The notes: generated from the sequence alone by a model not told the origin. A DNA stretch of 64,000 nucleotides from Amphiscolops sp. MND2022 (GCA_964187785.1 OZ076415.1:11904001-11968000); one strand, 5' to 3'; positions 1 through 64,000 are shown, counted from the first letter of the stretch. Numbers and translations are program-made.

Positions 1-439
1 CAAGATAATAGAAAATTAATGGCCGCCGCACTTTTTGAAAAAAAACGACCAATTTTAAAATACAGACAAGTTATGGATTTTTATTGAACAAGAATTTTAC
101 GTAGATCCTAACGAAAATATCAAGTCTTTATTTGGTCAAATTGCAGCCCAACGGTTGTCCTATGAGGTTTTGATAGACCCTGTCTTTATGGCACGGTTAC
201 TTTTTTGCCCGATAAAAATTTTTATTTTGTTCAAAAAAGGTTTTTTTAGATTTGTTTGAGGTTTTAGCGACTTGCAATCTATGTGATTAAGGGTGTATCG
301 GTTGGTTGGAAAGAACGTCCAGCTTGCAGAGAAAGTGAAACATTTAAGATAAGTATTGAGTCAACGCTTTGCGAGTTTTGTTGCTGAGCGAATTTTCTAA
401 ACTAAATTCACCAGAATCACTTGCATTCATGCTTTATCA

Positions 440-945
440 AGAAACGGAAAGTCTTTTAAAAATAGGCCCCTCCGGGGCTCAGTACTATTTCTGCTTTAAT
501 CTTTATTTTTTTAAAACAAAAAATCATTAATAAAAGAATCATATCTGGAATACCAATACACTCCTGTTTAATCATTACTTAGAGCACAATTAATCACTGT
601 ACAAGTTTACACCGCCTTTAATTCTTCTCGGACTAAAGAAAATATAACTAAGCGTAGACGAAGTTTCGCATTCGCATTTGAATGCAGGCGAAGCTCTCAA
701 CGAACGAATAATTAACACTCATTCGCTTCATCTCAATGACGTCAGCATACGAATGGATAATTACCACTCGCTCGTTCTATCGCACTAGAATTGAATTGTT
801 GTCGGCAGCTTTCCCACGCTTACACTCACTGCCGAACAAAATATCTGAATTATTCAGTAGGACGAAATTTGACGACTGAAAAAAAAAAGGACCAACTTTG
901 AGGTTACAATAACATTCCTGCTAAAGCAGAAATATTAATAATGGA
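440..945. repeat. Dispersed repeat family D, copy 1
   Basis: Long shared blocks (e.g. ttaatcactgtacaagtttacaccgcctttaattcttctcggactaaagaaaat) with 13760-14325; more diverged copies at about 1460-2000 and 34740-35330. Confidence 0.8.
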
Positions 946-1459
946 TTTTTTCTAGATTTCTTACTGCCAATGCATTGGAACGCGCTTTTACAAGGGCTGG
1001 TGGAAAGTACTTTTCACTTGACCTAACGATCATCGCGGCGAAGGACTGTGACGGAGCCTGGGAAGCACTAAATCGATTTTGCTTGCTGAGGTAGAAAGTA
1101 TACCAAATTTAATCCCCTTTGGAATTTCGGCTTTTTGAGACTTCATAATTTTTAGAAACTGAAGATCCCTAATAATGTTATAGTTGTTTTTAGAAACGAA
1201 AAAGCGTTTTCGAGATTTGACGGTCACTGTTCTTTTGGCACTATGCGATTTTTCTCAAAAATGAAAAAAAATTGGAATTATCAAGGGTTTGGGTTTCTGA
1301 TGTTTTGAGATGGAAAACTCATTTCAATGCTGACTTTTGTTTTTTTTTGGTTTCAAGCTTTTGAGAGGCTACGTTGTGCAACGACCGAAAGTGCAACCAG
1401 TGTCAAACTTCTGTTTCTTTTCTATTTGAAAGAAAAACACTGTTTCCTGTACAACAAAA

Positions 1460-2000
1460 AGAGGCCCCTTCAGGGTACATTATTTCTGCTTTAGGCTACA
1501 ATAATCATTGTTTTCCAAGTTCTTAAATAAAAACATACAATGTTTCAAGTTTACACTCCAGTGAATTCATTTTAAAGCACAATCAATCACGCGTATATGA
1601 CGTTTCGCACTCGTAGTTGAAAACATGCGAAACTCTCGGCATACGAATATTTAACACTCCTTTGGTTCATTAATGCGGTGGCGGACGCTCGCTTTGTCAA
1701 AAATTATGTTGGCGGCTATGATGTTTCTTATTTGTATTTGATACGGTATTTGATAAGGTATCGGCGTACAAAGAATTAACACTCATTGGCGTCATCCCAA
1801 TGAACTCGGCGCACCAATGCATTATTACGAACAATGGCTCGCTTTATCGCACGAGAATTGAACTTAATAACAATCGTCGGAAAAGTGAACTAAATTCCGA
1901 AATTTTCAGTAGGCATTCGTCTAAAGAAATGTGGCATCTTTTAGATTTCAATATTATTCCTGCTATCGTAGAAATAATAAAACAAAACAATAAACGCCCC
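1460..2000. repeat. Dispersed repeat family D, diverged copy
   Basis: Same motif order as 440-945 (ggcccct...atttctgctttag...ttaacactcatt...cattattcctgctatcgtagaaataata). Confidence 0.65.
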
Positions 2001-2704
2001 ATATCCAAAATTTCAACGTTTTCCCTGAACTGTATTGGACATTGCAAGGACGAATGCAAGGAAAATCCTTTTTCAAATTAGTCATTTTGGAACACTATAC
2101 GCATAAGTGCAGGAACGAGTTTTAAGGTCAAAACGACATCTCAATTTTACGTTAATCAACCAATTGATGCTTGAAGGGTCCTGATTTTTTCCTGAAGCAT
2201 ATCTCCACCAGATACGGAATAGATCATACTGCCACTGCGACTCTTGTATATTTGGATCTTTTCAGTTAGGAAAAAAATTTACGAGTCCGAAGGGACATTT
2301 TCGGCAGTGAAGTTTTTAGATTTCTTTCAAACACCACCACAGAAAGGCAAAGGAAGCCTGAGACTTGAGGCTGAGTGGAGTGCCGACTATAGAATTTCGT
2401 GTCTTGTTAATTTCTCTTAAAATAAAAACGTCACACTAGAGTTTTTTTTATACGACCTGCAACCATCTAAAGGGCCTCCACTTAGGTTACCTGAGAACGT
2501 TGAGCTTTTTTTCCGAACCTAAGAGACCAGATGATTCCTGTCTTCCGAGCATTGAAGCATTGATGATATTCTTTTTTATCATGCTCCGAAAAGGTAAGCT
2601 ATTGTTAAGGATTCAAGGATCGCCTCTTAAAGTATTCAATACTTTGCAACTAAAAAACCGTAAGGACTCAAAAGGTTGCCTCCATTTATGTGGGAAATCT
2701 TTTT

Positions 2705-3517
2705 GAGCGAGGCGTTGTCATAATTTCGGAGAAAAGAAACGACTATAGAAGTGGTTTTTTCAAGCCCAGCGAGCTGAAAGATTTCTATAGGCACTTTTAT
2801 AAATATACGCTACCACTTGGCCTAGAGGTTAACGCGGATTTCCTGATGTATGGGAAGCCGGAATACGTGGGTCGAGTCTCGCACTAAACCGAATTTTTTA
2901 ATGCTTGCAAAAGTAGAGGGTAGACCAAAGGGCCACTTTTTTTTCGGCACTATGCGATTTTTTACACACCCAAACCCCCTCCCTGGAGTTTCAGCAGCAA
3001 CAAAGCGTTTTGCGAACATAGATTGCTACTTGGAATATATGACATCCACAGGTTTTTTCGAAACTATGCGACTTACCGAAAAAAGTGAATTCGAATTTTT
3101 CACAATTTTTAGTTTTTTGATGTTATCTGTAAAGGAAAATAGTTCTCAGAGTCTTGGGGGTAACCTCTTCGTTAATTTTCGATCGTATGGAACTGATAAG
3201 CTCTTTAAAGATTGTGGAGAAGACGGTATTTTCAGCTCTGTGCGACTGTTTTTCAACAGAACTTTCTTTTGGTTAAAGTGTACTCCCTCACTTTCACAAT
3301 TGTTTTGGCTTCATTCAAAATTTGGGTTTTTTGGTTTCGAATTGGGAAAAACAGGCTTTTGTTTCGAGTCTTGTGTGTGTCCCTCCGGGTATTTTTTGGC
3401 ACTGTAAATTTGATGAAATTTTTGCAATTGTGTTGCTCTACATACATAAGAAAACTTTGCTCTTCATTTTGAACCTTGAGCGGGGCGCCTACTTAGGCAG
3501 TTGCCGGCTTGTTCTTT
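2705..3517 (+). mobile_element. Diverged Helentron-like non-autonomous element (family A)
   Basis: 5' cgactatagaagtggtttttt resembles other family A starts; internal ttttttcggcactatgcga; 3' ggcgcctacttaggcagttgccggcttgtt resembles the family A end. Confidence 0.5.
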
Positions 3518-4245
3518 ACTTAAAGAGGCTAAAGCCAGTCTCCTGTTCCAACAGCGAAGTGGGTCGTTCCTTCGATGCGATACAGAGTAGCATGAAAATG
3601 AAGAATGCTTGTCCACTTTGAAAATACTTCATTCTTCGAACGAACTCTTATCAGAAGCAGTAGCATTGAAATCTAAAAACCTTTAGCATAATCCGTGAAA
3701 CCATATTACAAGACTTTAACAATTTCCTCCTAACTCCAAATACGGTTCGATAACATTTCTGACGTAAAATGCTAACTTTATTAGATATATAATTTGAATT
3801 GACGCTCAAATTGGAACATTTTCTTTGAAAAAGTAAGTCTCAAGAAAAGAAACTTACATCAATATCCTTTCTAATGGAGGCTTTATTTGACAGATACTGT
3901 CGCCAGAAGACATATTGACGAATCTCAATTGGAATTTTATTATTCTCATTTCCGCTGAAGGGATAAAGAAAGTGAGAAGATACTATTTCCACAAATAAAA
4001 TTCGACCGAGGGACAGGAAGTCAGTCTGCTTGTAAGTGGCAGTCGCATTCTTTTTGCATTGACAGACACAGAAGCATGTTCAACGTAAAAGTAAATTGTA
4101 TACCCCCTAAATTAGCTGCTCAACACTAGGCTAGAAGTGAATTAGGCAAAAAACGCTGGATATAAATTCCGGATTAACTGAAATGATTCACCTTTTTCCA
4201 TTTTGGAAATTGGAACTGGAAAATATTTTTTTTCTGACTCTATCC

Positions 4246-5530
4246 CTGAGATTTGACACCGCTAATTACCGAATTAGCGGCCGCTCAGGAATTTTTCAGC
4301 GATTTGAATTAGTGGTAACAAATAGAATGTCCAAATCGAGTAAATTTCCTTTGAGTATACTAAGATTTCAAAAAAATCCAACTCTTACACATGTGAAAAT
4401 CGCACGGTATAAAAAACTCCAGTCTGTTTTTCTTGGAAAACTAAATTGGGTTAGCATTCAGTTTTGAAAGATGCTTAAGTGAAACATTCAACCCTAATTG
4501 ACCTGGGCGTTTTGCAATTTTCAAAAAATCTGATTAAAAATTTAAAATCATTATATCTCCTCAACTACGCGTACCAAAGAAATTAGGGCTTGTAGTAACA
4601 ACTGGATGTTATTGGGGTTTGTTGCACAAGGACTTGTTGTGCAAGGTTATGGGGTTACTTTTTTAGTCGGCGCTTTTCCATTAAGGAAAAAATGCCCGAC
4701 TATAGCAGTGACTTTTTTTCTTCAGACTACAATCCTCGCACTGATCAGTCCACTTTTTAGAAACAATCCTGAAACCACCTAAGGCGCCCAGTCCGTCAAA
4801 GGGGCCAAGGCAAACTTAGTGCAAAGGGTCCCCCTTTCATTTTTTTTAACTTTTTCACTTTTTTAACGTAACCTACAAAACCGGCCAAGGCTAAAGGGTC
4901 CCCCCTTTTGATTTTTTTTCGGCACTGTGCGACCTTTTTTTCGAAAATTTTTTAATGTCCCCAAAGGGTCCCCACTTTGAGTTTTTTGTTATTTTGCAAC
5001 AGAATGCATGTTTGGAAATCAAAAAGGGTCCCCTCTTTTACATTTTTCGGCACTGTGCGACATTTTCCGAAAGAAAAATTTTTTCGAAAATTCCAAGTTT
5101 TTTTCCAAAAAATGTTTTGCGCTTCTTGAGCCTTAGATATAGCGCCGACTTTAGACGTTCCCGTCTTGTTTCTTTTGATCAGACTTTGGTGAGAAAACTG
5201 GATTTTGCCAAATACTGAAATATAGAAAATTATGACCAATTTTTGAGCAAAAAAAAACATTTTTCTCAGTTTTGGAGACAATACTTACTTTTTCTAATGC
5301 TTGTGCCATTCAAATCAATCTAGGTATCAATGAATTGTTGCAAAAAACTTTGCTAGAGAATATGGGCTGCCGGCAAAAGGAATCAGAAATTGAAAAAAAA
5401 TGTAGGCTGCTATAAAGCACAACTAGGTTAATTAGGGTTAACAGTTTGAGGCAAAACTTTTTCAGCGAAAAAGATTTTTGAATTAGCGGTTCAGCCATTA
5501 GCGATAAAAATAAGCGGTGTCAAAAGCCTG
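4246..5530. mobile_element. Old hAT-like non-autonomous element with a nested family A copy
   Basis: Inverted termini share tttgacaccgct; flanks ctctatcc (4238-4245) and ccctatcc (5531-5538) match 7/8 as an 8-bp TSD; subterminal ccgctaat/attagcgg motifs; outer bases of the left TIR are degraded. Confidence 0.45.
4659..5170 (+). mobile_element. Helentron-like non-autonomous element (HINE/DINE-1-type), family A
   Basis: T-rich start; subterminal IR agtcggcgc (4665) / gcgccgact (5142); second ccgact near the 5' end; 3' hairpin agacg-ttcc-cgtct then tgtt; no TSD. Confidence 0.75.
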
Positions 5531-5704
5531 CCCTATCCTGGAACTATTCTCACAGTTGCCCTAGATTGAAAAGAATTTCCGTGTTCTGAATCTGAATTGA
5601 AGGTAAGTTTGAAGTTTGTTCATTTTCAAACAACCCAACTCGTGACCAAACAACACAGATAAGACGGACGTGCCAGAAGAGACTAGCCAGACTGGACTGC
5701 CGGA

Positions 5705-5881
5705 CTATCGGTTGGACTTGGCGACTCGCTCGATCTCGTCCTTCTTCTTGATGGCGTAGGAGTTGGAGGAGCCCTTGCTGGCATTGAGGATCTCGTCGGC
5801 CAGACACTCGGCGATGGTCTTGCCACTCCTGAACGCCGCCTCCCGCGCCCCAGTGCAGATGAAGTAGATGGCTTGGTTCAC
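5705..5881 (-). CDS. RPS5: 40S ribosomal protein S5 (uS7), last coding exon
   Basis: tag|GTG acceptor; [58 protein letters not shown], matching the eukaryotic RPS5 C-terminus. Confidence 0.97.
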
Positions 5882-5887
5882 CTACGT

Positions 5888-5907
5888 CATCATCATCATC
5901 ATCATCA
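5888..5907. repeat. (CAT)n microsatellite in the RPS5 3' splice site region
   Basis: Six CAT units plus CA, 6 nt from the exon boundary. Confidence 0.9.
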
Positions 5908-5999
5908 CCTTGCAGTTAGTTAGTATACGTAGATGATAAATACTAAGAAAAGTTTATTTGATTGGAATCATTTCACAAAAACCGAAATACATATAAATT

Positions 6000-8485
6000 G
6001 AAACAAGACGCCCGCTAAGCACCGGGATATTTTCCGCCCTGTTCGCCTTCACCAACTGATCCATAGCTATTTTGGGAGGGGGGAATAGGATCTAAAGAAT
6101 AAGATCTAAAATTAGTGATTTTAGATCTTATTCCCGCCCTGAAATTTTAGATCTTATTCCCTTTTTTGACTTTAGATATTATTCCCACCGTATGCTATTC
6201 TAGTTACTTGACTATTTTAGTTACTAGTAGCTATATAAAATAGTCAAGTAATCAAAAGGTGATTGTGGAGATTTGCAAAATTTGGAAAAAAAACGCGTCA
6301 CAGATCATAATTTTCCTCCCCATTTTTAAAATGTGGGGTCGGAAAATAATCACAGATCATGATTTTCCTCCCCATTTTTAAAATGTGGGGTCGGAAAATA
6401 ATCACAGATCATGATTTTCCTCCCCATTTTTAAAATGTGGGGTCGGAAAATAATCACAGATCATGATTTTCCTCCCCATTTTTAAAATGTCGGGTCGGAA
6501 AATAATCACAGATCATGATTTTCCTCCCCATTTTTAAAATGTGGGGTCGGAAAATAATCACAGATCATGATTTTTCTCCCCATTTTTAAAATGTCGGGTC
6601 GGAAAATAATCACAGATCATGATTTTCCTCCCTATTTTTAAAATGTGGGGTCGGAAAATAATCACAGATCATGATTTTCCTCCCCATTTTTAAAATGTCG
6701 GGTCGGAAAATAATCACAGATCATGATTTTCCTCCCCATTTTTAAAATGTCGGGTCGGAAAATAATCACAGATCATGATTTTCCTCCCCATTTTTAAAAT
6801 GTGCGGTCGAAAAATAATCACAGATCATAATTTTCCTCCCCATTTTTAAAATGTGGGGTCGGAAAATAATCACAGATCATAATTTTCCTCCCCATTTTTA
6901 AAATGTGGGGTCGGAAAATAATCAGAGATCATAATTTTCCTCCCCATTTTTAAAATGTCGGGTCGGAGAATAATCACAGATCATGATTTTCCTCCCCATT
7001 TTTAAAATGTGGGGTCGGAAAATAATCACAGATCATGATTTTCCTCCCCATTTTTAAAATGTGGGGTCGAAAAATAATCACAGATCATGATTTTCCTCCC
7101 CATTTTTAAAATGTCGGGTCGGAAAATAATCACAGATCATGATTTTCCTCCCCATTTTTAAAATGTCGGGCCGGAAAATAATCACAGATCAAGATTTTCC
7201 TCCCCATTTTTAAAATGTCGGGTCGGAAAATAATCACAGATCATGATTTTCCTCCCCATTTTTAAAATGTGGGGTCGGAAAATAATCACAGATCATGATT
7301 TTCCTCCCCATTTTTAAAATGTGGGGTCGGAAAATAATCACAGATCATGATTTTCCTCCCCATTTTTAAAATGTCGGGTCGGAAAATAATCACAGATCAT
7401 GATTTTCCTCCCCATTTTTAAAATGTCGGGTCGGAAAATAATCACAGATCATGATTTTCCTCCCCATTATTAAAATGTCGGGTCGGAAAATAATCACAGA
7501 TCATGATTTTCCTCCCCATTTTTAAAATGTGGGGTCGGAAAATAATCACAGATCATGATTTTCCTCCCCATTTTTAAAATGTGGGGTCGGAAAATAATCA
7601 CAGATCATGATTTTCCTCCCCATTTTTAAAATGTCGGGTCGGAAAATAATCACAGATCATGATTTTCCTCCCCATTTTTAAAATGTCGGGTCGGAAAACA
7701 ATCACAGATCATGATTTTCCTCCCCATTTTTAAAATGTGGGGTCGGAAAATAATCACAGATCATGATTTTCCTCCCCATTTTTAAAATGTCGGGTCGGAA
7801 AATAATCACAGATCATGATTTTCCTCCCCATTTTTAAAATGTGGGGTCGGAAAATAATCACAGATCATGATTTTCCTCCCCATTTTTAAAATGTGGGGTC
7901 GGAAAATAATCACAGATCATGATTTTCCTCCCCATTTTTAAAATGTCGGGTCGGAAAAATATTAAACAGATCATGATTTTCCTCCCCATTTTTAAAATGT
8001 GGGGTCGGAAAATAATCACAGATCATGATTTTCCTCCCCATTTTTAAAATGTCGGGTCGGAAAATAATCACAGATCATGATTTTCCTCCCCATTTTTAAA
8101 ATGTGGGGTCGGAAAATAATCACAGATCATGATTTTCCTCCCCATTTTTGAAATGTCGGGTCGGAAAATAATCACAGATCATGATTTTCCTCCCCATTTT
8201 TAAAATGTCGGGTCGGAAAATAATCACAGATCATGATTTTCCTCCCCATTTTTAAAATGTGGGGTCGGAAAATAATCACAGATCATAATTTTCCTCCCCA
8301 TTTTTAAAATGTGGGGTCGGAAAATAATCACAGATCATAATTTTCCTCCCCATTTTTAAAATGTCGGGTCGGAAAATAATCACAGATCATGATTTTCCTC
8401 CCCATTTTTAAAATGTGGGGTCGGAAAATAATCACAGATCATGATTTTCCTCCCCCATTTTTAAAATGTGGGGTCGGAAAATAAA
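6000..8485 (-). mobile_element. Helentron-like family B element with one terminus expanded into a tandem array
   Basis: End aaacaagacgcccgctaagcaccgggatattttccgccc (6000-6040) is shared with 11243 and, reversed, 14775-14812; 6265-6350 matches the opposite end of the 11243-11466 and 14356-14812 copies. Confidence 0.75.
6298..8484. repeat. Tandem array of 42 x 52-bp hairpin units in the last RPS5 intron
   Basis: Unit tcacagatcatgattttcctccccatttttaaaatgt(g/c)gggtcggaaaataa; 42 units counted; no unique spacers. Confidence 0.97.
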
Positions 8486-8732
8486 AGAAACCAATCTGGA
8501 CATGAAAGAAAAACAACCTATTGGCTCGTCAACTATCCTGCCCTGAAGCAACAAATGCAGAAACCTTTTTAAATGATGTTTCAAAACTATTTCCGCCCTC
8601 AAGGACTTTGCTTACATTAAAGCACTACTGCCGAAAAAAACTTCATTATCAGCACAATTTTTTTCAAAGTAATATGGAAAGAGAAACTTGGTATCGACTA
8701 CGTTGTTCGAGGTTATACTTGACGGAATACCA

Positions 8733-9122
8733 TAGGTGCACCGGACAGGGAAATTTCCGTCCGGCCGGACAGGATTGATTAAAGCCGGATACCGACCAAA
8801 TTGGACATTATCCTCAAATATAAGCGATGATAGAGACTGTTTTTGGAATTGGACAAGGAGTATATTGAAAAACAAAGTAAACATGAATTCAAAAATAATC
8901 GGAAAAATTATTCAGCTTTTTTCAACATCGAAAAACTAGATTTTTTTTCAAAACAAAAATTTAGCCGTTTCAAACGGTTTTCACGTGAGATATGCGATCA
9001 TTTGCCAAGATATTTGTCCGACCAGATTCCGTCAAAAGTCAGGTCGAATACCGGACCGGACCGGACATTTTTCTAAAATCCGGCCAGATACCGGACCAGA
9101 CTTGATGTCCGGTACCCTTCTA
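8733..9122. mobile_element. Putative hAT-like MITE with CCGGA subterminal repeats
   Basis: Left taggtgcaccggaca versus right tgtccggtacccttcta, imperfect inverted; many ccgga/ccggac motifs near both ends; no TSD found. Confidence 0.45.
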
Positions 9123-9534
9123 ATAAATACGAAATACGTGTCCGTTTAGGTTCGCCTTTATAACAACCATATCTAAGTTAGCCACAATTATAAATCACGC
9201 ATTCCTGCTCGCATTCATGCATTCAATTGCCATGGCTAAAATGTGGCGAACTTATATGGTACCTAACTTAAACGTGGCTAAGTTATAGTGGATAACTTAT
9301 GAGGGCACCGTGGAATAAAATCACAGAATTCCAATCAGTTTTCAACTAATCTTAGAATATAAATGACCTTGAGGAAATTGATTTTTTTTGCAACAACCAA
9401 TAATCAGTGATGGCACTCGAAACCTTTCCCAAAAAATTTAGTAATTTTCAAGAAACTTCAAGAAACTATCGATTACTTGTGGTATTCAATTTCAAGAAAG
9501 AAATACAAATAATTTAAATAAAAATTTAAAAATT

Positions 9535-9700
9535 TCATCGGGTTCGAACCCATGACCCCTGTCTGCCAGGTGGACGCTTTTCCAAGTGTCACATATTAAA
9601 TGGAGTAATAAACTGGAGATTTGGCAGAATTTGGAAAAAACGCTACACAGATGATCTTCCTCCCTCTACACAAATAAATTTGCGAGGGTGAAAAATGAAA
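9535..9700 (-). mobile_element. Family B fragment with a partial tRNA-like cassette
   Basis: gggttcgaaccc B-box/T-arm at 9540, followed by ggagatttggcagaatttggaaaaaacgc as at 11390 and 6267. Confidence 0.6.
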
Positions 9701-9927
9701 AGGACAGTATGCAAAGAACTGTATGAATATACCAAACCAGAGCCACTGAACCTCATCAATTTAATTTGGGGAACGCTTTGCTGTAAATAATCATGCAACA
9801 ATTTTTAAACAAAGAAAAGATACGTTCTTCGTTAGTCGCCGACGCTTTTTTAGTAAACTTTTAAATACTGGCACGACTAGGATTAAACGAATAGGACGGC
9901 CGATATGAAATTTGCAAATATTTACAT

Positions 9928-9999
9928 GGCAGTTGGCCCAGTTGTTAAAGCACTAGCTTCAGAAGCAGGAAGCAAGCGGTTCGAATCTCGCTCATGTCC
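9928..9999 (+). pseudogene. tRNA-like sequence (degenerate) inside a repeat
   Basis: A-box-like tggcccagttgtt, anticodon-like arm ctagc-ttcagaa-gcagg, B-box ggttcgaatc; stems mismatched; followed by gcgccgacttt, the family A subterminal IR. Confidence 0.5.
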
Positions 10000-10083
10000 C
10001 CCTTTTTTGCGCCGACTTTGAGCTATCTCGGAAATCAAAATTACTCAAATGAACGTGAAAACATTTTTTGGTTATTCATTCAC

Positions 10084-10227
10084 CTTTCGGAGTGGGGAGA
10101 CGTCGACTGCCTGTCTTCTGACGGTACCCGCTCGACCAATCCTGGTTGAGTCTTCTCTGGGTCCAGCGTTGATGATGGCGTCCACCAAAATGTCTATTGG
10201 GTTAGAATCCGTGTACAGAAACAGAAT
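10084..10227 (-). CDS. RPS5: RPS5 coding exon 3
   Basis: cag|ATT...AAG|gtgaat; [48 protein letters not shown]; phase 0-0. Confidence 0.97.
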
Positions 10228-11242
10228 CTGCAAAACAGGCCTTGCTCATTGCACTTTATCAATGGTGAGCAAACACCAATATTGGGCACAATAGAATATT
10301 TTTATAGGGTCACACATATAGTTTTAAAGAATTTTGTGTACCACGGGTAATGGGCAAACATTTCATGAAACATTTTTCAGGAACTATTCATGGAAATTCT
10401 GAGAGGAATTGAAGCATTCAAAATGTTTTACATGAAAGCAGTACACAGAACAGTTGTACATTCAAAGTAATTCAACTACCAATATAGACTTATTAGTTTT
10501 TCAGATTTCACTTTTCGAACCGTCACTGACACTGTAAGGAGGATCTGTATATTGCAGTGTATCTGATACCCTTTTGCCCCCTTCCAGCTTGTGCCCTCTT
10601 CCAAAAGGGATCAAAGATTCGCTATATAATCTGAATTAGAAAGAGTGAATTTGTTTCCAAGACTGAGAAAAACTGGTTTTTTCTTGCTATTAAATGGTCA
10701 TACTTTTCTAAAATTCATTTTCTTGGTAAAATCCAGTTTTCCCGAAGTCCTTGACCCATAAAGAAAGGCAACCCCACACCTAGACCTTGTGCAATGAAGA
10801 CACATAAGATGTCGTTACTACAAGCCCCCGAAGGCTCGCCTAACCAAATTGAACGGTATAGTTCATTTCTCCGGTATGGGTAGTTGTGAAGATATTAATG
10901 ATTGAAAAAAAATCAATCAGATTTTTTCAAAAACGCAAAAACGCCCAGGACAATTGGAGTTAACAAGAAGGAAACAATAACTATTGAGGTGGACTTCAAT
11001 AACTTTTGGCCGAATTATTTTTAAAACAGTTTCTTTCCCTTGATTTAAGATTAAACCATTTCCTGATTCTTCATTCATATCAAGCATTTTCACGTGAAAT
11101 TCAATTTGATAAAAGGAAACAGATTTATTGTTGTCTCTCTCTCTCTCGATGATTGCAAAGGTCACAGCTAATTAACAATTTCGAGGCGCCTAATTTTATC
11201 AGACAAATGTTGTCAAAACATATGAACTTGATCAAAATTATT

Positions 11243-11466
11243 AAGACGCCCGCTAAGCACCGGGATATTTTATTGATAAAAATGTAACGCATCAGCACGG
11301 GTTCGAACCCACGACCTCGTCTTTGCCAGGCAGACGCACTACCATCTACACCATGGTGCTTAGAATTTACTGAATGGAGTAATAATGTGGAGATTTGGCA
11401 GAATTTGGAAAAAAAACGCAACACAGATTATGATTTTTCTCCCCATTATATGTGGGCGGAAAATAA
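11243..11466 (-). mobile_element. Helentron-like family B element, short copy carrying a tRNA-like cassette
   Basis: aagacgcccgctaagcaccgggatatttt at one end; ttttctccccattatatgtgggcggaaaataa (a single unit homologous to the array) at the other. Confidence 0.75.
11289..11360 (-). pseudogene. tRNA-derived cassette (anticodon position reads GGC)
   Basis: About 72 nt: GCACCATGGTGTAGATGGTAGTGCGTCTGCCTGGCAAAGACGAGGTCGTGGGTTCGAACCCGTGCTGATGC; A and B boxes present, stems imperfect. Confidence 0.6.
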
Positions 11467-11849
11467 CAATTAATTGATACAAGGTGCTATTATGGTTGCG
11501 ACGATACCTTTGTTACTGCACAATTGAACAACCCATAACTACCTTCAAAAAAGTTTGGTTATAAAATTCAGGACTGAAAATATCTGGTCGCTCAATAAGC
11601 GTCTCGAAAAGTTTATTGATCGCAATTTTTTGCCTCAATGTTGGTGTCAAACTAGAGCTGGAAATTGATATCTCGGTTTAATTATTAAATAGTTGAATAA
11701 TAAAAATGGCATCTTTTCGTTAACGCTGTTTATTCTCATCAACACGACGAAATTTCTGTATTTACTAATACGACAAAATTTCCACCCCTTTAGATTAGTT
11801 GATAAGTTAAAATTGAAAAATTGACCACCTTCACACCCGAAATTTTTTT

Positions 11850-12257
11850 TTGAAAAAAGTCTCAATACCAAAAAACTGAGAGGGGCCCTTTGGGATTTTT
11901 CAACATCCATTCTGTCGCCAAGCATCAAAAAATTGAAGGAGGGACTCTTTGAGGAGCATTTTTTTTTCGAAAAAAAGTCGCACAATGCCGAAAAAACTTT
12001 AAGGGACCCTTAGGGGACATTACTTGAAAGGGACATTACCGGGACCCTTTAGTCTCGACCGGTAATGTATGTAACGCGGAAAAAAAGGAAAACCTTTTTG
12101 GTTCAGTTCACTAGGCCAAATGGTTCAAATTGACACTATAAAATTCTGTAGAACTTGTACAACTACTTTGGTCACTTCAGGTGTATCGAAAAAAACACTG
12201 ACGAAAAGTCTTGACTATAGTCGACTCTTCTCTCTAGAAAAGCTCCGACTAAAAAAA
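11850..12257 (-). mobile_element. Family A partial copy
   Basis: Body motifs aaaaaagtcgcacaatgccgaaaaaa and gggaccc; terminal ctccgactaaaaaaa; the 3' hairpin end is missing. Confidence 0.6.
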
Positions 12258-12279
12258 GCAGATCCAACTACAATATATA

Positions 12280-12435
12280 CCGCATTTCTTCGAATACAGG
12301 TCGCGGCTTGTAAGTTTTTTCCGTAATTTCGCGGCCTACATTCGAAAAAATATGGTAAGCTATGGCTTTTGAGATAAAATTTTCAGACTTAATGCGGCTT
12401 CTAATCGGGGGCGACTTCTATTCGAAGAAATACGG
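12280..12435. mobile_element. Tc1/mariner-pogo-like MITE
   Basis: TIR ccg(c/t)atttcttcgaata.a.gtcgc at both ends; TA on both flanks (12278-79, 12436-37). Confidence 0.75.
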
Positions 12436-12969
12436 TACAAGTCAATGGAATATAAATGAGCTCCCAAAATTTTCGTTTCAAATCCACCTTTTCAAGGCTG
12501 ACAGACAACTTTGGAATTGAACCGAACGGGATTTAAATTTTTAAAAAATGACATCGAAACTCAGTGGAGATTGAATTCTAGTTGCCCAAATCCTCGAGCT
12601 TCAAGGATAGTGTACAATTACATAAATCCCTCATTTTGTTTCAATAGTACAATTAGTATTTAATTCAATTCAAAATTTTAATTCGAAAGAAAAGTTAAAT
12701 AATTTTAGTTAGATATAATTCCAAAACAAGCCTGCTTAGAAAACACCCGTGTTACTAACTGGCTACTAGCAGGAATATTGATGTTCCTGTTAAAATCAGA
12801 AGCTCTGTAATACGGAGAATAGGCAAGGTTCAACCCGCAGAGGAAATAGATTATGGGGTGTTTTCAAAGTGGCAAACTTCCCAAAATTTTGTTTTAAGTG
12901 ACTGAAATTTCGAAAAAACTCGAACTTCAATCAAGTTTTCCTGAAATTTACTATCTATAACTCTTTCAA

Positions 12970-13135
12970 TATGGGTCGTAGAAAATTCAAATAAACGTTT
13001 CGTTTTTATAAAATAGCTAAAATCCCAAGAAACTTTGGGGAGTGACATCTGTTTTGAATTTGCGACAGCAGTTTTCGGGATACCTGGATTTGAATTTTAT
13101 CATTTTAAGCAAAGGAGTTGCGATATTTTAGAACG
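12970..13135. repeat. Dispersed repeat shared with 39780-39935
   Basis: gggtcgtagaa.attcaaa...gttgcgatattttagaacg occurs in both places. Confidence 0.6.
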
Positions 13136-13182
13136 AAACTAGTACTTTGGGTGGGCTGAATACTTTGGGTGGTGTGACTGAC

Positions 13183-13316
13183 CTCCAATGCATGTTGAAC
13201 GATTCTCATGGCCATCAGCTTCTTGCCGTTGTTCCTGCCGTGCATCATCATGGAGTTGATCAGTCTCTCCACGATGGGACAGGTGGCCTTCCTGAACCGC
13301 TTGTGCTGGTACCTCC
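13183..13316 (-). CDS. RPS5: RPS5 coding exon 2
   Basis: tag|GG...GAG|gtcagt; (G)[44 protein letters not shown]; phase 1-0. Confidence 0.97.
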
Positions 13317-13759
13317 CTAAATGGTGTCAAACATCAAACACACCCCCACTTACAGAGAGTCGCGAACATGTAATAGTTCAATTTAAGATGGTGTCCGGAC
13401 ATTACGCCCAATAATTATACATTTAACAATCTTTCAAATTATTGGGCGTAGGGTCCGCTTTGGGTGTAATGTCCTTGGACGTAATGTCTTTGGGCGTATT
13501 GTCTTAGAAGCATGTAGAAATTTGCACTAGATATTCTACCCAGTGGAATTCACTCCCAGTGTTTCTTGGAAACATCCAAATTTCTTCACAACTTTTCAAA
13601 TCAAGACTGAAGAAGTTTTTAATTTCTGAATCTCGTAATGAACTTCCATATTACGATGTGAATACGTGGCATTTGATAGGCGAGTGGGTTCCGCTTTTAA
13701 CATGAATCCCAACATCGTGCGAATATTTTTATCATTTTCAATTAGTTTCATTTATCTTC

Positions 13760-14325
13760 TAAAAATAGACGCCTCCGGGGCACATTACTATATCTGCTTT
13801 AATCTTTCATTAATATTATTACACTGCTTTGTTTTAAAACAAAGATGATTTTGTTTTTAATAGCAAAGGTATAATTCAGTGTTTTTTAAATAATAGAATC
13901 ATGTCTGGAATACCAATACACTGTTTAATCATTATTTAGCGCACAATTAATCACTGTACAAGTTTACACCGCCTTTAATTCTTCTCGGACTAAAGAAAAT
14001 ATGTATAACTACTAAGCGTAGACGAAGTTTCGCATTCGCATTTGAATGCAGGCGAAGCTCTCCGAGAACGAATAATTAACACTCATTCGCTCCATCTCAA
14101 TGACGTCAGCGTACGAATGCATAGTTACCACTCGCTCGTTCCATCGCACGAGTATTGAAATGTCGTCGGCAGCTTGAGAAATTAAATTCTCACGCTTACA
14201 GTCACTGCTGAACAAATTTCTGAATTATTCAGTATCGTGCGAAGAATTGTACTGAAAAAAAGTAGACATTTTCACATTTCAATAATTTTCCTGCTATCGC
14301 AGAAATAATAAAATAATTTTGTACA
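13760..14325. repeat. Dispersed repeat family D, copy in an RPS5 intron
   Basis: Highly similar to 440-945 along its length. Confidence 0.8.
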
Positions 14326-14355
14326 CTCTCAATACTATCTTTTATTATTGTTTTG

Positions 14356-14812
14356 TTATTTTCCGCCCATATTTCATATGGGAAAGGAAAATATTTAAAT
14401 CAAACGGGTTTTTTTTTACAAAATTTGCCAAGATTTTATTTATATTTAAATTTAAGGGTGTTACCCATAGAATTCAACCCACATAAATTTAGCTTCGTGC
14501 GATATGTATTTGTAGAGATTTTTGAAGTTTTTTTAAAAAATGACGAAAATGACGAAAATGACCCCTTAATGACAAAATGACCCCGAAAATGACAAAAATT
14601 CCCAAATTTCTCATTTTTAAACATTTTTATGCAATTTTTGCCATTTTTTGAGACACCGCGAATTAGAAAAATGGACAAGATGAATCGAAGCTTTCTTTTC
14701 TTCGAACTTCTCAGCGTTTTTATAGTGCATTAGTTATTCTTGAGCCTCAAATTTATGTAGTTGTAGAACAGTTCGGGGCGGAAAATATCCCGCTCCTCAG
14801 CGGGCGTCTTGT
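14356..14812 (+). mobile_element. Helentron-like family B element, complete single-unit copy
   Basis: Starts ttattttccgccc with hairpin cccatat-ttc-atatggg; ends gggcggaaaata with hairpin cccgct-cctc-agcggg then cgtcttgt; no TSD. Confidence 0.75.
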
Positions 14813-15314
14813 ATTGTAACTAATTCTGAAAATTGAATATAGTGTTTCTCATCATCATCATCATTTTAATAAGCCGCCGAGAAAGAATCCGATGATAGGC
14901 GTTAATCGAATCTTTTAAACATCATTTCACTAATGTTTCTTTCGAAAACTTTTTTGAAAGTTTTAACTAATCTACTAATCTTACTAATCTGGGTTTCTAA
15001 AATTATAAATCTCTTGGGACTAAAGTGCGTTTTGAGGATTGTTCTCATCAAATTTTTGCAAAAATTAATTTGTCACCGAGCATGTACAAGATGTTTCTTT
15101 TGTTTTTGTGACCAAGCACTTCGATATAAGATTTCGAGTTTATGGTTACATATGATTTTTGAATACCGACGAACTGTATTGGGAAGCGTTGATTACAATT
15201 CAAAAATTAAATCATTGGTCGACCGAAAATACTTGAAAAGCGAGCGAATCAATTTTTTATGAATCATTCAACTGTGATCATATAATAAAGTATGCGCATG
15301 GTGGGGTCACTGAC

Positions 15315-15459
15315 CTGCAGTGTGGGGCAGATACCTCATGCACTTGCCCCTGATGCCGACGTAGTCGTGGATAGACAGATCCTGACAGCGCACATTCTCC
15401 TCTTGCAGAGACCACTTGTCGAACAGCTTCACAGCAGACTCGGCCGGAGCTTCATCCAT
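15315..15459 (-). CDS. RPS5: RPS5 first coding exon
   Basis: tttcag|agatATG; MDEAPAESAVKLFDKWSLQEENVRCQDLSIHDYVGIRGKCMRYLPHTA(G); donor G|gtcagt, phase 1. The four exons total 600 nt. Confidence 0.92.
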
Positions 15460-15545
15460 ATCTCTGAAACAATTTCATACAGTGCCTGCCTCGCATTGTT
15501 TGGACGGCTCAGCTTGGAAAAGTGCTCCCTCTGCAATGTACAAAC

Positions 15546-16080
15546 AACAAGCCGGGAACGGCCCAAGTCGGCGCCATATCTAAGGCTCAAAAAGACTCGA
15601 AAACGAAAACCACTTTTTCTACAACTGGAGACAACAAAAGCTCTCAAAAAATCTAAAAATTGAGAAAAAAAATCCGAATTATTTTTTCGAAATTTTTTTG
15701 AAGTTTCCGGTAAGTCGCATAGTGCCGAAAAATGTACAAGGGGGGACGCTTTGGGATTTTTTGAACATCCATTCTGTTGCAAAATATCAAAAATTGACGG
15801 GAGGAACAATAAAAAAATTTCGGAAAAAAATCAGTCTCACAGTGCCGAAAAAAGGAGGAAAGTCTCATAGTGTCGAAAAAAGTGGACCCTTCTGCTTTGG
15901 AATGACTTTTTATCTCATGTTAGAGGCTTTGGATGCGTTGAAAATGAAGTACTAAGTACATATGGTAAAAGTTGGTAAATGTGCATTAATGCACAAAAAG
16001 TGGACGTTTCGCGTTGAACTGACGAAAAAAAACTAGCCACTGTAAGAGTCGGGATTTTCTTCGAAAACGCCGACTAAAAA
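15546..16080 (-). mobile_element. Family A Helentron-like element
   Basis: aacaagccgggaacggcccaagtcggcgccatatctaaggctcaaaa at one end, aaaacgccgactaaaaa at the other. Confidence 0.75.
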
Positions 16081-16984
16081 TCGATGAATACCTTCTATTA
16101 CTTTAAGGCGCATCGTCAGGTACTAATCGATCCAAAATATTCCATCAAACCAAATTTTTTCAAACTTGACCAGCTGATGAATTTCAAATCGAAACAAAAG
16201 CTGCAAAATTTAGCTAGATTTTACGGGGAAATTCTGAACTACTACCGCGACATTCTTAATTGCCGCCATTACTTATGTTATCTCTTCTCACTGCTACCAG
16301 AACTGGCCATGACAGCGGATCGAAAGAAGTCTGAAAGAAAGATAACATTTAAAGCTTCTGTAAATTTCAGCTCACGCAGAAACATTAACGGAAATTATCA
16401 TAATTTATCATTTGAATTTCAATCTTGAGACGCTCAATTTATATACAGTAATTTGAAGTGCCCATTCAAATTTAAAGTTTCAAGATTGAAAAAAAATTAA
16501 CGGGTATATCAACGATAGGCCGTTGTGAATTTGCGAGTCCTAATGCCGTATGTCTACACTTCAACTACCTACAAGTATCAGCTATCGCTTTCGTTATTCC
16601 CTTCACATGCAATGGCAAAATGACTCTTCAAGGAGTCAAAAGTTTTGTAAATTTTCACAAACAAACGTGTTAAAAGTTCAATTTTTCTGTCACAAACTGG
16701 ATTCTTGTTTCAAATTGAAGTACAAATTGAGAACTCTCGATTTTCGAGAAGACTTTCTTAAAAATTCCAAAGGCTTTCGCTGAACGGACACACGTCTACT
16801 GGCTTTGTCAAATTCTTTTCTGGCTTTGTTTATGAAGATATGATGAATTGTGTATATACAGCTTTGCAGATGAACCTTCTCAGGTAGACAAAATTTTTAT
16901 GTTTGAACTTTGCAAAAATGAAAACCAGATAAGCGTTATTGAGAATATCCAAACCTGAGACTGCAATTATATGTTTAGATGAAT

Positions 16985-17110
16985 TCATGGAAAAACCTGC
17001 AAAGACCGTGTCAACAGAAACGCTGATCTATTAGAAAGAGCCAGTTTGGTTTCAATAGAAGAGGTGCAGAGAACCCAGAGGCTAAAATGGTACGGACACG
17101 TGCCAAAACA
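16985..17110 (+). pseudogene. RTE-like LINE 3' relic
   Basis: Manual translation KDRVNRNADLLERASLVSIEEVQRTQRLKWYGHV resembles the post-RT RLRWFGHV motif of RTE-clade LINEs. Confidence 0.6.
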
Positions 17111-19116
17111 GTGTAAAGGGGACATAAATACGGCCGATGACTTCAAATTTACGAATTGGAATCGGATATCGCATTCATCGAATCATTAATCATTTCCCCT
17201 TTAATAGGATATGGGGAGGGATGAAGAGAAAAGGATTTGCAGTCAACCATTTTTCCCGAATTTGCGGGGAAAGAATACCAATTGTATGATGGTTTGCTAT
17301 TCATCTCCTGTCGACGCCGACCGTTGTTTCGACCAAATTTCTTCAAAGCTGCAAGAACTTCGCAGGAATCGGAGATTCAATCTGTCTGGATTTGAAACCA
17401 TACCGTTTTAGGTGATTTTGTACTCCAGAAAAGACTTCTCAGGGTTAATATTTCTCCAAAGAGCTGCAAGTTTTTGATAATTAAAACAACGCTACCTTTT
17501 TCGATTGAGTAAATGTCGAAATATTCTCACAGCTAAAAATCCATCTTTCGTTGATTAATGAGTTATTTTCAAAAATACCGTAAAACTGTTATCGTTCAAA
17601 AAAATTATTCAGAAAACTTTTTGGCTAGCAGTCAATTTCTTTAGTAAACTATGGTTTGTCGTAAAAACAGCCTTTTGCCTCTGGTTTTAAAAAAAACATC
17701 ACTTCAATATTTAAAACTATATTCAAGTGATTCAAAACAAAATTTGCTCGATTGAAAAACGTGTTTTTCAAAAATTGTTTCATTCGTTTTTGTGACAGCA
17801 TCATCAATTATTCAATTACCAACTTTTGATTCAATCGATGGTAGAACAATGATCGCAGTTTTCAAAACCTTTGAAATTTGAGAAAGCAAATTATTTATCC
17901 ATTTTAGGATTTGCAAATGTGAAATCTTCACAAAAAAATAAGAAATCAGTAAGTTCATAGTAATCCGCCTCTAATCTGTCAACTAGCCGCGTGACATCTA
18001 ATTTGGTTATAATAAGAGACAATATTTAATGGTAAATTGATAATGAAATTCATTTTAACATGTATCTAGGGTGACGTATCTAGTCTTTCTAAAATCAAAA
18101 TTCTAAAATAAATAGAAAATATATTGCGGTATTAGACTGAAACATGAAAGGGGTCCAAAAAATGGGCATTTCAGACGTTGGTTGCATTTTGATGAACTTA
18201 ATTTCTGAAGCATTTTCCAGACTTAATTTCTGAAGACATGAAAAAAATGCGGATGAAAAAGAATCCTTGAAAAAATTTGGCTTCATAGCAATACCCAACT
18301 CTGAAATGAAACAAAAAGTTAACTACAGCACCAATTTTAGTTAAGAATGATTGCTCACATAACACATAAAGATGACAATAACATTTATTGCAATTTATTT
18401 GGACAAAATTTCAAATCCTGAATTTAAAAAATATCAAATGGATCATAAAAATAATTCATAGAATTTATATATTTAAAATCGAAAGAAAAATCTAGTTGAG
18501 TGTCTTGGCAATTTTAAATGCGTCAAGATGCATAGGAGTCCTTTTTGGAACATTTTAAAATTTAAAGTTGCCGCAGCACAAGGTTGTTAATTATAGTTTT
18601 TTTCCCACGAAAAATGTTTACCAGGTTTTTTAACGAATTTTATTGTTTTTTGTATTTTTTCCTCTTGGGAAAACTACCGTGGAAAACAATGTGTTATGCA
18701 CAACTGTTTTCCATTTGTTGCCAAATATTTCATTGTACAAAAATTTAACAAAGGAATGTATAGCATGAAAGTCGTTCACTTCGTTGATTTTTTTCCAGAT
18801 ATCATCTTTCATATGAGGCGTTCTGATCTGTGAACAAAAAGTACCGAACAAATTGAACAGTCAGAACCTAGACCATGAACAACTGAAAAGAAGTGTCTGA
18901 AAAAAGACAGGAAAAAACTGTTTTTTAAATTGTTTCATTCATGTTTTTTCTTGTGTTTTATTCATGAACAAAACATCAACAACCTTGCCGCAGCATTTTG
19001 TGAACTTTTGCAGACAGCTGTGAAATCGGCTTCATTTTAAATTCTTGTTCAGCATTGTGAAGATTCGTTCACATCTCAAAGACACGCCGCGGATCTTGAC
19101 AACAGTCACCTGATCT

Positions 19117-19428
19117 TCAACTACGAGCGAGTGAACAAGGAGTCGGATCTTTGCTCATATGAACAGGCGGCTCTGCGTAGGAGCAGCACTGAATAAGATG
19201 TGCATCGTTGTTGTAATGGCCCGTGACGTCATTGGGAGCTAGATTGTCTGTTGTTGACGTCATTCTAGAGCTCCCGGAAGCTCCGCCCACTGCTAATGTA
19301 CTGGAGCAAGTTAATGTAGACGCGGAGGGGTCGCAGTCTGAAGAGCTTGTATCCATCTTTGAAGGTCCCGGCGTATTTTCTTGTTCTTTCAACAGCAGTT
19401 CGTAGTTTCGCTTCACTATTTCCCGTCT
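19117..19428 (-). CDS. ANKIB1: ANKIB1-like exon 11 (terminal, low complexity)
   Basis: ttctttaag|AGA, phase 0; RREIVKRNYELLLKEQE...SLARS*; supported by phase only, no recognisable homology. Confidence 0.65.
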   Translation of the reverse strand, partial: RREIVKRNYELLLKEQENTPGPSKMDTSSSDCDPSASTLTCSSTLAVGGASGSSRMTSTTDNLAPNDVTGHYNNDAHLIQCCSYAEPPVHMSKDPTPCSLARS

Positions 19429-19866
19429 CTTAAAGAAAAACAAAAGCTTCAAGCATGGAAAAATACGCGCTGAAAACCCAGACGTCTGATTTCAGTGGGA
19501 AAATGGAGTGATTTTTTTCTGATACGTTTTGCTTCTAAAGACGAAGATTGAATAAAATGAGCCGGGATTACCATATGTCTCCATGGAGCGAAATGTCCTG
19601 AAAATTGCTTCCACTAGATTAAGTTCAATCTCCATTCGATGGGAAGAACAGGAAACAATTATGGCTTTAAGTAAAAAAAATTAAGTAAAAAACATATTAG
19701 AGTGAAACAATCAAAAACCAATGGCATCTTTAGCATAGCCCAAAAAATTTTCAATAAAACATTTCCGATAAGATCAGCATTAGCTTGTACTTCGAGATGG
19801 GAAGCACATAAGTGGTCGAGTGTTGAAAAGGTTTCTAAAATGCTTCTAAAAATAGTTGCTACAAAC

Positions 19867-20029
19867 CTCTCGGTCAAGTCTTTCGTTGTCCAGGAACACC
19901 GGAGGAAATTCATTATCTGACAAGAAATGGGAGTCTTCGTTTGGAATAGCGGGCGTACACCGCTGTCCCGAAGGAGTGAAACCCGAAGCTTCTAGCCATT
20001 CCAGTTTGTCTCTTCTCATACAGGCAAGG
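19867..20029 (-). CDS. ANKIB1: ANKIB1-like exon 10
   Basis: tttcag|C...GAG|gtttgt; phase 2-0, compatible with neighbours. Confidence 0.7.
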
Positions 20030-20451
20030 CTGAAACGAGCCAAACAATATTTATACAAATATACAACAAAAATGTATATATTATACATTGGGGTGCCAAA
20101 AAGCTAGACAGTAGATTTGGATAACGAAAACTTTCGAAGCGCGAAATCTTTTAATATATTCATTTTACAAGAAAGTCTAAGGAGCAAAAATTTTGATCAG
20201 CAATACAAGAGTATTTTTCGTTTCGAAATCGAATCAAAATTTTAAAATGATATCATATTGTACCCTCGTGTATAAAAGTTTGCATTGTCTGACCTACAAA
20301 CAGGGTGAAAACGAAAACAAATTTTTAGGTGACAAAGTCTGGTTTATCGGTGCAATCTGTATCATTCACATTTCAAAACAGAGGCTTAAATAAGAATACG
20401 CTCAGGAAAAATGTTGCGATCTTTCTCGTTTGCCAGAATGAATTTCCATAC

Positions 20452-21224
20452 CTGCAGAAGTTAGCTTGTGACACAAGTGGTATGGAATTGACCCTCATGG
20501 ACTTCGCCAATGCTTTGGATTTTTCCGCGCGTCTCTGGCTGAAGAATATCTGGCTGATTCCCAGTTTCCTCTTGGGCGGATTAGGTGTCACACAAGGTGT
20601 CGAAATTTTCCTGTCACATGTCTTCCTCGCACAGTCCTTCATGTCTCTGTACTCAATCAGGGGTTCCGACTCCTTGCTTACTTTGCTACTTTTCCGGGAA
20701 GAAGTGAGTCTGCTGCTGCTGAATTTCTGCTTGGTGACCAGAGGAGCCGGAACTTTGCAGGGTGTGGCTGGAACTGTTTTCTGGTAGTAGTCTTCTTGGC
20801 CGTACAACATTGGTATGTTGTTATGACACCCAGTGGAATCCACGAGCCAACCATCGCCATGACACACCATTTCATACAACGATGCCATCACTGCTTGGCG
20901 TTCAGACATGTTCATTTTCAGTGGGTCCATGCAAACTTGCACTCCCTGGAAAGTTTTCCGTTTTCTCTTGAAAATAGGCGAAGTGTCGGTAGGAAGAACA
21001 CCTCGTGTAGTTGCATCCAGGAGGTCGTACCTTTTCTTCTTCACTATCAGTTGCGCTTTCTCGATCAGGAACCAAGGAGTGCTGAGATGCTCTCTGTTGA
21101 CGATATGGGCAAGATTTTCGGCAGTTTCTTCCAAGTCTATTTGCATGTATTCAAACAGCGATCTGATGTTCTCGTGATCAGAGCTGCTCAGATAGAATGC
21201 AAAGACATACGACGCACTGAGAAC
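20452..21224 (-). CDS. ANKIB1: ANKIB1-like exon 9 (Ariadne-domain C-terminal part)
   Basis: tttcag|GTT; VLSASYVFAFYL...LFEYMQIDLEETAENLAHIVNR matches the Ariadne domain; donor AG|gtatgg. Confidence 0.88.
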
Positions 21225-21822
21225 CTGAAACAAATTTCATTTCATTGAAACAGATTTACGGTTCTTTTCTATTTCTCTACCATCAATTTTTTTGAGAAAT
21301 TTACAAAAAATTTCGAACTAATTAAATTCGACGTGAATTTTTTTCCATAAGAGAAAGTTAAGTTGTATTGGAATAGTTTTTCGTTTAAACAAAACATTTT
21401 CACTCACTCTGAATGTGATCATGTTGAAAATTAACTGTTTTTGTGACTCAAAACAGAAAGCGGTTAAGTTTTCATCAAGAAAGCGTGACTTTATAAGGAA
21501 AAATAGCGTGAACAAAGTTTGTATCTGAATTCTAAACTGTCATCTTGAGAATAAATATAAAGTTAAAGGTTTCTAATTTAGTTGTGTCTTTCTATTTTAA
21601 TATTTTCACAAATTTAAAAAAAACAGGGTGGGGGGCGGAGGCAGAAAAGAACCAGATCTACTTCCGTCTTCATCAATCAAACTATGTTTCACATTCGAGT
21701 TTTCTCTTCTGGGCCCAGTTTTTTTCTCAGGAAAACTCAGAACTAAATTCATAAGACATTGCTGATTTTGTCTTGTAAGAAACATCACAGCCAAAACTTG
21801 AAAACCCATAAAAATTACCCAC

Positions 21823-22893
21823 CTTTCTGGTTAAAATCAGTTCCTTGATGGCACGTTCCAGAAACGTGAGATGTCTTCTCTGTTCATTAGCTGGATCATC
21901 ATCTGTGTCGTCAATTTCAGCCAACTTGTCTTCCAAATCATCCAAAGGTCCTGCGTGATTGAACGACTGCAACAGAGCCGCTACTTTCTCTTGGGCCTGG
22001 TCCAGAAGCGGGAGTTCAAGTTTCATTGAAAGTTTGTGATTGTAATACCTTGAGTAATAATGCAAGAACTTGTGCAGATCAGCTATTCGTTCTCGATGTG
22101 ATTTGAGAGCGCGATAGGGTCTGGGTTGTGGCGTTGGAGCAGTCGTTGCTCTGTTTTCTGTCGAACTTAGCGGTCCATTGGATACTGTGGTGCCTTGATT
22201 GTTGGTAGCAACACTTGTCGCATTGTTTGAGGAACTTGCAGCCGCTGAAGCTGCGATTGCTTGGGCCTTGCTTCTAGGTATCTTTCCACTTTTGAGTCCC
22301 ACTATTTCATGCCCGGGAGTAACACCTCCCGTACAATTAGAAGCGAGTGTAGGGGTAGATAAGTTTGGTCTCGTAGGCTCTGTTGGCTGCGTTGAGATTT
22401 TGTGACGAAGCCCACCCGCGATGGGTGTCACATTGATGTTTGACTGGGTGACGTAACCATTGGCTCTAGTGGTCAGGGTAGAAGATGCAGTAGTTGATGC
22501 GGTGTTAGTAGTAGTCGAGGTACTATTAGTGGATGTGTTTCGAGCGGCAGTTGTCGTTGTGACGTTGGTAATAGCATTGGCAGCAGAAGCACTGGTCGAT
22601 GAATTAGCGGTTGCATTGGCTCTATTAGCCGCTTCTCTCTGGTTGATTTCTTCCTCCGTTTCGAACCTGTTGCATCGCCAAAAGCCCCCCGTTTCACTTC
22701 CGTGTTTGGACCAGGGCGTGAGACAAATCCAACAAAACTCGTGTCGACATCCTTTGGCGCCACACTTCATGTGATTGCAACCGTCCGCCTTCTGTATAGG
22801 AGCACTGCATTTAGGACACTGCTTACTTTGGGTTATGAACCACAAGTAGTTAGCAGCATACTCCGCACTTTCCCAGATATCTTTGGTGCCCAT
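21823..22893 (-). CDS. ANKIB1: ANKIB1-like exon 8 (RING2 + low-complexity insert + Ariadne start)
   Basis: CPKCSAPIQKADGCNHMKC...FCWICLTPWSKHGSETGGFWRC with the catalytic GCNH Cys; KFLHYYSRY; AAG|gtgggt. Confidence 0.95.
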
Positions 22894-23780
22894 CTAAAAA
22901 TAGAAATTCGTTAAATCTTTTCATATTTCATCCAATTCTAAACATTGGAACCCAAAATAGCACGTAGCATTTTTCACCAATTTTTTATAAAGAGTTATTC
23001 GAATCTAAGAAAACTCGTCGCAAGTACTGAAAATCATCTCAGTTAAATATAGTGCCAACTTTGTTTGTGCTCGTACTGTGCTATGAATTCTAAATTATTA
23101 TTAAGTGCTACATTGTAAACTGTAAATGTGAAACATTTCGAGCAATTATATAACTGAAAAAAAGGTTTATTATGCGTAAATGTATGCGCGAAAGCTTTAT
23201 GTATGCAGGAATTCGCGCATCAATTAAGGAAAATTAATTCATAAATAGCACTGAGTAGTCCCTGTAACTATTCGACAAATAGTTTGCTCCTCAATTATTA
23301 TTCGACGAGTTAATTTTTGAAGTTTTCCGCCCTTTTATTTCGACGAGTTGCATTCGGCGAGTTGACTCGGCGAGTTGTCTTCGACTAGTTTTCTGCATAC
23401 CATTTCGATCAGCTACTGATATAAAGTTACTTTAGTCAACTGTGTTGAACTTGGGGGGGGGGTTGTGAGGTTGGATGGGGTTTATTCCACAAAATGTACT
23501 ACCAAAATCTCCTTTTGCTTATGCATGTTGTTAATTTTCGTCTTCTTAGATTAATGCAAAACACTACTTTCAGTAGCAATTCTGAGAAGTTCGGAAAGTT
23601 CCAAAATATTCGAAGTACAAATCTGTTAACTTGCAAAAAAGTTTGTTTTCGGTCGACATTTTATGTATGGACCAGGCGCATACCGTTTTTTTACACAACT
23701 GTTTCATCAAAAAAGTTTTTTAATAGGTCATTAGATACGTCGCTTCATGGCAGAGAAGAAATAAGGGGAAGAAAGCGCAC

Positions 23781-24206
23781 TTGATTAGGCTTCACTTCGT
23801 CTATCTTCTGAAACCACTGAGCCCAGTGTTTGCACGACGCTGGCTGATGGCCCTCGTTGAGGCAGTACCAGCAAAAATAGTGCCCACTCGAGCATGTAAC
23901 TGACACTGAACTCAGTCTCTCATTGGCTACGACTTGAAAGCTGGATTCGGACGACTTGCCACCCTTGGTTTTCGTCTTCCCCGACTTGAGTGATTGATTG
24001 TCGTTCTTCACAGTGAGAGGCACTCCAGTAGCCGAGTGAGGTCTGAGGACTTCCAGGGGTCCCTTGTTACTGACAGTCTGTGCCGTGGGTTCCTTCGAGC
24101 TTCCCGGTTTTACGTCTTCGGTGATGTTGTGATTGATGATTGCATTTAGAGACAGAATGTCTCCGGGCAATGGGTTTGCAGTCAATGAGTAGTAGTAGTT
24201 CACGCA
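23781..24206 (-). CDS. ANKIB1: ANKIB1-like exon 7 (second half of IBR)
   Basis: ttttag|TGC; VTCSSGHYFCWYCLNEGHQPASC; CAA|gtgcgc. Confidence 0.92.
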
Positions 24207-24608
24207 CTAAAAACAAAGCAGGTATCTTTAAATGGCGCCCGATCACTGGAATCGAAATCAATTGTTAATATTAAACAGTACTATTAAACAGGCGTTGGTA
24301 TTAAATAATATTCAACAAAACGGGAATGTCCCAAAACGACACTCCACTTAAGGATTGAAAAGCGCAGTCCTTCAAAGTGGTTGAGGGCTCGTTCTTGAGA
24401 ATCTTCAAAACAATCGCACAGTGCCGAAAAATCCCAAGGAAGGACCCATTGGTCTAAAAACATTTTCAACTAAAAGTACTGATAAAACCATGGGGGACTC
24501 TTTCAAAATAAAGGGAACTTTTTTGAAAAAAGTTGAATATTGCCGAAGAACCGAAAGGGGTTTCAAAGGGAACCGAAAGAGGGTACTCAGTACAAAAAAA
24601 TAACCCTC

Positions 24609-24738
24609 TGTAATGGAAATCTTTGAATAATTTGCCACGTGCCATTATTAATCATTGTCAATATTGAATAAAGTGATTCATCAACGTCAAGAGTTTCGAC
24701 CCCCATTTAAAGTAAGAACATTCCAATTTTCTTCTACA
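24609..24738 (+). repeat. 5' LTR of Pao element 1
   Basis: tgtaatgg...ttctaca; contains aataaa; matches 28060-28189. Confidence 0.96.
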
Positions 24739-24741
24739 TTT

Positions 24742-24759
24742 TGGTGACCCCGACGTGAT
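24742..24759 (+). promoter_or_regulatory. Primer-binding site complementary to the tRNA-Trp 3' end
   Basis: TGGTGACCCCGACGTGAT, 3 nt after the LTR; the reverse complement matches the animal tRNA-Trp end ATCACGTCGGGGTCA-CCA as recalled. Confidence 0.85.
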
Positions 24760-24762
24760 TTT

Positions 24763-27700
24763 TGCCAAACATGTGAAAGCCACGACCAACAACTGTTTGA
24801 AGATGTCAAAAGTTGGTGGAAAGTGGAATCTTATGGACCCAGAGCAGCAACCGAAGACCCAACGACTAACGACGAAGACAAAGCACTTGAAATACTCGCA
24901 GACACTTGCCGCAAAACAGATGAAGGACGATTCGAAACAGGACTCCTCTGGAAGTCAACTGAGGAACTGCCAAACAATCGCATTTACGCCGAAAACCATC
25001 TGAAGTCCCTACAGAGGAAACTCAAAGAAGACGACGACCTAGCACAGCTCTACAGAAAAGAAATACAGAAAGACTTGGACAAAGGATACATCAAAGAAAT
25101 CAACGGAGAACAAGAGGAAGACAACACCAAGTGGTTTCTACCACACTATGGAATAGTTAGCCCGGCGAAACCTGGAAAGATTCGCCGCATTGCGAACGCC
25201 GCCGCTGTCTTCAATGGAACATGCCTCAACGATCATCTACTACCTGGACCCGCCCTATTGAACGACCTAGTTGGAATCATATTACGCAGTCGCGAGAAGC
25301 CAATACTCATCACCGCCGACATAGAAGGTTTTTTCATGCAAGTTGGAGTGCGAAAAGAAGATCGCAAATTCTTGCGATTTTTGTGGAACGACGACTTCAA
25401 CAAACCACCGAAGGAATTCGAATACCAAAGACACATATTTGGTGCCAGAGATTCACCCGCTTGCGCCATCTACGCTTTACAACAAGCAGCCCGAGACAAC
25501 GCGGAGAACTATCCAGATGTTCTCGAAACCGTGACAACCGACTTCTACATGGACGATTTTGTGAAATCCGTTGGATCAACCGAAGAAGCACTACAACTAC
25601 ATCAACGATTAAGACACGTTTTAGGAAGCCACTCCTTCAACCTTATCAAGTGGTGTAGCAATTCCCGAGCATTCTGCAATGAACTGGATGAAACCTTATT
25701 GACGAACGAGAAAGACGAAATCTTCACAAAGAACAACAGACAAAAGGTACTGGGAGTTTCCTGGTTCCCGCTCACCGACATGTTTGCAGCTCATATAAAC
25801 AAACACAACCCGGACATCCTCCAGAAATGGACTCAACGCAAACTGTTAGGACTCATTGCTCGACTTTTTGACCCACTGGGAATAACAGCACCTGTCATAA
25901 TTGTCATGAAGATAAAGTTACAAGAGATATGGCGAAACGGACAACACTGGGACGAAAAACTACCTGAAGACCTTCAACAATTCGTCAAGGAATGGACCAC
26001 TAATACAGCACATTTGAATGAAATAAAGATCCCTCGATATTACAATTTGCCAACCGCTCAGCCAATAGAACTACACGTCTTCTGCGATGCCTCATCTCAG
26101 GCCCTCGCCACAGTCATTTTCATCCGATTCGCACACAAAACAGTCTACCAAACGAAATTCGTCATGGGAAAAACAAGAGTCGCCCCACTGAAACCACAGA
26201 CCATTCCAAAACTGGAACTACAAGCAGCCGTCTACTCATGCCGATTACAAAGCATTCATCAAAAACACGACCCTGTCAGTCTCAAAGATCACACACTGGA
26301 CTGACAGCACAGTTGTCTTACATTGGATCTACAACATTAACAACCGAGAGAAAACGTATATTGCCAATCGACTACACGAAATACGACACACGACAGCTAT
26401 AAATGATTGGAAATACGTACCTACAAAACTCAATCCAGCCGACGAAGGAACCCGAGGAATCAAGACAACAGAACTCAAGCACTCACAATGGATGAATGGA
26501 CCAGCTTTTCTCAAGTTGCCTTCACATTTATGGCCTCGAACTATCGATGACACCACACCCAGCACCCTGGACAATATGCCGACATCAAAAACAGACGACA
26601 TACAAACCTACAGTCTAATCTGCAATACACCACATACGTTCGTGGACTACAAACAATTCTCATCGTGGAAAAGATTGCTTCGAACTACCTTCTATATTCT
26701 CAAGACATTGGATCTTGCCAAACGACGACTATCCACAGTAAAAGAACGTTATCAACGGAGTAAAGACATTCTTTTCAGAGTCGCACAAAATGAAAGCTTT
26801 CCAGAAGACATCAAGGACATCCAAAGAACACAAACCGTTAAAGCACGCAGCAAGATTGTCAACTTCAACCCATATCTCGATCAAGAAGGAACACTTCGAT
26901 CACTCAGCCGACTTCAAAAAGCCCCAATCAGCTTACGAATAAAAAACCCTCAAATCGTAGATGCCAAACACTACATCATACGACTCTACATACAGCACAT
27001 ACACGAAGATGAAGGACACGTAGGACTAGAACACATGAGAGTAATACTGCAACAAGAACACTGGATGACCCATTTGACAACCACACTCAAACAAATAATC
27101 TACAACTGTTTCATCTGCAAACGCCAACGTCAACTACCTAGTCAACCCAAAATGGGTATCCTTCCGGAATTTAGATTCGCGAAGACACCTGCAGCTTTCG
27201 AAGACATTGGAATGGACTACTTTGGACCCTTTCCTGTATATCAAAGAAATCAACGCACCAGCCAATACGTCTGCATTTTCACCTGCTTCAGAACAAGAGC
27301 AGTGCACTTCGAAGTTGTTGAAGACCTGACAACTGACTCATGCTTACTAGCGATCAGACGATTCACAAGCCGACGAGGAAAACCAACAAGTATAACATCT
27401 GACAACGCGAGTACATTCCACGCAGCAGCCAAATCCTTGGACCTGGGAAAGATAGAAGAAAAACTAGGATCCCAACAAATTGATTGGAAATTCATACCCC
27501 CTGGAACGCCACATGAGGGAGGAGCTTGGGAACGTCTAATCAGGATGGCAAAAGAATCCTCTACTCAATGTCTGGAACCCAAAGTTGGACCCAACAGACA
27601 TTCAATACCTTCATTTGCCAAGTGGAAGGAATTATGAATAGCAGACCTCTGACAAAAGCTTCAGCAGATAGCAACGAGATAGAATGCCTCACACCCAACC

Positions 27701-28077
27701 ATTTCATCATCCCACGACGCAGCAACTTCCCAACGACAACATTAGAGGCGAACAAACACACCGATAGACTAATTCAACTAAATAGACAGTGCGAGTCAAA
27801 TGCCAATCAATTCTGGACAAGGCTCATGAAAGAGTACTTGCCGACACTCAGGCCCCAATCAAAGTGGCATACGACCAAAGATCCCATAATGAAAGGTCAA
27901 GTGGTGTGGATTCTTGAAAACAACTCGCCCAGAGGACTATGGCCCTTGGGTCTTGTGACAGAAGTTTATCCAGGGTCGGACAACATTGTTCGAAAATGTA
28001 AACTCAAAACGAAAACTGGCGAAACTGTCAAGAGTGCCCACCAGTTATGTCCCCTGGAGTGTAATGGAAATCTTTGA
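24763..28077 (+). pseudogene. Pao pol (RT-RNaseH-integrase), frameshifted
   Basis: ORF pieces 24823-26304, 26492-27637 and 27526-28077; frameshifts near 26260 and 27550; the stop codon lies inside the 3' LTR. Confidence 0.92.
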
Positions 28078-28189
28078 ATAATTTGCCACGTGCCATTATT
28101 AATCATTGTCAATATTGAATAAAGTGATTCATCAACGTCAAGAGTTTCGACCCCCATTTAAAGTAAGAACATTCCAATTTTCTTCTACA
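28060..28189 (+). repeat. 3' LTR of Pao element 1
   Basis: Matches 24609-24738. Confidence 0.96.
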
Positions 28190-28776
28190 CCCTCAAATCT
28201 TCATTTAAAAATATAGTCAAAATTTGAAAGGAAGGACTCTTACGAACAATTTGCTATTTTATGAGAATTTCGTAAAAATTTGGCATTCGACACATGAAAA
28301 TGGCCACTTCGACCAGATTGAAAAAAAACGACAAAGGTCACTATAATGGTCGCGTTTTACTTCAAAAAGCGCCAACGGAAGAAGTGATCAATAGTCTGGT
28401 GATTCTAGTCAACTAAAAGCGCCGACTTAAAAAACACAAAGACAGAAGTAGCGTTCTGCGATACAATTAGTCATATTTTCATACAATGCAGTCACATTCA
28501 TTCTTCAACAAATCTTTTTCAGATCTGAACTGATTCCCACGAGGTTTTTTGGGGAAGGTGATTAAAATTCCATCGAATTCAGTCTAGGTTGACTGATTAC
28601 TTCGGCTATCAGGGGCTTTAAAGTGGGTTAAGTGTGGCATTTGCTGATTCAAAAAATCGTTCCCAAAATATCCCTTTAATTAGCTTGACATAAAAGATTT
28701 GAAAACGACACTGGCAGAAGTTAACTACTTCCTCTCAGCCAAATTACGGAAGCAAAAAAAGAAAAACGTTAAACAT

Positions 28777-29352
28777 AACAAGCCGGGAACGGCACAAGTC
28801 GGCACCATATCTAAGGCTCAAAAATAGCAAAAAGACATGAAAGTGTCAAAAAACTCAAAGTATCAAACTCACATAAAGGGTATCAAACTCACGAAAAACC
28901 CAAACGACCGAACTGGCGCGCCAGGTGCCCGCAAGCGCGGGACCCTTTAGCATTTTTAACATCCATTGTTGCAAAACATTAAAAAATTGAAGGGGGACCC
29001 ATTGGTGAAAAAAAATTTCCGAAAAAAATGTCTCACAATGCCGACAAAAAACTGGAAGGGGGGACCCTTTGGGACTTTTCAACATCCATTCTGCCGCAAA
29101 ACATCAAAAAATTGAAGGGGACCCTTTGGGGAAAAATTTTCGAAAAAAAGTCGCACCCTTTAGTCTCTCCCGGTTTTGTGTTACGCGGAAAAAGAGGAAA
29201 ACCCTTTTGGTTCAGTTCGCTAGGCCAAATGATTCAATTTGGGACCATGAAATTTCGTAGAACTTTTAGGAACTATTTTGGTCAGTTGGTGTGGATTGAA
29301 AAAAAGTCACTATAATAGTCACGTTTCACGTCATGAAGCGCCGACTAAAAAA
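28777..29352 (-). mobile_element. Family A Helentron-like element
   Basis: aacaagccgggaacggcacaagtcggcaccatatctaaggctcaaaa ... aagcgccgactaaaaaa. Confidence 0.75.
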
Positions 29353-31319
29353 CACGATATTTCTGCTGGCGATAAATAATTAAATGCTTCAGCTCATGTA
29401 AAACCTAGAGGGAAAATGATTCTGTACACAACCACAGGAACTCTTTTCTTGACAATTGATTGCTGTCTAATTATTTGACGGCTAGCTATAGGGACTGACT
29501 GCTAAAATTAAGCTTCTCCAAAAAAATGTCTTAAAAACAATGTTTCAACAGCAAAAGTTTCAATATGCTTTGTAATTTTAGCAGAATTCAGACAACCTTT
29601 TGCGACTGAAAGACACTGTGAAACAGCTTCGAAACCAGGGGAAAATGAAAGTGCAGTTAGCTAGGACTCTGCACGTCAGATCCCCAACTTTACTGGCCCA
29701 GGAGTCTCTGATGACCACAAGGAGCAATGACGTAGGCTCCTGAGTACTCCAGAACTGTCTTTTCAGCACCAGGTGGCAGAAGCGATCGGTGTACAATTGA
29801 AATCATATCTCATGGTTTGCTTGTCAGGACTTTTCGTCCCCGGACATTTCGCCCCCTTATAGTTTCCGCTCAATCAAAGCGAATTACACAGAAACCTCTT
29901 CAGATTTTGTCGGAATTATCATTATAACGAGTCAGCTATGTTCACATAACCCTGGTTCCCTAAATGCATGAGCGAAGCGAAGTGACGTGCCATATGGCCA
30001 TGCCTCAATGTTACTACTATTGGCCATCCCTTAATGCGAACGGAGCAAATGACCGAGCTATACAACAAACATGCTAACCTCTTCAAATAATAATTCGGAT
30101 ATAAATAATACTAAATTAAAAGCCGGAAAGTCCTGGAACACATGGTTTGATAGATTGAGTTTTATGTTCGAGAGTTGCGTAAAAAGTACACTTGATTCAA
30201 TCTACATATCTTGAGCTTCATTCAAAAAGAAATTAGCTCACAAATTTCTCTCCAAAAAATGATCTTCGATTTCAACTGGAACTGGCACTCCCAGTAACTT
30301 TCGAGTTCTTTTCTGCGAAACAAAATGACGGAAATCGGCTCCATTCAAATCAATTCATCAGTGGTTCTCTATCAAATGAGACCAGTAGCCAAGTATCCGA
30401 TAGTAAATGAGCGGAATATTTGCGAGAAAGATGATTGTCAAATTGGTCAAAAAATCTCAAGTTGTGCTTCTTCCGATCGAGTAGTTCTCAAAAATGAAAC
30501 AATATCTCAAAAAATTAGCACCAGTTAATTCAATCTAAAAGTCAAATCCTTCGACTGCGATTACTATCAAAGAAACTGAGTGAAAAATTGGGGAAAATAT
30601 TTTTCAAAAATGTCAAAATTCGATGCTTTCGCATTCATTGTCTAGTTTGAACAATCATTTCTCAACAATAGAAGCAAAACGCCAAAATTGGCTCCACTCA
30701 AAAAGTTCTGAATTGATTTTCTAAATGATAGAAAACCGAAAGTTGAAAGCCGAAAATTTTGAGGAAAACTATTTTTCAACGATTTTGCTGTGGGAAAATG
30801 ACAAAAAACTGGGCTATAGCTAATACTCCTCCGGGAAATCCATGAGCAGTAACGAACGACCAATAAAAACTTTTATTGAAAACTAACATTTTTCGGGTGA
30901 CTTATTTATTGAATGGACTTCCTGCAGAAAAGATTTCCAAAAATCTAGCCATTTTCAAAATAAAGAGTAATTCGCACAAACGCAAATCATTAGTGAAATG
31001 TAATCTCTTGGTTTTTTAACACATTTCAAGCACATCCTATGCTCACGAAAAAATTGCAAGAAGAAAATGTTGAGAAAATCACTGAAAATTCTTTGGAAAC
31101 GATCAATTTTTCATTTAAAATCAAAAGGAAATAGAAAGTGCAAGGTAGGACATCATATTTACTCAAGGGAAAATAAAATTGATTCCTTCAATGGGTTTCG
31201 ATGAATTATTTAAAGGGAAATTTAACGATGCATTAATGGGTATCAAATGGACCTAATTGGCCATCACTGCCTGAGTGATAAGATTTTTAACCTTTCATCA
31301 ACTTTACATTTATGTACTT

Positions 31320-31492
31320 TAGACCTTTTTCGAACTTTGTTGAGATCTCATAAAGGACAAACCCCCAGGGGGGCTTGGGGGCTTTTCTTCAGGGGGTGCA
31401 ACTTGGGGGAGGGTTAGGCTTGATAAGGGTCTATCGTTCATACGATCCCTTATTTAGGTCAAGCTTTTCCCACTGCAGTGTTCTACAAAACG
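31320..31492. repeat. Short dispersed repeat homologous to 32335-32510
   Basis: ttttcgaact...gatctcat.aaggaca...ttcaggggg...taggcttga.aaggg...ctgca.tgttctacaaaac occurs in both copies. Confidence 0.75.
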
Positions 31493-31805
31493 CAATTGCT
31501 TTGCAGAGTCGAATTACGTAGGATCGAAAATTTACAAAATTATCTAGGATCGAATTATGATTTTTCTTTGTCTAGGATCTAAAGACATGAAATTCATTAT
31601 TCTAACATCATACCTTAAGCACCCTAAAAGCAGGAGCGAAGCGACGTGCCATTACTTGACAACCGACAAGTTATGAGGAAGACCGACCGAGTCATTCAGC
31701 CAATTTCGGTTTCTAAATTTTATTTTTAAAATATCATTTCGACCCTGCCTAATTGGATCCTGAATAATTCGACTAAATAATCTGGCTGCAATTTTCGATT
31801 CTAAA

Positions 31806-32278
31806 CAGGGTGGGCCATTATAAAACATGGATGTTTTAAAACACGTTTTAAAACAGTTTCAGGACACTGTTTTATTTTGAATAAAGTACATTCCAATCAC
31901 TGGTTTTTTATTTCATTTTTATGTAATCGATGTAGACAGACAAGTAGGTGTCAAAATGACCAATTTCAAAAAAATGCCAGGGAAAATGAAAGCCTATCCT
32001 GAAGAATTACTGGAACAGACACTCGAAATGGAATGTCTAGTACCAGTGGAATAAAAAGATTTTTCAACAATAGGGTTCATCCACTCTGACCTTCGCAACA
32101 GGCTTGGAGTTCAGAAAGTTGAAAAACTTTGTTTTGTGATTCGATATTTGAATGATATTGAAAAAATATATTCTTTCCAGCTTGTTTTTCTGTCGTTCTA
32201 CGAGGGAATTATTTCAAACATGTTTTAAAACGTTTGTATTGTTTAAAATTGATTTAAAACATACTATGGCCAACCCTG
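31806..32278 (+). mobile_element. hAT deletion derivative (473 bp)
   Basis: TIR caggg(t)gggccat / atggccaaccctg; perfect 8-bp TSD ATTCTAAA; relic FSTIGFIHSDLRNRLGVQKVEKLCF resembles the hAT C-terminal dimerisation domain. Confidence 0.9.
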
Positions 32279-32514
32279 ATTCTAAATAGTTAGACCCTAG
32301 AGATGCTACTCTACAAAACTAACCGGGCTACTCTAGAACTTTTTCGAACTATGTTTGGATCTCATTAAGGACACCCCCAGAAATTATTGGGGGCTTTCTT
32401 CTTCAGGGGGCACAAGGGGGGGTAGGCTTGACAAGGGCTATCTATCGTTCATATCATAAGATCACGCTTGTTTTAGCTCACGCTTTTTCGACTGCAATGT
32501 TCTACAAAACTAAC

Positions 32515-32846
32515 CGGGCGTTCACTCAAGAATTTGGGCAATTTCACAGCAAACTGGCAGTCGGGACTGGGGCACCATTTGACGTCTGGCAGCTCTTCCA
32601 CGAAGCAGTTGATGACGTTATTGTCTAACATGTCCAGGACCTCCTCCACACTGCTGCTACTGCTGCTTACGTCATCATCACCGGAGGCCGTGCTAGAACC
32701 CTGGACAAGTTGGTCTTGGTTGGTTTGCGAGTTGTCTTGGTTGCGAGGTCTTCTCTGCGAGGTGATAAATTCTCGGATTTGAAAAGACGAGATTAATACA
32801 TTGCACTTGTAGGCTGGGCATTCTATGACGCTTTTGCGGTCGTTGA
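32515..32846 (-). CDS. ANKIB1: ANKIB1-like exon 6 (end of RING1, start of IBR)
   Basis: aattag|TC; NDRKSVIECPAYKC...FVEELPDVKWCPSPDC; CCG|gttagt. Confidence 0.93.
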
Positions 32847-33912
32847 CTAATTGAGAAAACATGACCATTTTCATCAGATATAACAAAACGATGCAAAACA
32901 GACGATTTTTCAATATAACATCGAAACTTACTGAAATTAGGGGGAGTTTTCATAATTCTAGAAAACCTCGCTACAACAAGGTAACGGTAATTTTTGAAGT
33001 CTTCGCAAACAATTTGTCGTAAATAAGATTACCAGAAATTTCGTTGTCGGTAATTACGTTCTATAAAACTTCATTGACTACTTTAATTCCAGATTTGAGA
33101 AAAAAAGATTTCAAAAATTTCTAGATTTGCTAATATGACGAAACTTTTCACGAAGAAATTTTGCCCCAAACTGTGTTGATCAGACTGTCTCTCAATGAAC
33201 TAAATATAAGACGCAGAGTTGGTAAGTTTTAAATCAGGATATTTTGAATCACTGTTTTAAAACAGTTTTGAAACAATGTCATTTTCGAGGGGTTTCTTTT
33301 TATTTTCGCAGACCTTTCAGTTGTGCAGAATCCTTTATCTCTGTTTTTTTTAAGTCTGGAGAGGATTTTTTCATCCAAGGGTCACGTACAGTCTGAAATT
33401 CGGAATCGACTGAAACATCAGACAGTCCGTAAACTGGCGTTTTCAATGCGCTTGCTGAATTCAGCTTCGCTTTCGGAGTATATTTCGTGATAATGGAGTG
33501 AATTGAGTTTCAGCTCGCAAACTCTGTTTTAAAACGTTTTAAACGTATAAAAAAATTTTTAACGTTTTTTTTAACCGAGCCTGATAAGTTTCTTATACAA
33601 TCAGCACGAAATTGTAAATCTTCCTCCACTTACCAAGATTTTCAATATTTTTTTATATAGGACCGTTAGTGACACAGTAAGGAGGCTCTGCAGCTTGCAG
33701 CATATACGACACCCTCTTCAACAAATCGAAAATGGCCGTTTTTTGGTCAATTTTGGGCAACTTTTGGCTTTTTTTTCTCAGACCCCAGTGACACGATTTT
33801 GATGCCATTGCATATATAGGACTCACATATGGTGTAGAATGACTAGAAAATTTCAGTACGCATGGTCCTTTTTTAAGAGAGAAAATCAGCATGAAAAGAA
33901 AATGGTCATTAC

Positions 33913-34210
33913 TGATTTTGAGTTTGATATATTCGAATAAGCAGGAGAAGCACGTTGAGTGATTGCACGTGAGTGGCAGGGCGGGGTTGGCACTGTCATA
34001 TGGGTCGTAAGAGCAGAAACAGATTTCGCACTCCAGGGGTTCCGAAGGTAGCATGAAGTTGGAGCTGGATCCCAGGTCGTCCAACTTGGTTTCGTGCAGT
34101 CTGTGCGTCTGGGGAACTGACGATATCAGCGTGGCACCTGGCATCGAGTATGACGTCGAGCATTTCCTAGACGTTGTTGCCGATGCCCTTCGCTTCTGAG
34201 CCATACCCAT
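33913..34210 (-). CDS. ANKIB1: ANKIB1-like exon 5 (RING1)
   Basis: ttcatag|ATG; CEICFCS...CNHSTCFSCLFEYIKLKI; A|gtaatg, phase 1. Confidence 0.92.
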
Positions 34211-34739
34211 CTATGAAAAAACTTTGAATGCAATTGGACGAAACCTTTTATCATTAAGAGCGCCTTTTGAAGAGAGCGAATCTTTATTTGGTAGCAAATA
34301 TTATGACCTGGAATGAATCAAATCTTGAAAGAAAAATGTAAAAATTTATCAAAAAGTGTTGAAGTCAATACAATGGATGTTGCCTTTTTTGCGTCGAAAC
34401 TCGTAAATTTCGTCATTCAAAAAAATCGTAAAACTGGGATCAAGGTTATGGCACAGCTAGGTACCGGGTTACCGAAGCGGAAAATTATCGAATTGATTCA
34501 GCGATAACCATTTTTATTAGCGGTTTTTAGTAGGCGTTTTCGATAGAAAAAGCCGACTATAGTAGTGGCATTTTTTTCAAGACCAGCGAACTGAAATGTT
34601 TCTATAAGTTGCCCCAGAGCCTTAGTGGATGCGTGCTGTAAAGCAAAGGTGCATTTGCACGTGTTCCCTAAATTTTGACGCCGCTAATCAGCGATTTAGC
34701 GGCCGCGCAGAGTTTGTCAGCTATTACATTAGCGATATC

Positions 34740-35330
34740 AGATTTAAAGGCGGTATTTAAAGGCGGTCATAACAGATTTAAAGGCGGTATGAACTGGTAG
34801 TGAATAATTGTGCGCTAAATAATGAATAAACAGGAGTGTATTGGTTTTCCAGATATGATTCTTTTATTAATGAAAGATTAAAGCAGAAATAGTAATGAGC
34901 CCCGGAGGGGCCTATTTTCGAAATTCATATCGGAACTCTGTGCATTTTCCGATGAACTTGTGAATTTGGACAATCTATTAGTTGCCGATGGCAAATATAT
35001 ATTTGAATGGAGGCGAAGCTCTCCGCAAAAGTATAATTAACACTCATTCGCTTCATCTCAATAACTCGGCGCAACGAAAGCACAATTACGAGCATTCGCT
35101 CGCTTCATCTCAATGACGTCAGCATACGAATGCATAATTACCACTCGCTCGTTCCATCGCACGAGAATTGATTGTCAGCGGCAGCTTGATAAATTTAATT
35201 CTCACGCTTATAGTCACTGCCGAACAAAATATCTGAACTATTCAGTATCGTGCCAAGAATTGTACTGAAACAAAGGTAGACATTTTGAGATTTCAATAAC
35301 ATTCCTGCTAAAGCAGAAATATTAAAAACC
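34740..35330. repeat. Family D copy with its first half inverted
   Basis: 34740-34920 is the reverse complement of about 440-620; 35005-35330 is co-oriented with about 685-940. Confidence 0.7.
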
Positions 35331-35548
35331 TGCAACTCTTCATCGATGAAGCCCACACAGTATAGAAAATTTTAGGTTTTTCTTGCAAAAATGGAATCAA
35401 GTTATCGTTTATATTTAGAACATTCTTGAATTGAAACATTAATAATTTGGAAAAAAACGTTTTTCAGCGAAATAGCCATTTCGAAATTGGCGGTTTAGCG
35501 ATTTTCGAAGAAAGAAGATAGCGATGTCAAAACTCTGACCCATCCTAC

Positions 35549-35851
35549 CTCAATTTTTTGATCTGGGTGCATCTCCGCGGACACGAGAAGAGCACTGTCC
35601 CCACTGCTGCTGCCACTGGCAGTGCCGTTGACGGCGATGTTCTTGGGCAGTTCTATGCTGGCGGACGAAGCACGAGATGACGTCGAGGTGAAGTTGAAGA
35701 TGGACTGTGATTGGTTGATAGAGTTTCCACTCAACTTGGAGCACCTTCTGCTGCTCTGCAGACTGAATCTGTCGAAGGACTGTGATTGGTTGAATTCCTC
35801 CAGCACTGCTTCTCTTTGCCATTGGTGCTTGCACAGCAACAGTTCCGCCTC
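35549..35851 (-). CDS. ANKIB1: ANKIB1-like exon 4
   Basis: ctacag|GAG; EAELLLCKHQWQREAVLEEF matches the Ariadne/ANKIB1 UBA-like helix; GAG|gtagga. Confidence 0.9.
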
Positions 35852-35893
35852 CTGTAGGGCAAAAATTCAATGGTTTCATACCAGGATTGGTTC

Positions 35894-35945
35894 AAACAAG
35901 ACGGGAACGTCTAAAGTCGGCGCTATATCTAAGGCTCAAAAAGCA
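35894..35945 (-). mobile_element. Isolated family A 3' terminus, about 40 nt from the exon 4 acceptor
   Basis: aaacaagacgggaacgtctaaagtcggcgctatatctaaggctcaaaa. Confidence 0.8.
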
Positions 35946-36758
35946 CAATGTTGTTGAAATATGCGTATGAAATTTGTAGACTGAAGTTTGTTGTTTCCTC
36001 ACCAATAACTCGGCCCCTTCAGAGCTCAGTAAAATTTGGGCAACTGCAAGAAAAAAATCCAAAGGAATTTCAAAAAGAAGTTCATCTTAGATAGGAAAGT
36101 GATTGGAAATTTTGGAAGAAAACGATGTGACTTCAGATAGAAGTGACATTCATAGTTACTTTCAACCGCGTTTTGTGAAAATGAAACCAAATCTCTTAAG
36201 AAATTCTCAAAAGTGGTCCACTTGAATGAACTACATGCGCGGAGCTTTTAAATGAGTTTTCTTCGAAGGAATTGAGTGGGCTAATTTTGAAAACAAAACC
36301 ATTTCTTAATTCCCAAACGTCAAAAAAATCCCAATTTTTGATACTTCAGATCGAGTATTTCTCAACAATTAGACTTCCCGTGAAGCAATTTAAAGGTTGT
36401 TAAAATTTAAAGGTTCTTTCGATTGGAACCAAGGCCAAAAAAAATTTTGAGAAAAGTTATTGAAAATTGTCAAAATCGACTGATTGATTTATTGCCACTT
36501 TTGGACCATCATTTCTGGACAATGGCAATGGAAACATCGGTTGCACTTGTATGGTTCGATGTATAATTACTTCTCAGAAAAACTTCGGTTCACTTCAAGT
36601 CAAAACAGACAAAATTTGAAAAAAAGATTTTCTAACAACATGAATTTTCAAGCATTTCTATGTTGACGGAAAAGAGACCGAAAAACCCTGAACGATATCT
36701 AATACTTCCATCGGAAAAACTTCCCTTCGGTCGCAAAAAAACACACTTTGAAACTTAC

Positions 36759-37327
36759 ATCTTCACTGATGGCCAGCGCGGATGCCGTTGAAAAGAGAAT
36801 TCCGTCTCGGAGAGCAATAAGTTCTTTACGGGTGAAGCTGGACTGAATCCAGCAACGACCCGACTGCTCGGCGGCAGAACTACTATTGGCAGCAGAATCA
36901 GCCGTTGTGGTGTTTGTAGTAACATTGTTGCTTGTATTTGTGCTCATCTCATTGCTAGTGTTATCCGACCCCCCTGGCGAGGAGGAATTGGAGTTACTGT
37001 TTGAGGCCTGGGACTCGCAGTTGGTTCTAGGGGTCCATCCGACGTCATAATCATCTCTAGCCTGGCCTTTGATCTCGTACTTGAATATCTCACTCTTCAG
37101 GGCATTTATTTCCTCGATGCAGAACTTCTGACTGTCCTTCTCGTAATTGAACACCATGGCGGATTCGAGGTATTGTGCGACTTCTGATAGATATGGATTC
37201 TTCTCGCAAAGGTCGCACGGCGTTTTCTTGTCGTTATTCTCCAGAAACAGAGGAGCTCCCGCCAAACGCAAAAGCTTCACACAGGCAAGAAGCCCATTTT
37301 GGGCAGCGATATGTAATGCAGTGTTAC
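36759..37327 (-). CDS. ANKIB1: ANKIB1-like exon 3 (ankyrin repeat + linker)
   Basis: tag|GT; GNTALHIAAQNGLLACVKLLRLAGAPLFLENNDKKTPCDL; GAT|gtaagt. Confidence 0.95.
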
Positions 37328-37599
37328 CTAACCAAAACAAAACAGAGAGGGTTTGATTATTGAATCGTGTACAGACAAAAGCGCCCATTTTGCACAGTCA
37401 TAAGCGCCCCAATACAAGGCGTCTCGCTAATTCTTGAGTTGATTTCACTGCCACTAATTAACTAATTGTTGAACCTGCTAACTGCAACCTAATTTTTGAA
37501 GGTGTTGAAAGAAAATAATTCCCTGGTAATGCCAGACTTGGCATTTTCACACCTAAAAATTCCGATTGAAAATTACTTTAACTGCACAATTGACATTTC

Positions 37600-38180
37600 C
37601 AGGCTTCCAGACAAAAGGGCCAAAAACATAGACAAAAGAGCCACAGACAAAAAGGCCAAAAAAGCAGACAAAAGGGCCAAAAACCAAAGTTATATTTTAA
37701 TCGTTTTTTTTAAATGAAAAAATTTTTTTCAGTGTAAAAAAACGGATCTGGAACTTGATTTATTTGAAGACGTTAGCACATTTGTTGTATGGCTCGGTCG
37801 CTTCGCTCCCTTCGCCAAGTAGCAACATTGAGGCATGGCCACATGCACGTCGCTCCGCTTCGCTTCGGTCCTGCATTTAGGGCACTAGGGGTATGTGAAC
37901 AGCTGACTACGTTATAATAATTGAGCTTTTAATTAAAATTATTTTGGCCCTTTTGTCTGCTTTTTTGGCCTTTTTGTCTGTGTTTTTGGCCCTTTCGCCT
38001 GTAAGCCCTTTTGTCTGGAAGCCTTTTTGTCTGGACACGGTTTAAACTGAAAAACTGATAATTACTCAATCGAAGTGAGAAATTTGAAGTTGGTGGTAGA
38101 AAAGATTCAGCAAATGTCCTATAGCCTTCGATTGGAACGCCTTTGACTGAGTATTTTGGGGCACTTTTGTCTGGTACCCT
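37600..38180. mobile_element. Foldback/MULE-like element with gacaaaag(g)gcc subrepeats and a nested repeat
   Basis: Direct subrepeats at 37605-37685 and their inverse at 37940-38040 and 38155-38180; the centre (37820-37925) is the reverse complement of about 29920-30015; no TSD found. Confidence 0.55.
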
Positions 38181-38435
38181 ATTGAACACCAGACTGCTTG
38201 ATTGAGAACTTAATCATTCCCATGTTTATTGCACTAACGTGAACGCTTGTCAAAAGACAGCCCTTTTTGGAAAATATAAATACACAAACTCCAATGAAAA
38301 CGATGAAACAAGAAGCAAGATTTAGTAGAACTACTTCTGCAGTACTCCAGGAAACCTTCAGCTTTCCCATCTCAAATTGAAGCACTTATCAGAAGTACAT
38401 CAGCAGAGCAGGATGTCGTGTGCTTGGTTAGTTAC

Positions 38436-38593
38436 CTTGATTGTCTTGTAAGGTGAGGTCGGTGGGGAAGCCATTGCGGTTCCTCCAGTTCAAGAGCAGC
38501 TCCACACAGTCCGCCCTTCGCTTGGCTTCACCCTGGTAGACCTTCATGGCCTCGCATCTCTTCTTGTCCTCGTTGTTCACGGCTGCCAACGAC
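38436..38593 (-). CDS. ANKIB1: ANKIB1-like exon 2 (absent from the ORF track)
   Basis: gtcag|G...G|gtaact; (R)SLAAVNNEDKKRCEAMKVYQGEAKRRADCVELLLNWRNRNGFPTDLTLQDNQ(G), resembling the ANKIB1 RRADC motif; phase 2-1. Confidence 0.9.
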
Positions 38594-38619
38594 CTGACGA
38601 CACAAACATCACCCCTGAT

Positions 38620-38908
38620 CAGTCATGTCCCTTTATATTTTCCTTCAAGAATCTTATAAAGGATCCTTTAAAAAATCCTTGCTTTAAACATCGATCCTTT
38701 AAATGGGATTCCAAATTTCAGCCAGTCAGATTGCAACATAAATATCCTGCTGTTTGAAAATTAGATGTGTATTACATTGTCTGTATGACGTTCCCCTTAA
38801 AGTATTTGTTGAAATGTGTTTTTTCGAATCCTTTAAAGGATCCTTTAAATTTTAAGGCCGATCCTTTAATATAAAAAATTCTTTAAAAAATAAAAAGGGA
38901 CATCACTG
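38620..38908. mobile_element. hAT-like MITE (289 bp)
   Basis: TIR cagt(c/g)atgtcccttt; flanks cccctgat and ctcctgat (7/8 TSD); internal gatcctttaa repeats. Confidence 0.8.
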
Positions 38909-40699
38909 CTCCTGATGAATTGCAAAAAAAACACTGAATTTCCTCATATTATGATAGAAACAAAATACTTTACATAAACGAGGGCAGTGTAGAAATTTTA
39001 ATTTAACGTAATATAAAGACAATTACAGTCCTGTGATAAAAGAATGGAACCCCTAATTGATAAAGATGTTATGTTTGGAACACCTAATTTGTCTGCCCGT
39101 ATCTCTGAAACTATAGATATTCAAGAGAAAGGCCTTCGATGAAAGTTTCTCGGAATGCAATCTAGTTTATATTGGTGTTTGTTTGAAACTTCAATGACAA
39201 TTATTATTTCACAAATATGAGAAAATTATTTCTCAATACCTCTCTATGTACAGTAGCGTTCTAAAAGATCGTAACTCCATTTCTTAAAATTGCAAATTTC
39301 AAACCCACACATCTTGAAAACTGTCACAATTACAAAAAATTGTCAGTTAGGAAAATTTCTTAGAATTTTCTCTAGTTTACAAAATTGTTTCAAAATTTCT
39401 ACAAAAATTAAAAACGTTAAAAATTCTACTTTCCACTTCTTGATTTCACAAAATTGAAAAAATAATTTTGAAACACTTTCAGTCAATCATTTGCCCCCAA
39501 ATCTCCTGAGGATGCTGATATGATTTGATCGAGAAACTTTTTCGATTTCGAATAAAAATCAATTTTCTGAATACAATTCTTATAGCCTATCTTAATACTA
39601 CATGTACTTCAGTGCTCATAGACATAAAATATAATGCATTTTTTCTGAGTCGGAAAAAAATTCTTGATCAAAACAATTCAGTAGGTTCGCGAGATTACAG
39701 GGAGTCTCCGAATGAAAAAATAAACTCAAATTTCAATCAAAATTTTCTTAAAACTTGCATTTTCTACTTTTTTCAGTAAGGGTCGTAGAATTTTCAAACA
39801 AACATTTTTATAAGCTAAACAAAATTCAAAGAAACTTGCCTAGCTGGCGAAGTTTTGTATTCGTGACAGTTTACTAGATATTTCGTTTTAAATTTTGCCA
39901 TTTTAAGGCATGAGGTTGCGATATTTTAGAACGCTACTGTAATATTTGGTTTGCAAGCCAAATTTTTAATTTTTGGCAAATTTACAATTTCAATTAGTTT
40001 TTAATTATCAACCCGTTCATTGCTGTCCACTGATTGCACTGTCGAACTTTAGAGCACTCAGTATTTACACGTCCGAAGAAAATGGATAATATGCACTGAA
40101 TTAATTACGGTACATGTATCAAGATTGGACATAAATTTGTGGTTTTCTTTTTACATGTACACTCTAGGGTACTGAAAATTTTTGAGTGTAATTAGTGAAT
40201 GATGGCAACCTTGAACAATTTGAAAAAGTAAATGAAGATCAGCTTCCGCTCCTAATTTACACTCTGCAACTGAATTACCGAAGTTCTTTATGTAAAAATT
40301 TTTATTTGCAAACTTGTCTCGTATTAGTTTTAAGGCTTCCAAAATTAGACGTTAGACGAAAGTAAACTAGACAAAAATCCAAGAAACAAAAAAAATGGTT
40401 TTATTCCGCCACAACAATTCTGTGATAGTAGCAAAGATTTTGGACTTCTGAAAGAAAGCGGAAAGCACTTGCCCACTAGTTGGATCTCACACAACAATTA
40501 ATACATTTGTCAAATTATCACAATAGGCATATTGAAGTTATTATATAAGTTCCAAAAATACTGATGCAATTTCACAAGCAATTTTTGTGAGAATTCCAAA
40601 AATACACCTTCAGCATTACTACGCGGATCAAATCTCGATTTAACGAGGAAACTGTGTTTGGTGCGAAACTAGTATTTAAAAAAATCATTGATCTTTTTG

Positions 40700-42850
40700 T
40701 TTTCAAACTAATCAAATAGAAAAGGAAAGTTCACTTCAGAAATCACAAGCTGTATTCATTACGCGCTGACAAAAGTGCTTCGTGATTTCCAATCACAGAC
40801 GTTTGACCGCTATTCAAAGCGTCAATTTGATAGCGTCTGTAGCATGAAAACCGCACGTCGCTATTTCGCTAGTATTTCTATCACTATACATACTCAACTG
40901 ACTAATCTAAAAAGATTAGCCTTGAAACAATATAGATCTATCATAAATAAAAAACAGACGGAATATCATACGCAAGTGAATGACGAGTTGCGGAGCATGT
41001 GTCAGTCCAATACACAGGCTTTTTGGTCGAAACTGAAAAACGTGGAGTCTGTGGAAAAAACGTTGAGCATTGATCTCGAAACTCTGACGCAACATTTCAT
41101 TAGTCTGAATCAGGCCCCTGATATTAAGGATATTAATGATTGTCCCAATGAACGTGTAGTAGTTAAAAATGATCAAATGAAAACTGACGATTATTTATGT
41201 ATTCTGAATAGTCCTTCTGATCTAAAGGAAGTGCAGTGTTGCGTTAAAAATTGAAAAATGGCACATCAGCTGGTCAAGATAACCTTTTTCCGGAATTGTT
41301 TAAATATGCACCCACTGATTTTTATGTGATACTTACTACTGTTTTCAATGATATACTAGAAAAAGGTCAGATCCCGGATGACTGGAGTTTATAATTTGCC
41401 CCATTTACAAGAAAGGTCAAATGAGTGATCCTAACAACTACCGTGGAATTTCACTCATTGATTGTTTAGCAAAAATCTTCACAAGATTACTTTCTGACAG
41501 AATACAGCAATTCCTCGACTCAAAACTAATCATCGGCGAGGAGCAAGCTGGTTTCAGACCGAAACATTCATGCATGGACCACGTGTTCGCTCTTGTCAAT
41601 ATTAATTGGTACGTTACAAAAAGTAAAAAATTGTTTGTCACTTTTGCTGATTATGATAAGGCGTTCGACCGAGTCAATCGTATGTACCTATGGCAAAAAT
41701 TACTCGCGAGTGGCGTGAAAGGGAAAATTTTGAAAGTAGTCGAAAATCTGTATCAGAAAACCAAGGCCTGTGTCCGAGTGAATGGTACCACATCGCAATA
41801 TTTCGATTGCATGATGGGAGTAAGAAAAGGCGACACACTTTCGCCATTAATTTTAACCATTTTTCTAAATGACTTCAAAGACTTCATTAGCAACTATACT
41901 CGGGGACTCAGCAAAATTGCATCTTCAGAAAAGTTATGTGAGCGTGAGAGCGAGCTTTTCAAATCTCTGTTCGTTCTGCTATACGCTGATGACACAGTTC
42001 TACTGAGTGAAACCGAAAATGACATGCAGTTAATGAATAATGCAACAGCTGACTACTGTAAAAAGTTCGACATCATTATCAATGTAGGTGAAACTAAAGA
42101 TATGATTTTCTCGAAAGGCAAAATCAGGAAATAGTCAACACTATATATAAACAAAACGAAACTGGAAAGGGTAGATAGTTTTTGCTACCTTGGCATAATT
42201 TTCAAGTACAACAAAACCTTCCAATTATCAATACAACACAACAATGACAAAGTTAGAAAAGCCTTATTCAATGTTGATGGAACTATATCAAAATATCAAA
42301 TGCCGATTGCTCTACAGTTGTATCTGTTTGACTGCCTCATAAAACCGATCCTGCTTTACGCGTGAGATTTGGGGAAAGGGGAATTTTGAAGCGATAAGAT
42401 TTTTATCGCAATTTTTAACGGCGCAGATTGAAACTAGGGAGACACGTCCTAAAACCAATGGTGTACGGTGAATTCGGAAAAAGCGAATTGAAGTATACAA
42501 TATGGCAGAGAATGATAAGTTTTGGAAAGAACTAACAGAACCGAAGAACAAACTGTCAAACTTAATCCTGAGTAAAAAGTTAATTGATCAGCAGGTCAAA
42601 TGGAACTCTAAAATTAAGAGCATTCTTTTATCTTTACGTGTACCTTATGTTCTCGAACATGTAGAACTGATATGTAGAAACCAATTAAAAGATTTTACTA
42701 AAAAGCCACTGAAAAAATTGCCGGGCAACTGTGGTACTGCAGCATCAATTGTAATTCGATTACTGACATATATCGCACATACAAACATAAGCTACAGATA
42801 GAGTGTTATATATCTACACTTAAAAAAGGGATGCGATCTCTTTGAGTAAC
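40700..42850 (+). mobile_element. 5'-truncated non-LTR retrotransposon (LINE, probably CR1/L2 group), ORF2 pseudogene, in ANKIB1 intron 1 (antisense)
   Basis: NYRGISL, QAGFR, DYDKAFD, GV.KGDTLSP and LLYADD RT motifs; several stops and frameshifts; no endonuclease domain seen; ends approximate. Confidence 0.88.
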
Positions 42851-43817
42851 TTCCGTTGTGCAAGTTCGACGTTACGTGTCGTTAGAGATAAATTTTGACA
42901 GCTTAGCTTAGAAAAATGCCTTCTGCAGCCTACAAACGAAAAGCGACGAATATCATCTCGTATTCGCAATCATTTTAAGGCTGATCGCCAGGCATTAATC
43001 GATGCATATTATTACATTAAACCAATTTTTTAAGCATGACCAGCTGATGGATTGTAAATCGGGGAAAAATCAGCAAAATTTAGCCAAATTCTGCCAAAAA
43101 ATTCTTGAAACTTGTCAAAATATTTAAATGAATGATTTGTTTGATTTATGTTACAGTTTATACGCCTTGATGTCAAGGCAAAAACTGATAATATACTTCT
43201 TCTTCTTCTGCGCAATTTAATTCTCAAGTTTTTTTGCAACGAAAAAAACTAGATGGTAAACAAACCATTTGAAGTTTTGTAATTTACTGAAAATCGATTG
43301 TGCAATTGATTCTGATCATTTGCAATAATAGCTGCAACCGGAAAAGTGTTATTGATCAATTTGGATTCAAATTTGTGCAAAATTAACCTTCAAAAAATTT
43401 GCAGCGTCATACAAGCGCTCGCGCGTGATTCGTTGGCCACTATGTCCCTATTGGAGGCAAAAAATGGAGCAAAATGAGGGTTTTCCCTCTCACTCGCTGT
43501 TAACCTGATTCGAGGTAATCAGTTTTCTAAGCCTTCAATCCTAACAAAACCTAACAGGATGACCCCAAAAATTACACCTTTAAGGTTTTGGATGGACCAA
43601 CAAATTGTACCCTAAACCTAAAATCGGTTTCTCAGATCGCTTTGAATAAAGCCCATTGTGCTGAACATTCGTTCCAGAGCAGGCGATGAAGATGAAAGCT
43701 TCAAACGAATGTTCATTGATAATCTGTGAAATACAATTTTCGTTGTTTGTTTCAAATGTTTAAAATCGAAACCCTGTTAGAAGGTATTAGAAGTATCAGT
43801 ATACTAGTAAGACTGAC

Positions 43818-44155
43818 CTGTAATAAGTAAGTACACTGAAAGGTTCACCCCCGTTGGCACTGCTACAGGATCCACTTTGGGGCTTGCATATCAGATGCAG
43901 ACAAGTTTTGTTCTCAGCATTCAGCACTTCTGGGTTGCCGGGAAAGTTGCCAACATACAAGAACTTCTCCAGCAGTTCTCGCATGGCGTGTTTGGCAGCA
44001 TAATGCATGGGAGTATTGCCATGTGAACATTTGCCATAAAACACGTTAGGGTTGAAGTTTTTCAGCTCCTTGTTCGAACGAACGTACAGTGCGAGCGCTT
44101 CAACTTCGTTGCCTTTTTGCACGTCGCGGTAAAATTTGGCGGTGGCACGTCCCAT
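43818..44155 (-). CDS. ANKIB1: ANKIB1-like first coding exon (N-terminal ankyrin repeats)
   Basis: MGRATAKFYRDV...GNTPMHYAAKHAM...NAENKTCLHLIC matches the ANKIB1 N-terminus; donor AG|gtcagt; acceptor tttcag at 44173 implies an upstream non-coding exon. The 11 exons total 4743 nt. Confidence 0.93.
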
Positions 44156-46994
44156 TTTGCGCAAATTTCAGCCTGAAATGAGTCAGCGTTCAAGAAAAAG
44201 GCCAATTTGAAGAACAGTAAATTGACAGGACAGTGCATGAATACAATCAAGAGGTCATTAGATGGTGATTAAATTCAGGTCTACTGTAATAGTCGAAAGA
44301 TTCAAATATCTTTTTTCAAACAAACAAAAAATGTTTGCGTAATCATTAATACGTAATACTTTGTCACAATCAAGCAACATCGAATCACATTTCTCAACAG
44401 TAATTTTTAAAAAGCTTTGTAATGCTTCAAAAATGTTCATATAAACCAGGCTGCAGAACGTGAAAATGAATAAATTAAATATAAAATTGTAACAGTTTTC
44501 CACGAAGCTCAAATCGATTTCTGGTATTTTTGGACAAGATATGTATGGGAGAGAAAGATTGGAAAAAATGAACAGCAAAATGAGAGACACGCTTAGAATA
44601 TGTTACTTTATCAACTAACGTTGCACGAATCTTAATCCTTCGACGGCTGGGGGTAGAAAACTAACAGACAGGGGATTGGAGATAAGAGCATTGGATCATT
44701 CAGTGCAGTTCACAAGAGCAGCAATGGTAGAAGTAATTAGTTGGGAAATGAATCAGAAATCCATAAAGCGTATCATAAAAAGGAGGCGCGTGCAACTGGG
44801 GGATGTTAATAACCTTAAAGAGAAATTATTTATTTGCCAACCAATGGTTGTTATACCAACTTCACGCGTTGCTGCTGCAAGGATGGCCTGAACGGGAAGA
44901 GCAAGTAAAGCGTGAACAAATAAAAACTATAAAAAGTGACTAAGAACTCTTTATTCCTCCTCTATTCCTTTCCCAAAGGGGGTTGCTTTGCTTTAGTTTG
45001 GATTTTGTGCATGTTAATGATGAAAAAAAAACACAACAACAACAACAACTAGAACGTCTCTGAAAAGCGATATCGAGGTATTGACAGGTTAAGCAGATAA
45101 TAATCTGGTCTTAAGTGGTAAGCAAAGAAGGATCAGAAACGGAAATAGCTGAATGCTATGTTGTTTTACAGTATTCAGTGGTATACTACGGTAAGCAATC
45201 ATCAATCAAGACGAAAAAGCTCCCTAATAATTGAGGTCACGGAAAATTGGACGGGTAAAATTAGAAAAATTCACGGGTCTTCTTGGTTCCGTATTTTACT
45301 ATTACTTAATTCTGCTTCATTGTTAATTCCCCACGTTGGCGCTATTAGAGGTGATAAAAAGATCTATAAATTCTGAGCAGCACAGGGAGAAAGAAAAGTA
45401 GTCCCCCAAGACAGAAATAAGATGGAAGTGAAGCGAAGTGTTAATGTCTATTTCTGGACGCGTGAAAAGAAATAATTCAACTGTGCCGTATAAGAGGCGG
45501 GGAGACCAGAGGTTATGAGGATATAAGGGGGACCGGACGCCAATTCATTGACACCCCTGACAAGTTAATTGAGCCAGATTGCGACACAGTTGCCACTGAT
45601 TGCGCAGTTGCCAGAATAAAAAGAATAATCGCGGGCTGGTCAGATAAAGTGCAAACTCTGACCATTAACCTTTGGTAACCCCCACATGTGCTGTGGAAAA
45701 GTATGCGCAATAGAATGAAATTGAGGAAGTGAACAAACAAAAGCAAGGAATTATTTCCTCCGTCTTGCTGAGTCACCGAATTACGGAAATGAATCCGCGG
45801 GTGATAGCCAGGAAAATAAATGCTGTTTCATTACACAATGTTTCCAACTACTTCTTCAAATATTGTATGCGGTAATAAATAAATTTCAATCGTTACGAAC
45901 AGGCAATTTATTAGGTTTTATCAAACTGCAAGAATAAATGGGAAAACTTTTTCTCATTCGATATTTTTCACTTAACAGCCGCAGCACCAATAGCGTAGAG
46001 TTTCCGCTTTGCCAGTGATGAAAAAAGCGTTGCTTTTTCAAACTTGTAGTAACAGAATTCAACGCAGAAAGAGGAAGAGGTAAGTACATGGATAAGTATT
46101 AGTTCCTTTGCGAGCGCAAGACGAGGAAATCGAAAAGTAGCAGCATTAATGATGACTGTACAGCTAGCTATTCTTTCACATTACAATACCTGAAATGGAG
46201 AAACATCAGCAACAGGAAACAAAACAACCTTCTAAACGAACAAAAAAGACCAGGGGTTTACCTATTTCGGATGATAATGGATTATTATTCCAAGAACGGG
46301 TAAGAAAAAACAGGTTTACTCAAATTTTCCGAGCACACAATTTCAATAAGATATTGATTATTTTCAAACTGAAATAAACACCGTCGCCAGTTGGTTTCGA
46401 CTTCAGGGCAATGTATATTCTATTTAATTGTGTTATGTTTTTCAGACAAAGTAACATTTACTGATATGATGCTTAGATGAATTAAACAAAATAAAGGAAA
46501 AGAAAAACACTAAACGAGCTGCTTTCCTTCATTTATTGTTCCCGAAACAAGATAAATACCTTTGTCGCCATTGAGATGGTTCTTCTCATCAGAGAAACGT
46601 CTTTCAATCCATGCTGGAATAAATACTAGGTCTTTTTGTCGCCAGCACCGTGAATAAATCCGGAAAATCCAGAAAAGATGAAAGCATGATTTGGGCACAA
46701 GTTTAGGGTTAAAACAACATTAGACATTTTCAGTTTTCAAGGTTTGGCTGAAAATTCGATATCAAAATTGTGTGATCTTGGCTATCATGTTAAGACATAG
46801 CCTTGAGAAATCTTATAAAACGAGAATTGGACCATGTCATCTATTCCCCCCCAGGTACACCTTGTTGAGAATCCCCCCCCCCCAACACGAAAGCACATTT
46901 TGTTCTTGAATAAAAATATTTCACTAATAAGAGAAAATTATATAAATGTATATACTTAGAGGATTGTCTCTACAACTGTTTGGACATTTCAGGT

Positions 46995-47530
46995 AAAAAC
47001 AAGTCGGGAACGGCCCAAGTAGGCGCCATATCTAAGGCTCAAAAATAGCAAAAGGACTGCAATGTGTCAAGTGTTCTCTTCTACAGTACCGCGTGAGGAA
47101 AAAATTGGAAAAAAATCCGAATGATTTTTGATTTTTTTTCGAAATTTTTTTGGTCTCCGGTAAGTCGCAAAGTGCCAAAAAATGTAAAAGAGGGCCCTTT
47201 GGGAGTTTTTGAACATCCATTTTTTTTGCAAAATATCAAAAAATTGAAGGGGGACCCTTTGTAGACATTAAAAAATTTGCGAAAAAAAAGTCTCACAAAG
47301 CCGAAAAAACCTGCACAAAAAATTTTTTGGTCAAGGGCGGGACTCGAACCCACGTCCTTCTGCTTGGCAGACCTCAAAAAAGCCGTAACCTCTATGCCAA
47401 GTACCAGTAGTTACAAGTGTGGCCGTTAGTGGACGCAGCTTATAAAGCTTATGAAAACTGTCACTTCGTTGGTCTTAAAAAAAGTCACTGCTATAGTCTG
47501 CGTTTTCTACGAAAAGCGCCGACTAAAAAA
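46995..47530 (-). mobile_element. Family A Helentron-like element carrying a tRNA-like insert
   Basis: Both family A termini are present; the insert is at 47329-47405. Confidence 0.75.
47329..47405 (-). pseudogene. tRNA-derived cassette
   Basis: GGTACTTGGCATAGAGGTT...TCTGCCAAGCAGAAGGACGTGGGTTCGAGTCCCGCCCTTGACC; A-box-like and B-box motifs; contains an internal T6 run. Confidence 0.55.
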
Positions 47531-47773
47531 CTAACATAATTTTTTGATATTATTGTCCAAAATAGCAGAAATTCACGTTTAAAACAAGCTAAAAATGTAT
47601 AAAAAGCCCCTATTTCAGCGCATAATTTATCCGCTATAAAATCTAATGAGCAACTTTTAACTGACAGTCAATGTAATGGATAGGATTATGTCGACATCAA
47701 TTAATTTATTGGACCAAAATTTCAACGCAAACGATGTCGACATAATGGTATTTGAACCTTCTGTCTTATTCCC

Positions 47774-48219
47774 GGTGTCAGGACATTTCATCCTTATCAC
47801 TTTCAACATATGCACTTTCAACCGTTGCCATTTCAACCGCTCACAATTTCAACCTATTGCATTTTCAACCGTTCGCAATTTCGACCTAAACTAATTTCAG
47901 GTAATGGATCCTAATTAGTTACATAATTATTTTGGTTTTAACTTTCATACATTTCTAAATTCAAATGTGCTAATTTTTACGCCAGTTTCGATACGTTTTG
48001 GCTTTATGAATAATTACAATTAATTAAGGCTGTTTGATTCATTAGTAATTATTACACTGAAAGAATAGCTCAACTGAATTAAGACTAAATAGCCAAAATT
48101 AGTTTAGGTCGAAACGGCGGACGGTTGAAAATGCAATAGGTTGATATTGTGAGCGGTTGAAATGGCAACGGTTGAAAGTGATTAGGTTGAAATTGCATAG
48201 GACGAAATGTCATGTAACC
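47774..48219. mobile_element. MULE (Mutator-like) non-autonomous element
   Basis: About 125-bp TIRs built of 15-bp tttcaacc subrepeats; GG...CC termini; perfect 9-bp TSD CTTATTCCC (47765-73, 48220-28). Confidence 0.88.
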
Positions 48220-50478
48220 CTTATTCCCCCCACCGCAGTTTAGGGGGTGGGGGTAGATGACATGGTCCTGAGAATTTAAAGAAGAAATTTACCAATGGCA
48301 ATATGGGTTAACATGTTCATTGGAACCATAGCCATGGTAAGATGGTAAAATGAACGGTCGCTGACAGGAAGTTGCATATACCGCACTTGGTGGTAGGGTG
48401 TATAGCCGAAAATCGTAAGTAGCAGTAGTGAGTACAATCGAAAATAGATGTAATCGCAGGCGACCATGCAATTGGCCGACTGTGTAGCTAGCCGACCCAA
48501 TCGAAAATGATTGGATATCAGTAAAAATATTCTTCATTTTGTTATGCAACTATAACTCGCATCAAATGAAAATTCCATTGTGTATCAACCATTTATTCGA
48601 GACACTTTTACTATTTCTCATTTAAAAGGATACAAAAATGAATTGATTCTGACTGAAGACCAGCTTCATTTCCTGATCTGTAAGAAATCCTAATTTTATT
48701 CTTTTTCTGAATTATAAACTCCATTTTAGGTCTATTCCGTTGTTCTGATGTATTCACTCAGCCAATTGCACAGTTGGTCAATAGCGGCCTCGGTCAATTG
48801 ACCTAGCACCGTAATCGGAATGCAGAAACGTGGCTTTGGTAGCCCATTCAAATTTACGTACGAACAACTACCACTTCACTAAATAACACTTCTTTCAATG
48901 CCTGCGAATCAGCGATGACCAATTTAATGGATCCATTTAATGCCCACTGAATGCATCCGTTAATTTCTCGATAAATTAATCGAAAGCCATTAAACGAATC
49001 CATTGTGTTTTCACTTGAATGAATATGATGTCTTACAATGATCAAGTTTTTAGTAGATTGTCGTTTTGAAAGAACTTTCAATGGTTTCCCTAATTAACAA
49101 CCCCCTTTTTTGTGAGCATAGAACATGCTTAAAAAGATCTTTGACACGTTTTTTAGTGTTTGTCAGAGCTTTTTCATTTCGAAAATGAGTCCTCGGTTTT
49201 TGGAAACGGTTTCAGGAAAATTTCATTGAAAACGGATCCGATTGGTCATCGCTGTTGCAATTTTACGCATGATGATTGCAGAACCTATCTGAAAACTGGG
49301 AGTCGTCTTCAGAAGAGAGAAAAACTACGAAAGAAATAAATTACATAATATTTGCGAAAATAAGCCGTCCAAACTTTTTTCTCTAAGACATTAGGCACCT
49401 TTGAGTGAGACAACAATTATAACAGATGGGTAATGTAATTTGGCAAACAGTAGATATTTGACTGGTCTGAGCCATAGATTAATGACGTCATCAAAGGTTA
49501 ACGTTCTCCAGGGTTTTCTTCAACTCTGCGTCTCTTCCTCAAATCATGCAACGTTTCCTCTATGGATCGGGTATCTTTCTTCTGTTCACTGGATACTGAA
49601 AAAAGTTACCACTTGATGATGAAATCCCGCCAGAATTGAAGGAAGTCACAAGTATAATGGAACCATGGTTCTGATATCGCCAATTTTAACCGCTGATTTC
49701 GCGATTGCTAAACCGCTCATCAGGTAAAAACATTTTTGGCTGGTTTGCAAGTACAGAATAGAAATACTTTTTCTCAAAAAACAGGACAAGGCTGACCACT
49801 AAAAGCAGATAGAACCAGAAAACCCTAACCCTAACCCATTTTTCAGCGGCCTCAGAACTGGTGACAAAATCAAATAGTTTCTGTTGATTTGCGCAATTTC
49901 TTTGCGTAGGCCACCACAGATTTCTCGGAACAATGTGTTTGGGACGACTGTTCTGTGCACTCTTCAAAAATCGCTAATGAAATAGTTATCACTAAATCAA
50001 TTCGCTACTGAAAACTTCCCGCTTCGCCAATCCGCTAATTAGTGCTGTCATAATACCACATACTGAATGGAACACATATATCTTCTTTTCAGTTCACTCA
50101 AGGCAAATTTTTCATTCAAGGCGGATTACTTTCGCATTCCATTATCTTTTCCATGTCAATTTTCAAATTCAATTTCCCACTAATCCGACTGGGAGAGACT
50201 TCATCAAAGAACAGGATTAAACAATTTAAAACTAATTTATTTCAACAATGACGTTGAGCTTGCATACTAACTTCCATGACAGGTATTGGCCAAGTAACGA
50301 AAATGTTTATAAACGTTACTTGCAAAACGATGGATCAAATTTTTAGTTGGCGCCTTTTCTTTCCTTTAAGGAAAAAAGCCCGACTATTACAGTGGCTAGT
50401 TTTTTAAGGCGACGAGCGAAGCGAGGGGCCTTATTGTTTGCGTTTAGTTTTTTTCCGCCAAAACGTGACATCCCTCTG

Positions 50479-51550
50479 TGTAACCGCTGCTCAAATCAAA
50501 GACAAAGCTGTTCGAGAAAACAATCTGCTCTAATCTGAGCTTTACGCGGGCCCTGGTAAATTTTAACTGCTTACAATACTTTGCGCAAACAGTTCAATAT
50601 TTTCTTTGAGAACAAACTATTCGACAGAGAAAGAATTTTCAATACCACAAGTTTCCTATCTATTTCTTCTCTAGGAGAACTATCAAAATTGTTACTCCCA
50701 TAGTTTTGCTGAATCTGTTCCACTCAACACTGATTGAAGAAACATTCCTGATGAAACAAGCGACTTTACATGAAATATTCAAATTTTGTTCTGATCTGGA
50801 ATTCAATAAATGTAAAATCTTCAAAGTTGAAATATACCTCATCAGAGGTTGAACATGACTCGTAATTCCGTCAAAGTTTAGATAAATTAGCGTCAGTAAT
50901 GGGAGTAAAGCATTCCTGCATTAGATAAGGTAAAATAATTCACAAAGTCAATATGAATCAGGATGATAATATGGCAAAGTGGTGGTCATCAATCATTGAT
51001 GACAATGTTAGTCAAAGCTGATACTAAGATACGGTACTAATTTCGCGCCGAACTGGAGTCTCACCGACCACTTTCTTATCAGCAATGAAATTGGAATGCA
51101 CATGACATGATAAGTTATATGATGTCAAAGAATTAAAATAATTTCATAGAATCTGCGATAGGAAATATATAAAATTTACAACAATAATTGTCGAAATTTT
51201 AAGAAATTAGGCGCTATATCAAAATTCCGCCACGATGGGTTTGTGGGGCTAGGTGTTCACTATATATTAAGGGAATAACGAGTGGTCCATCAATCTTCGG
51301 GAAGAAACGCTCTCACTTTACGTCTTGGAAAAATACGATACAAATTGTACAAAATAGAAATTATTTCGAATTATCAAGTATTTCTCACTAATGAAGAGGA
51401 ATAACGAAATTCCGCTTCCTACAAATTATAGCTCTGGGTATGGGGTTTGTGTGCCGCAGTATTAGGGATTCGAGCACTGGTGTATGTCAGAGAGAAAATT
51501 TTTTGAATATCACTAGATAAGAGTTAAAAGTTCAATCTGTGGCGCCAACA
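50479..51550 (-). repeat. 3' LTR of Pao element 2
   Basis: Matches 58208-59279 with 4 mismatches seen. Confidence 0.96.
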
Positions 51551-54500
51551 TTGCCGGCCCTGTTTTCGTTGGGAAAACACTCGTAGAATACAGGCGCCAT
51601 TTTCACCACAGGTCGTTGCAGCTCACCCATATTTGTCCTGATTTTGGCAGATCTGACTACTCCATCGGACCCAGGATACACTTCCAACACTCTGGCCATT
51701 TGAAAGAAAGTTTTCTTGATGGATTCATCCACAAGCCATACCAAGTCTCCAACTTCGAGATCCCGGTGCTCTGGCTTGTGCCATTTCGAACGCACATTGC
51801 ACTGAGGCAGATATTCGTTCGTCCAGCGCTTCCATATCATCTCATTGTACCCTTGTGCCACTTTATACAATCTTCGGCAATCGACATACCTGCTGGCGTC
51901 AGGGATTAGAGGCTGTGCAATAACTCGAGGTCCCAGAAGGAAATGATTTGGCGTTAATGCCTCCAAATCTTCAGGGTCATGGCTGACCGGAGTAAGTGGT
52001 CGCCCGTTCAACGTTTGTTCCACCAAACACATGGTTGTCGTCAAGACTGGCAGAGTCAGGCATCTCGAACCCAATATAGAATACATCGCCTTCTTACAAC
52101 TGCGAACTAGTCGTTCCCAAGCACCACCGAAATGAGGTGCCCCGGGAGGATTGAACTTCCAGACTATTCGTTGGTGAGCCAATTGATCATGAATAGCTGA
52201 CTGATTCCACTCAATTGCTAGTTCCCTGAATTCACGAGCAGAACCCACGAAATTGGTGCCATTGTCGCTAATAAACATATGAGGTCTTCCTCGTCTGGCC
52301 ATGAACCGCGTGATAGCCATCATACAAGCGTCGGTGTCCAGTCCGTCAACCACTTCGATGTGAACAGCTCGTGTTGTCAAGCATGTGAATAAACAACACC
52401 AATACTTGACAGTCTTTCGCAGGAATTGGACTTCGAAGGGGCCAAAATAGTCAATTCCAGTATTTTGGAATGGGTGGTATGTTCCAGTTAACCTTTCCTT
52501 CGGGAAATCAGCCATCTGTGGTTGCAATGGCTGAGTCGAAACCTTCCTGCATTGAATGCACTGATGCTTGAAAGCGTTCCGAAGTCCCATAATCCAGTAT
52601 TCTTGTTGAAGAACACTCCGAACGTATTCGGTGCCTTCATGATTGTTGTCAGTATGAGCCTGCTTCAACATCAAGATTACAAGTGGATGTTTGGCTGAAA
52701 GCAACATTGGATGTTTCGTTTGAAAACTGAGTTCAGACCGCCTCAGACGACCACGCAAACGCATTGACCCGTCTTCAGCCAAAAATGGTGACAGTCGTCC
52801 CAAGTTGTGGGGAAGCTTCTCAAATGAACCTTTCGCTAAACATCCGGCGAGTTCGGGAAAACTTTCCCGTTGAGCAGCCCGGAGAAGAATTAGTTTAGCT
52901 CTGTCCATTTCCTCCACACTGATCGGTCCCTTTTGCTTCGACCGAAATCTCAAACAATACACGATGACATTAATCAGTTTCCTGTAGCTGCTGATCCTTG
53001 ACCAGTCGACAATGGGGGGCTGTACGTGACTCAAACATGTAGTTTCCAGCTCGGAAACCTCTTCTAATGTTATTTGCTCGTCCCAAGAATCCTTTGGATC
53101 ACGAAGCCATGCCGGCCCAGTTAACCATTCACTCTCGCTCAACTGAGAGACCGTCATCCCGCGAGTACCAATATCGGCTGGATTCATTGTGCCCTTCACA
53201 TGTCGCCATTCGTCAACACTTGAGCTGTCAAGGATTTCTCCAATTCGATTCGCAACAAAAACTTGCTGTTTTTTGCGCGCAGAATGTATCCATTGCAAAA
53301 CCGTTAGCGAATCCGTCCAATGATAAACATTTGCAATCGCAATATCGTGACCCTGTGTAATGAGCTGCCGGAGTCGAACTGCATATAAAGCTGCTTGCAG
53401 TTCCAGTTTTGGAAGTCTGTTGTTTCATAGGAGCGATTCGACATTTACCGACCACAAAACATAACTGAACGCCATTTGCAGTTTCTGCTCTCAAATAGGC
53501 CACCATGCACATTGCTTCCAAAGAAGCGTCAGAGAAGATGTGCAATTCCACCACTTCGGGTTTAGTGGTGAAGTAATTCCGCTCCAGTTTCATTTCTTTG
53601 AGCTGCTGCAATTCTGATACCCATTGTAAGAAACTGCTCTTATCGTCTTCAGCTATCATTTCGTCCCAAAGTTGTCCGCACTTAGCCCAAGTAGTCTTCA
53701 GTAGGATTCGCATTCGCATTGTGAAAGGGGCAAAGACTCCCAAGGGATCAAACACCGAAGCAACAAATGACAGCACAACTCTTTGAGTTATTTTGCTGGG
53801 AATTTCTTTCGAAACACCTCTGCAAACTTCCAAAGTGTCTTCTTCCATATTCCATTGGAGACCGAGCAAGGACGAAGCCGCAGGTTCGGCTTCAAACGTT
53901 TTGGTTGTTGATTCAGCTCGATCACCCTCCTTGAAGGAATTCATCAAAATACTGTTGTTTGTGATCCATTTGGTCAGGTTGAAACCCCCCTTTATGAGTG
54001 CCGTTTTTAGTTGATTATACAACTCGATAGCTTCCTCTTCTGTGTCAACAGACTTCGCGAAGTCATACATGTAGAAATTTCTTTCGATTGCCTTCGAAGC
54101 GAGAGGATAAAAGTCCTTGTTATCTCGCCCAGTTTGCTGCAGTGCATAATTCGCACATGTTGGAGAACTTTTCGCTCCGAAGACATGTCGGGTGTACTCG
54201 TATACTTTTACTGGCTTCGTGGAATCGTCTCTCCAGAGAAATCGAAGAAATTTGCATTCAGCGGAAGGCACTTTCACTTGGAGAAACATTGCTGCGATGT
54301 CTGCTGTCATAGCAATGCGGCTTTGCCGGAATCGGAAGATTATACCAATCAGATTCTGCAAGAGATTGGGTCCAGCCACTAATTTGTCATTGAGTGAAAC
54401 TCCTTTGAACTTAGAGGCAGCATTGCATACTCTTCTAACCTTTTCTGGCTTGTTAGGGTTGATTACTGGATGATGAGGAACGTACCATTGTGGGTCACTT

Positions 54501-57500
54501 CCAGATGAACTCAGCTCCTCATCTTCAAGCCTTCTGACATGTTCATTTTCCAGATCAACTTTAATGGTCGCTTCATATCGTTTCTTGAGATCTGGATTCT
54601 TCTCAAGCCGCCGCTCCAGTGAGCAAAGTTGCGTATAGGCGGAAACATAATTATTTGGAATAACTTTGTTGTCGGCCCAGAGCAGACCAACTTCATATCT
54701 TCCTTCAATCAGCCTGGTCGTCTTTTCCAGAATCTCAAGAGCCTTTTTGTCCTCGTGTGATCTGCCGCTGACGCTGAAAGTCGAAGAGTAAGACTCCATA
54801 CTCCACCAAAGTTTGACTTGATCTGATAACTGATCATCATCACATGTTGCAAGCACTGTCGCAGTTTGAGCGATTTCATGTTTTGGAAGCGGTCCACTGA
54901 GTGTCCATCCGAGCTTCGTCTTGATAGCCCACGGCTCGTTCTTCTTTCCTTTTCGATAATCTACAGGAAATAGTAAGTGAAAATTGTCTTGACCAATCAC
55001 AACTTTCACGTCTTTTAATTCAATTTGGTTATTCGGAAGTACTTTCAAGTGGTGATACTTCTCCTTTATGTGTGAGTAATCATACCTCCGATTCCCGAGA
55101 TACATTTTTGGATGCACGTGGAAGTGTACAACTTCATTATGATCCTTCGTGAACAACTCGACAGCCACTCTTTCACTGACCATATCCTTTGTCCCATTGA
55201 TCCCGGCAACGCTCAAGGTCAGCTTTTCACCTTCCACATGGAGTTGTCTTCTGATATCATCATCAATAAAAGATAAAGTAGATCCAGTATCACAAACTGC
55301 GAAGGTATCAACCTTCTTGGTGCCATTAGACAGTCGCACTGAAACCACTTGAAGCAAACCACTGCAAGCATTTGCAGTCAGAACAGGGTTCGTGGAACAA
55401 TCAGAGGTTTTAGGCTCGGATACTGTCTTCTGATCTCTATGAAGCAGTCGATTGTGCTTTTTTGCACAACCATCTCTGCCACAAGTTCTTTTCAAGGAGC
55501 ACTGATTGGCACGGTGACCTCCATTCAAGCAACAGAAGCACAATTTGAATTTCCTGGCTGAGTCACCCCTTCGATCTGGAGTCATCTTCTTGAAGGCAGG
55601 ACAGTTCCAAATTTTGTGATCACCGTCACTCAATGGTCATTTGCCTTTGGGCAAATCGGTCTTGTCCTCGACTTCAGAAGTAAATGCTGTCGTTTTCTGT
55701 TTGTCACGGTTTGAATTCTTCTCAGTGGTTGTTCCAAATTGCATCTTCAAATTATCTTGAATTTCGGCAATATTTTTTAACCAAGCGCTAAAAACACGCA
55801 TTGTTTTAAAGCTGGAGTCGTATCTCTGGAGATATGACAACCACTTCGCTTTCAAATCAATTGGCAGTTTTTTCACTGCACTGTTCAAAACAGACTCTGA
55901 ATTAAGGTCACTCTCAAATCCGAACTGAGTTAACACATTCACGCAACTGCAAACAATATGTGAAAATTTAATAATTTCGGAGGCATCGTGGGGCTTGATG
56001 AATGGATAAGAGTGAATTTTTCGCAATTGAGCGTTAACTACCAGCTCAGGTCTGCCAAAGTCTCTGGATAATGTCTCCCAGGCGATTCGATACATGGAAC
56101 CATTGTAACCCATGCCTTCGATTGCTGCCCTCGCCTTACCTGTGACCAGAGTTTTCAAATACTTCATTTTAACGTTGTCATCAACGACAGCTTCGTCCAC
56201 AGTTGACAAAAACTGGCCTGACCACTCCGGCCATTCTAGCGGATCTCCAGAAAATTTGTCAAGAACCAGTTTGGGTAGCTTCAAACCCATCGCAGGTAAC
56301 ATTGTTGATGGATTTACCTGAGAAGTTGGAAAAGTTGCTGCATGGATTGGATTCGTTGACGGAATAAAGGTCTTGCTAGGATCATAAACCAGGTTGGTTT
56401 TGTTGTCACCAGAGTCAAGATTAAAACTTTTATGATCAATAGTAGCAGGCTTCACAGTTTGTCTTCTCGTCGGTGCCAAAGTGTTCGACGTCACATCTGG
56501 GCAATTGGATTTGTGATTATCATGAGCGGCAAAACTGTCGCGGCAAAACTGTCGAAGACATTACTTTCCGAATTCAACCAATTGTAAGTTTTGGTTTTTG
56601 CTCGCAGTGAAGAACTGATACTGGAGAGGCTATCTCTGGAAGACCCACGAGTAGACTCTAACTGTAACCTTTTCATTTTCATTTCCAATTCCATTTCTCG
56701 TCGAGTAGCTGCCAACTCTAACGCTTCACGTTTAGCGAGTAGTTCCATTTCTCGCTGTAGTTGTCGCAGCTCCATCTCCTCCTTTTCACGCATCATTTTG
56801 GCAGCAAGTTGTTCTTCTACAAGCTTTGTTTCCAATTCCATCCGGTGATTGGAGGAAACAGATGGAGGTTTTGATGAAGTACCCGTATTTTTGGCTTCAC
56901 CCAATACGTCACCTGGATCTTCGAACAGATCAAATTTGTATGGAGACGAGCAACTCACTACTGGGGTTACAGGAAGCTCTGAAGTGGGCAAATTCGTCAT
57001 TTCCAGTGGCTTTTCTTTCGATGTCGATTCTTGAGGTTCTTGTCCACTCTCTTCTTCGTTAATCTCCAATGGAGCAGTCGCGTCGCCTTCACTCATCATC
57101 AATGTTGTTTCTGCCCCCGAAGGGCTCATCAGAGATTCAGCAAAACAAGGACAGTAAGAATCAACAAAGTGTACTGTTTTACTGTGAGAGGCTTTACTGT
57201 TGCCTTCCACACCGTCTAAATAGGCATGCCAAGATTGAAGGATATTCGTTGCTTTCAAAGAAAATTGCTGTAGGTCCTTGCGCTTCCTTGCTGCCATCAC
57301 AGGTTCCAGGAAAATCATTTTCTCTTTAGAACGCGCCATTGTCAGATCTCTTACTTTGAGCCAAGAATCAAGGAGTGCATTTATCTTCTGAGGTCTGTCA
57401 TTTGAGTTGATGCAATTTTGAATATGTTGCTGAATTGTTTCCATTTGAGATGAAGTTCTTCTTTCATCATCAGTGACTTTCATATACTGCAGAATATTGC

Positions 57501-58148
57501 TTGGATCTTTCAGTTGTTCTCGCCTGACGATAACTGTATCAACACACTTGTTGAGTTCGATCCATCTGCTCAGAAATTGAGATACTCCTTGTTTTATTAG
57601 TTGTGATTTTGATTTAAGAAGAGAAGCTGGCTTCGTTTTCAAAAGATTCAAGCCGTAGGTGCAGAGATCAGTGATTCGGTCGGCACACAAGAGATACCTT
57701 TCATGAAGTTGCTTGGATCTTTCAGTTGTTCTCGCCTGACGATAACTGTATCAACACACTTGTTGAGTTCGATCCATCTGCTCAGAAATTGAGATACTCC
57801 TTGTTTTATTAGTTGTGATTTTGATTTAAGAAGAGAAGCTGGCTTCGTTTTCAAAAGATTCAAGCCGTAGGTGCAGAGATCAGTGATTCGGTCGGCACAC
57901 AAGAGATACCTTTCATGAAGTTTAGCCAAATTAACCCAAAGGAATTCCCCGTCGTTCATTCCCAAAGTGAAGCCATCTTCTAATGCAAGAGTGTTCAAAG
58001 CGTTCAAATTGGAAAATAAGTTATGCACGAATGTTTGCCATTTAATCAAATCTTTCGATTTCTTCAAATCCTTTTCTCTCGAAGGATCTCTGTACCAACT
58101 ATCATCTGTGACTGCAGATGATAATAGAAAAGTTGATTTTTGCGTCAT
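51532..58148 (-). pseudogene. Pao gag-pol polyprotein, disrupted
   Basis: ORF pieces 57648-58148, 56491-57690, 55637-56494, 53228-55633 and 51532-53298; frameshifting duplication, frameshifts near 56495 and 53380, and an in-frame TGA at the first zinc-knuckle Cys (55637-39). Confidence 0.94.
57497..57920. repeat. 212-bp tandem duplication in gag
   Basis: 57497-57708 equals 57709-57920 by eye; tt microhomology at the junction; the length is not a multiple of 3. Confidence 0.92.
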
Positions 58149-58188
58149 AATGCAAGAAAATTTCTAGTAAAACCCGGATTGAAAAGTG

Positions 58189-58205
58189 TCCGGGTCGGCG
58201 GACCA
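58189..58205 (-). promoter_or_regulatory. Primer-binding site, tRNA-Tyr-like
   Basis: TGGTCCGCCGACCCGGA, 2 nt from the LTR; resembles the TGGTCCTTCGAGCCGG Tyr PBS common in Bel/Pao; the tRNA assignment is tentative. Confidence 0.65.
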
Positions 58206-58207
58206 AA

Positions 58208-59279
58208 TGTAACCGCTGCTCAAATCAAAGGCAAAGCTGTTCGAGAAAACAATCTGCTCTAATCTGAGCTTTACGCGGGTCCTGGTAAATTTTAACTGCT
58301 TACAATACTTTGCGCAAACAATTCAATATTTTCTATGAGAACAAACTATTCGACAGAGAAAGAATTTTCAATACCACAAGTTTCCTATCTATTTCTTCTC
58401 TAGGAGAACTATCAAAATTGTTACTCCCATAGTTTTGCTGAATCTGTTCCACTCAACACTGATTGAAGAAACATTCCTGATGAAACAAGCGACTTTACAT
58501 GAAATATTCAAATTTTGTTCTGATCTGGAATTCAATAAATGTAAAATCTTCAAAGTTGAAATATACCTCATCAGAGGTTGAACATGACTCGTAATTCCGT
58601 CAAAGTTTAGATAAATTAGCGTCAGTAATGGGAGTAAAGCATTCCTGCATTAGATAAGGTAAAATAATTCACAAAGTCAATATGAATCAGGATGATAATA
58701 TGGCAAAGTGGTGGTCATCAATCATTGATGACAATGTTAGTCAAAGCTGATACTAAGATACGGTACTAATTTCGCGCCGAACTGGAGTCTCACCGACCAC
58801 TTTCTTATCAGCAATGAAATTGGAATGCACATGACATGATAAGTTATATGATGTCAAAGAATTAAAATAATTTCATAGAATCTGCGATAGGAAATATATA
58901 AAATTTACAACAATAATTGTCGAAATTTTAAGAAATTAGGCGCTATATCAAAATTCCGCCACGATGGGTTTGTGGGGCTAGGTGTTCACTATATATTAAG
59001 GGAATAACGAGTGGTCCATCAATCTTCGGGAAGAAACGCTCTCACTTTACGTCTTGGAAAAATACGATACAAATTGTACAAAATAGAAATTATTTCGAAT
59101 TATCAAGTATTTCTCACTAATGAAGAGGAATAACGAAATTCCGCTTCCTACAAATTATAGCTCTGGGTATGGGGTTTGTGTGCCGCAGTATTAGGGATTC
59201 GAGCACTGGTGTATGTCAGAGAGAAAATTTTTTGAATATCACTAGATAAGAGTTAAAAGTTCAATCTGTGGCGCCAACA
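58208..59279 (-). repeat. 5' LTR of Pao element 2
   Basis: Adjacent to the PBS; matches 50479-51550. Confidence 0.96.
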
Positions 59280-59974
59280 CTCTGCATTTGTAAAAGTTTC
59301 GGCTATTTTTCTCCAAGTCTATTTCTCCGAGACAATTCAAAATTTCAAAAACAGATCCGCAAGTGAATGCCCTTTCTGGCCATGTAACAAGGTTCCGACA
59401 ATTTTCCGCCTGGGCGATTATATTAGCTTCGAAAACATGATTTTCCGAAAATTTTAAGGGTTTTTTCCGATTTTGCGTAATTTTTCCACTTGAACCATAT
59501 CGAACCGTCTCAAAATGGGTACCAACTGACGAAAGAGGATGTCTTCTTTAAGGTCGTGAAAGTTTCATTTCTTTACAATTATTGGGCGTTGAGAAAATGG
59601 CGAATAAAAATCGGGAATTTTTTGGGGGTTTTTTCGAAAAAATTTTCTAAATGTAGATTTTGCTCAATTTTACTACTTAAAGGACATCGAACCGGCTCAT
59701 AATTAGCAACGACCGACGCAAGAGGAGGATGTCTTCTCTAATCTCATGAAAGTTTCATTATCCTATGATCATTGGTCGTTGAGAAAATAGCGAATGTAAA
59801 TTGGAAAAGTTTTGGATTTTTTGCGACAAAAATCTGTTTTTTGCGAAAAAAGTATTTTGATGTACCCCATGCAATTGGGGTGCTTGGGCGCACTTTCGTA
59901 GAATCCATTATTCCTGGGCTCTATCAAAGAGGTCGTCTGCTCGGAGCCGTCGCGCAATGGCAGTTGCGCCTATG

Positions 59975-61137
59975 TTTTTAGTCGGCGCATTTTCCTTTAA
60001 GGAAAAAAGCCCGACTATTACAGTGGCTAGTTTTTTTTTTCGTCAGACCACAGAGCTCATCGCGTATGTACCACTTTTTACAGAAACTGATACGTTCACT
60101 CAGGCCAAGTTCGACCAATGCAAACTTACTGCAAAGGGTCCCCCTTTCGTTTTTTACCTTTTTTACGTAACCTACAAAACCGGAAGACTCCAAAGGGTCC
60201 CCCCTTTCAATTTTTATTCGGCACTGTGCGAATTTTTTTTCGAAAATTTTTAATTTTTCAAAAGAGTCCCCCCTTCGGATTTTTTGATATTTTGCAACAG
60301 AAAGTATGTTAATGAATCCCAAAGGGTCCCTCCTTTTCATTTTTCGGCACTATGCGACGTTTTCGAAGTTTTTTTCAGAAAAAAATTTTTCAAAAAAAAG
60401 TTTTTCAAAAAAATTTTCAAATTTTTTTTGTTTCCAGTCGGGAAAAGTGATTTTCCAGTCATATCGAGCATGAAAGGCACACTTTGGGTGTCTCGAAAGT
60501 GTTTTCAAAGCTTTTCATGAATACATCCTGGGCATATTTAGAAAACTCTGAGCTTTTTGAGCCTTAGATATAGCGCCGACTTTAGACGTTCCCGTCTTGT
60601 TTTTTTTTCGTCAGACCACAGAGCTCATCGCGTATGTACCACTTTTTACAGAAACTGATAAGTTCACTCAGGCCAAGTTCGACCAATGAAACTTACTGCA
60701 AAGGGTACCCTTTCGTTTTTACCTTTTTTACGTAACATACAAAACCGGAAGACTCCAAAGGGTCCCCCCTTTCAATTTTTTTTTGGCACTGTGCGAATTT
60801 TCTTTCGAAAATTTTTAATGTCTCAAAAGAGTCCCTTCTTCGGACTTTTGGATATTTTGCAACAGAAAGTATGTTAATGAATCCCAAAGGGTCCCCCTTT
60901 TCATTTTTCGGCACTATGCGACGTTTTCGAAGTTTTTTTCAAAAAAAATTTTTAAATTTTTTTTTGTTTCCAGTCGGGAAAAGTGATTTTCCAGTCATAT
61001 CGAGCATGAAAGGCACACTTTGGGTGTCTCGAAAGTGTTTTCAAAGCTTTTCATGAATACATCCTGGGCATATTTAGAAAACTCTGCGCTTTTTGAGCCT
61101 TAGATATAGCGCCGACTTTAGACGTTCCCGTCTTGTT
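59975..61137 (+). mobile_element. Family A element with a head-to-tail duplicated body and 3' end
   Basis: One 5' terminus (59980); two bodies, 60031-60600 and 60601-61137, each ending gcgccgactttagacgttcccgtcttgtt. Confidence 0.85.
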
Positions 61138-62399
61138 GAATCAAGATGCACAGGGTTTTCCAGGTAACACCTCGAAAACAAAGAGATCCCAAAAGTATCC
61201 AACGACAACCTTTCGTGCCCATAAAACGCTTTTCTATAACAGAAAACATCAAAGAAAAACCATATTGATGAAAAACTTTTACGAAAAAAAGTCGCACAGT
61301 GCCGAAAAAGCCCTTTGGTCTCCTGGAGCACCCCTTAGAACTCGGGCGTGAAGTCTGTAAGTGGGCCATCCAGTGTGAGGTTTTGTAGCCGTACAAAAAC
61401 AAAACTTGGTTCTGTAAGAATCGGACACTTTTTGTTACAAACATCGCCGACTAAAAATGGGAAGTAAGCAAGCGATAATGAATCACACTGGAAATAATTG
61501 TGTAGAAGATGAGCGATAGGGATTGCTATTTCCAAATGAACATTACAAAAGTCAAAGCGACCGTTTTATATACTATACGGAACTAGATTTTGAATACTGA
61601 GATACTGCCCGCTGAGTAAAGCTACATATATAGCTACTGTATATAGCTTCTGCTATTTAGCAACAACATAAACTTAGGAACCGAGCGTAACAAAGTTTGG
61701 CGAACGAACATGGTACAAATGTTGAGCTTGATTGCCAATTCGAAAGACTGAAAAATCTAATCAGCATTACAAAAGTTTTTATCGACTAGCGGTTCTTTCA
61801 AGCATGAGCACGGCCCTGCAACGCATTGAACCAAACATCGTTTTTTGTCAGAAACGTTCGATCATCAAGGAATCCATGTCATTGAGATGTATACTCGAAA
61901 TCCGAAGCATAAACTAAGCTCGAATTCGATTGTGAAAAAAAGCACTTTCTTCAAATTTTTCAGGGTGATTGTCTACAGAATGAGAAAAAGTTGAGAAAGT
62001 GAAGGCTGCAATTTCATTTTTGATGACTTGGGGTGGGTGTAACCGCAGGGTGACTTTTCTGACGCCAACTCTCCTCCTTATTCCGGGCTTATGCCCGGCA
62101 CTGCTAATCAATCCCATAATCATCCCAATAATAATATTAAAATGATAACTTAGTTCAACTGGTATATACTAAATAGAACAACTTGGATAAACAACAATAG
62201 GCATGACACTGTACCAGAGAAGACTTTTAAAGGCGCATTACCCGATTAACGAAAGCCTTGAACAAATTAGGTTTCAGAATGAGGAGTGTTGCTGGTGGTA
62301 AAATGTCACACAAAAACCGAGCAATTGTATTTAATTAACTGTTTGGATATGTCGCGGTGTTGTTAGTGACATCCCGTCGGAACACAGCCGACGCTCATA

Positions 62400-63270
62400 C
62401 CCTAAAGGCCCAAGTCAAGGAGATCCCTAAACCGGGACACTGTCTGTGGGACTTCCGTCGCAGACATTTCGTTGCCTGGACAATGCAGATCCTGATACGC
62501 CCACATGGAGACTACTGTCACATATCGCCGGCGAGGTGGGAAGTTAATCTCTCGGGAAGACAAGAGGAAGTAGGAAACTAATCTAGGAAATCTGGAGGTG
62601 GAATGAGACATTTGAATCATCATCTAAGAAGAAAAGATCAGCAGCAATCCAAAATGGCAACAGTCTCTATCCGATGAAAGGCAGGCGGCGTAAAAACTAT
62701 GCAAAAAGAATACGAAGTTTGTGAGGGATTGAAGCAAAAAAAACAAGTATTTAAAGACCTCTACGATTAGCTGAGCAAACCAGGGTAACAACAAAAAGTA
62801 TATCGTCTAACCAAACCCAGGGACCAAGCTAAAATGACGGTTACCAAGGGCTCTTTGTGGAAAACAAGAAGGGAAACCAGTTGAATGGAAATACGTGATT
62901 AAGAATACGGGATCGAAATGGCTCAAAAAGACGAGTTCACTTAGTACCCTCCAATCTAGGTCACCGTCGTCAAAATAAGTCTCTGAAGACTGTTAAGAGT
63001 AAAACGAATGAAGCCGAGAAAGGCAATGGGACCGATGGTATTCCATTTGAAAACTTTCGGGCTCTCGTTGCCTTTGGTATCGATATTCTCGTCGACTGGC
63101 CGAACAGTTGCTTAACCAGTGGAGTACTCATCTCGAACGAATGGAGAGAGAGTACAATTACATCGATCAACAAAATAAAGGTAACCATATATACGGTTCA
63201 AATAATACCGTGGAAATAAACTTTTGTGCCACTGTTTCAAATTACATCATGGGAAAATTTAGGCTATACT
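62400..63270 (+). pseudogene. Old RTE-clade LINE ORF2 relic
   Basis: Manual translation gives WRWNE, KWQQS, FKDLYD*L...VYRLTK and GTDGIPFENFRALVAFGIDILVDW...EWRESTIT, typical of the RTE region just before RT; many stops and frameshifts. Confidence 0.7.
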
Positions 63271-63339
63271 TAGATGAAATACATCAATCAGACTTTTTCA
63301 TTTTTTTTTCATAAAAGGGTCCCCAATTTACCAATACTT

Positions 63340-63389
63340 ATTTTTTGAGCCTTAGATATGGCGCCGACTTGGGCCGTTCCCGGCTTGTT
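63340..63389 (+). mobile_element. Family A 3' terminus
   Basis: ttgagccttagatatggcgccgacttgggccgttcccggcttgtt. Confidence 0.8.
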
Positions 63390-63409
63390 AGGTTTTTCGG
63401 AAATGTATA

Positions 63410-64000
63410 TTTTTTTGAGGCTTCGAGCGAGCGAAGCGAAGCGACGAAGTCTCTATTGTTCCGCGTTTACTAGCGTTTTGGTTTTTTTTCGCGTGACATA
63501 CCCTCTGCATTTGTATTGATTGAAGGCTAGTTTCTCAGAGCCTATTTTTCCGCGACCATCCAAACTTTCCAAAAAGAAACGCAACTTGATGCTCTTTCTA
63601 ACCGTGTAAAAACTTTCCGAAAATTTTCCACCGGCGCGATTTTATTAGCTTCGAAAGCGCGAAATTTTCGAAAATTTTTAGGGTTTTTGTCGATTTTGCT
63701 ATTTTTCTTTTCGCAAACCACAGCGAATTGGCCCGATGTAGGTACTAACCGACGTAAAACGATGTTTTCTTTAATTTGGTGAAAGTTTTTTTATCCTAGA
63801 ATTATTGGGCTTTGCGAAAATGACCATTAAAAATAGGAAAAATTTTCGGTTTTTTTGCGTAAAAAATTTCTCAACCTATTTTCAAGTAGCAATCAGTTCT
63901 AATCCAAGCAGTGGTGTTTCTACTCGATAACAGGTTTGCTTAGCTGCCCAAAGTTAGAAATTGGAAAGTCACAACGTTTACGTCGGACAGATAGAGACAA
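63410..64000 (+). repeat. Uninterrupted relative of the element split by Pao element 2
   Basis: gcgaagcga...gtgacataccctctgcatttgta...attagcttcgaaa matches 50415-50478 joined to 59285-59640. Confidence 0.65.

What the first reader, a model, noticed from the sequence alone, without database searches (positions are those of the whole stretch)
6000..8485. A 2.2-kb minisatellite formed by reiterating the terminal hairpin of a Helentron-like element, inside a ribosomal-protein intron
Seen: 42 copies of a 52-bp unit, each an imperfect palindrome (attttcc...catttt-t-aaaatg...ggaaaat). The unit occurs once at the end of two sibling elements (11425-11466 and 14356-14410), followed by the same internal sequence, and contains the subterminal IR (tattttccgccc / gggcggaaaata). 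The other terminus, with its hairpin, is intact at 6000-6040. Known: Helentron/DINE-1 elements have subTIRs plus hairpins and can seed satellites, classically from central repeats (DINE-TR1). Inferred: here the terminus itself was amplified, as expected from repeated re-initiation at a rolling-circle nick site or hairpin-driven slippage. The array could act as a multivalent Rep-binding site or form cruciforms, and it makes up about half of the intron of a highly expressed gene.
Basis: partly seen in the sequence, partly recalled or inferred. Interest (0 to 1): 0.8.

Follow-up and report, generated by a model that had tools for sequence, protein, structure and literature searches.

The report
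Transposon end-hairpin amplified into a minisatellite
A small non-coding rolling-circle-type transposon (Helentron/DINE-1-like) in the last intron of ribosomal protein gene RpS5 has had the 52-bp hairpin module at its 5' end copied 42 times in tandem; it is a clean but fairly ordinary example of a transposon end seeding a minisatellite.

Summary
A 42.0-copy, 52-bp, 97%-matching array lies at 6298-8484. It fills 52% of the last intron (5882-10083) of RpS5/uS7.

The unit is the 5' module of an abundant non-autonomous family built like Helentron/DINE-1 elements:
- a 12-bp subterminal inverted repeat;
- an adjoining palindrome;
- at the other end, the inverse repeat, a stem-loop and CGTCTT.

I found five complete copies, three in the window and two just upstream, fetched from a public contig. 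Four carry the module once; only this copy has 42. The array has many 5' modules and one 3' end.

- The reiterated piece is the 5' subTIR+IR palindrome, not the canonical 3' stem-loop.
- It excludes the outermost 2-3 nt (TTG or a T-run), which does not favour simple re-initiation at the nick site.
- Arrays with many 5' ends and one 3' end are already described for plant Helitrons, and Helitron2 elements with end-proximal minisatellites for Xenopus.

Mechanism is unresolved. I favour hairpin-prone slippage or unequal exchange over rolling-circle amplification.

No autonomous partner was found, and array length was not checked in an independent individual. The scan had already noted abundant Helentron-like families and Helentron-borne satellites elsewhere in this genome, but no terminal-unit array.

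The parts
6005..8484 (-). Element A: a complete non-autonomous Helentron/DINE-1-like (HINE) copy, 2,480 bp. Its 5'->3' direction is the minus strand, the same sense as RpS5 transcription.
   Evidence: Termini are shared with siblings B, C, D and E. Contigs from other loci diverge exactly after 8484.
6005..6039 (-). 3' end of element A: terminal CGTCTT (6005-6010), stem-loop CCCGGTGCTTAGCGGG (6011-6026) and 3' subTIR GGGCGGAAAATA (6028-6039).
   Evidence: Alignment A2, pattern hits and folds. Copy C has a perfect 6-bp stem, CCCGCT/AGCGGG.
6040..6297 (-). Internal non-coding body of A. It has short reiterated TTAGATCTTATTCCC-like motifs and an internal inverted repeat (6204-6251), and ends in GGAGATTTGCAAAATTTGGAAAAAAAACGCG, which adjoins the innermost unit.
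   Evidence: Self-BLAST. 83% and 75% identity to the bodies of siblings D and E.
6298..8484 (-). Array of 42 head-to-tail copies of the 52-bp 5' module (on the minus strand: TTATTTTCCGACCCCACATTTTAAAAATGGGGAGGAAAATCATGATCTGTGA). Each copy holds the 5' subTIR, its palindromic partner and 11 more nt.
8433..8484 (-). Outermost unit (53 bp, with an extra C). It abuts a TT and then unique intron sequence.
   Evidence: A contig covering 8457-8601 at single-copy depth is present in four runs.
11243..11469 (-). Sibling B (about 227 bp): one 5' module, a partly deleted 3' subTIR and a tRNA-like insert.
14353..14810 (+). Sibling C (458 bp, opposite orientation): one 5' module and both subTIRs exact.
9530..9700 (-). 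Fragment lacking its 3' part, from the same family (B-like). It has a diverged 5' palindrome.
5882..10083 (-). Last intron of RpS5/uS7 (4,202 bp, GT..AG on the minus strand). It holds element A and the fragment.
   Evidence: Exon translations, PDB sequence hits, sequence read directly.
5705..5881 (-). Last coding exon of RpS5/uS7 (58 codons plus stop).

Best explanation
Element A is one copy of a very abundant, non-coding rolling-circle-type transposon family with Helentron/DINE-1 (HINE, 'Helitron2') architecture. Read 5' to 3', the family consists of:
- TTG or a T-run;
- a 12-bp subTIR (TATTTTCCGCCC) that also forms the outer arm of a local palindrome;
- a variable body;
- the inverse subTIR;
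- a short stem-loop;
- CGTCTT.

In this copy, a 52-bp segment starting just inside the 5' terminus was duplicated once. That segment holds the subTIR, the palindrome and 11 more nt. The duplication then grew to 42 head-to-tail copies. I infer growth by replication slippage or unequal sister-chromatid exchange, helped by the unit's strong hairpin, with part of the growth occurring in multi-unit blocks.

The result is an element with 42 5' modules and one 3' end. It lies in the sense orientation inside the last RpS5 intron.

The array is most simply a neutral by-product; no host function is implied.

Shown here: the anatomy, the homology, one versus 42 modules among siblings, the high copy number of the family, and the intron location.

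Inferred: the amplification mechanism, the timing (in situ or in a progenitor), and family membership in the strict sense, since no Rep-helicase partner was seen.

The confidence given (0.55) is for the whole statement, including the slippage/unequal-exchange route. For the anatomy alone (a HINE-type element whose 5' module is reiterated) I would say about 0.85.
For: - Array and palindrome.
- Architecture: the subTIR pair is TATTTTCCGCCC/GGGCGGAAAATA, and the 5' one lies about 4 nt from the end. The 3' one is followed by a stem-loop and CGTCTT. A palindrome is nested in the 5' subTIR, as described for DINE-1 (PMC4067079).
- Five complete copies (A, B and C in the window; D and E at L004 6319-6705 and L006 about 10489-10886). 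Four of them have a single module, including D, which is of the same GACCCC subtype (unit 94% identical).
- The innermost unit is followed by the same CGCGTTTTTTTTCCAAATT...CTCCAC sequence as in the siblings.
- Family abundance: summed word depth over the family ends is about 3,000-10,000 times that of the flanking unique sequence, and over the units about 2,200-3,000 times (the tool warns this is not a copy number).
- Contigs from other loci diverge right after 8484.
- Block structure: the G/C dimorphism at unit position 38 reads GGCCC GGCCC GGCC in units 14-27, and a second variant clusters in units 11-13 and 39-40.
- The unit excludes the terminal TTG or T-run, which remains single at the outer edge, as an internal tandem duplication predicts.
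- The hairpin of the array unit is the most stable in the family (-9.6 to -11.7 kcal/mol, against -9.1, -8.2, -6.1, -5.1 and -2.2).
Against: - No Rep-helicase ORF was found in the window or in the 35 kb fetched beside it. Helentron membership therefore rests on structure alone.
- The subTIR matches none of the published Helentron/HINE subTIRs.
- No microhomology flanks the 52-bp segment, so classic slipped-strand duplication between direct repeats is not evident for the first step.
- A strong hairpin is not sufficient: sibling E folds at -9.1 kcal/mol and has one unit.
- The array pattern (many 5' ends, one 3' end) is exactly what the rolling-circle amplification model predicts.
- Array length has not been confirmed in an independent individual or by reads that I could inspect.
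Confidence: 0.55

Rival explanations
1. Rolling-circle amplification during transposition. In this model a circular intermediate lost its 3' terminator by internal recombination. It was then copied round and round, and the concatemer of truncated 5' ends integrated together with, or recombined onto, a full element. This is the Xiong-Dooner-Du model for plant Helitron arrays.
For: The arrangement is exactly 'multiple 5' ends, single 3' end, head-to-tail'. The copy number lies within the 'several to several hundred' reported for plants (review PMC12628747). The unit contains the presumed 5' recognition module, subTIR plus IR. The summed depth of unit words greatly exceeds 42 copies, so other arrays may exist.
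Against: - The unit lacks the outermost TTG or T-run and carries no trace of a 3'-5' junction.
- A 52-nt template circle would be extremely small.
- The interspersed G/C variants and the multi-unit blocks need later unequal exchange in any case.
- Four of five nearby complete copies have one unit.
- No other array was seen in about 99 kb.
Confidence: 0.25
2. Repeated re-initiation or abortive nicking by the Rep protein at the 5' nick site, adding one terminal unit per event.
For: The array abuts the 5' end, and each unit carries two subTIR-like 13-mers in inverted orientation.
Against: The unit starts 2-3 nt inside the terminus. Its inner border (…GTGA|CGCG) corresponds to no known signal. No biochemical precedent for this was found in the papers read.
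Confidence: 0.08
3. Assembly artefact: the array's length or existence is an assembler product.
For: Only one sample holds the sequence in the public runs offered. The array's sampled words were poorly represented there (share 0.12-0.14). The second public record is letter-identical and probably derives from the same reads.
Against: - The pattern of variants is non-periodic: private substitutions, one 54-bp unit and one 53-bp unit.
- The right junction is present as a contig at single-copy depth in four runs.
- Two public records agree base for base.
- 2.2 kb is well within a single long read.
Confidence: 0.04

Closest known systems
DINE-1 / HINE (Helentron-associated interspersed elements; Thomas, Vadnagara & Pritham 2014, PMC4067079)
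   Same: Non-coding and highly abundant. It has 12-13-bp subterminal inverted repeats, with the 5' one a few nt from the end. An inverted repeat is nested in the 5' subTIR. A short stem-loop lies between the 3' subTIR and the end. Boundaries are T-rich, insertions are clustered, and some copies are about half tandem repeat.
   Different: The subTIR sequence matches none of the listed families. The 3' stem-loop ends only 6 nt from the terminus. The tandem repeat is the 5' end module itself rather than a central repeat. The autonomous partner is unknown.
Plant Helitron tandem arrays with multiple 5' ends and one 3' end (Xiong, Dooner & Du 2016, Plant J; read only through the review PMC12628747)
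   Same: Head-to-tail array of 5'-end-containing truncated copies, followed by one complete 3' end. Tens of copies.
   Different: Those are canonical Helitrons in plants, mostly centromeric, with much longer units. Here the element is Helentron/Helitron2-type in an animal genome, the unit is only 52 bp, it lacks the outermost nucleotides, and it sits in a gene intron.
DINE-TR1 and oyster Cg_HINE satellites (Dias et al. 2015, known to me only as a reference cited in PMC12628747; Vojvoda Zeljko et al. 2020, PMC7492417, seen only as title and abstract)
   Same: A Helentron-type non-autonomous element is the source and carrier of a tandem repeat that can expand.
   Different: In those cases the repeats are central cargo between conserved ends. 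Here the conserved 5' end module is what is repeated.
Xenopus Heli2Xen (Helitron2) 166-bp minisatellites (PMC12001565)
   Same: A Helitron2-type family in which minisatellite arrays lie at the element ends and make up most of the non-autonomous copies.
   Different: The unit is 166 bp and is not reported there as the subTIR/hairpin module. Those arrays lie at both ends, whereas here there is one array at the 5' end only.

Membership tests
Helentron-associated non-autonomous element (HINE / DINE-1-like) | Subterminal inverted repeats of about 11-15 bp, with the 5' one 2-4 nt from the 5' end | tested here: met
   TATTTTCCGCCC and GGGCGGAAAATA are exact in C. There is one mismatch in the array units, and the repeat is partly deleted in B. 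The 5' subTIR starts 4-5 nt from the end.
Helentron-associated non-autonomous element (HINE / DINE-1-like) | Short stem-loop between the 3' subTIR and the 3' terminus | tested here: met
   CCCGCT-CCTC-AGCGGG in C (6 bp). CCCG..CGGG in A, B, D and E. The fold z-scores are weak (-0.8 to -1.9), so this rests on conserved position plus one compensating change.
Helentron-associated non-autonomous element (HINE / DINE-1-like) | Inverted repeat next to and nested in the 5' subTIR (the DINE-1 'IR') | tested here: met
   All copies fold the 5' 40 nt into a hairpin whose outer arm is the subTIR. The centre differs between copies (TTTTAAAAA, ATATAAT, ATATTTCATAT, GCAAATTTATTTGTG) while pairing is kept. 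D is degenerate.
Helentron-associated non-autonomous element (HINE / DINE-1-like) | Insertion into TT or T-rich sites without target-site duplication; T-runs at the boundaries | tested here: inconclusive
   Five copies were examined. The 5' side shows TTG or a T-run. The 3' side shows CGTCTT followed by A/G and then T in 4 of 5. D and E have no flanking repeat, whereas A and C have 5-6-nt direct repeats near the ends (random P 0.028 and 0.010). No empty site was available.
Helentron-associated non-autonomous element (HINE / DINE-1-like) | An autonomous Rep-helicase(-endonuclease) element sharing the termini | not testable with these tools
   No such ORF lies in the window or in the 35 kb beside it. 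The genome cannot be searched by DNA here. Collection scans for the termini found nothing.
Helentron-associated non-autonomous element (HINE / DINE-1-like) | No coding capacity; high copy number | tested here: met
   Copies are 224-458 bp apart from the array. Summed word depth over the family ends is thousands of times the unique depth. Six members lie within 22.5 kb.
Rolling-circle-amplified Helitron array (Xiong et al. 2016 type) | Head-to-tail copies each starting at the element's 5' end, closed by a single 3' end | tested here: inconclusive
   There are 42 5' modules and one 3' end in the right order. However, the units start 2-3 nt inside the family terminus.
Minisatellite | Tandem array with a unit of about 10-100 bp and a length of hundreds to thousands of bp | tested here: met
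   52 bp x 42 = 2,187 bp, 97% matches.

The most novel reading that the evidence does not exclude
The 5' subTIR+IR module of this Helentron-type family is a recurrent satellite seed. On this reading, arrays of the 52-bp unit exist at many loci. They would account for the roughly 2,000-3,000-fold word depth. They would arise through the transposition machinery itself, each unit being a usable initiation site, so that elements with graded numbers of 5' ends are produced. This would give a sequence-level handle on where and how Helentron Rep proteins start, which is still unknown.
Probability: 0.15. Interest if true: 0.6.

Novelty: new variant of a known kind. Interest (0 to 1): 0.38.

Why it matters
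Helentron/DINE-1-type elements are among the most abundant repeats in many animal genomes. They are a known source of satellites, but their transposition chemistry has not been worked out. A copy in which precisely the presumed 5' recognition module is reiterated 42 times, next to siblings with one module, is a natural experiment. A genome-wide count of units per element, and of array alleles between individuals, would show whether such arrays grow by ordinary slippage or through the Rep machinery. For the host, it is a 2.2-kb run of 42 hairpins in the sense strand of an intron of a ribosomal protein gene. That could be used to ask whether such structures affect transcription or splicing. As it stands, it is a well-documented example rather than a new principle.

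Tried and rejected
1. Independent check of array length. The only runs offered belong to one sample and are kept as short contigs. It confirmed the right junction and family abundance but cannot give array length.

2. Orthologous locus in another assembly. The closest RpS5 last-exon relative (P0001, 97% protein identity) lies on a contig of a different species. There the exons flanking this intron are contiguous and no family member is present.

3. The public contig carrying this locus (ERZ25074608) is letter-identical to the window. It is a second record, not a second individual.

4. Scans of metagenome and viral collections for the 3' end and for the unit found nothing.

5. Other arrays sought through array-encoded peptides. 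The only called ORF (38 aa) is too short for the homology search and sits in a singleton cluster. Consensus units have stops every 36 codons or fewer.

6. tRNA or SINE origin. B and the fragment contain a tRNA-like stretch, but ARAGORN and Rfam find no tRNA. The stretch is internal, so the family is not a SINE.

7. Target-site duplications. The 5-6-nt flanking repeats of A and C looked significant. Siblings D and E show none, and part of A's repeat is the element's own 3' GTTT. I rejected this as a family feature but list it as noticed.

8. Walking 35 kb leftwards along the contig gave two more single-unit siblings and no further array.

9. The spliced RpS5 protein was not used as a query, because it has no reference and would have had to be typed.

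Full report
**Observation**

Tandem Repeats Finder reports a single strong array at 6298-8484: period 52, 42.0 copies, 97% matches. A 36-nt core of the unit occurs 42 times with up to 3 mismatches, against none in 100 shuffles.
- Splitting the array gives 40 units of 52 bp, one of 54 bp (7911-7964) and an outermost one of 53 bp.
- Folded as single-stranded DNA, the unit forms an imperfect hairpin of -8.7 to -11.7 kcal/mol, z -2.5 to -3.8.
- The flanking exons translate to RpS5/uS7. The last exon (5705-5881, minus strand) hits 40S S5/uS7 chains at about 2e-27.
- The array lies in the last intron (5882-10083, GT..AG on the minus strand) and makes up 2,187 of its 4,202 bp.

**What the element is**

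BLAST of the pieces against the window and alignments show three complete family members and one fragment in the window:
- A: 6005-8484
- B: 11243-11469
- C: 14353-14810, inverted
- fragment: about 9530-9700

With the end that carries the array taken as 5', every copy has the same plan:
- TTG or a short T-run;
- TATTTTCCGCCC, which pairs with a nearby partner to form a local palindrome;
- a conserved GCGTTTTTTTTCCAAATTCTGCCAAATCTCCAC stretch;
- a variable, non-coding body;
- GGGCGGAAAATA, the exact inverse of the 5' 12-mer;
- a short stem-loop (CCCGCT..AGCGGG in C, weaker in the others);
- CGTCTT.

This is the architecture that Thomas et al. 2014 (PMC4067079) give for DINE-1 and other Helentron-associated elements. 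They list 12-15-bp subTIRs with the 5' one 2-4 nt from the end, an inverted repeat whose 5' half is nested in the 5' subTIR, a stem-loop near the 3' end, T-rich boundaries, and clustering. The subTIR itself matches none of their listed families, so by their rule this is a different family.

No Rep-helicase ORF lies in the window. Its large ORFs are Pao/BEL retroelements, an IBR protein and an ankyrin fragment. Membership therefore rests on structure only.

**The unit is the 5' end module**

On the minus strand the unit reads TTATTTTCCGACCCCACATTTTAAAAATGGGGAGGAAAATCATGATCTGTGA. It comprises the 5' subTIR (one mismatch), its palindromic partner and 11 further nucleotides.
- The innermost unit is followed by CGCGTTTTTTTTCCAAATT..., as in the siblings.
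- Each unit carries the subTIR-like 13-mer twice, once per strand.
- The piece that was amplified is therefore the 5' subTIR+IR palindrome, not the 3' stem-loop, which remains single at 6011-6026.

**More siblings**

The IBR protein of the window is on record in an ENA contig (ERZ25074608 ctg185840_193x_l, 826 kb). That contig is letter-identical to the window over 2362-22520, including all 42 units. It is a second public record, presumably from the same sample.

Walking along it to the left gave 35 kb of new sequence and two further complete copies:
- D: L004 6319-6705, about 0.45-0.83 kb before the window start
- E: L006 about 10489-10886, about 7.3-7.7 kb before the window start

Both have A-like bodies (83% and 75% identity), and each has exactly one 5' module. 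D has the same GACCCC subtype of the module as the array (94% identical) and the same variant as the innermost unit.

Of five complete copies, four have one module and one has 42. All six members lie within 22.5 kb around RpS5, and five of them share one orientation.

**Abundance**

I laid the contigs of four runs of one sample on 8381-11480.
- Unique sequence sits at depth 54, 104, 78 and 33 in the four runs.
- The two-unit bin sits at about 2,200-3,000 times that.
- The 5' end of B sits at about 7,400-9,900 times, and its 3' end at about 3,000-3,900 times.

The tool warns that summed depth is not a copy number. I take it only to mean that the family is present in thousands of copies, and that words of the unit occur far more often than 42 times.
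- A contig covering 8457-8601 at single-copy depth supports the right junction.
- Eleven to fourteen contigs per run diverge exactly after 8484. Their loose ends all begin CAA and then disagree. Other loci therefore end with the same module followed by CAA (TTG in element orientation) and unrelated flanks.

**Exact borders**

B, C and E have TTG in front of TTATTTTCC. A and D have TT and TTTT.
- The repeated segment is fixed to the nucleotide, because rotating it by one base fits neither edge. It starts just inside this terminal TTG or T-run.
- No microhomology is seen at its borders (…TT|TTAT and …GTGA|CGCG).
- There is no trace of a 3'-5' circle junction between units.

**Variation inside the array**

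Unit position 38 is G in 23 units and C in 19. The order is GGGCGCGCCGGGCGGCCCGGCCCGGCCGCGGCGCGCCGGCGG, with GGCCC repeated in units 14-23. A second variant (CATAATT) occurs in units 1, 11-13 and 39-40. Such blocks indicate that at least part of the growth was by duplication of several units at a time.

**Mechanism**

Two routes fit the data.

(a) An initial 52-bp duplication, followed by replication slippage or unequal exchange.
- For: the single terminal TT at the outer edge, the block structure, the single-unit siblings nearby, and the unusually stable hairpin of this subtype (-9.6 to -11.7 kcal/mol against -2.2 to -9.1).
- Against: there is no microhomology for the first step, and E has a good hairpin but only one unit.

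(b) Rolling-circle amplification of a terminator-less template, as proposed for plant Helitron arrays. Those arrays have 'multiple 5' but single 3' ends' and several to several hundred repeats (PMC12628747).
- For: the overall pattern, and the high depth of unit words.
- Against: the missing terminal nucleotides, the tiny implied template, and the need for later unequal exchange anyway.

I put (a) near 0.5, (b) near 0.25, simple re-initiation at the nick below 0.1, and an assembly artefact below 0.05.

**Comparison with what is known, and novelty**

Helentron-type elements carrying or seeding tandem repeats are well documented:
- central repeats in DINE-TR1 and oyster HINEs;
- Culex HINEs that are about 50% tandem repeat;
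- Xenopus Helitron2 with 166-bp minisatellites at both ends.

Arrays of 5' ends with one 3' end are described for plant Helitrons. What is particular here is that the unit is only the 5' subTIR+IR module of a Helentron-type element in an animal genome. Single-unit siblings of the same subtype lie beside it, and the array sits inside an intron of a ribosomal protein gene. I rate this a new variant of a known kind, of moderate interest.

**Earlier notes of this scan**

Searches list abundant Helentron/DINE-1-like families, Helentron-borne satellites and Rep-helicases with a GIY-YIG nuclease elsewhere in this genome. These are unchecked titles only. None describes a terminal-unit array. They agree with the family being abundant and suggest where a partner might be sought.

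**Limits**

I could not do the following:
- search the genome by DNA;
- inspect spanning reads;
- see an empty site;
- identify the organism, because names are coded.

Expression, small RNAs, cruciforms and Rep binding were not tested.

Noticed in passing
window 11285-11352 (minus strand sense) and 9539-9580; also 9930-10012 (+): tRNA-like stretches with a GGTTCGAACCC B-box-like motif lie inside sibling B and the family fragment, and a separate one lies in the intron. ARAGORN and Rfam (E<=1) call none of them, so they are degenerate tRNA- or SINE-derived pieces captured by one sub-lineage of the family.
   Followed up: partly
window-like -7688 to 14810 (L006, L004, window 6005-14810): Six members of the family (E, D, A, fragment, B, C) are clustered within 22.5 kb in and just beside the RpS5 gene, five in the same orientation. 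None occurs in the remaining roughly 77 kb examined. Their bodies are mosaic; for example, E has an A-like body with a B-like 5' module.
   Followed up: partly
flanks of A (8485-8496 / 5993-6004) and C (14341-14352 / 14811-14822): Short direct repeats lie near the ends: GTTTC for A and TATTGT for C, with random expectations of 0.028 and 0.010 for 8-nt flanks. D, E and B show nothing comparable. This is probably T-rich target composition plus the element's own 3' GTTT, but no empty site was available to settle it.
   Followed up: partly
L001 5909-6165 and 9957-10279: In the closest RpS5 relative found (another species, ENA ERZ26859043), the exon pairs split here by the introns at 13321-15313 and 5882-10083 are contiguous. 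The array-bearing intron is therefore not shared by that relative.
   Followed up: yes
window 8693-8796, 9005-9108, 10669-10772: Other parts of the same introns have summed contig depths 10-200 times the unique level. Further repeat families are therefore present there, for example the CCGGAC-rich stretch at 8740-9110.
   Followed up: no
window 24823-27637 (+) and 51532-57690 (-): There are two Pao/BEL-type LTR retrotransposon copies (RT, Peptidase_A17, integrase, DUF1759/DUF5641). A perfect 212-bp x2 tandem repeat lies at 57497-57922, next to the second copy. A further RT fragment lies at 41421-42134.
   Followed up: partly
window 6097-6160 and 6204-6251: The body of element A holds three to four copies of a TTAGATCTTATTCCC-like motif in both orientations and a 48-bp internal inverted repeat. 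The same modules recur in D and E.
   Followed up: partly
window 7913-8026 (-): The 2-bp insertion in unit 32 opens a 38-codon ORF across the array. A public gene call lists it as a protein (singleton cluster). It is an annotation artefact of the repeat.
   Followed up: yes
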